64,000 nucleotides of DNA, taken from contig NC_043026.1 of the NCBI RefSeq assembly GCF_006345805.1, positions 8,556,001 to 8,620,000 on the forward strand. The letters run 5' to 3'. Of this stretch, positions 1-64,000 are shown piece by piece. The position numbers were made by a program, and so were the translations under genes. The stretch comes from Octopus sinensis (lineage: Eukaryota). How positions within the stretch are numbered: the first letter of the stretch is position 1; each line of letters starts with the position of its first letter. Under the pieces are notes generated by a model that worked only from the letters and a program-made list of their open reading frames with translations, was not told where the DNA came from and ran no database searches.

Positions 1-12652: not shown

Positions 12653-13672
12653 ATGGAGAAAGAATTCTCTGAAGTCAGTGTAAAATGTGAATCGCAGTTT
12701 GAAGAGAATGAGTCTCGTGAGGAATTATCAAAAGATTCGGTCAATTCATTTTACGATTGTGATATCTGTGGAAAGTCATTCTCTCAAAAAGGTAATCTGA
12801 ATATTCACAGACAGATTCATGCCAGACAAAAACCATATCACTGTGATATTTGTGGTAAATCCTTCTCTCAGAAGGGCAACTTCAATATTCACCGATACAT
12901 TCACACGGGAGAGAAACCATATCACTGTGATATTTGTGGTAAATCTTTCTCGCAAAAAAGTAGTTTAACAACACACAAACGTATTCACACGGGTAAGAAA
13001 CCCTATAGCTGTGATGTCTGCGATAAGTCATTTTCTGAGACAGGTGGCTTGACTACACACAAACGTATTCATACAGGAGAGAAGCCGTATCACTGTGACA
13101 TCTGTGATAAATCATTTTCTGGACGTGGCAACTTAGCTACCCACAAACGTATCCATACAGGCGAGAGGCCGTACCCTTGTGATATCTGTAGTAAATCATT
13201 CTCTCAGAAAGAGAGCTTAATAAATCACAAGTATGTTCATACAGGAGAGAAACCATTTCTCTGTGATATCTGTGGTAAATCATTCTCTCAAAGAAATAGC
13301 CTTGCTGAACACAAACACATTCATACAGGTGAGAAACCATTTGTATGCAATACCTGTGGGAAATCTTTCTCCGTAGGAAGTCACTTAATTAGACACAAAT
13401 CCATTCATACAGGAGAGAAGCCATATCACTGTGATGTCTGTGGTAAATCTTTTTCTCAGAATGGTATCTTAACGACACACAAACGGATTCATACAGGTGA
13501 AAAACCATATCAGTGTGATATCTGCAGTAAATCTTTTTCTCATAAAGGTAACTTAACTACACATAAAAATATTCATTCAGGAGAAAAGCAACACCAGTGT
13601 AATATCTCTGACCAGACATTCTCTCAAAATGATAACCTGACTATACATGTATATATCCATGCAAGAGAGTAA
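12653..13672 (+). CDS. C2H2 zinc-finger protein, 339 aa (acidic N-terminal leader, 10 fingers plus 1 degenerate)
   Basis: ORF starting MEKEFSE with HTGEKPY linkers; splice acceptor tttcag ending at 12317. Confidence 0.93.
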
Positions 13673-14997
13673 CAATATCACTATGATGTGTGAAGGCACA
13701 TGGCTCAGTGGCTACAGCGTTGGGCTTACAATCATGAGGTAGTGAGTTTGATTCCTGGACTGTGTGGTAAGTAGCTTGCTTACACACCACACGGTTCTGG
13801 GTTCAGTCCCAATGCGTGGCATCTTGGGCAAGTGTCTTCTACTATAGACCCGAGCCGACCAATGCCTTGTGAATGGATTTGGTAGACGGAAACTGAAAGA
13901 AGCCCGTCGTATATATATGTATATAGGCGCAGGAGTGGCTGTGTGGTAAGTAGCTTGCTTACCAACCACATGGTTCTGGGTTCAGTCCAACTGTGTGGCA
14001 TCTTGGGCAAGGGTTTTCTGCTATAGCCCCGAGCCGACCAATGCCTAGTGAGTGGATTTGGTAGACGGAAACTGAAAGAAGCCTGTCGTATATATATATA
14101 TGTGTGTATGTGTCTGTGTTTGTCCCCCTAGCATTGCTTGACAACCGATTCTGGTGTGTTTACGTCCCCATCTGGGCTTACAAAGAATAAGTCCCAGGGT
14201 CGATTTGCACGACTAAAGGCGGTGCTCCAGCATGGCCGCAGTCAAATGACTGAAACAAGTAAAAGAGTAAAGAGAGACAAGTGAAATCATATTGTTGGCA
14301 TCTGTATTTGCTTTTTAGCATTCAGATCACTTTGTTGAGTGTAATACTCTTTTTATTCACGTTGTTTTAAATCTATCGTTCATTATGCCGTTGCCAGCGC
14401 CGCCCCGACTGGCCTCGTGCTGGGGCACGTAAAAAGCACCATCCGATTGTGGCCGTTTGCCAGCCTCGTCTGGCACGTAAAAAGCACCCACTACACTCAC
14501 GGAGTGGTTGGCGTTAGGAAGGGCATCCAGCCGTAGAAACACTGCCAGATCAGACTGGGCCTGGTGCAGCCTCCATGGCTTCCCAGACCCCAGTTGAACC
14601 GTCCAACCCATGCTAGCATGGAAAACGGACGCTAAACGATGATGATGATGATGATGATGATGATTATCTTGTAGTTTCAAGATATTAATGATGTGATTGT
14701 TTATTTTTTAGGATGTCTTTGTATGGGACATGTGGGAACCCAGATCTCTAGACGGGTCCTAAAATGGGTAGAATATCTGGGCCAGTTTAAATGCTAAAGA
14801 CTATTGAGACATGTATTTGGTTAACATGCATTGAAGAATTTTAGTGCAGCAAATCGACCCCACTACATATTTGTTTCTGTTTTTTTTTATACCTGGTCCT
14901 TATTTCATCAGTCTTTTTTGCTGAACCGCTAAGTTATGGAAATTTTAAACACACCAAAACTTGTAGCCAAGCAGTAGTGATTGACAAACACGGACAT

Positions 14998-15218
14998 TCA
15001 CACACACACACACTCACACTCTCACACATACACACTCACACACACACACACTCTCACACACACTCACACACACACAAACTCACATACATACACACACATA
15101 CACTCACAGACACACACACACACTCACACATACACACACACATTCACATACATACACACTCACACACATACACACACACATACACACACACCCACACATA
15201 CACACACATACACACACC
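14998..15218. repeat. Imperfect (CA)n microsatellite
   Basis: Direct inspection. Confidence 0.95.
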
Positions 15219-15307
15219 TTCATAAAGATGAGGAAACACACCACTGCAAAATCTGTAGTCACTGCTTCTCACAAACAGATCACTTAACTACACATACACT
15301 AGCGTAG
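15212..15307 (+). pseudogene. Isolated C2H2 finger relic
   Basis: Reads THLHKDEETHHCKICSHCFSQTDHLTTHT directly after a CA-rich microsatellite. Confidence 0.55.
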
Positions 15308-15958
15308 TGGGTGCAGTCTACCCCAGGTGGCACTTTTAAAGGGACACCACTCTTAGGTGTCTGCTGTAGGCAATATTTTCTTTGTGGGGTCCGAGAGTTG
15401 CAAACAGAAGGGCCACCCCGGGCGGCACACACTCTAGCTATGCTAGTGCACACACACGCACCTTCGTACACAAGGGAAACCACATTACTCTCTTTTACTT
15501 GTTTCAGTCATTTGACTGCGGCCATGCTGGAACACCGCCTTTAATCGAGCAACTCGACCCCGGGACTTATTCTTTTGTAAGCCCAGTACTTATTCTCTCG
15601 GTCTCTTTTGCCGAACCGCTAAGTGACGGCAACATAAACACACCAGCATCGGTTGTCAAGCAATGCTAGGGGGACAAACACAGACACACAAACATATACA
15701 CACACATACATATATATATATACGACGGGCTTCTTTCAGTTTCCGTCTACCAAATCCACTCACAAGGCATTGGTCGGCCCGAGGCTATAGTCGAAGGCAC
15801 TCGCCCAAGATACCACGCATGGGACTGAACCCGGAACCACATGGTTGGTAAGCAAGCCACTTACCACACAGCCACTCCTGCGCCTATCTGTAGTGAATGC
15901 TTCCCTTAAATAAATGCTTCCCTTAAATAAAGTGATTTGTGGAAGAAAAAATGTCGTA

Positions 15959-16285
15959 TCTTCTCTATATATAAAAGGCAGGTTGTCTGTCTGTGTGTCT
16001 GTCATGTTGTACCCTCACCCTGACCACGGCTTTCAACCGATTCTGATGAAACTTGACACACACATAGCCCAATGTCATAATTCAAAACTAACGCGGTGAA
16101 AATGTTGAAAAGTTCCCCCAGTTCTGAAAAAAATTCATAAATTCCTCCACTTCAAGCAGTCAACGAGGCAAAACATGACCAGACAACATAACCTTGACAT
16201 ACTTCTGCTAATCGCAGCTGCAGCCGCAAGTCGTTGCCTACTAGAGGTTCTTACATACCCGGGCAACGCTGGACTATGCTGCTAG
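15959..16285 (+). mobile_element. Non-autonomous Helitron; mirror copy 46104-46426 (-)
   Basis: 5' TC(T)TCTCTATATATAAA, 3' GC-rich subterminal CCCGGGCAACGCTGG then CTAG, inserted between A and T. Confidence 0.8.
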
Positions 16286-16562
16286 TGTAACAATAAATAT
16301 ATCCTATCAGGAAAGAAGATATCATTGTGTTATAACAACCTGTGGACAATATATTTTATGTAACCACAACAATATCTACCATTGTTGTATTTTTAATAAA
16401 AATTCTTCTTTTGTAATATTCTTCTATGTTCCATTATATTTCTTGAATGAAGAAAATATACTGTTGGTATATTTGTCAGTGTGTGTGTGTTAATCAGGGG
16501 CTGGCAAACTTTCCAGTTCACGGGCCGGATTGACCTTTGGCAGCGTGCTGGCAGGCCAGATT

Positions 16563-17242
16563 CAGGTAAAGGACCTGGGTGTCTTGGTGGATTCTTCCTT
16601 TTCGCCTTCAGCCCAGTGCGTCCATCCTACCAACAAAGCACGCGGAGTTCTGTTTTTGATTCGACGGTCATTCGGTATGTTCACAGCAGCCATATTCCTA
16701 CCGCTCTATGTCACGCTGGTGAGACCCATATTGGAGTATGGGATTCAAGCCTCTTCTCCTTATCTCCTCAAAGACATACATCATCTCGAACGAGTCCAGA
16801 AGCTGGCTACCCGCATGGTTCTTGGTCCCAAGAATTTGTCTTATGAAGAAAGGCTGAAGACGCTCGACCTTTATTCTCTAGAAAAACGACGATGCCGTGG
16901 TGATCTCATTCTTGCTCACGACATCATAAGCGGAAAGTGTAACCTCTTGAAAGAGCTGTTCTTCACTCCTGCTCCAGAGCGTCGGCTGCGGGGTCACTCC
17001 GAAAAGCTCTCTCTGCGACGATTTCATCTCAATCGAAGGAGAGGGGCTTTCTCCGTCCGGGTTGCGGATCCGTGGAATAAGCTGCCGGACGAGATAGTGA
17101 AGATGCCGACGACCGCTCGGTTCAAAGTCTCTCTTGACCAGAAATGGCCTGAACTCTTTGCATGAACACCCTCCCTGTACATAACTCCATGTCCCCCTAC
17201 ATGACCTTGCTTTTTGCTTTTTGAGCCAAAAATTAACTTAAC
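16563..17242 (+). mobile_element. 5'-truncated CR1-clade LINE (RT C-terminus and 3'UTR)
   Basis: KDLGVLVD...LYVTLVRPILEY...LERVQKLATRMV...SYEERL...RGDLI...WNKLP; TAAC-type tail; empty site in the mirror arm near 45820. Confidence 0.92.
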
Positions 17243-19381
17243 TGGTGCCTTCATGTATACCATTGGCTATTCACTTACGGTAGAACAATTTTGAGCCTTA
17301 CTAAGTAAATGTGGTTTTTAACCTTTTCCGTTCATGCAGTTTGCTCTTTCAATTTTTCTTCTTTGGCTCAAAATTCGTCAATGACAAACTATTAACACAT
17401 TAACGAACATGAAGGTGTTAAGAGCATTTAAATGTACCTCTTTACCCTTTTACTTGTTTCAGTCATTTGACTGTGGCCATGCTGGAGCAATGCCTTTTGT
17501 TGAGCAAATTAGTTTCCGTCTACCAAATCCACTCACAAGGCATTGGTAGGCCCGGGGCTATAGCAGAAGACAATTGCCCAAGATGCCACGCAGTGGGACT
17601 GAACCCGGAACCATGTGGTTGGTTAGCAAGCTACTTACCACACAGCCACTCCTGCACCTGTACCATGGGGGAACTTTTCATGGCTTCGAATGTATTTGCC
17701 TTTAAGGTGGCGAGCTGGCAGAAACATTAGCACGCCGGGCGAAATGCGTAGCCGTATTACGTCTGCCGCTAGGTTCTGAGTTCAAATTCCGCCGAGGTTG
17801 ACTTTGCCTTTCATCCTTTCGGGGTCGATAAATTAAGTACCAGTTATGTACTGGGTTTGATATAATCAACTTAATCTGTGTGTCTGTCCTTGTTTAGCCC
17901 CTTGTGGGTAGTAAAGAAATGGGTATTTCGTCTGCCGTTACATTCTGAGTTCAAATTCCTCCTAGGTCGACTTTACCTTTCATCCTTTTGGGGGTCGATA
18001 AATTAAGTACTAGTTATGTTCTGGGGTTGATGTAATCGACTTAATCCCCTTGTCTGTCCTTGTTCGTCCCCTCTTTGTTTAGCCCCTTGTGGGTAGTAAA
18101 GAAATGGGTATTTTGTCTGCCGTTACGTTCTGAGTTCAAATTATGCCGAGGTCGACTTTGCCTTTCATCCTTTCAGGGTCGATAAATTAAGTACCAGTTA
18201 CGAACTGGGGTCGATGTAATCGACTTAATTCGTTTCTCTGTCTTTGTTTGTCCCCTCTATGTTTTGCCCCTTGTGGGCAATAAAGAGATAGAATGTATTT
18301 GCTTTAAAAAGCTGTTGTCAAATCTTCATATCTATTGATACATGGAATTTACTGGTGAAAATTATTTTTGGCTTTTGTGCTATCAAGGCCTGTGTGGGGT
18401 TCTACGGTCAGGCATCTCAGTATGCATTGAGCGTGAATCTATGCGTTTTCCTCATGGTCATGTAGTGCGATTACTGTCAAATCCCAAAACGAAGGTATTG
18501 AAAAATAAATGTTAATGAAGGTTATTCAAGACCTACCAAAAATGCTCTGTGGGCTGAATTGAAATGCTCCGCAGGCCTCTGGTGTAAATAGATGAGATTG
18601 TATTTTTATATATCGGTGATATATAGGCTCAGGAGTGGCTGTGTGGTAAGTACCTTGCTTACCAACCACATGGTTCCGGGTTCAGTCCCACTGCGTGGCA
18701 CCCTGGGCAAGTGTCTTCTACTATAGCCACGGGCTGACCAAAGCCTTGTGAGTGGGTTTGGTAGACGGAAACTGAAAAAAGCCTGTCGTATATATGTATA
18801 TATATATGTGTGTGTGTGCGTGTATGTTTGTGTGTCTGTGTTTGTCCCCCTAGCATTGCTTGACAACCGATGCTGGTGTGCTTATGTCCCCGTCACTTAG
18901 CGGTTCGACAAAAGAGACCGATTGAGTACTGGGCTTACAAAGAATAAGTCCCGGGGTCGAGTTGCTCGACTAAAGGCGGTGCTCCAGCATGGCCGCAATC
19001 AAATGACTGAAACAAGTAAAAGAGTATAATATTAATGGTCATTGGGCTAGAAAAATAAATATATACCTATTTCTTTATTACCCACATGGGGCCTAAACAC
19101 AGAGAGGACAGACAAATGGATTAAGTCGCTTATGTCGACCCCAGTGCGTAACTGGTACTTAATTTATTGACCCCGAAAGGACGAAAGGCAAAGTCGACCA
19201 CGGCGGAATTTGAACTCGGAACGTAACGGCAGACGAAATACTGCCGAAGCGTATTTGTTGAAAACTTCATTAGAAAATGTGCCATTTCTGGAGGTCGACA
19301 ACTGCTGTCCACGCAATTGACTTCTGTCCACTCCCTCCCGAAATTGCTGGTCTTGTGTCAAAATGTGAAATCAGCATTTCA

Positions 19382-19652
19382 TACGCATGCGCACGAAACG
19401 TACTTCCGTCTCCATTCATTACATCTTGACAAATATGTCAGGTGCTGGGAGTTCTCTTAATTAACTCCCGAACGCGTTTAAGATACATCTCTCTCTATCA
19501 CCTGATAGAGAGATGCACTCATAACAACAACAACACCATCCTTTATAAAGACATTTCCGTGAGTATTAAACAACGAAAACATTTAATCTTTCAATACTTT
19601 GTGAATCAGATTTGATTGTTCCGCATTGGCTGCTATTTCTAGCTATGGCGGC
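19382..19652 (+). promoter_or_regulatory. Putative promoter of the 577 aa ZNF subfamily; mirror copy ~44555-44830, third copy ~56630-56900
   Basis: NRF1-like TACGCATGCGCA (19382), ETS-like ACTTCCG (19402), YY1-like ATGGCGGC (19645); locally CpG-rich; motif matches only. Confidence 0.5.
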
Positions 19653-20242
19653 AACCTCCTACACGCTCCATCGTTTCTTCTTCAAGTTTGTTTGTTGTGT
19701 GTTTTAGGTGGAGAAATATTCTTAAATAAACTCCAACCACAGAAATGCTGAGAATCCAATGCTTTATTATAATTTATCAAACCCTTGTTTCTTGATATAA
19801 GGTAAGGGACGAAACTTAGTAAGCGGGCAAAATGAGTAATTCCTCATTTCTTCCTACACGCTCCATCATTTCCACATTCGTTCGTTGTATTTTAGTTTGA
19901 GAAATATCCCCAAATACACTCCGACCACAGAAATGTTGAGAAACCAATGCTTTATTATAATTTATCGAATGCTTGCTTCTTGATATGGGCAGGCGGACGA
20001 AATTAGTAAGTGGGGCAAAATGAGTAATTTCCTAGTTTTCCCTTTTACGTTTCTTGGGTGTTTTTAGTTGGGGAAATATTCTTAAAATACATTCCAACCA
20101 CAGAAATGTTAAGAAACGAAGGAAAGGCTTCCTCCCGTCCCCTCGTTTACAAAAGGAAGTCTTGCCCTTTTTTTTTTTTACTCCCAGATATAATATAGTA
20201 ATACCAAATGATGAGGCATACTCACAATGTAATCATTTTATA

Positions 20243-20849
20243 GGTACTACTAGCGAACAGTGGTCCCGGTGCGCACACACGCATCCGTACTAGCTAGTCG
20301 AAACTAGTCGATCCTAAATAATTTTTTAAACTAATTAAATAAATTATTTTTATAAACAAATAGGCGTGGGAGTGGCTGTGTGGTAAGTAGCTTGCTTACC
20401 AACCACATGGTTCCGGGTTCAGTCCCATGCGTGGCATCTTGGGCGAGTGCCTTCGACTATAGCCTCGGGCCGACCAATGCCTTGTGAGTGGATTTGGTAG
20501 ACGGAAACTGAAAGAAGCCTGTCGTATATATATATATATGTATGTGTGTTTGTGTGTCTGTGTTTGTCTCCCTAGCATTTGCTTGACAACCGATGCTGGT
20601 GTGTTTGCGTCCCCGTCACTTAGCGGTTCTGCATAAGAGATCGATAGAATAAGTACTGGGCTTACAAAAAGAATAAGTCCCGGGGCCAAGTTGCTCGATT
20701 AAAGTCGGTGCTCCAGCATGGCCGCAGTCAAATGACTGAAACAAGTAAAAGAGTAAACCAGGGTTAGGATTAAAAAGTTGTTGTAGGATCGACTACTTAC
20801 GTCCAGCTAGCGTGGGCGCGCAGCGGGACCACTGTTCGCTAGTGGGACC
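20243..20849. mobile_element. TIR element (~70 bp TIRs) interrupted by a SINE; mirror copy 43359-43961, one-end copy near 168-236
   Basis: ACTAGCGAACAGTGGTCCCG...GTCGATCCTA and its inverse; flanks CATTTTATA / CATTTTATG. Confidence 0.7.
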
Positions 20850-22525
20850 CATTTTATGCAAGCTGGAAGAAAATAATGAGAAATGGGAAATTACTCATTT
20901 TGCCCCGCTTATTTTGTCCCCTTCACTATAAAAAGAAACGCATAAATTATAATAAAGCATTCGTTCGGGAGGAAGTCTTTCCGTACAGAAGTTGTTCGGT
21001 TGGCTGATCCTCTTTTTCCTGAACTTTGACCTCAGTGTAATTGAGGTTGCTAACAGAATATCGGGAAGAATGTTTGGTGTTTCAAGTTTCACAAAATGAC
21101 GTCTAAAATGGGGCAAAATGAGTAATGACTTGTTTTACTAATTTCTTCTTATATCAAGTTTTTTTGTTTTAAAAAAACCAGATTCGTAAATTTCATACCA
21201 TGTGCCATCCACCCCCCTCCAATCCTTTTTCATTTTACCAAAGTATTTAAACATGTTTTTGCATTTCTGATCTTTCTCATGTCGAAGGATTCGTGCTGGT
21301 GGTACATAAAAAGCATCATTCGAGTGTGGTCGTCGCCAGTGCTGCCTGACTGGCCTCGGGACAGTGGCATGTAAAAAGCACTCACTACACTCTTGGAGTA
21401 GTTGGCATTAGAAAGGGCATCCAGCTGTAGATGCAGCCTCTTAGCTTGCCAGTCCTTACTCAAACCGTCCAACCCATGCCAACATGGAAAGCGGACGTTA
21501 AACGATAATGATGATACAACGGGCTTCTCTCAGTTTCTCTCTACCAAATCCATGCACAAGGCTTTAGTTGGCCCGAGGCTGTAGTAGAAGACACTTGCCC
21601 AAGTGGGACTGAACCTGGGACCATGTGGTTGGGTTGGGAAACAAGCTTCTTAGAACACAGCCACTCCTGTGCCTAAACATATATATACATATATATATAT
21701 AACGGGAAGGTTTACGAAAATAAATAAAAGATGAAGGCAGGTGGAGTACAAACAACAAATGTTTAGTATGGCGCTCAGGAATAGAAATAGAAAAAGTCTT
21801 TTACATTTCGAGCCTACGCTTTCGTTTTTTTTTTTTTAATGTGTAGCTGGAGTTAAGAAATCTGTTAGCTTTACAAAAGATTTTCTGATGTTTTTGATAA
21901 TTAAAAAGTTCTGTTGTTCAGTTAAATGTTTGTTTCTAGAGTTATCTTTATGGAAATGTTGAATCTGTATTTTTTAAGTAGCCTCTATATCTTACACTTT
22001 TGTTTTTATTATTTCAGAATATCAGATGACATGGCATAACTGAAGATACACTCATTATTTATCAGCTTTTCAAAGACCAAATTGGAAATATTGTACAGAA
22101 CAGATATCAAGATTGTTTCTATAAATCTGTCTCTTACAACTGTTGTTTCTTTATTATTTCAGAATATCAGATGACGGTTGGCATAACTGAAGATACATTC
22201 TCATTATTTATCAGCTTTTTAAGACCAAAATGGAAATATTTTACAGAACAGATATATAAGATTGTTTCTATAAATCTATGGCAGAATTCCTCTGATATAT
22301 TTACTCTGAAATGTGTTATTAGTAAACCTTCTGGACATCACTGGCTGGAGTGTCTACAATGTGTCTCTTTGCAAATTAAACTTGGATAAATTTACTAACG
22401 AGTTTTTGGGACAAGGTAACACTGGACAGAAATACAGCAGTCGAAATACTTGCAAACAAAAGACTATAGAAGTACAAAGAAGAAAATATATATTTATTAT
22501 ATTGTGATTTTCAAAGAAAAAAATA

Positions 22526-23740
22526 ATGGAAAAGAGTGAGAACTAAAGGATCTGACTTTTCCAGAAGATAAAGAAAAAGGTAGACGAAAATCATCACATG
22601 ATTGTGATGTCTGTAAAAAGTCATTCTCTCGAAAAGGCAGCTTGAATATGCACAAACGTATTCATACAGGGGAGAAGCCATTTCACTGTGACGTCTGTGG
22701 TAAATCATTCTCTGACCCAAGTGCTTTAAATTATCACAAACACATTCATACAGGGGAGAAACCATATTCCTGTAATATCTGTGGTAAATCATTCCCTCGT
22801 AGCAGTGCGTTAACTCCTCACAAACGTATTCATACAGGAGAGACACCATATCACTGTGATACCTGTGGTAAATTATTTTCTTATAAAAGTGCTCTAACTA
22901 CTCATAAACGTATTCATACAGGAGAGACACCATTTCACTGTGAAATCTGTGGTAAATCATTCTCTCAAAGTGGCCACTTAGCTAAACATAAACGTTTCCA
23001 TACAGGAGAGAAGCCATATCCCTGTGATGTCTGTAACAAATCTTTCTCTAGCAGTAGTAACCTAACTACTCATATACGTATTCATACAGGAGAAACACCA
23101 TATTCTTGTGATATCTGTGGTAAATCATTCTCTCACATAAATTATTTGACTTTACACAAAAGTATTCATACAGGAGAGACACAATTTCACTGTGAAATCT
23201 GTGGTAAATCATTCTCTCAAAGTGGCCACTTGGCTAAACATAAACGTTTCCATACAGGAGAGACACCATATCATTGTGATATCTGTGGTAAATCTTTCTC
23301 TCAAAGTAGCAATTTAGTTGCTCATAAACGCTTCCATACTGGAGAGAGGCCATATCATTGTGATATCTGTGGTAAAATGTTTTCTGCAAGTATTTCCTTG
23401 ATTGTACACAAACGTATTCATACAGGAGAGAAGCCATATCAATGTGACATCTGTAACAAATCTTTCTCTGCCAGTAGTAACCTAATTGCCCATAAACGTA
23501 TTCATACAGGAGAGTCACCATTTCACTGTGAAATCTGTGGTAAATTATTTTCTCATAAAAGTGCTCTAACTATTCATAACGTATTCATACGGAGACGACA
23601 CATTTCACTGTGAAATCTGTGGTAAATCTTTCTCTCAAGTAGCAATTATGTGACGTCTGTAACAATCTTTCTCTGCCCAGTATACCTAATTACCCATAAA
23701 CGTATTCATACAAGAGAGACAACCAAATTATTGGTGACTA
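22526..23740 (+). pseudogene. Frameshifted C2H2 ZNF paralog of the 577 aa gene (about 12 fingers), or a gene carrying assembly indel errors
   Basis: ATG GAA AAG AGT GAG AAC TAA at 22526-22546 versus ATG GAA AAG AGC GAG AAA CTA in the paralog (1 nt deletion); finger frame open 22642..23613; several 1-nt indels after 23575. Confidence 0.75.
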
Positions 23741-25601
23741 GCAGAAAAACTACCCATAGGGTGGTTTTTCTGCTGAGTATTGTATTTTGCATATTGATAT
23801 ATATATATTATAAATATAGATATATATCTATAGATATATCTCATATATATATATATATTAAATCTCTGGACGAAGTATAAACAGTAACTGCACGACGAAG
23901 TGAGGTATATTTGCCATCTCAATATGGCTAACCACTAAGGGTGGGTGTTACTGTAGCTTTTAGCCCCAGGAGATCATCGTCTCCAGCTGGCTTTAGGCAC
24001 ACTACATGTGACCTTATGGTATTTGCAAAGGGAGGTCATCCTTCCCTCGTCAACCTAAGTGAAACGCACGGACTGCAGATTCTAGGTATTGACAGAAAGT
24101 GTGCCTAAAGCCAGCTAGAGACGATGTTCTCCTGGGGCTACAAGCTACAGTGACACCCACCCTTAGTGGTTAGCCATATTGAGATGGCTAGTATACCTCA
24201 CATATATATATTATTCCTCTTTTTCTCTCTCTTCTCTTCTCATGTGACTGATTGGCCTTTTGTGTCTGACCACGGTCACTGCCACATCAATATTCTTCCC
24301 TCTGCTGTAAGGCTTCATTTACCCAGGCTGGGTGCAAGAGACCGTTTCTGGGTAGTTTGAACATAAAATAGATGGAATATTTAGGCCAGCTATGGCTGGT
24401 TTAAATGCTAAAGAGTGGACACTAGATGTACCAACATTTCTTTCTTCTTACAAAGACCATAGCGGTCGTTTTTGACTCTCATTGAAAATCGCAATTAATA
24501 CAATTTATTTTAAATATCAGCAAATGCATTGAATAAAGGAATTGAAAATACATTCTTTTATCATTTATTTACATGCAAAAAATATATATCTATACACATA
24601 TATAAAATGATGCTCATGATTGCTCATTCAATAGAGTTGTAGAAATTAAAAAGTAATAAGCAGAATTAGTGATAAATGACCGCTCGGTACTTCTGGTGTT
24701 AACTAAATGTGTATCTATTCATATAGATGTGTGACTATCAATGTGACAGTCCATAAGAAAAATAAGCATTTTGAGCTCCTCCTAAATTGGTGATAGTGTT
24801 GTAGGCATTCTGCTTGGCAGTAACCTAGCTATTCATCAGGGGATTGCTATAATTGTCAAAGTTCCTTCTATGCCAAAAAAAGAAAACAAATAAGGGACAC
24901 TCTCTCTAATTGTAAAGAGATAGAACAGTGTGTGTTAACAACCTCCCAACTCTATAGCTTATCTCACCACATCTCAGGTAACTTACCTGTGGGATATTTT
25001 TGTTTTTGATAAAAGCCATTTCCTCCAGATTTTAAAAATAGTTGTAATAAATAAATCACATTGAATTTACGTGGTTCTTCTTGTCATTCTTTTGTATTCG
25101 GTAACTCCAGGCAGACAGACTAGACCGGTGAATGCATAACCAACACACAGCTACATCAAGATGAACCAGCCGCAGTCAACTTAAATAAAACTCATAACCA
25201 ACACTCATTATACGTATATGTGTCTGTGTTGGTCTCCCAGATATGAATCCTTAATTATATTATTTTTTTTTTTAAATCATGTGTACTTATATATGTGTTT
25301 ATAAATATGAAAATGTACGTATATAGGTGTGTGTGTGTGTTTCATGTGGGAAAAATTCTGGAGGGAAATACGAATTCACTCATCTATTTAAATGGGGATA
25401 TGCTAATTAGCTTCTGTATGCCCCGATGTCGCCCGATCGGAAATATGGAGGGTAAGATTTCCTAGCATTTCTAGATTTATTTACCGGAATATTATGTTGA
25501 TAAAGGAAATGAATCTTTGATTCTAATCCAGAAACGTGCGTCCATAATCGACCGTGGACTGTTTGATTTCATTATTTTTCTTCTTTTTTTGCTACATAAT
25601 G

Positions 25602-25940
25602 AGTTACAAATACTTTTGTCTGTGGAGACATATTTTTGTAGTAAAAGAAATAACAGTCTTCTGGCTGCTATTTCTAATACTTTGGGTATGTGGTCTCGCA
25701 ACCTGTTGCAAAGACCCTCTTTGTTATAATTATATAAACTTTTACCGAATATGGTCCTTTTAGTCCCCCACCGAAAAATAGTTTACAAATACTTTTGTCT
25801 GTGGAGACATATTTTTGTAGTAAAAGAAATAACAGTCTTCTGGCTGCTATTTCTAATACTTTGGGTATGTGGTCTCGCAACCTGTTGCAAAGACCCTCTT
25901 TGTTATAATTATATAAACTTTTACCGAATATGGTCCTTTT
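25602..25940. repeat. ~179 bp tandem duplication at an arm breakpoint
   Basis: TTACAAATACTTTTGTCTGTGGAGAC...GGTCCTTTT occurs twice. Confidence 0.9.
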
Positions 25941-26320
25941 CCACCGAAAAACTACTTGGTGAAATTTGTTGATTTTATTAAATTAAGTATATTTCACCCT
26001 ATATCTGTGATATATATATGGCCCAGTGGTTAGGGCAGCGGACTCGCGGTCGTAGGATCGCGGTTTCAATTCCCAGACCGGGCGTTGTGAGTGTTTATTG
26101 AGCGAAAACACCTAAAAGATCCACGAAGCTCCGGCAGGGGCTGGTGATCCCTGCTGTACTCTTTCGCTGCAACTTTCTTTCTTCTGTTGGCCTGCTTGCT
26201 TAGCCAGCGGGGTGGCGTCGGTTGAAGGCTAAGACAATGCAAATGCATTGTGACCAGCGATGTGTAACTACATCTGATGGACTGGTCGAAAAAAGAAGAT
26301 AAAAACAAGAAATATATATA

Positions 26321-26708
26321 TCTCTCCTATATAAACGGCAGTTTTGTCTGTGTGCGTGTCTTGTGTGTCTGTTAGGTCTTGTACCCTCACCCTGACCACG
26401 GCTTTTCAACCGATTCTGATGAAACTGACACACACATAGCCCAATGTCATAAATCGCCTCAAAACTAACGCAGGCGAAAATTTTGAAAAGTTCCCCCAGT
26501 TCTGAAAAAAATCGATAATTCGACATGGGGTCGAGAATCAAAACACAAACCGCAAACTGTCTAGGGACGCAACTCCACCTTTTTTCACTCTAAAAAAATT
26601 TACCATCATTTTTTTCCATTTTTTTGCTATTTTTTGGCTATAACTCTCTAAAAATGCTTTATGGTTATTTCCCTTACAAACCTGAGCAACGCCGGGCGAT
26701 ACTGCTAG
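26321..26708 (+). mobile_element. Non-autonomous Helitron
   Basis: 5' TCTCTCCTATATAAA, 3' CCTGAGCAACGCCGGG...CTAG. Confidence 0.8.
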
Positions 26709-27227
26709 TATACATATAATTGCTGTGTATAGTGTACTTTAAAATCACTCCTTCAAAAACATCTAGAATTTCAATCAAAGAAAGTCGACCACGTCCATAC
26801 AACCATTCTTTAATGAATACAAAATGAAAAGCAAAACATGGAAATAGAGTTATAATTTTTACAGATGAAAGTTAAAAACAACATCTGGTTTTTCAAGTAA
26901 AAACAGGGACTACTTCAGTTACGAAAATTCCTTTTCTTCCCCACCCAGAAAACCACTAAATATTGAATCCTAATTAATTAATACAAAAGAATAATGAAAG
27001 AAGACGTGGAACTGCAATTATATTTTTTACTGAAGAAAGTCAAAAAACAATATCTGGTTTTTCAATTAAAAAGCTTCACCGATTCCAATACAAAAATTCT
27101 TTTTCTTCCCCACCCCAAAAGATCAATAAGTATTAAATCCTAAACAAACAAGTCTGACCATTCCAATGGGAAAGCTGTACCCCTTTACCCCCCCCTCCTT
27201 CTCAAACTTTTTTCTTTCTTTTCCCCT

Positions 27228-27488
27228 CATCACCATCATTGTTCGACCGTGGTCGAGACAATGGAATTTATTATGCTACGCCAGACTTCACGGTCCATCA
27301 TAGCATTACGGAGGTCCTGTTGCTGGATGCCTGTATCCCTGGAGATACAGGGTAGGAGAGTGTGCACCCCCTGGTATCGCGAGCAGATGGCTTCCAGAGG
27401 AGAAGAGTAGAAATTGCCTCGTTTTCAGCTCAACAACAATGTCCAGCAAACTGGACTCTTCTACCTTTCACAAGAGATGATATGTATG

Positions 27489-27523
<35 letters not shown>

Positions 27524-27975
27524 TCATCATTGTTCGACCGTGGTCGAGACAATGGAATTTACCATACTACGCCAGACTTCACGGTTCATCATAGCATTAC
27601 GGAGGTCCTGTTGCTGGATGCCTGTATCCCTGGAGATTACATCAGGGTAGGAGAGTGTGCGCCCTCTGGTATTGCGAGTACATGGCTTCCAGAGGAGAAG
27701 AGGAGAAATTACTTCTTTTTCAGCTCTACAACAATGTCCAGCAAACTGGACTCTTCTACCTTTCACAAGAGATGACACAGGTGGTAGTTTCCCATATATT
27801 TGCATTTTGGTTGGATGGCGCTTCCACGAGAGATTTTGAGCTCTCATAAGGAGGCGAGTGTAGGTTCCATCCAACCGCCTCTCAAGCTTCTTCGATAACA
27901 TCCAGGTTTCTGAGCCATATAGTAGAATTGGTTCGACTGTGGCTTTGAATATTTCTTTTCCCTTGCTTGACAAAC
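27228..27975 (-). mobile_element. RTE-like LINE RT C-terminus with partial tandem duplication (27228-27480)
   Basis: IFKATVEPILLYGSETW...RRVQFAGHCCR; (CAT)n at 27521. Confidence 0.85.
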
Positions 27976-28750
27976 CCCACAGTTATATATGTAAAAGACA
28001 AATCTAACTTTAAACCACTTTTTAATAAATCTGACAATGGAAGAAAGCGCTAAAAATATGAATAAAATATATATAGGTTGTTGCCAGCGCAGGAGTGGCT
28101 GTGTGGTAAGTAGCGTGCTAACCAACCACATGGTTCAGTCCCACTGCGTGGCATCTTTGGCAAGTGTCTTCTGCTATAGCTCCGGGCCGACCAATGCCTT
28201 GGGAGTGGATTTGGTAGACGGAAACTGAAAGAAGCCCGTCGTATATATATGTATGTGTGTGTGTCTGTGTTTGTTCCCCTAGCATTGCTTGACAATCGAT
28301 GCTGGTGTGTTTACGTCCCCGTCACTTAGCGGTTCGGCAAAAAGAGACCGATAGAATAAGTACTGGGCTTACAAAAAGAATAAGTCCCAGGGTCGAGTTG
28401 CTCGACTAAAAGGTGGTGCTCCAGCATGGCCGCAGTCAAATGACTGAAACAAGTAAAGGAGTGCTGCGTGACTGACTCCAGTGCTGGTGGCACGTAAAAG
28501 GCACCATTCAAGCGTGATCAGTGCCAGTACTGCCTGACTGGCCCTCATGCTGGTGGTATGTAAAAAGCACCCACTACACTCTTGGAGTGGTTGGCGTTAG
28601 GAAGGGCATCCAACTGTAGAAACTTTGCCAAATCAGATTGGAGCCTGATGCAGCCTTTTGGTTTGCCAGTCTTCAGTCAGACCGTCCAACCCATGCCAGC
28701 ATGGAAAACAGACGTTTCGGGACGATGATGATGATAATCCATTATTCTGA

Positions 28751-29248
28751 CTAGCAGTATCGCCCGGCGTTGCTCGGGTTTCTAAGGGAAATAACTATAT
28801 AAGCATTTTTAGAGAGTTACTTCCCTTATAGATGCCAATTCGGGCTTTCTTAGCCATTTCTGTTTTGGTGTCTTCAAGCCATGAAGAACGCTGGTCTCCT
28901 TGACAACGCTTTACGACGTTGATTTCCTTACACTCCCTTCCCCACAGCTTCACGAGGGAGGGAAGAAGGGGGAGAAGCAAACAGGTGCAGGTGTGACCAT
29001 GGACGCCAACTCCGCCGCCATCGACACACGAAAAATTATGCATTAAAATGGAATAAAAAATGATGTTAAATTATTTTTAAAATCGTAGACTCATCGTAGA
29101 CGCGCGCTAATACTCAGACGGGCTCGATATGAATCACGACTATAAGATACCCGAATTTGGTTAAACTGCACCGCAAAATGTGGGAGTAGTTAGGAATCTA
29201 AATCGAAGGGGACAGACACTCACATAACTACAGTTTTATATATATAGA
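28751..29248 (-). mobile_element. Non-autonomous Helitron
   Basis: CTAGCAGTATCGCCCGGCGTTGCTCGGG at the left end and TATATATAGA at the right end. Confidence 0.78.
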
Positions 29249-32200
29249 TATATATCACTTCAAAAACTTTCTCTTTCTCTCTCTCTTTACTAGCAGAGGC
29301 GCCTGGGAATGAAGTTGTGCCACATCTATTGGAAGAAAAAAGCAAAATATATTGTATAGAAATTTGTTATTCTAAATTCAAGTCTTTAATTGAGAAACTA
29401 ATTCTGACAAAAATGAAAATATAAAATTTACCTCGTTTATGAAGGGAGATAACTCCTATCACATGAAGGAAATTACGTGAAAGCTCCTGGGTGAAACCTC
29501 TTCCCCAGAAGTACATCCAGTGATGATGATAGCTCCCATCACATTAGGTTATAATGTCTTCACAATCAACCTTGTCCCATTGCGTAATTTAGGAGGATCT
29601 CAATTTCTTAGAAGTATTATTGGGAAACGTTACCACGCCGGGTGAAATGCGTAGCCGTATTTCGTCTGCCGCTACGTTCTGAGTTCAAATTCCGCCGAAG
29701 TCGACTTTGCCTTTCATCCTTTCATGGTCGATAAATTAAGTACCAGTTACGCACTGGGGGTCGATATAATCGACTTAATCCGTTTGTCTGTCCTTGTTTG
29801 TCCCCTCTGTGTTTAGCCCCTTGTGGGTAGTAAAGAAATAGGTATTTCGTCTGCCATTACGTTCTGAGTTCAAATTCCACCGAGGTCGACTTTGCCTTAC
29901 GTGGTCGATAAATTAAGTACCAGTTACGCACTGGGGATCGATATAATCGACTTAATCCGTTTGTTTGTCCCCTCTGTGTGTAGCCCCTTGTGGCTAGTAA
30001 AGAAATAGGTATTTATATTTTTTCAGATTTTTATTATTTTCGGTGGGAGGTTTTGGAACGTAACACCCACGTTAGTCGAGGGAATGCTGTATAATACCTA
30101 TTTCTTTACTACCCACAAGGGGCTAAACACAGAGGGGACAAACAAGGACAGACACAGGTATTAAGTCGATTACATCGATCCCCAGTGCGTAACTGGTACT
30201 TAATTTATCGACCCCGAAAGGATGAAAGGTAACGTCGACCTCGGCGGAATTTGAACTCAGAACATGTTTCTTTATTACCCACAAGGGGCTAAACATAGAG
30301 GGGACAAACAAGGACAGACAAACGGATTAAGACGATTACATCGACTCCAGTACTTAACTGGTACTTAATTTATCGACCCCGAAAGGATGAAAGGTAACGT
30401 CGACCTCGGCGGAATTTGAACTCAGAACATAAAGACAGATGAAATACCTATTTCATTACTACCCACAAGGGGCTAAACACACAAGGGACAAACAAGGACA
30501 GACAAACGGATTAAGTCGATTACATCGGTCCCCAGAGCGTAACTGGTACTTAATTTATCGACCCCGAAAGGATGAAAGGTAACGTCGACCTCGGCGGAAT
30601 TTGAACTCAGAACATGTTTCTTTATTACCCACAAGGGGCTAAACATAGAGGGGACAAACAAGGACAGACAAACGGATTAAGACGATTACATCGACTCCAG
30701 TACTTAACTGGTACTTAATTTATCGACCCCGAAAAGATGAAAGGTAACGTCGACCTCGGCGGAATTTGAACTCAGAACATAAAGACAGATGAAATACCTG
30801 TTTCTTTACTACCCACAAGGGGCTAAACACAGAGGAGACAAACGGATTAAGTCGATTACATCGACCCCAGTGCGTAACTGGTACTTAATTTCTCGACCCC
30901 GAAAGGATGAAAGGCAAAGTCGACCTCGGCGGAATTTGAACTCAGAACATAAAGACAGACGAAACACCGCTAAGCATTTCTCCCGGCGTGCTAACGTTTC
31001 TGCCAGCACGCCGCCTTCCCAGCTCAAGCAGAAGGCCTCAAATTTGGGGGAAGGGCCGTATAATACTAAACGACATTAAAAATACAAATGCAAAACCGGG
31101 AGAGAAAAGAGACACAAAGAAAAACCCCAAAAAGGGTAAAAGCGAAAACGAAAGTATCGAAATACTGCAAGAATCAGGGGAAATAACTGAAGGTTTTTTT
31201 CTTGTCCTGTTATGTATGTAGCTCTTGAGCAGAGAAGGTATAAAGAGTAGTGAGAACCGAAGGGGATCCAAGTCGACAAGAAACGAAAGATGGGCCAAGT
31301 CTATGTCATTTGTATTTGATAATTCATTGTAGAATACGGCATTAATCAATGTCGTCCTCTTGGTTATAGAGGCACGAACACCCCTGGCTGCATATGAAAA
31401 CGGTGAGTTGGCAAAGATTCCTTTCTTCTATACACACAAGGCCTGAAACTTTGGTGAAGGGGACTTGTCAATTATATCGACTCCGCTGGGAATTAATTTA
31501 TCGACAGCGAAAGGGTGAATAGGCAAAGTCGACCCTGGCGGAATTTGAACTAAGAACGTAGCGGCAGACGAGTTCAAATTCCGCCGAGGTCGAGTTTGCC
31601 TTTTCACCCTTTCGGGGTCGATAAATTAAGTACCAGTTACGTACTGGGGTTGATGTAATCGACTTAATCCGTGTGTCTGTCCTTGTTTGTCCCCTCTATG
31701 TTTAACCCCTTGTGGGTAGTAAAGAAATAGGTATTTCGTCTGCCGTTACGTTCTGAGTTCAAATTCTGCTGAGATCGACTTTGCCTTTCATCCTTTCAGG
31801 GTCGATTAAATAAGTACTAGTTATGCACTGGGGTCGATATAATCGACATATTCCCTTTGTCCTTGTTGTCCCCTCTGTGTTTAGCCCCTTGTGGGTAGTA
31901 AAGAAATAGGTATTTCGTCTGTCTTTACGTTCTGAGTTCAAATTCCACCGAGGTCGACTTTGTCTTTCGTCCTTTCGGGATCGATAAATTAAGTACCAGT
32001 TTCGCACTGGGGTTGATGTAATCGACTTAATCCGTGTGTCTGTCCTTGTTTGGCCCCTTGTGGGCAATAAATAAATAAGAAATGATGGCATGCCGGGCGA
32101 AATGCTTAGTATTTCACCTCTTTATGTTCTGAGTTCAAATTCCACTGAGGTCGGCTTTGCCTTTCGCCCTTAAGAGGGTCGATAAATTAAGTACCAGTTG

Positions 32201-33958
32201 CGTACTTGGGGTTGGTCTAATCAACTGGCCCCTTCCCACCAAATTTCAGGCGTTGTGCCTAGTGTAGAAAAGAATATTTCTGCTCTTTGATTTTGGTCCT
32301 TTGATGTGACATTGTTTTTGTTATATCCACATAAATACATAAAAACAGAACAAACACACACACACACAAGAACAGACGTACAGAAGGAGGGAAGCACTCC
32401 ATCGGTTACGACAACGAGGGTTCCGGTTGATCCCAATCAACGGAACAGCCTGCTCGTGAAATTAACATGTAAGTGGCTGAGCACTCCACAGACAGGTGTA
32501 CCCTTAACGTAGTTCTCGGGGATATTCAGCGTGACACAGAGAGTGACAAGGCCGGCCCTTTGAAATACAGGTACAACAGAAACAGGAAGTAAGAGTGAGA
32601 GAAAGTTGTGGTGAGAAGAGTACAGCAGGGATCACCACAACGCCCGGTCTGGGAATCAAAACCGTGAGTCCGCTGCCCTAACCACTGGGCCATTGCGCCT
32701 CCACTTACAGACGTACAACCCATTAGCTTGCTCTCTCCACTTCGCCACGTCAAACAGAACAAGCATGCAACTGACAAAGACAACACATGCTCACAGAAAT
32801 TACCGAGAAGTATGTTTACAAAAATCGACTCAAAACGAAATTATGCCCATCATTTAATCATCATCATCATCATCATCGTTTAGCATCCGCTTTCCATGCT
32901 AGCATGGGTTGGATGGTTCAACTGGGGTCTGGGAAGCCAGAAGGCTGCATCAAGCCCAGTCTGATCTGGCAGTGCTTCTACGGCTGGATGCCCTTCCTAA
33001 GACCAACCACTCCATGAGTGTAGTGGGTGCTTTTTATGTGCCACTTGCACAGGTGCCAGACGAGGCTGGCAGACGGCTATGCATATATATTCTTTTTTTT
33101 TTTTTACTTGTTTCTGTCATTTGACTGTGGCCATGCTGGAGCACCGCTTTTAGTCAAGCACATCGACCCCAGTACTTATTCTTGGACTTTCCTCCATCTC
33201 CTCTCCTTTGCTCAAACTACTTATCTTTCCTTCCCTGAGTGCTGCTAATACTTAACATGTACCACGTCCTCACGTTGTAACCAAAGCCTTGTGAGTAGAT
33301 TTGGTATTCAGTATAATGCATGCACATTTGTGTGTGTGTGTATTATGTATCTTCTATATCTTACATTTTTGTTTATTTTTTCAGATTATTTAATGATATT
33401 GGCATCAAAGAATTCTTTACATTGGAAATAATCCTTTTGCTACAAATCTGATACAATCACTATTCTGAACTATTTCTTCTGAACTGAGATATACCGGAAC
33501 ATTCCTGTCAGTCGCTCAAATCAGACAAAATCATTCTACGGTATGATTTTTGCTTGTTAATTCAGTATGGATTACAAATTACTGAAGAATTTCTAGCAGA
33601 TGTACTTACTGACAAAGACCACAGCTGATGGAAATTTAACAGTGAATTAATAAGTATTTTGGAGATGTACTTGCATAGCAAGTGACTTGATCTGAGATCG
33701 TGTGCTGAAACGAAAACAATTGCAGCGTGGAAGGTGTTTGTAAGCCATTTAAGAAACACACAAAAGCCGTTCGATTCACTTCAACATTTAAGTTTTATTT
33801 GTCAAAATATTTCCGTCGCTTTAAGACCGCAACCTGTTTGCTGACAAAAATCCATGCTGCATCCGTGATGCAGGATGGATTTTTGTTAAGTATTTGTTTG
33901 GAACCAACTACAAAAGCAACAATAAATACCTGTATATTTTGGTGAGACCAGAATAATT

Positions 33959-35227
33959 ATGGAAAATGAATTGTGTGAAAACCAGGAGGAATTTGAAACA
34001 GATTTCCAGAAAGTTGATTCTCCTGACGCCATGATGAAAGGAACTGGTGATATCTACCAGTGTGATATCTGTAAGAAGATATTTTCACAAAAATGTAAAC
34101 TCACTGCACACAGCAGCGTTCATGCTGGGAAGAAGCCACACCACTGTAGTATTTGTGGTAACTCATTCTCTCGCAAAGCAAACTTAGCGACTCACCAACG
34201 AATTCACAGTGGAGAGAATCTGTACCACTGCGATATTTGTGATAAGTCGTTCTATCAGAAAGGTCACCTTGTTAACCACCAGCGTATCCACACAGAAGAA
34301 AAGCCATTCCGCTGTGATGTCTGCGGTAAATCCTTCTCTCAAAAGAGCAACCTCACTTCACACAGCCATGTTCATACAGGGGAGAAACCATATCACTGTG
34401 ATATCTGTGGTAAAACGTTCTCTCACAAATGTGACTTAATCAATCACCAACGCATTCATACAGGGGAGAAGCCTTATCACTGTGATATCTGTGGCAAATC
34501 TTTCTCTCAAAGAAGCACTTTGATTGTGCACAAACGCATGCATACAGGGAAGAAGCTGTACCAGTGTTCTGTGTGTGGCAAATCAATATCTGGAACAAGC
34601 AACTTGACTAAACACATTCTCATTCATACAGGTGAGAAACCGTATCACTGTGACATCTGTGGTAAATCATTCTCTTGTGGGAATACTTTAACCAGACACG
34701 AACGTATTCATACAGGAGAGAAACCATATCAGTGCGATGCGTGTGGCAAGCCGTTCTCTGACATTGGCGTCTTAACTATACACAGACGTACTCACACAGG
34801 AGAGAAACCATATGACTGCGACATCTGTGGAAAGTCCTTTTCTCAAATCCATAATTTAACCACTCACAAACGTTCCCATACAGGCGAGAAGCCATATCAC
34901 TGTGATATCTGCGACAAGTCGTTCTCTCGCAAAAATAACTTGATTAGTCACCAACGCATTCATACAGGTGAGAAACCATATTGTTGTGATATCTGTGATA
35001 AGTCCTTCTCGCAAAAAAATAATTTGATTGTCCATAGGCGCCGGCATACGGGCGAAAAGCTGCATTGGTGCTCCGTGTGTGGCAAGTCGTTCTGTCAGAA
35101 GGTTGAATTGACTTCTCACGAACGTATTCATACAGGTGAGAAACCATATCACTGTGACATCTGTGGTAAATCATTCTCTCAAAGACATCACTTAACAACA
35201 CACTCGAGTATTCATTCGGATAAATAA
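33959..35227 (+). CDS. C2H2 zinc-finger protein, 422 aa (acidic leader, 14 fingers)
   Basis: ORF MENELCE... with 14 canonical fingers; splice acceptor at 33383-33384. Confidence 0.94.
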   Translation: MENELCENQEEFETDFQKVDSPDAMMKGTGDIYQCDICKKIFSQKCKLTAHSSVHAGKKPHHCSICGNSFSRKANLATHQRIHSGENLYHCDICDKSFYQKGHLVNHQRIHTEEKPFRCDVCGKSFSQKSNLTSHSHVHTGEKPYHCDICGKTFSHKCDLINHQRIHTGEKPYHCDICGKSFSQRSTLIVHKRMHTGKKLYQCSVCGKSISGTSNLTKHILIHTGEKPYHCDICGKSFSCGNTLTRHERIHTGEKPYQCDACGKPFSDIGVLTIHRRTHTGEKPYDCDICGKSFSQIHNLTTHKRSHTGEKPYHCDICDKSFSRKNNLISHQRIHTGEKPYCCDICDKSFSQKNNLIVHRRRHTGEKLHWCSVCGKSFCQKVELTSHERIHTGEKPYHCDICGKSFSQRHHLTTHSSIHSDK

Positions 35228-35929
35228 CTGTGTCAGTGCCAAAAGTTAGGTTGTGCAAAATAAATTATTCCATATTTCTTAACCAAATGGTCTTTTTTGT
35301 CTTTTTTTTCTTCCCCTCTCCCCCCCCACCTGAAATTGCTGTGCAAATGCTCTCTCTTTTTTCTTGTTTCAGTCATCTGTCTGCGGCCATGCTGGAGCAC
35401 CTCCTTTAGTCGAGCAAATCAGCCCCGGGACTTATTCTTTGTTAGCCCAGTACTTATTCTATCGGTCTCTTTTACTTGTTTCAGTCATTTGACTGCGGCC
35501 ATGCTGGAGCACCTCCTTTAGTCGAGCAAATCGGCCCCAGGACTTATTCTTTGTTAGCCCAGTACTTATTCTATCGGTCTCTTTTACTTGTTTCAGTCAT
35601 TTGACTGCGGCCATGCTGGAGCACCGCCTTTAGTCGAGCAAATCAGCCCCGGGACTTATTCTTTGTTAGCCCAGTACTTATTCTATCGGTCTCTTTTGCC
35701 GAACCGCTAAGTGACGGGGACGTAAACACACCAGCATCGGTTGTCAAGCAATGCTAGGGGGACAAACACACACACGCATATATATCATATATATATATAC
35801 ACACATATATACAACATGGTTCTAGGTTCAGTCCCACTGCGTGGCATCTTGGGCAAGTGTCTTCTGCTATAGCCTTGGGCCGACCAAAGCCTTGTGAGTA
35901 GATTTGGTAGATGGAAACTGAAAGAAGCC

Positions 35930-36265
35930 CACCCATCTAACACCCGTGGACATATTTACAAAGTAAGAAAACAGCACAGCTCCCATGACTTCAGGAAACA
36001 TTTTTTCACGCTGAGAGTTGCTGAAGCGTGGAACAAACTGCCGACATCGGTTGTTAGTTGTCGGAGCACTGCATCCTTCAAAACTTCCATGCTTCCTGAG
36101 ATTCGCCAACACTACACCTGATTTTCTCCCCTCCATACACACACAAGCATGTTCACTTTCCAGACATTTCTACACTACTGCATGTACTTTATATGCACTT
36201 TCTGACAAGTTGTGGTGCACCTGAGCACTGTATACAATAATTTCATTATTATTATTATTATTATT
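35930..36265 (+). mobile_element. Second CR1/L2-like LINE family 3' end with (ATT)n tail; another copy at about 54408-54715
   Basis: NTRGHIYKV...RKHFFTLRVAEAWNKLP motif. Confidence 0.8.
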
Positions 36266-37174
36266 ATATGTATATAAATGTATGTTTGTGTGTCTGTGTT
36301 TGTCCCCCTAGCATTGCTTGACAACCGATGCTGGTGTGTTTATGTCCCCGTAACTTAGCGGTTTGGCAAAAGAGACCGATAGAATAAGTACTGGGCTTAC
36401 AAAGAATAAGTCCTGGGGTCGATTTGCTTGACTAAAAGGTGGTGCTCCAGCATGGCAACAGTCAAATGACTGAAACATGTGAAAGAGAGTATATATACGT
36501 GTGTATGTGTATGAAGGGCTCCTTTTCATTTCTGTCTATCAAATCCACTCCCAAGGCTTTGGTTGATCTGGAGCTATACAAGGGAATACTGGAAAGTCCC
36601 TAGCTTTGGGTAAAAGAAAATACAGAAGGATCAGTTAATTATGATTTTATTCAACATAGGCGCAGGAGTGGCTGTGTGGTAAGTAGCTTGCTTACCAACC
36701 ACATGGTTCCGGGTTCAGTCCCACTGATTTTTTAAAATATATATATCTCTTTACTCTTTTACTTGTTTCAGTCATTTGACTGCGGCCATGCTGGAGCACC
36801 GCCTTTAGTCGAGCAAATCGTAACTGGTACTTAATTCATGCGTAACTGGTACTTAATTTATCGACCAAAGGATGAAAGGCAAATCGACCTCGGCGGAATT
36901 TGAACTCAGAACGTAGCGGCAGACGAAATACGGCTACGCATTTCACCCGGCGTGGTAACGTTTCCCAATAATACTTCTAAGAAATTGAGATCCTCCTAAA
37001 TTACGCAATGGGACAAGGTTGATTGTGAAGACATTATAACCTAATGTGATGGGAGCTATCATCATCACTGGATGTACTTCTGGGGAAGAGGTTTCACCCA
37101 GGAGCTTTCACGTAATTTCCTTCATGTGATAGGAGTTATCTCCCTTCAAAAACGAGGTAAATTTTATATTTTCA

Positions 37175-37510
37175 AACCCACATGTAAACTGCAAAACTAA
37201 GGGCACTGTATACCAAATTGAGTGCCAAGAAAGAGCTTGCACGACTAACCCAGAGTCACACGTAGGTGAGACTTCTAGGAGTATCAATGATAGGTTCAAA
37301 GAACACCTGGACAACTACATTGAAAGGAAGCCAAACTCCATCTTCTACCAACATGCTGTAGACTGCCAAAAGGGATCCTTAGGGAAACTTAAGTTAAACA
37401 TCCTATCAACACATCCCACCGATGCAATGTTGAGACAGGTCACAGAAGCTGTTTGTAGACAAGAATACAAACCTACTCTCAACCGAAAGTCCGGATGGGG
37501 TAACATCCAG
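37175..37510 (+). mobile_element. Penelope-like element GIY-YIG endonuclease fragment
   Basis: Manual translation NCKTKGTVYQIECQERAC...HVGETSRSINDRFKEHL...EAVCRQEYKPTLN; no start codon, so absent from the ORF track. Confidence 0.8.
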
Positions 37511-39514
37511 ACAACATATTTGTAACTCATTATGTGGCAAAAAAAGAAGAAAAATAACAAAATCAAACAGTCCACGGTCAATTATGGACGCATACGTTTC
37601 TGGATTAGAATCAAAGATTCATTTCCTTTATAAACATAATATTCCGATAAATAAATCTAGAAATGCTAGGAAATCTTACCCTCCATATTTCCGATCGGGC
37701 GACATCGGGGCATACAGAAGCTAATTAGCATATCCCCATTTATATAGATGAGTGAATTCGTATTTCCCTCCAGAATGTTTCCCACGTGAAACACACACAC
37801 ACACATCTATATACGTACATTTTCATATTTATAAACACATATTTAAGTACACATGATTTTTTTTTAAATAATATAATTAAAGATTCATATCTGGGAGACA
37901 AACACAGACACATATACATACACACTTATATATATAATGAGTGTTGGTTATGAGTTTTGCTTGCGAGTTAACTGTGGCTGGTTCATCTTGATGTACCTGT
38001 GTGTTGGTTATGCATTCACTGGTCTATTCTGTCTGCCTGGAGTTACCGAATACAAAAGAATGACAAGAAGAACCACGTAAATTCAATGTGATTTATTTAT
38101 TACAACTCTTTATAAAAATACATGGCAAATGTCTTACATATTGTGAAGAAGTTTTAACGAACTCTATCTGGAACAGTGGAAGTTGTATCACAGTTGAAAT
38201 TCTGTAGCATCTTCCTGGTTTTGTTCTGTGTGCTGGGCAGCATCAGTTGTCCTGATCTCATCTCCATCTCTCCTTCCTTCTCTCTGCACAAAAACGGTAA
38301 AGACCATTCCTTATATAATGACTGGTGGTCCAGAAGAGAAACTAGTATTTTCAGTGCTTGCAATTTCACTTGGCTTCATGTATCTTTTCGTTTGTAATAA
38401 TTTAAAGATTAATAGCCAGGAAGACAATATGCTTCCTACAAATATAAATGTTGGGTTTTTTTCAGTTTCATTCTAAAAAACCCACTCACAAGCGGTTTGG
38501 TTCTGTGTTGGGCAGTATCAGTTGTTATAATCTCATCTCTCTCCTTTCTTCTCTCTGCCCAAAACCTTGAGGGATTGTTCTTTATAAAATGACTGGTGCT
38601 CAGAAAGAGAATTTTTCTGCTTGGAATAAAAACAGTTGCTCATACACCAATCGGCTAATTAAGACCATTCGATCTTTGCAACAGATTCAGCCCAACCCTA
38701 ATCACATGACCCATGTTGACTATCTCAAAATACATCATCATCATCACCACCTAATGTTTGCTGTCCATGCTGCTATGGATTGGCAAACTGGAAGGTCTGA
38801 TTTGGCAAGTGTTCTATGGCCAGATGCCCTTCTCCACATGAACCATTCTGAGAGTGTAATGGGTGCCTTCAAGTGCCAGAACCAGGGTTGCCGTAAGCAT
38901 TACACCAGTACCAACTTCCTACATATATAAATAATGGGTTTCTTTCAGTTTCTCTCTAACAAACCCACTTACAAGGGTTTGTTTAGCCTAGGGTTATAGT
39001 AGAAAAGACTTGCCCAAGGTGCCATGCCGAGGGACTGAAACCAAAACCATGTGATTTGGAATTAAGATTCTTACCACACAGTCACACCAATTAATTTTAA
39101 TAAAATTCATGCAAAACATTTAAAATCTGGAAGAAATGGCTTTTATTAAAAAAAAAATATCCCACAGGTAAGTTACCTGAGATGTGGTGAGATAAGCTAT
39201 AGAGTTGGGAGGTTGTTAACACACACTGTTCTATCTCTTTACAATTAGAGAGAGTGTCCCTTATTTGTTTTCTTTTTTTGGCATAGAAGGAACTTTGACA
39301 ATTATAGCAATCCCCTGATGAATAGCTAGGTTACTGCCAAGCAGAATGCCTACAACACTATCACCAATTTAGGAGGAGCTCAAAATGCTTATTTTTCTTA
39401 TGGACTGTCACATTGATAGTCACACATCTATATGAATAGATACACATTTAGTTAACACCAGAAGTACCGAGCGGTCATTTATCACTAATTCTGCTTATTA
39501 CTTTTTAATTAAAC

Positions 39515-40060
39515 GATTCGGATAGTGCTTTTTACATATCTCCAGTCCAGGGGTCCTGGCATCTGCCGGGTGCCAGTCATAGGATTGGTTCAATTTCGAT
39601 TCCGATTTCACTTGCCCCAACAGGTATTCGCAAGCAGAGGGGGGTTGGCATAGGTGCCTGTCGTCGGATGAGGTTCGATATCGACTTCGCTTGCCTCAAC
39701 AGGTCTTTGTGTGTCCAAGGGAGGAAAGGCATGCATAAGTGGGCTGGACTCACTTGTCCTGCCTGGTCTTTTCCCGCACAGCATATTTCCAAAAGTCTCG
39801 GTCGCTGGTCATTTCCTCAGTGAGACCTAAAGTTCGAAGGTCTTGCTTCACCACCTCGTCCCAGGTTTTCCTGGGTCTACCTCTTCCACGGGTTCCCTCC
39901 ACTGCTAGGGATTGGCACTTTTTCACACACCTATCTTCATCCATTCTCGCCACATGACCATACCAGTGCAATCGTCTCTCTTGCACACCACAACTGATGC
40001 TCCTTAGGTCCAACATTTCTCTCAGGGTACTAACGCTCTATCGAGCATGCATACTGACCA
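39515..40060 (-). mobile_element. RTE-clade LINE fragment just downstream of the 577 aa ZNF stop
   Basis: RRLHWYGHVARMDEDR...GTRGRGRPRKTWDEVV. Confidence 0.88.
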
Positions 40061-40112
40061 ATATGCACAATACATACTCTAGCAGAAAACCACCCTTTGG
40101 GTAGTTTTTCTA

Positions 40113-41846
40113 CTAGTCACAATAATTTGGTGTCTCTCCTGTATGAATACGTTTATGGGTAATTAGGTTACTACTGGCAGAGAAAGATTTGTTACAGATG
40201 CCACAGTGATATGGCTTCTCTCCTGTATGAATACGTTTGTGTACAATCAAGGAAGTACCTGCAGAAAACATTTTACCACAGATATCACAATGATATGGCC
40301 TCTCTCCAGTATGGAAGCGTTTATGAGCAACTAAGTTGCTACTTTGAGAGAAAGATTTACCACAGATATCACAATAATACGGTGTCTCTCCTGTATGAAT
40401 ATGCTTGTGACTAGTTAAAGCACTACTCTGAAAAAATGATATACCACAGATATCACAGCGATATGGTTTCTCTCCTGTATGAGTACGTATATGAGTAGTT
40501 AGGTTACTACTGATAGAGAAAGATTTGTTACAGACATTACAGTGATATGGCTTCTCTCCTGTATGAATACGTTTGTGTACAATCAAAGAAGTGTTTGCAG
40601 AGAATAATTTACCACAGATATCACATCGATACGGTTTCTCTCCTGTATGGAAACGTTTGTGAGAAGTTAAGCTGCCACTGCGAGAGAATGATTTACCACA
40701 GATATCACAATAATATGGTGTCTCTCCTGTATGAGTATGCTTGTGACTAGTTAAAGCGCTACTCTGAGTAAATGATAGACCACAGATATCACAGTGATAT
40801 GGCTTTTCTCCTGTATGAAGACGTTTATGTGTAGTTAGGTTACTACTGATAGAGAAAGATTTGTTACAGATGTTGCATTGATACGGTTTCTCTCCTGTAT
40901 GAATACGTTTATGATCGGTCAAAGCAGAGTTGCGAGGGAATGATTTACCACAGATATTACAAGAATATGGTTTATCTCCTGTATGAGTACATTTGTGAGA
41001 ATTTAAAGTATTTTGGCCAGAGAATGATTTACTACAGATGTCACACTGATATGGCTTTTCTCCTGTATGTACATGTTTTTGACGATTTAAATCAATTTGG
41101 TCAGACTTCTCTCCTGTATGGGTACGCATATGAGTAGTTAGGGTACTACTGACAGAGAATGATGTACCACAGACATCACAGTGATAGGGCTTCTCTCCAG
41201 TATGAATACGTTTGTGTACAATCAAGGTAGTACCTGCAGAAAACAATTTACCACAGATATCACAGTGGTATGGCTTCTCTCTGGTATGGAAGCGTTTGTG
41301 AGCAGTTAAGTTGCCACTTTGAGAGAATGATTTACCACAGATATCACAGTGAAATGGTGTCTCTCCTGTATGAATATACTTGTGACTAGTTAAAGCATTA
41401 CTCTGAGAAAATGATTTACCACAGATATCACAGTGATACGGCTTCTCTCCTGTATGAATACGCTTGTGACGAGTTAACGCACTGCTACGAGGGAATGATT
41501 TACCACAGATATTACAGGAATATGGTTTCTCCCCTGTATGAATACGTTTGTGACGAGTTAAAGCACTTGGGTCAGAGAATGATGTACCACAGACGTCACA
41601 GTGATACGGCTTCTCTCCTGTATGACTATGTTGGTGTGTAGTCAAGTTAATTTTTTGAGAGAATGATTTACCACAGACGTCACAGTCAAATGGCTTCTCC
41701 CCTGTATGAATACGTTTGTGCATATTCAAGCTGCCTTTTCGAGAGAATGACTTTTTACAGACATCACAATCATGTGATGATTTTCGTTTACCTTTTTCTT
41801 TATCTTCTGGAAAAGTCAGATCCTTTAGTTTCTCGCTCTTTTCCAT
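40113..41846 (-). CDS. C2H2 zinc-finger protein, 577 aa (19 fingers plus one internally deleted finger)
   Basis: [11 protein letters not shown]...; degenerate unit [17 protein letters not shown]; acceptor at 42193-42194 on the minus strand. Confidence 0.94.
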
Positions 41847-44800
41847 TATGTTTCTTCGAAAATCACAAAATATATATTTTCATTTTGCTTCTATAGTCTT
41901 TTGTTTACAAATATTTCAACTGTTGTATTTCTGGCCACTGTTACCTTTGTCACAAAACAACTAAATTTATCCACGTTCAATCTGCAAAGAGACACATCTT
42001 GTAGACACTCCAGCCAGTGATGTCCAGAAGGTTTCCTAATAACACATTTCAGAGTAAATATCAGAGGAATTCCACCACAGATTTATAGAAACAATCTTAT
42101 ATATCTGTTCTGTACAATATTTCCATTTTGGTCTTTAAAAGATGATAAATAATGAGAATGTATCTTCAGTTATGCCAATGTCATCTGATATTCTGAAATA
42201 ATAAAGAAACAACAGTGTAAGATATAGAGGCTACTTAAAAAAATACAGATTCAACATTTCCATAAAGATAAACTCTAGAAATAAACATTTACCTGAACAA
42301 CAGAACTTTTTAATTTATCAAAATTTACATCAGAAAATCTTTTGTAAAGCTAACAGATTTCTTAACTCCAGCTACACATTAAAAAAAAAAAAAACGAAGA
42401 GCGTAGGCTCGAAATGTAAAAGACTTTTTCTATTTCTATTCCTGAGCGCCATACTAATACATTTGTTTGTTTGTACTCCACCTGCCTTCATCTTTTGTTT
42501 ATTTTCGTAAACCTTCCCGTTATATATATATATGTATATATATGTTTAGGCACAGGAGTGGCTGTGTTCTAAGAAGCCAACCACATGGTCCCAGGTTCAG
42601 TCCCACTTGGGCAAGTGTCTTCTACTACAGCCTCGGGCCAACTAAAGCCTTGTGCATGGATTTGGTAGAGAAAACTGAGAGAAGCCCGTTGTATCATCAT
42701 TATCGTTTAACGTCCGCTTTCCATGTTGGCATGGGTTGGACGGTTTGAGTAAGGACTGGCAAGCTAAGAGGCTGCATCTACAGCTGGATGCCCTTTCTAA
42801 TGCCAACTACTCCAAGAGTGTAGTGAGTGCTTTTTACATGCCACTGTCCCGAGGCCAGTCAGGCAGCACTGGCGACGACCACACTCGAATGATGCTTTTT
42901 ATGTACCACCAGCACGAATCCTTCGACATGAGAAAGATCAGAAATGCAAAAACATGTTTAAATACTTTGGTAAAATGAAAAAGGATTCGAGGCGGGGGGA
43001 TGGCACATGGTATGAAATTTACGAATCTCGCTTTTTTAAAACAAAAAAACTTGATATAAGAAGAAATTAGTAAAACAAGTCATTACTCATTTTGCCCCAT
43101 TTTAGACGTCATTTTGTGAAACTTGAAACACCAAACATTCTTCCCGATATTCTGTTAGTAACCTCAATTACACTGAGGTCAAAGTTCAGGAAAAAGAGGA
43201 TCAGCCAACCGAACAACTTCTGTACGGAAAGACTTCCTCCCGAACGAATGCTTTATTATAATTTATGCGTTTCTTTTTATAGTGAAGGGGACAAAATAAG
43301 CGGGGCAAAATGAGTAATTTCCCATTTCTCATTCTTGTCTTCCAACTTGCATAAAATGGGTCCCACTAGCGAACAGTGGTCCCGGTGCGCGCCCACGCTA
43401 GCTGGACGTAAGTAGTCGATCCTACAACAACTTTTTAATCCTAACCCTGGTTTACTCTTTTACTTGTTTCAGTCATTTGACTGCGGCCATGCTGGAGCAC
43501 CGACTTTAATCGAGCAACTTGGCCCCGGGACTTATTCTTTTTGTAAGCCCAGTACTTATTCTATCGGTCTCTTCTGCAGAACCGCTAAGTGACGGGGACG
43601 CAAACACACCAGCATCGGTTGTCAAGCAATGCTAGAGGGACAAACACAGACACACAAACATACATACATATATACGACAGGCTTCTTTCAGTTTCCGTCT
43701 ACTAAATCCACTCACAAGGCATTGGTCGGCCCGAGGCTATAGTAGAAGACACTTGCCTAAGATGCCACGCAGTGGGACTGAACCCGGAACCATGTGGTTG
43801 GTAAGCAAGCTACTTACCACACAGCCACTCCCACGCCTATTTGTTTGTTTATAAAAATAATTTATTTAATTAGTTTAAAAAATTATTTAGGATCGACTAG
43901 TTTCGACTAGCTAGTACGGATACGTGTGTGCGCACCGGGACCACTATTCGCTAGTAGTACCTATAAAATGATTACATTGTGAGTATGCCTCATCATTTGG
44001 TATTACTATATTATATCTGGGAGTAAAAAAAAAAGGGCAAGACATCCTTTCGTAAACGAGGGGACGGGACGGGAGGAAGCCTTTCTTTCGTTTCTTAACA
44101 TTTCTGTGGTTGGAATGTATTTTAAGAATATTTCCCCAACTAAAAACACCCAAGAAACGTAAAAGGGAAAACTAGGATATTACTCATTTTGCCCCGCTTA
44201 CTAATTTCGTCCCTCTGCCCATATCAAGAAGCAAGCATTCGATAAATTATAATAAAACATTGGTTTCTCAACATTTCTGTGGTCGGAGTTTATTTGGGAA
44301 CATTTCTCAAACTAAAACAGAACAGACGAATGTGGAAACGATGGAAAGTGTAGGAAGAAATGAGGAATTACTCATTTTGCTCCGCTTACTAATTTCGTCC
44401 CCTTCCTGATATCAAGAAACAAGGGTTCGATAAATTATAATAAAGCATTGGTTTCTCAGCATTTCTGTGGTTGGAGTTTATTCTAAGAATATTTCTCCAC
44501 CTAAAACACACAACAAACAAACTTAAAGAAGAAACGATGGAGCGTGTAGGAGGTTGCCGCCATAGCTAGAAATAGCAGCCAAATTGGAACAGATCAAAGG
44601 ACATCTGAGACACCAAAGTATTAAAAGATTAAATGTTTTCGTTGTTTAATACTCACGGAAATGTCTTTATAAAGGATGGTGTTGTTGTTATGAGTGCATC
44701 TCTCTATCAGGTGATAGAGAGAGATGTATCTTAAACGCGTTCGGGAGTTAATTAAGAGAACTCCCAGCACCTGACATATTTGTCAAGATGTAATGAATGG

Positions 44801-45463
44801 AGACGGAAGTACGTTTCGTGCGCATGCGTATGAAATGCTGATTTCACATTTTGACACAAGACCAGCAATTTCGGGAGGGAGTGGACAGAAGTCAATTGCG
44901 TGGACAGCAGTTGTCGACCTCCAGAAATGGGATATTTTCTAATGAAGTTTTCAACAAATACGATTCAGCAGCATTTCGTTAATTTATCGACCCCGAAAGG
45001 ATGAAAGGCAAAGTCGACCTCGGCGGAATTTGAACTCAGAATGTAGCGGCAGACAAAATACCTATTTCTTTACTACCCACAAGGGGCTAAACAAGGACAG
45101 ACACACAGATTATATCAAACTCAGCACATAACTGGTACTTCATTTATCGACTCCGAAAGGATGAAAGGCAAAGTCAACCTCGGCGGAATTTGAACTCAGA
45201 ACCTAGCGGCAGACGTAATACGGCTACGCATTTCGCCCGGCGTGCTAACGTTTCTGCCAGCTCGCCGCCTTAAAGGCAAATACATTTGAAGCCATGAAAA
45301 GTTCCCCCATGGTACATTTAAATGCTCTTAACACCTTCATGTTCGTTAATGTGTTAATAGTTTGTCATTGACGAATTTTGAGCCGAAGAAGGAAATTTGA
45401 AAGAGCAAACTGCACGAACGGAAAAGGTTAAAAACCACATTTACTTAGTAAGGCTCAAGATTG

Positions 45464-45776
45464 GGCAATCTTACGGTTCTAGTATATTTTACGTCAACTG
45501 AGCACGTGTATTTGTTTATATATGATTGTCGATTTCCGTAAAAAACTTTTATTTTTTTACACATGGGGTTGGGGGATATGGGATCTTTGGGGTTAGGGTT
45601 AGGGTCCTTATCCCAAACCCTAAACGTAACCCTAACCCCAAAGATCCCATTTCCCCCAACACCATATGTAAAAAAATAAATGTAAAAAAATAAAAGTTTT
45701 TTACGGAGATCGACGATCATATATAAACAAATATACGTGGTCAGTTGACGTAAAATATACTAGAACCGTAAGATTG
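45464..45776. mobile_element. Foldback MITE related to the 9412 element, with a TTAGGG/CCCTAA core
   Basis: Nearly fully palindromic; shares the GGCAATCTT terminus and GTCGATTTCCGTAAAAAA block; absent from the mirror site near 17285. Confidence 0.85.
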
Positions 45777-46700
45777 TTCAACCGTAAGTGAATGGCCAAT
45801 GGTATACATGAAGGCACCATATGGCAATCCGGCCTGCCAGCACGCTGCCAAAGGTCAATCCGGCCCGTGAACTGGAAATTTTTGCCAGCCCCTGATTTAC
45901 ACACACACACTGACAAATATACCAACAGTATATTTTCTTCATTCAAGAAATATAATGGAACATAGAAGAATATTACAAAAGAAGAATTTTTATTAAAAAT
46001 ACAACAATGGTAGATATTGTTGTGGTTACATAAAATATATTGTCCACAGGTTGTTATAACACAATGATATCTTCTTTCCTGATAGGATATATTTATTGTT
46101 ACACTAGCAGCATAGTCCAGCGTTGCCCGGGTATGTAAGAACCTCTAGTAGGCAACGACTTGCGGCTGCAGCTGCGATTAGCAGAAGTATGTCAAGGTTA
46201 TGTTGTCTGGTCATGTTTTGCCTCGTTGACTGCTTGAAGTGGAGGAATTTATGAATTTTTTTCAGAACTGGGGGAACTTTTCAACATTTTCACCGCGTTA
46301 GTTTTGAATTATGACATTGGGCTATGTGTGTGTCAAGTTTCATCAGAATCGGTTGAAAGCCGTGGTCAGGGTGAGGGTACAAACTGACAGACACACAGAC
46401 AACCTGCCTTTTATATATAGAGAAGATACGACATTTTTTCTTCCACAAATCACTTTAGACATTGATGCAGTTACTCCTCTCCATGAATGCGTCTGTGTCG
46501 TTCAGTGGTCGATTTAAGGGAAGCATTCACTAGAGATAGGTGCAGGAGTGGCTGTGTGGTAAGTGGCTTGCTTACCAACCACGTGGTTCCAGGTTCAGTC
46601 CCACTGCATGGCATCTTGGGCAAGTGTCTTCTACTATAGCCTCGGGCCAACCAAAGCCTTGTGAGTGGATTTGGTAGACGGAAACTGAAAGAAGCCCGCC

Positions 46701-46737
<37 letters not shown>

Positions 46738-47394
46738 CGCAGGAGTGGCTGTGTGGTAAGTAGCTTGCTTACAAACCACATGGTTCCGGGTTCAGTCCCA
46801 CTGCATGGCACCTTGGGCAAGTGTCTTCTACTATAGCCTTGGGCCGACCAAAGCCTTGTGAGTGGATTTGGTAGATGGAAACTGAAAAGAAGCCCGTCGT
46901 ATATATGTATATATATGTGTGCGTGTATGTTTGTGTGTCTGCGTTTGTCCCCCTAGCATTGCTTGACAACCGATGCTGGTGTGTTTATGTCCACTCACTT
47001 AGCGGTTCGGCAAAAGAGACCGATAAAATAAGTACTGGGCTTACAAAGAATAAGTCCCGGGGTCGAGTTGCTTGATTAAAGGCGGTGCTCCAGCATGGCC
47101 GCAGTCAAATGACTGAAACAAGTAAAAGAGATAAAACATATACAAAGAAATTGTCAGCAGTCAGAGTTGGAGGAGGACAACTTCAATCCTTCGGGAATTC
47201 AGAATTCACTGTCAAATGTGAAGAAAAAGGTAAAGACCCCGTCCCCTTTGGTCATGAATGACCATGGAACTGCACCTAGAAAGGTACCCTCTGAGGCACA
47301 AGTCTAAGTAAGGTTGTTTTATGGAAGACCAGCAGTCACCAATGCACACTAACCTCCCCTTCCATGCCGTTATATGTATATAGAGTGAAGTTGT

Positions 47395-48796
47395 TTTCAG
47401 GGACCTCAGTGATGAGGAAGGAGACACATGGTGGTGGCAGCAAGGAGATGGTTGAGTTCATTGATTACAGCCCAAGAGTGCTTGAGTCTCTGGTGACCAG
47501 AGACAAAATTTGAATCTACTGTTATGATCTAGGGACCAAGAGACAGAGTGCCAAATGGCAGCATCCTGGCTCCCCTAGACCCACGAAGGCCAAGCAAAGC
47601 AAGTCCACTGGGAAGTTCATGAGGATTCCCTTTTTCAACATCTAGGGCATCATCTACATCTATTGGGTTCTTCTTTGAACTGGGATCCACTGACTTCACT
47701 GCTCTAGTTGTAGTGCTCTAGCCAGTTTGTGAAGGCTCTATGATAATCCCTCCAAAATAAAGATGTCTAATAGCCTTGTTACAGCCCCCTTCATCTTGAG
47801 GAACAACCAAAAGTCACAGGGAACAAGTTCTGGGCCGTAGAGTGAATAAGGGACTCTTCTGATGCCCACCTCTGCCAAGTAGTTACCAGGATGGAATTGT
47901 GGATTGGTGTAGGTCCCACAGATCTGGGTGAGAGCTCTCTGGCCTTTTGCAATGAAAACTGTTGTTGGACTACCCCCAAAACCTCCCCAATGTCCACTTT
48001 TTTTTACCATCAGGCTAAAGAGAACCCAGTTGATGTACATGAGGCCCTTGCAGTACTTAGGGTTATTCACGAAGAGCTGAATATAAGCAAAATTTGTACA
48101 AAGTTCTTCTCAGGGTGATCAGGGACAAAGGAGAGATATGTTGGTGATGGCAGGGAACTGGTTGAGCTCATTAACTCCAATCCAAGGATACCTGAGTCTC
48201 TGGTGACCAGTGACAAAAGTTGAATCTACTGTTATGATCTAGGGACCAAGAGACAGAGTGCCAAATGGCAGCATCCTGGCTCCCCTAGACCCACGAAGGC
48301 CAAGCAAAGCAAGTCCACTGGGAAGTTCATGAGGATTCCCCTTTTCAACAGCTGGGACATCATCTATATCCATTGGGTTCCCTCGGGCCAGATGAACAAC
48401 AAAAAGTACTTTGTGAGGTTGTCCATAATGAGTTTTCATTGCAAAGGGCCAGAGAGATCTCCCACTTAAGTTTGTGGTACACGAGTTCACAATTTCATAC
48501 CAGTAATCAACTATCTGACTACCCTTTACTCTCCCTACAGACCTGACCTTGATCCCAGTGACTTTAGGTTGTTCTTTCAAACCAAAGAAGATGCAGGAGG
48601 CTGCATCAAGGATCCTGGACACCTTCATTTTCGAGGGCATCCATAGGGTCTTCACAAAGTGGCCGGAGGGTTGCAACAATTCAATCGAAATCAGAGGATC
48701 CGACTTTGAATGAGATTAAAATATTGTACTTCCTGGAATTTTAATAAATGTCTCACTTGAAAAAGTCTGACAACTTCTGGAATGCACCTCATGTAT
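47395..48796. mobile_element. Mirror-arm copy of the rearranged mariner relic
   Basis: Reverse complement of 6347-6775, 4222-5290 and 6775-7045. Confidence 0.8.
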
Positions 48797-49540
48797 AAAT
48801 CTTATCAACAACAAAATCACGACCCTGAGGGTACACGAACAACAAACTTTACTTCACACCATTGTATACAAGAGATACATTCAAGAATGCAAATAAGATC
48901 ATGAATATTCATGAGATATCTCATGAATATTCATGAGGTATCATAGATATTTACCCTATAATGTTAAGATGAAATATTGTTTGTTATGACTTGCAGACTT
49001 ATACTTAACTGTACGATTATGTTAGGAGAGAGTAAATATTTACCACCAGTGACAAATGAATTAATATTAGCTTCTCTTTCTTCTAGAAATATGTTAAATG
49101 AGAATATATTTGAGAATTCTGAAAGAATAGTTTTTATTAAAAATATCATTTAGTTATGTCATCAATGTATAGAGAGTTGTGGTTTGGAGATTGTTCTTAC
49201 ACACACCATCATATCTTCTTTTACGGATGAATACATTTATTTCAAGAACAATCTTACTTAGAAATGGATGCATGCGTTACGTCATATAATATATTGATAA
49301 ATAAAACATATATGTACGTACCTACCTCTACATGTCTATATACACACATATATGGGTACAGGACACCAAAAAAACGTCGAACACAATGAGAAACGAAAAC
49401 ATAAACACAAAACCAAGGAACTGGACATTTTTCTTGAGGTAGGTACGTACATATATGTATATATATATGCATATATTTTATTTATTAATATAATACATTT
49501 ATTGTTCAGTGAGGTGTGGCTTTTCTGGCGTTCACCTGCC

Positions 49541-50761
49541 TCATTCTGCTGCAAGGGTGCACTCATGTGTAGTCAGCTGTCGTTTTCGAACAAAAGATTT
49601 ACTGCAGACATCACAGTGATATGGTTTCTCTCCTGTATGAATGTATTTGTGTTCAGTTAAATGGAAATTTCTAGAGAAGGCTTTATTGCAGACCTCACAG
49701 CGATATGGCTTCTCCCCTGTATGGGTTTGTTTGTGTTCAATCAAAGTATGTTTCCGAGAGAAGGATTTACCACAGATATCACAGTGGTATGGTTTAGCGT
49801 CTGTATGAATGCGTTTGTGTCTGATCAAATGCTGACTGTGAGAGAAGGATTTGCCACAGATATCACAGTGATATGGTTTATCTCCTGCATGAATGCGTTT
49901 GTGTCCAGTTAAGTGACCTTTCTGAGAGAAGCACTTACCACACACATCACAGCTATGGGGCTTCTCCCCCGTATGGATGCGGATGTGTTTACTCAAGCTG
50001 CTGCTTGTAGAAAACGATTTGTCACAGATATCACAATTGTAGGGTTTCTCTCCAGTATGACTACGTCTGTGTTTGCTCAGGTTGCTACTCGTAGAAAAGG
50101 ATTTAGTACAGATATCACAGTGATAGGGCCTGTCTCCTGTATGAGTGCGACTGTGTTCGGCTAAGTAATGATGCCGAGAGAAGGATTTATCACAGATATC
50201 ACAGTGATATGGCTTAACTCCTGTATGGATTTGCTTGTGAACACTTAAGCTACTTCTTTCAGAGAATGCTATGCCACACATGTCACACTGATACGGCTTC
50301 TCTCCTGTATGAATTCGTATGTGAATGGTCAAAGTACTTTTCAAAGTGAACGATTTACCACAGATGTCACAATCGAATAGCTTCTCTCCTGTATGAATAC
50401 GTATGTGAGTCGTTAGGTTCCTAGTTCTGGAGAAGGACTTACCACAGATATCACAGTGATATGGCTTCTCTCCTGTGTGAACGAATTTGTGTTCGTTTAA
50501 ATGATGATTCCGAGAGAACGACCTACCGCAGACATCGCAATGATATGGCTTCTCTCCTGTATGAATACGCCTGTGTTTGGTTAAGTGATGGTTTATAGAG
50601 AAAGATTTACCACAGACATCACAGCGATAGGGTTTTTCTCCTGTATGAATGCGTCTGTGTTGGATTAAGTGACAAGTTTGAGAAAAGGATTTACTACAGA
50701 TATCACATTGATATGGCTTCTCTTCTCCACGAATGAGTTGACCTTTTTCACAGAATGACAT
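49541..50761 (-). CDS. C2H2 zinc-finger protein, 406 aa, inverted copy of 2368..3588
   Basis: Translation identical to 2368..3588 except H46R. Confidence 0.93.
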   Translation of the reverse strand: MSFCEKGQLIRGEEKPYQCDICSKSFSQTCHLIQHRRIHTGEKPYRCDVCGKSFSINHHLTKHRRIHTGEKPYHCDVCGRSFSRNHHLNEHKFVHTGEKPYHCDICGKSFSRTRNLTTHIRIHTGEKLFDCDICGKSFTLKSTLTIHIRIHTGEKPYQCDMCGIAFSERSSLSVHKQIHTGVKPYHCDICDKSFSRHHYLAEHSRTHTGDRPYHCDICTKSFSTSSNLSKHRRSHTGEKPYNCDICDKSFSTSSSLSKHIRIHTGEKPHSCDVCGKCFSQKGHLTGHKRIHAGDKPYHCDICGKSFSHSQHLIRHKRIHTDAKPYHCDICGKSFSRKHTLIEHKQTHTGEKPYRCEVCNKAFSRNFHLTEHKYIHTGEKPYHCDVCSKSFVRKRQLTTHECTLAAE

Positions 50762-53186
50762 TTTACAGATATTACAGTGATATATTGTTTTGCCAATATC
50801 TTTTCACATTTCATCAGGAAAATCAATCCATGGTCATTTTCATTTCACCTTGTCACCTTTTTTTTTTTTTTCTTTTCTCCAATGTTTTCGTTTCTGTATA
50901 TTTTTATATTTTATTCTAAACAAAAATTTTCTCCACTATATTCCTATCATCTGTAATCTTTCTTAAGATCTGCAGCCGCTCCAAACTCTGCTATAATCCA
51001 ATTTTAACTAGAATTCGGAACCCTCTTGTACACATCGCAGTCAGCGAAGCAAAAGACATTTTACTTTTTTAATTTCGGTGAAGAGAAAATATTTTATAGT
51101 CCAACCCATGCTAGCATGGAAAACGGACGTTAAATGATGATGATGATGATTTTCAAGTAATTCTACCACGTAAAATGCACTCAAATCTTTCTGCAGGGTG
51201 GTTGGTGTTGGAAGGACACCCAACCGTAAAGAATCATGCAAAAACACACACACAAGTTTGGTGTAGTCTTCTGGACGGCCAGCTCCTATGAAACGGGCTA
51301 ACCCATGCCAGCTTGGAGAGCGGACGTTAAACGATGATAATGATTGGAATATCTGTTCTTTATCCCGTGCTGTTAATCTTTGGAAGATGATAAATCCGCG
51401 GTAATATATAATTCTTTAATAACAAAGTCATCCAATATCCTGAAATAAGAGGGAAACAGTATAAGCTGCGAAGGTTACTAAAACAATTGGTATTTGAGAA
51501 TGAGAACTTAACTCTTATACGTTCCTACACAGATCAGCTGTAGTTATAAGCATTTATCTGAACAACTGAAATTTCGTTTTGAAATTTGTTATTAAAATTA
51601 CATTGCACAAATTTGTGTAAATATCTATTTTTTTTACTACCCACAAGGGGCTAAACACAGAGGGGACAAACAAGGACATAGGTATTAAGTCGATTACATC
51701 GACCCCAGTGCGTAACTGGTACTTAATTTATCGACCCCGAAAGGATGAAAGGCAAAGTCGACCTCGCGGAATTTGAACTCGGAACGTATTGACAGACGAA
51801 ATACGGCTACGCATTTCGCCCGGCGTGCTAACGTTCCTGCCAGCTCGCCGCCTTATTTTGTGTAAATATCGACATATTTACAGACATCTACACCTCCGTA
51901 CTGTGTAAAACTACGTGTTACTCTACAGAGCAGATGATAACATATTTTCAAAAATCGAAAGGGTCATTTGAGGGTAAATTTGGGTGCTGTCTCTAGCTGG
52001 TGGAGCAACCTTGTAGCGGCTTCAACGGAGATTTTGTAGCCACAGGACGATCCTGCCTGAGTAGACGAACGATGATCAAAAACGTGTCTTCTGGGTTGCT
52101 ACAAATTCTTTGACAAGCAAAAACATTATAAAGAAAAAGGCTTGAATGAAAATGAAGTCGCAGTTTAAGATCCGCACCAAAGGCGAGAGGGCCACGAAAG
52201 GATTACGATGTAAAAAGAAAAAAAACCCCAGAAAAGTGGGCATTGAAGAGCGAAACGAGAATTGTTTTCATATTAAATAATTGAGAAAAAAAAGGAAAAA
52301 TCATAAATTTTGGGTTAAAAACACTTACAGATAATTTCTGAGAAGATGTATTTGATAAAGGAAGAGCTGGAACGGGAAGAAAGCTCACGTTTTATAATTT
52401 CTGAGATGGATCGGATGAAAGAAAGATTCAAACGGGAGAAAATTCACGTTTTATGATTTCTAAAAAAATTTCTCTTCATTTCTACACCATTTTGATCTGG
52501 CGAGATTCTAATTCCGCAGCAAATATTAAATCTCGTGTTTGCGGACGAGACTTAAACGAGAATTCGATGACATTTTTTTATTTCTTACTACCCACAAGGG
52601 GCTAAACACAGAGGGGACAAACAAGGACAAAGGGATTATGTCGATTACATCGACGCCAGTGCGTAACTGGTACTTAATTTATCGACCCTGAAAGGATGAC
52701 AGGTAAAGTCGACCTCGGCGGAATTTGAACTCACAACGTAGCGGCAGACAAAATACCCATTTCTTTACTACCCACAAGGGACTAAACATAGAGGGGACAA
52801 ACAAGGACAGACAAAGGGATTAAGTCGATTACATCGACCTCAGTGCGTAACTGGTACTTAATTTAATTGACCCCGAAAGGATGAAAGGCAATGTCGACCT
52901 CGGCGGAATTTGAACTCAGAACTTAACGGCAGACGAAATACTGCTAAGCATTTCGCCCGGCGTGCTAACGTTTCTGCCAGTTCGCCGCCCAGAAAGACAG
53001 ATCGACAGATATTGAAACGAAGGGAGATCGATAGACGGATAGAGAAATGGACAAGGACAGACCATAGATAAATGGATCGGTAAATTCTTTGCTTTGTGGC
53101 ACGATTCAACGGGAACCCAAATCCAACAATAAAATATTGAAAAACAACAGACAAACGAGGAAATGCCTTTAGGTTTTCAATATACG

Positions 53187-53570
53187 GCGAGGCGCAATGG
53201 CCCAGTGGTTAGGGCAGCGGACTCGCGGTCATAGGATCGCGGTTTCGATTCCCAGACCGAGCGTTGTGAATGTTTATTGAGCGAAAACACCTAAAAGCTC
53301 CACGAGGCCCCGGCAGGGGATGGTGGTGATCCCTGCTGTACTCTTTCACCACAACTTTCTCTCACTCTTACTTCCTGTTTCTGTTGTACCTGTATTTCAA
53401 AGGGCCGGCCTTGTCACTCTCTGTGTCACGCTGAATATCCCCGAGAACTACGTTAAGGGTGCACGTGTCTGTGGAGTGCTCAGCCACTTACACGATAATT
53501 TCACGAGCAGGCTGTTCCGTTGATTCGGATCAACCGGAACCCTCGTCGTCGTAACCGACGGAGTGCTTCC
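53187..53570 (+). mobile_element. tRNA-derived SINE family C; also 32385-32705(-) and a variant at 26018-26290
   Basis: Head TGGCCCAGTGGTTAGGGCAGCGGACTCGCGG...GGTTTCGATTCC followed by a ~300 bp non-tRNA body. Confidence 0.82.
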
Positions 53571-53592
53571 AATACGGTGAAAGAAAAACATA

Positions 53593-53813
53593 TGTGGGAG
53601 TGCTGAAGGTTCCTGGCTTTAAGTGAATCGCAGAGTGCTTGGCTGGTGCCCAAACCTGCAAGTCCTTCTACATTGCTTAGAAAAACTGAAGGACTGCTGC
53701 AATAAGTGTGTGAATCTGAGAAGGGAATATGTTGAAAAAATCATAATTTACTAATGCTCCTATATATATTTTTTTTTTTACCCAAAACCAAGAACTTTTA
53801 GTATACCATCGTA
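53593..53813 (+). mobile_element. Mariner-derived MITE; further TIR remnants near 36577-36657 and 54982-55012
   Basis: Imperfect TIRs GTGCTGAAGGTTCCTGGCTTT / AAAACCAAGAACTTTTAGTATACC, with an internal mariner C-terminal relic AATAAGTGTGTGAATCTGAGAAGGGAATATGTTGAA. Confidence 0.65.
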
Positions 53814-55093
53814 TGTATTATACTCTTTTACTTGTTTCAGTCATTTCACTGCGGCCATGCTGGAGCACCACCTTTAATCGAGCAACTCGACCCCGGGACT
53901 TATTCTTTTTGTAAGCCCAGTATTTATTCTATCGGTCTCTGTTGCCGAACCGCTAAGTGACGGGGACATAAACACACCAGCATCGGTTGTCAAGCAATGC
54001 TAGGGGGACAAACACGCATACATACATAGATATATACGACGGCTTCTTTCAGTTTCCGTCTACCAAATCCACTGACAAAGCTTTGGTCGACCCGGGGCTA
54101 TAGTAGAAGACACTTGCCCAAGGTGCCACGCAGTGGGACTGAACCCGGAACCATGTGGTTGGTAAGCAAGCTACTTACCACACAGCCACTCATATATATT
54201 TTTTATTAGTAAGCAGGAGTCACAGAGCGACGGAAAGGCTGAGAGTGCCATGTGTGGGCACTAGCTGCGGATATATGGAAATAACGGATATTTTGCTGTT
54301 TGCGTTTCCCAACAAAGTTTTTTCTTTTTCATTACTGTGGTCAAATTTCAATTCATGTTGATTCGTGCCTTGAAATAAGAGATCGCTAACATTTTATAGA
54401 AAAAGGCCAGAAAACAGCACAGCTCCCATGACTTTCGGAAACATTTTTTCACTCTGAGAGTTGCTGAAGCATGGAACAAACTGCCAGCATCAGTTGTTAG
54501 TTGTCGGAGCACTGCATCCTTCAAAACTTCCATGCTTCCTGAGATTCGCCAACACTACACCTGATCTTCTCCCCTCCATACACACACAAGCATGTATCTG
54601 ACTCATACATTGTTCGCTTTCCAGAAATTTGTACATTACTGCATATACTTTTGCGCACTTTCTGACAAGTTGTGGTGCACCTGAGCACTGTATACAATAA
54701 TTTCATTATTATTACTATAATTATAAAGGTGTCCAGGCGTCGGCAAAGAAACAAATGAAAACGTCACAAGACCACCCAACCATTGCACATGCGTAAAGTT
54801 ATAAGGAAAAGTAACTCTCATTAAATCCCTTAACGCTTTGAACATAGGTTTCAAATTTTGACACGAAGGAGGAAATTATGATTTCATTCCCCTCTTATTG
54901 CAGTGGTCCTTCAGTTTTTCTAAGCCCTAGGAAAAGAACACAGAAGATTGAGCCTTGAACCAGGCCTTTCACAATACCATTAAAGCCAGGAACTTTTCAG
55001 AACCCCCTCATGTGGTGGTGTGAGTGCATGCGTATATAAATCCTTAAATCCTTAAAAATGTTTCAGCCCGAAAGCTGCGGCCATGCTGGGGCA

Positions 55094-55135
<42 letters not shown>

Positions 55136-55199
55136 CTAAACAGTGGTGGTATAACCCCCTACTGTCACGTTCACGTTAGATTGATAGTATACAACCATT

Positions 55200-55248
<49 letters not shown>

Positions 55249-55771
55249 CGCAGGAGTGGGTTTGTGGTAAGTAGCTTGTAACCAACCTCATGGTTCCGGT
55301 TCAGTCCCACTGCATGGCACCGTGGGCAAAGTGTCTTCTACTGTAGCCTGGGCCGACCAAAGCCTTGTGATATTTGGTAGACGGAAACTGAAAGAATATA
55401 TATATATAGGCGCAGGAGTGGCTTTGTGGTAAGTAGCTTGCTTACCAACCTCATGGTTCCGGGTTCAGTCCCACTGCATGGCACCTTGGGCAAGTGTCTT
55501 CTACTGTAGCCCTGGGCCGACCAAAGCCTTGTGAGTGGATTTGGTAGATGGAAACTGAAAGAAGCTCGTCATCATCACCATCGTCGTTCAACGTTCGTTT
55601 TCCATGCTCGCATGGGTTGGACGGTTCGACTGGGATCTGGGAAGCCAGGAGGCTGCAGTCTGATCTGGCAGTGTTTCTACGGCTGGATGCCCTTCCTAAC
55701 ACCAACCACTCCGTGAGTGTAGTGTGTGTTTTTTACGTGCCACTGGCACAGTCATGCCACAGTATGTGTGC

Positions 55772-55810
<39 letters not shown>

Positions 55811-56102
55811 TTGAACACTTATTTTGTATACCTTTATCTGCCTCTGAAGAGATCGGATTTTCAAATAATTTTTAATTTAATTAATTAGTTTTCTGAGGGT
55901 CTGAATTTTTAAAATAATAAATAATTCATTAATTACCTCTCTATTGTCTCAACTTATTATAAATAAATATATATAAACCACGGTTTATATAGTTGCCTTG
56001 CAGTTCAGTATTAAATGTAATGATCAACATTCCTCGTCTAGGTAACTAACCAGTGCTTTCATAGGATTTTGCTATCCCTCAATGAGGTTTGTAACCTTTA
56101 AT

Positions 56103-56257
<155 letters not shown>

Positions 56258-58097
56258 GTATGTGTACACCATCTGAAGCACTGGGGTCGATATAATCGAC
56301 TTAATCTGTTTGTCTGTCCTTGTTTGTCCCCTCTGTGTTTAGCCCCTTGTGGGTAGTAAAGAAATAGGTAGTTCGTCTTTGGCTACGTTCTGAGTTCAAA
56401 TTCCGCCGAGGTCGACTTTGCCTTTCATCCTTTCGGGGTCGATCAAATAGGTACCAGTTGAGTATTGGAGTCGATGTAATTGATTACCCACTCCCTCGAA
56501 ATTTCAGGCCTTGAGCCTAGAGTAGAAAGGATTATTTTTATTTTACATATTAACAATTCCTCTGCAATAATAATAATTATGAAAAATCAAGGGAGGTAGC
56601 AAGCGTTAGATACGGCAAACAAGTCATCTACGAGATGCGCATGCGCGTTAAAATCCACTGTCGTTTCTGTTTATCAAAGGTATACGCACGTGTCTGACTC
56701 CAGAATTTCTCTCAATTCACTCCCAAACACATTTATAATACATTTCTCTACCACCTGACGCACTTCTAACAACAACACCATCCTTTATAAAAGCATTTCC
56801 GTGAGTATTAAACAATGAAAACATTTCATCTTTTAATACTTTGTGTCTCAGATGTCCTTTGATGTATGCGACATTTGGCTGCTATTTCTAGCTATGGAGG
56901 CACCCTTCTACACGCTCCATCATTTTTCCACGTTAGTTTGTTGTGTGTTTTAGTTGGAGAAATATCCTCAAATAAACTCCAACCACAGAAATGTTGAGAA
57001 ACCAATGCTTTATTATAATTTATCGAATGTTTGTTTCTTAAAGGAAGGGGACATAATTAGTAAATGGGGCAAAATGAGTAATTCCTCATTTCTTTCTACA
57101 CGCTTCGTCGTTTCTACGTTTGTTTGTTGCGTGTTTTGGTTTGAGAAATATTCTTAAAATACACTCCGACCAAAGAAATGTTGAGAAACCAATTCTTTAT
57201 TATAATTTATCGAATGCTTGTTTCTTGATAATAGGGTGGGGACGAAATTAGTAAGCGGGGCAAAATGAGTAATTTCCTAGTTTACGTTCTTAAGTTTGTT
57301 GTGTGTTCTAGCTTAAGAAATATTCCCATTCATCGAATGTTTGTTTCCTGGAATATCTACGAATGAGTCTCCTCCGGCAATCTTTGAGATGTAATTCACC
57401 CTTGCTTTTCTCATGGGTTTCATTAATGTAGATTAACAATTATGTTGAGAAATAAAATTACTTTTCTCTGGAATTAGTTAAGTGAATATTTTTTTAATGA
57501 CATTTTCCTTCGGCGTAGGATAAGAAGCTTGCTTCCCAACTACACGGTTCCGAGTTCAGTCCCACTGCGTGGCACCTTGGACAAGTGTCTTCTACTATAG
57601 CCTCGGGCCGACCAAAGCCTTGTGAGTGGATTTGGTAAACGGAAACTGAAAGAAGCCTGTTGTATATATGTATATATATGTGTGTGTATTATGTTTGTGT
57701 GTCTGTGTTTGTCCCCCTAGCATTGCTTGACAACTGATGCTGGTGTGTGTACGTCCCCGTAACTTAGCGGTTCGGCAAAAGAGACCGATAGAATAAGTAC
57801 TAGGCTTACAAAGAATAAGTCCTGGGGTCGATTTGCTCGGCTAAAGGCGGTGCTCCAGCATGGCCACAGTCAAAAGACTAAAAAAAACAAGTAAAAGAGA
57901 GTATGGTGAATAAACTGACGCAAACATGAAAATAAAATTGATATCTCATTTCAACATAAGATATCTTGAAATACTGATATCACATGAGGGCCCTTCATCT
58001 TTGAGGTACCACACATGGCTGGCCAGGGATGTGACAAAATGACCTTCTAGAACTCTGAAGGACGATTAGTGGTTGCAAAAGCAATGTTTGAAAGATA

Positions 58098-58525
58098 GTT
58101 AGTTAGTTAGTTAATTTTTTGGCTCAAAAAGCAAAAAGCAAGGCCATGTAGGGGGACATGGAGTTATGTTCAGGGTGGTGTTCATGTAAAGAGTTCAGGC
58201 CACTTGTGGTCAAGAGAGTCTTTGAATCGAGCAGTCGTCGGCATCTTTACCATCTCATCCGGCAACTTATTCCACGGATCCGCAACCCGGACGGAGAAAG
58301 CCCCTCTCCTTCGATTGAGATGAAATCGTCGCAGAGAGAGCTTTTCGGAGTGACCCCGCAGCCGACGCTCTGGAGCAGGAGTGAAGAACAGCTCTTTCGA
58401 GAGGTTACACTTTCCGCTTATGATGTTGGGAGCAAGAATGAGATCACCACGGCAGTGTTGTTTTTCTAGAGAATAAAGGTCGAGCGTCTTCAGCCTTTCT
58501 TCATAAGACAAATTCTTGAGACCAA
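58098..58525 (-). mobile_element. CR1-clade LINE 3' fragment, same family as 16563
   Basis: SYEERLKTLDLYSLEK...WNKLPDE; (GTTA)n tail at about 58098. Confidence 0.9.
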
Positions 58526-59646
58526 GATGTAATGGCTGATCTGATATATTTACAAACTTGGGATGCAGCACTCCTGGTATATCTCTGGTAGGCTCCAGGC
58601 CTGGGGATGCTGTTGGTTACACCATTAGCTATGATGCTGCCGGCGTTAGTGCGGGTGCAGCCGGTGGGAACATATGGTGCGGAGCCGGTCATCCCATCGG
58701 TGTCTGATAATTGTTTGGTCATCATCTCTGGTGGTAATATTTGGAAAGCTGGATACCTCCTCTGTGTGGCTGGCTTTGGATTGGTCATCTCTGGGTGTGG
58801 CAGTTGTACTGGTGGTAACATATGGTGCAGAGCTGGTCACTCTATATACATCTGACACAGGTCATATAATTTTATATATATATCATTATCATCATCATCA
58901 TCGTTTAGCGTCCGCTTTCCATGCTGGCATGGGTTGGATGGTTCAACTGGGGTCTGGGAAGCCAGAAGGCTGCACCAGACTTAGTCTGATCTGGCAATGT
59001 TTCCACAGCTGGATGCCCTTCCTAACGCCAACTACTCTATGAGTGTAATGGGTGCTTTTTACGTGCCACTGGCACAGGTGCCAGGCGAGGCTGGCAACGG
59101 CCACGACCGGATGGTGCTTTTTACGTGCCACCGGCATGGGGGCCAGACGAGGCTGGCAACGCCACAATTGGATGGTGCTTTTTACATGCCACCGGCACAG
59201 AGGCCAGTGGGGCAGCGCTGGCAATGGCCACGTTCGGATGGTTCTCTTATGTGCCACCAGCACTGGTACCACAAACTACAAATTCCATTGATGTGGATCG
59301 ATTTCGATTTGGATTTTGATTTTCACTTGCCTCAATTTTATATATATATATTTAATTTATATACTTCCGACACAGGTCATCTAATCTTAATAAACGACAA
59401 ACACTCAATTGTTAAGGTTATGTTTATTCATAAAACTTCATCTCTATGGAAATGTTCTAAATTTTCAGTTGTTGAATCTGTATTTTTTTAAGTAGCCTCT
59501 CTATCTTACACTGTTGTTTCTTTATTATTTCAGAATATCAGATGACATTGGCATAACTGAAGATACATTCTCATTATTTATCATCTTTTAAAGACCAAAA
59601 TGGAAATATTGTACAGAACAGATATATAAGATTGTTTCTATAAATC

Positions 59647-60100
59647 TGTAGTGACGTCATTTTCCAGTGTGCGTGTGCAGGGCTGGAACCTTCTGGAAAG
59701 GCCTAAGGAAGTTCCCTCATGCACATGTGCTAGAGACTGGGGAAGAAAATTCTATCGCGCTCCTTGTTAGCGTCGTTGACTTGAGACACGGCTATTGAAG
59801 AGAAAGGATGTGTTAAACGTGTGATCAGCCATTCTCCTGTCCCGGACGCTTGGGATTTGACCTGCTCTGTTGCAGCTGAATTTGTTGTGAGGTTTATCTT
59901 ACAAGTGTTAAAGGTCAGCCTTGCTATATCGAACGAAGTGGATACCAATATACCAATGTATTTCTTTTGTAAATAAGAAAATAAAGAGTCATATGTATTT
60001 TTAAGGTTGCATTTTTGTTCCTGACTGGTAGTTTCTGGAAACTAAAGAAAGGAAATTGGTTGCACCCAAACAGTGTAAAGAATCAACCAGTTCCATTACA
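59647..60100 (+). mobile_element. 5' LTR of a Gypsy/Ty3 retrotransposon
   Basis: Starts TGTAGTG, ends CATTACA, AATAAA near 59980, followed by PBS TGGTGACCCCGA (60102-60113), complementary to a tRNA-Trp 3' end. Confidence 0.85.
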
Positions 60101-60344
60101 GTGGTGACCCCGAGTTCTGGTCATAGACCATAGAACACTTAACTAAAATCTAGTTTCTACTGAGTCTGAACCAATTAGTCAACCACCATCTCAGCCGCAG
60201 TCATCATCATCTTTGCTTCAATTTTATCGTTGTTTTGTCATAGACACAGAGCGTAGCCAAACATATTATGAAGACTCTATTGTAAACCAAGCGACAGACA
60301 TAACGTCATAACCAACATCGTCTCCATCTACAAAAAAATTGAAG

Positions 60345-60580
60345 CAAAAAGCAAAAAGCAAGGTCATGTAGGGGGACATGGAGTTATGTACAGGGTGGTG
60401 TTCATGTAAAGAGTTCAGGCCACTTGTGGTCAAGAGAGTCTTTGAACCGAGCGGTCATCGGCATCTTCACCATTTCGTCCGGCAGCTTATTCCATGGATC
60501 CGCAACCCGGACGGAGAAAGCCCCTCTCCTTCGATTGAGATGAAATCATCGCAGATAGAGCTTTTCGGAATGACCCCGCA
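60345..60580 (-). mobile_element. CR1-clade LINE 3' fragment nested in the Gypsy element
   Basis: Near-identical to 58130-58360. Confidence 0.85.
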
Positions 60581-61411
60581 CAAGATACAGATTCAACTCA
60601 TGCTGTAGTGTGAAAATCTCACCACGGAAAAACAGTTGCAGTATATATATCTGAAAGAATATCTATATCAAGAGAAAAATATGCCCAACAAGTGACTCAA
60701 CTAATCTCATCTCCAAGACTCAAATCTTGTATAGAACTTGTAAAGAACTCATTATCGTGTACTGGTAAACTAACTCGTTAATCTACATTAATGAAATCTA
60801 TGTGAAAACCAAGGGTGAATTACATCTCAAAGATTGCCGGAGGAGACTCATTCGTAGATATTCCAGGAAACAAACATTCGATGAATCATAATAAAGCATT
60901 GGATTCTCAGCATTTCTGTAGTCAGAGTTTATTTTAAGAATATTTCTCCACCTAAAACACAACAAACAAACAAACATAAAAACGACAGAACATATAAAAA
61001 AAATGAGGAATTACTCATTTTGCCCCACTTACCTATTTTGTCACCTCCCTTTTATCAAGAAACTGGTAAAATAACTCTAAAGTAACTTCATTTAAACACA
61101 AAATATTGAGACTTCTCTCATGCTCTGTTGTGTTTGCATAATTTTGTTTCAGACGCGACGAAGGTTGGTAAAATAATTTTAAAAAAAAAAAAAAATTTAT
61201 TCTTTGTGCATACAGTACAAAAAGAAAAAGAAAAAAACATTTTATTTTTTGGTAAAATTTACACATAGAAAAAATTTATTGGTTCAATTTCTGGTCTTAT
61301 TTTAATTTCTATTTATTTCTGTTCCTTTTTTCCATTTGCGTCAGTTCAACTTTTCGTTGTCATTTCCCTTTCCTTTGACAGAGACATCTATTTAAATTTA
61401 AAAACTACAAA

Positions 61412-63620
61412 ATGTCTATGGCATCATCACGTGCTGCTTGTGTCTGCTCTGAATCATCTGCAGCCTCAATTGATAGGCTTACTAAACAAATAGAAAGTCT
61501 CACCAAAAGGATGAACGCGATGTGTCGCAATGGCAAGCGATTTTCAAGATTGCGTAGTCGTAGCCGTTCTTCGTCTCGTTCTACACAGTCAAAGTCCAGA
61601 CTGTGTTGGTATCACTCCAAATTTGGAGAGAAAGCACATAAGTGCATACAGCCATGCAACTATAAAAGATTTCAACTAGCTTTGGAGGAGTTGAGCATGT
61701 CAACTTCCTCCACATTGTTCGCTAGTTATCGTGCATTTTTCGTTAAGGATCTAGAGTCGAAGAAATACTTCATGGTGGACACTGGTTCTTGTTGCAGCAT
61801 TTGGCCTCTGCGTCTCACAACCGACAGGCCAAAACAATCTAATGTTACCTTGCACGCTATTGACTCGTCACCAATAGCCACATTCGGTCAGATCTCTTTA
61901 CGCCTCGACATAAATCTTCGTCGAGATTTTCAGTGGGTTTTTGTCATTGCTGACATTCCGCATCCTATTTTAGGTGCGGATTTTCTAAATAATTTTGATT
62001 TATTGGTAGATGTCAGACGCCGGAGGCTAGTCGACAGTCCGACTACACTCTCCACGCCGACCAGAGAATCTACCGATTCAGCTCTTAGCCCGACATTTTT
62101 TGTTGCTACATCTGGAGATGATTTTCATTCTCTTTTGGTTTCTTTTCCAGAGCTACTCGATATTACTTTTAAAATGGCAAAACACGTACACTCGACACTC
62201 CATTTCATTACAACTACTGGGCCACCTGTTTTTTCGCACCCACGGCGTCTTGCACCTGACCGTCTTAAAACGGCTAGGGCTGAGTTTGAGCATATGCTCC
62301 AGCTTGGTATGATACGCCCATCAATCAGTCCATGGGCATCACCCCTTCATTTTGTTCGAAAAGGGGATACAGATTTTCACCTGGTGGGAGATTATCGGCG
62401 TCTAAATTCTGTGACGATTCCGGACAGATATCCAATTAGGAATCTTAATGACTTTTCAGCGAATCTCCATGGCTGTACCATTTTTTTCTAAGGTTGACCT
62501 CATATGTGCTTATCATCAAATACCGGTCAACCCAGACGATGTTCCTAAAACGGCAATTACCACTCCTTTTGGTTGTTTCGAATTTCTATACATGAGTTTC
62601 GGTTTGCGGAACGCCACTAGTACGTTCCGTTTTATAGATGAAGTTGTTCGTGGACTTGATTTTGTTTTCGCGTATGTCGATGATATTCTCATCGCAAGTG
62701 ATACGCATGAAAATCATCTTCAGCACTTGTCTCAGCTTTTTCAGCGTCTTCGCGACTATGGTGTTCGCATTAATCCAGACAAGTGTGTTTTTGGGCAATC
62801 ATCTCTTGATTTTCTTGGTCATTATATTGATTCGAGTGGAATCAAACCTCTCTCGTCTAAAGTCGATGCAATTCAGCGCATCGCACCACCTTCTTCTTTG
62901 CGTCAACTTCGCCATTTTTTGGGTATAGTTAATTTCTATCGACGTTTCATAAACTGGTGTGCAGACAAGTTGTTTCCTTTAACGCAGATGCTAAAGAGCA
63001 ATTCTGAAAAAAACGCCCCTCTTACTCTTTCAGCTGAAGCACTGTCTGCCTTTGAGTTAGTTAAAAAGGAACTAGCTTCAGTTCCTGTTCTAGCACATCC
63101 GGCTCCTGATGCTCCACTTACTTTATCTGTGGACGCATCAGATTCTGCAACTGGCGCTGTCTTGCAGCACACCGTAGATGGTGAAACTAAACCATTGGCT
63201 TTCTTTTCTTGCCAGCTGCAGCCTGCTGAACGCAGATATAGTACTTTTGATCGAGAGTTACTAGCGATCTATCTGTCAGTTTGGCATTTTCAGCACCAGC
63301 TCGAGGGACGAGAATTTGTGATTTATACTGATCACAACCCCCTTATGTTTGCACTATCTTCTAAAACGGACAAACTCTGCCCTCGTGCTTTCTGTCACCT
63401 GGACTATATTTCTTAGTTTACAAGTGACATTCGACATGTGCCAGGGAAGGAGAACGTCCCAGCTGATGTTCTCTCTAGACTCGCTGTCAATTCCATTTTC
63501 TCTCCTGCAGCAATTGACTTAACTGCTATTTCGCAGGATCAACCACCTTTAGCGGAGTTGAATTTAACTTCGCCCAAGTTTATCAATTGTAAGTTTGCTT
63601 ACCGTCCGCTCCCTTCAGCA
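61412..63620 (+). pseudogene. Gypsy gag C-terminus/pol (protease, RT, RNase H), decayed and 3'-truncated by a SINE
   Basis: CWYHxxFGxxAxxCxxPC, protease VDTGS, RT SPWASPLH / DYRRLN / YHQIP / YVDD, RNase H DAS / RELLAI; frameshift in the T run near 62480, stop at 63414. Confidence 0.93.
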
Positions 63621-64000
63621 GTTACTGGGACGTAAACACACCAGCATCGGTTGTCAAGCGATGTTGGGGGGGACAAACACACACACACATACAAATATAT
63701 ATATACATATATACGGCAGGCTTCTTTCAGTTTCTGTCTACCAAATCCACTCACAAGGCTTCGGTCGGCCCGAGACTATAGAAGAAGACACTTGCCCAAG
63801 GTGCCACGCAGTGGGACTGAACCATGTGGTTCATAAGCAAGCTACTTACCACACAGCCACTCCTACGCCTATAATATATAATATTGTTTACATTTGAAAA
63901 GCTTCATAGTTAATAAAGCTTATAAAGACACTGACCAGTTGTTGTTTGTTTATATTTCGCTTCTTTTTATATTATTTTTTTCTTTCTATTTTCAAAGCAG

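Follow-up and report, generated by a model that had tools for sequence, protein, structure and literature searches.

Introduction

The C2H2 zinc-finger family is greatly expanded in octopuses, and the available text of one report gives 1,453 such proteins and four octopus-specific clades for Octopus bimaculoides (PMC12513265). The candidate roles of this expansion are neural regulation and transposon control. That octopus zinc-finger proteins (ZNFs) without KRAB target transposable elements (TEs) is an already published hypothesis (Wells et al. 2023, PMC10547256; discussed in PMC12988792). In the accessible sections of the former paper, enrichment in TEs was predicted for the motifs of octopus ZNFs taken together, and published recognition predictions matched 11 of 236 measured human motifs. 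In mammals, finger number was found to differ in 23 of 24 paralog sets (Emerson and Thomas 2009, PMC2604467), and the commonest change between primate orthologs was finger gain or loss (Nowick et al. 2011, PMC3126818), according to the sections of both papers that were available. In a literature search that left most subscription papers, supplements and the 2015 octopus genome paper outside, no study comparing two octopus paralogs finger by finger was listed.

Here, a 64,000-nucleotide stretch of Octopus sinensis DNA (the window) was analyzed, in which the original prediction had placed two mirrored zinc-finger genes with near-identical flanks and reshuffled finger arrays. These genes, A and B, are probably sister C2H2 genes whose arrays differ by whole 84-nt fingers, with unequal crossing-over and gene conversion deleting, duplicating or importing units that predate their duplication.

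Results

Two mirrored gene pairs lie in one inverted duplication

Gene A (forward strand, ATG at 22526) and gene B (reverse strand, ATG at 41846) are carried by an imperfect inverted duplication of about 52 kb. The outer mirrored pair, genes C and F, is part of the same duplication, on which the original prediction was silent. Gene D lies inside an 8-kb block unique to the left arm (7678-15693). The window is one contiguous sequence with no N gap, and the features are as follows.

346..29753, forward strand: left duplication arm, containing genes C and A; nested inverted matches, 91-99% identity
36839..52574, reverse strand: right duplication arm, containing genes B and F; same match chain, 91-99% identity
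2326..3588, forward strand: array of gene C with 13 intact fingers; together with F it forms the outer mirrored pair and serves as internal control
49541..50803, reverse strand: gene F array, mirror of C
19384..19558, forward strand: putative promoter and non-coding exon 1 of gene A, from motif positions; donor GTGAGT at 19559; mirrored in B at 44821-44657
42192..44821, reverse strand: putative promoter of gene B, followed by exon 1 (to 44657) and the intron, mirror of A; exon 2 beginning at 42192
40113..41846, reverse strand: gene B coding region, an open reading frame (ORF) of 577 aa with a 24-aa leader and 19 intact C2H2 fingers

The putative promoter of gene A contains NRF1-like and ETS-like motifs. 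An in-frame stop lies upstream of the gene B ATG.

The close match of the A and B 5′ flanks was borne out: between 19233-22686 and 44979-41685, 84 of 3260 aligned bases are substituted (2.6%), and a 149-bp tandem duplication is restricted to A. Divergence between A and B is uneven along the arms, ranging from 0.5 to 5% (3.2% in 19233-20713). A 1.7-kb core of A (22131-23800) is 5.0% from B (23/462), compared with 1.1% (14/1332) in the adjoining upstream flank, a step at the left border of the core (P = 3 × 10−6). The outer pair is almost invariant, as had been predicted, differing at 9 of 1263 nt and one amino acid. Synonymous divergence is alike in the two pairs (6/121 in A/B versus 8/214 in C/F, P = 0.58), whereas the ratio of nonsynonymous to synonymous changes (N:S) is 20:6 in the counterpart fingers of A and B versus 1:8 in C/F (P = 0.0009).

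The arrays of A and B differ by whole fingers

Both A and B qualify as tandem C2H2 zinc-finger genes, with 11 and 19 intact CxxC-x12-HxxxH fingers, respectively, and TGEKP-type linkers; the Pfam zf-C2H2 and zf-H2C2_2 scores were far above the cut-off. The predicted 19 fingers of B were thus confirmed, whereas the "about 12" predicted for A resolve into the 11 intact fingers, a broken twelfth and remnants. The coding part of A is organized as follows.

22526..22596, forward strand: ATG with a short leader; the absence of one A after 22540 gives TAA at 22544-22546
22597..23520, forward strand: fingers A1-A11, 11 intact; A4 (YKSALTT), A5 and A8 (QSGHLAK) and A7 (HINYLTL) have no close B counterpart
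23521..23797, forward strand: broken tail with an A4-like finger 12, a QSSN-type remnant, a B19-like terminal finger, the stop region and the start of the 3′ UTR, aligned to internal units and B

Collinear counterparts in B were found for 7 of the 11 intact A fingers, at 0-7 differences in 75 nt (A1=B1, 0; A2~B3, 7; A3=B4, 2; A6~B15, 4; A9=B17, 2; A10=B18, 2; A11=B19, 3). In the finger tree, five counterpart pairs had bootstrap values of 91-100, A1 and B1 were identical, and A6 fell inside the B8/11/15/19 clade. The original prediction had named the first finger and the QSSNLVA finger (A9/B17) as shared, which is correct and understates the extent. The helices that it named were all found where it had placed them. 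ISSNLTT is not peculiar to B: A6 carries SSSNLTT, one base from B15 at helix position −1.

The four A-only fingers are 13-19% (10-14 nt in 75) from the nearest B finger, as deep as B's own repeat copies. Under point mutation, binomial probabilities of such depth are 2 × 10−5 to 8 × 10−9 at the 2.6% flank rate and 0.004 to 2 × 10−5 at 5%, and an origin of the private helices by point mutation after the duplication was ruled out. Because these fingers are too distant for that, they are older units that were kept, lost or imported in register. They are not pure sequencing noise either, since they are in frame with intact core residues. The private block A4-A8 is flanked by B-like fingers on both sides.

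Gene B contains a 336-bp higher-order repeat of four fingers (B5-8, B12-15 and B16-19), detected from finger distances and by TRF (period 336, 2.9 copies, 84%), of which the copies B6, B13 and B17 are 10-13 nt apart. The nearest internal neighbors of B fingers are 6-20 nt in 84 away, compared with 15-26 in C, D and E. A 51-nt in-frame finger remnant lies between B8 and B9 and, when it is counted in, all six high-scoring A/B tracts are offset by multiples of 84 nt. B2 (helix QKINLTT) has no counterpart in A, and A2 is a junction finger, whose start matches B2 (1 difference in 33 nt) and whose end resembles B3. Among the 26 counterpart differences, six have both states in phase in other fingers, where random mutation would give 1.4 (P = 0.004); 13 are changes unshared in A, including an Arg to Pro change at helix +6 of A3, and 4 are unshared in B. 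The predicted minisatellite-like turnover therefore holds for whole-finger units in an 84-nt register and for the 336-bp repeat of B, and fails in its likeness to PRDM9.

Contact codons show an amino-acid excess in the finger tree

An amino-acid excess was seen at the helix contact positions for which the original prediction had proposed a dN/dS analysis. Finger-tree omega at contact codons was 2.10 for A and B together (P = 0.0007), 1.77 for B alone and 1.64 when six deep or unpaired fingers were left out (P = 0.049), and 1.33 (P = 0.34) and 0.91 (P = 0.74) for genes C and E, respectively. These tree-based values are fragile: omega from trees is described as unreliable where conversion acts, in the available parts of two studies (PMC5519329, PMC3890296), and the excess in counterpart fingers alone was not significant (6/65 versus 6/121, P = 0.35). 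A pN/pS of 2.35 for the private fingers, measured against nearest B fingers picked by hand, was discarded because that choice biases it. Within the counterpart fingers, none of 108 nonsynonymous sites in structural codons had changed versus 20 of 359 elsewhere (P = 0.006), and the overall N:S is near the neutral site ratio of 467:121.

The proposed comparison with PRDM9 was not upheld. Fingers within an array are not homogenized (mean identity 74%, or 79-80% outside contact codons), and the contact share of diversity is 0.25-0.27 (positions −1, 3 and 6) or 0.32-0.34 (−1, 2, 3 and 6), close to the 0.21-0.30 of neighbors C, D and E. In Table 1 of PMC5519329, a paper available in part, the share is 0.41-0.91 in four PRDM9 orthologs marked as directing recombination, although the site set may differ from that used here. 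Membership in PRDM9 was rejected on this lack of concentration at DNA-binding residues and on the lack of KRAB-SSXRD-PR/SET among the Pfam families listed.

No KRAB domain was detected, and the closest leader relatives are octopus proteins

KRAB, SCAN, SET and SSXRD were absent from the Pfam families found in five ORFs, taking the best 25 where more matched (for B, the best 25 of 31). A separate Pfam scan of the A/B leader, which is of mixed charge with a basic end, found neither KRAB (PF01352) nor any other match. The predicted absence of a KRAB domain was thereby supported within this scope, and membership among the KRAB-ZNFs was rejected.

Both matches among five candidates in the leader search were O. 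vulgaris proteins (76% identity over residues 1-46), and the leader of O. sinensis P0018 is similar, with a common MEKSEKL start. The closest leader relatives are thus octopus ZNFs, which would fit an octopus-expanded C2H2 family. A related O. vulgaris subfamily comprises six near-identical proteins on one chromosome. The QKINLTT helix also occurs in O. vulgaris P0155, behind another leader, and a relative of A5 with His+3 is present in O. sinensis P0164. An A4-A5 query gave no protein above 74% identity among 65 candidates (196-625 aa), which is not proof of absence, and the search yielded no donor paralog for A4-A8. No exact match to the five window proteins was present in the protein collection. 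The full-length homolog search with B was dominated by vertebrate ZNFs.

Both ends of gene A carry assembly-type noise

As assembled, gene A has a stop six codons past its ATG, which the original prediction did not mention. The extra A that keeps the frame is present in matching A-type leader contigs of all four sequencing runs. Upstream, the following feature is found in A only.

21990..22277, forward strand: 149-bp tandem duplication (TRF) that doubles the exon 2 splice acceptor, with AG at 22016-17 and 22161-62

Both copies carry indels of 1-2 nt relative to B and to a third copy, indel density is 32/kb in 21801-22130, and run contigs have B-like letters at 22031 and 22176. This duplication is likely an unmerged assembly overlap. 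Downstream, finger 12 is frameshifted past its first His, and short indels in the tail number 39-59/kb, alongside 7 substitutions in each segment, compared with 0.9-6.2 indels/kb in the C/F arm. Indels versus substitutions are 9 versus 7 and 5 versus 7 in the tail, and 7 versus 44 in the C/F arm. Such noise at both ends is typical of long-read consensus, and sequencing errors in A are likely. Judged from the remnants, gene A probably once had 14-15 fingers.

Contigs were drawn from runs X1, X2, X5 and X9, the best of which contains 0.28 of the sampled words of A. For the private helices of A4, A5, A7 and A8, a gap in coverage was seen, with no high-identity spanning piece among the 32 listed of more than 52,000. 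With this and the low word content, the A array is known from the assembly alone. Both leader types were seen in other individuals. Pieces with B-type leader counts came from X1, X2, X5 and X9. A-type leader pieces include X5 record 18, with 4 substitutions where 11 would be expected from B and with variants that recur in X1 and X9, and X2 record 10, with 0 where 1 would be expected from B. A-type and B-type leaders occur together in runs from two different organisms, the pattern expected of paralogs. Summed depth of A-type leader variants in X1 is 279, compared with 43-73 for single long pieces there, a rough hint of several copies. Pieces over A6 in the four runs are 8-9 nt from A and may be other paralogs, the contigs breaking at shared linkers; X2 record 14, with 8 differences from A and no fit to B (12 expected), may likewise be another paralog. 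An in-register joint of 22723 to 23396 (672 nt) occurs in one contig each of three of the four runs, with short sides; such joints may come from other paralogs and were left out of account. A contig from a run guessed to be RNA extends 113 nt upstream of the ATG of A.

Discussion

Whole-finger gain and loss is, by analogy with mammals, a standard route of poly-zinc-finger paralog divergence. The ancestral gene would already have had the four-finger repeat and would have belonged to a young multi-copy subfamily. After the duplication, misaligned recombination between repeat units may have removed or replaced different blocks, with B2 absent from A and B5-B16 standing against A4-A8. The zinc-binding core would have stayed under purifying selection as contact residues drifted or diversified, and long-read consensus errors would mostly account for the early frameshift in A and for its noisy ends.

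It is possible, though unlikely, that 22131-23800 is a separate, slightly older sister paralog joined into a B-like flank by the assembler or by long conversion, so that the contrast is exaggerated. The original prediction had named old paralogs with homogenized flanks and a misassembled array as readings against itself, and both find some support, in the divergence step at the core border and in the noisy duplication and indel-rich tail. The A-type leader depth in X1 and the near-identical O. vulgaris relatives point the same way. However, a join at 22130 leaves A4-A8 unexplained, nested between B-like fingers, divergence varies over the whole length of the arms, synonymous divergence matches that of C/F, and the sequence has no N gap.

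Still less probable is that A is a decaying duplicate, with a genuine frameshift and tail breakage and with array differences due to neutral repeat turnover in a gene that has become dispensable. The assembled early stop and the near-neutral N:S favor decay, and the more numerous unshared changes in A, including the helix proline, fit decay or error as well. Against it stand the frame-keeping A in four of four runs, 924 nt of fingers in frame with every core Cys, His, Phe and Leu, and tail indels out of proportion to substitutions, unlike the C/F arm. Least credible is a PRDM9-like hypervariable locus, in which A and B would be two alleles, their haplotypes mistaken by the assembler for an inverted duplicate, or members of a locus whose array is a homogenized, highly polymorphic coding minisatellite. 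The arm divergence with its many TE-sized indels could be allelic, the B fingers have closer internal neighbors than those of C, D and E, and the A6 pieces and X2 record 14 depart from the assembled genes; the co-occurring leaders, the low finger identity and contact share, the Pfam results and the gap-free sequence all argue otherwise.

Under the favored reading of A and B as sister genes, their proteins would be sequence-specific DNA-binding regulators without a recognizable effector domain, and the different arrays would give them partly different DNA targets. Transposon targets are plausible by analogy with the published aggregate octopus predictions. More speculatively, and at long odds, the subfamily may be a coding satellite that turns over fast in units of four fingers, with diversifying selection at base contacts and an array polymorphic among octopuses, beside a frozen pair of similar age. 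If so, this single locus would provide both a test and its own control for an arms race between KRAB-free zinc fingers and transposons in a mollusc. With A and B young, alike in their putative promoters and unlike in their arrays, and with C/F of the same age differing by one amino acid, binding targets could be compared directly. Mammals provide well-known examples of the mechanism, so the surprise is low; the case also warns that, in clusters of this kind, the number of fingers counted and the calling of pseudogenes hinge on assembly quality.

The octopus C2H2 expansion, in the available text of PMC9068888 and PMC12513265, resembles A/B in its clustered multi-finger genes in TE-rich DNA; that literature gives gene counts, trees and expression, and finger-level turnover in a young pair is described here. 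The KRAB-less ZNFs proposed to target TEs, among them those of octopus and the cyprinid FiNZ-ZNFs, in the accessible part of PMC10547256, share with A/B the lack of KRAB, a short N-terminal leader and fast contact residues, but the FiNZ leader is Glu-rich, in contrast to the mixed-charge A/B leader. The PRDM9 minisatellite, in the sections available of PMC3890296 and PMC5519329, is similar in its 84-bp tandem units, copy-number change and variation enriched at −1, 3 and 6; unlike it, A/B lack SET, KRAB and SSXRD, their fingers are not homogenized, and the recent duplication unit in B is four fingers. Compared with KRAB-ZNFs, A/B lack KRAB, SCAN and BTB, apparently have a single coding exon after a non-coding exon, and belong to a mollusc, not a mammal. 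Young poly-ZF and KRAB-ZNF paralogs, as far as the available text of PMC2604467 and PMC3126818 goes, nevertheless show the same whole-finger gain and loss, raised contact omega and segmental duplications, with frozen and fast genes side by side as in this window.

Organization of the paired zinc-finger genes

Six C2H2 zinc-finger arrays were found in the window:

2326-3588, + strand: array C (outer pair)
12644-13672, + strand: array D, in a block present in the left arm only
22540-23613, + strand: array A (inner pair)
33926-35227, + strand: array E, in the spacer between the arms
40113-41879, - strand: array B (inner pair)
49541-50803, - strand: array F (outer pair)

Nested inverted matches spanning 346 to 52574 pair A with B on the inside and C with F on the outside, and show a single imperfect inverted duplication. 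A and B are inferred from sequence to follow a common plan: the first exon is non-coding, and the intron is followed by a second exon that holds about 350 nt of UTR and the entire coding region. Contig depth rose across the predicted acceptor at 22017 in the two runs that are RNA by guess (1.2 to 73 in one, 5.5 to 71 in the other), a weak hint that this acceptor is in use. A search with the N-terminal 46 residues of B matched two of five candidate proteins, both from Octopus vulgaris with 76% identity, and the O. sinensis protein P0018 starts similarly, which makes an octopus the likely host.

Short N-terminal leaders starting ME(K/N) were observed at 12653-12757 (D), 33959-34060 (E) and 41775-41846 (B), and a Pfam search of these three gave no credible match. 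The leaders are acidic in D and E and have a basic end in A and B; those of D and E are reminiscent of the FiNZ domain of fish ZNFs, and any effector role of the leaders is putative.

Several further elements were noted. In the intron at 19657-20120 and its mirror at 44087-44551, a unit of about 190-200 bp is repeated in tandem in degenerate form, and the repeat is found again at 56908-57274 and 60864-61063. A self-complementary, high-copy MITE-like element of about 300 bp (23900-24201) lies directly behind A and none lies behind B; a LINE-like fragment (about 40030-39750) is located just past the B stop; and two overlapping LTR-retrotransposon-type ORFs occupy 61379-63416 (+), the second matching reverse transcriptase and RNase H. 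The promoter, exon 1 donor and intron start of A and B occur a third time at 56639-57325 (+), with 82.6% identity to A. The acceptor block of this third copy, at 59470-59650 (+), differs from that of B by 1 nt in 180 and breaks off about 120 nt into exon 2, and no zinc-finger array belonging to it was found within the window. The far higher identity of the acceptor block than of the promoter part suggests a recent conversion or a mosaic. At 21925-22430 (acceptor and 5′ UTR start of A), summed contig depth reached about 900-13,000 in two DNA runs, and single long pieces about 40-330. Weaker versions of this block lie ahead of C/F, E and D, and it may be a cassette common to many octopus ZNF genes.

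The A and B arrays are alike at both ends and unlike in the middle

The near-identical flanks of the original prediction were confirmed, with 84 substitutions in 3260 bases of 5′ flank (2.6%), as was the near-invariance of the other mirrored pair: C and F show 9 differences over 1263 nt, with a single residue changed, and their arm differs at 44 of 2895 bases (1.5%). B is an intact ORF of 577 aa with the expected 19 fingers and, in addition, an in-frame remnant of 51 nt; the intact fingers of A number 11 rather than about 12. The first and QSSNLVA fingers had been named as shared; 7 of the 11 intact A fingers in fact have collinear B counterparts, indicating that the arrays are alike at both ends and unlike in the middle.

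Nucleotide differences between collinear fingers of A and B, in 75 nt
A1/B1: 0
A2/B3: 7
A3/B4: 2
A6/B15: 4
A9/B17: 2
A10/B18: 2
A11/B19: 3

In the middle, A is without B2, and A4-A8 occupy the place of B5-B16. The YKSALTT, HINYLTL and two QSGHLAK fingers of A (A5 and A8, 3 nt of 84 apart) have no close B counterpart, as predicted; ISSNLTT is not private to B, since the A6 helix differs from it by a single base.

All six high-scoring A/B tracts are in the 84-nt register. A2 begins B2-like and finishes B3-like, as expected for an in-register deletion or insertion of one finger. Within B, a four-finger repeat of 336 bp (B5-8, B12-15, B16-19) is backed by the finger-tree clades B5/12/16 (97), B7/14/18 with A10 (100), and B8/11/15/19 with A6 and A11 (95). 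Counterpart fingers differ at 26 places. At six of these, each of the two states has a template in other fingers, where 1.4 would be expected (P 0.004); the rest are unshared in A (13), in B (4) or in both (3). The arrays probably diverged through conversion and unequal crossing-over, acting among repeat units and between sister copies. Point mutation at the flank rate does not account for the A-private fingers, whose nearest B finger is 10-14 nt of 75 away (P at most 2 × 10−5 at 2.6% and at most 0.004 at 5%). This depth equals that among B's own repeat copies, indicating that the private fingers are older units; A4-A8 would have been either retained from a longer ancestor or brought in from a third copy. 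Related helices occur elsewhere among octopus proteins (QKINLTT in P0155, QSDHLTA in P0164).

Possible selection on the contact codons

Counterpart fingers of A and B carry 20 nonsynonymous and 6 synonymous differences, compared with 1 and 8 between C and F (p 0.0009). At synonymous sites the two pairs did not differ in divergence (6/121 versus 8/214, p 0.58), indicating that the two pairs are similar in age. An in-frame TGA lies immediately upstream of the array, within a leader-like stretch, in both C (2326-2370, +) and F (50761-50803, -), so that the first usable Met falls in the degenerate first finger; despite this, the pair looks to be under purifying selection.

In the A/B counterparts, core zinc-finger codons have 0 changes in 108 sites, and the remaining codons 20 in 359 (p 0.006). 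With 30 fingers of A and B placed on a tree (A12 excluded), a codon model put omega at 2.10 for contact positions -1, 2, 3 and 6 (p 0.0007), at 0.52 for the scaffold and at 0 for the core. The contact-codon value was 1.77 for B alone (p 0.033) and 1.64 after dropping six deep or unpaired fingers (p 0.049); the neighbouring arrays gave 1.33 (C, p 0.34) and 0.91 (E, p 0.74). Diversifying selection at the contact codons is thus at most suggested. Two points speak against it: the contact-site excess within counterpart fingers alone was not significant (p 0.35), and tree-based dN/dS is described as unreliable when fingers convert one another (PMC5519329, PMC3890296).

Sequence quality of copy A

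The case is weakest in how well copy A has been sequenced. In the assembly, loss of a single A behind 22540 brings gene A to a stop 6 codons past its ATG; that base is present in contigs of all four sequencing runs compared, including an A-type contig of run X5. The acceptor of A is duplicated (149 bp), and both copies carry small indels absent from B, from the third copy at 59470-59650, and from contigs at 22031 and 22176. Short indels are dense at 21801-22130 (32/kb) and denser still in the tail (39-59/kb), compared with 0 in A9-A11 and 0.9-6.2/kb in the C/F arm. This pattern suggests a poorly polished long-read consensus. A/B divergence steps from 1.1% immediately upstream of the duplicated acceptor to 5.0% immediately downstream, and a join or conversion border is therefore possible there.

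Runs from two organisms each contain both A-type and B-type leaders, so that real paralogs are a better fit than alleles. No high-identity contig piece for A's private helices was found among the matches listed, and the share of A's words in the best of 24 runs listed was 0.28. A1-A11 appears to be genuine biological sequence, with its placement and exact letters as given by the assembly only.

Comparison with known zinc-finger systems

Octopus C2H2 expansion is documented (PMC9068888, PMC12513265), with TE targeting predicted in aggregate (PMC10547256) and discussed (PMC12988792); no finger-level study of an octopus ZNF pair was found in a literature mostly outside subscription journals. In a sister O. 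vulgaris subfamily of six proteins on one chromosome, five keep the same finger order, and finger 2 changes at +2 and +6; reshuffling is thus not universal among young sets.

Turnover as in PRDM9 or KRAB-ZNFs had been proposed, in genes without a KRAB domain. That absence holds among the Pfam matches listed, and A and B were rejected as KRAB-ZNFs on domains; they were rejected as PRDM9 on both domains and the array statistic. The contact-site share of finger diversity is 0.25-0.34 in A/B and 0.21-0.30 in C, D and E, lower than the 0.41-0.91 of those PRDM9 genes whose role is known (PMC5519329). Young poly-ZF paralogs gain and lose fingers as a rule: of 24 expansions in human and mouse, just 1 kept equal numbers (PMC2604467). 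Between primate orthologs, too, no domain change is commoner (PMC3126818). The divergence of the A and B arrays is real, but the process is an ordinary one, here in an animal that has been studied less, at a locus that usefully supplies a frozen pair of the same age, C/F, as a control; the A/B pair works like young KRAB-ZNF paralogs and unlike PRDM9.
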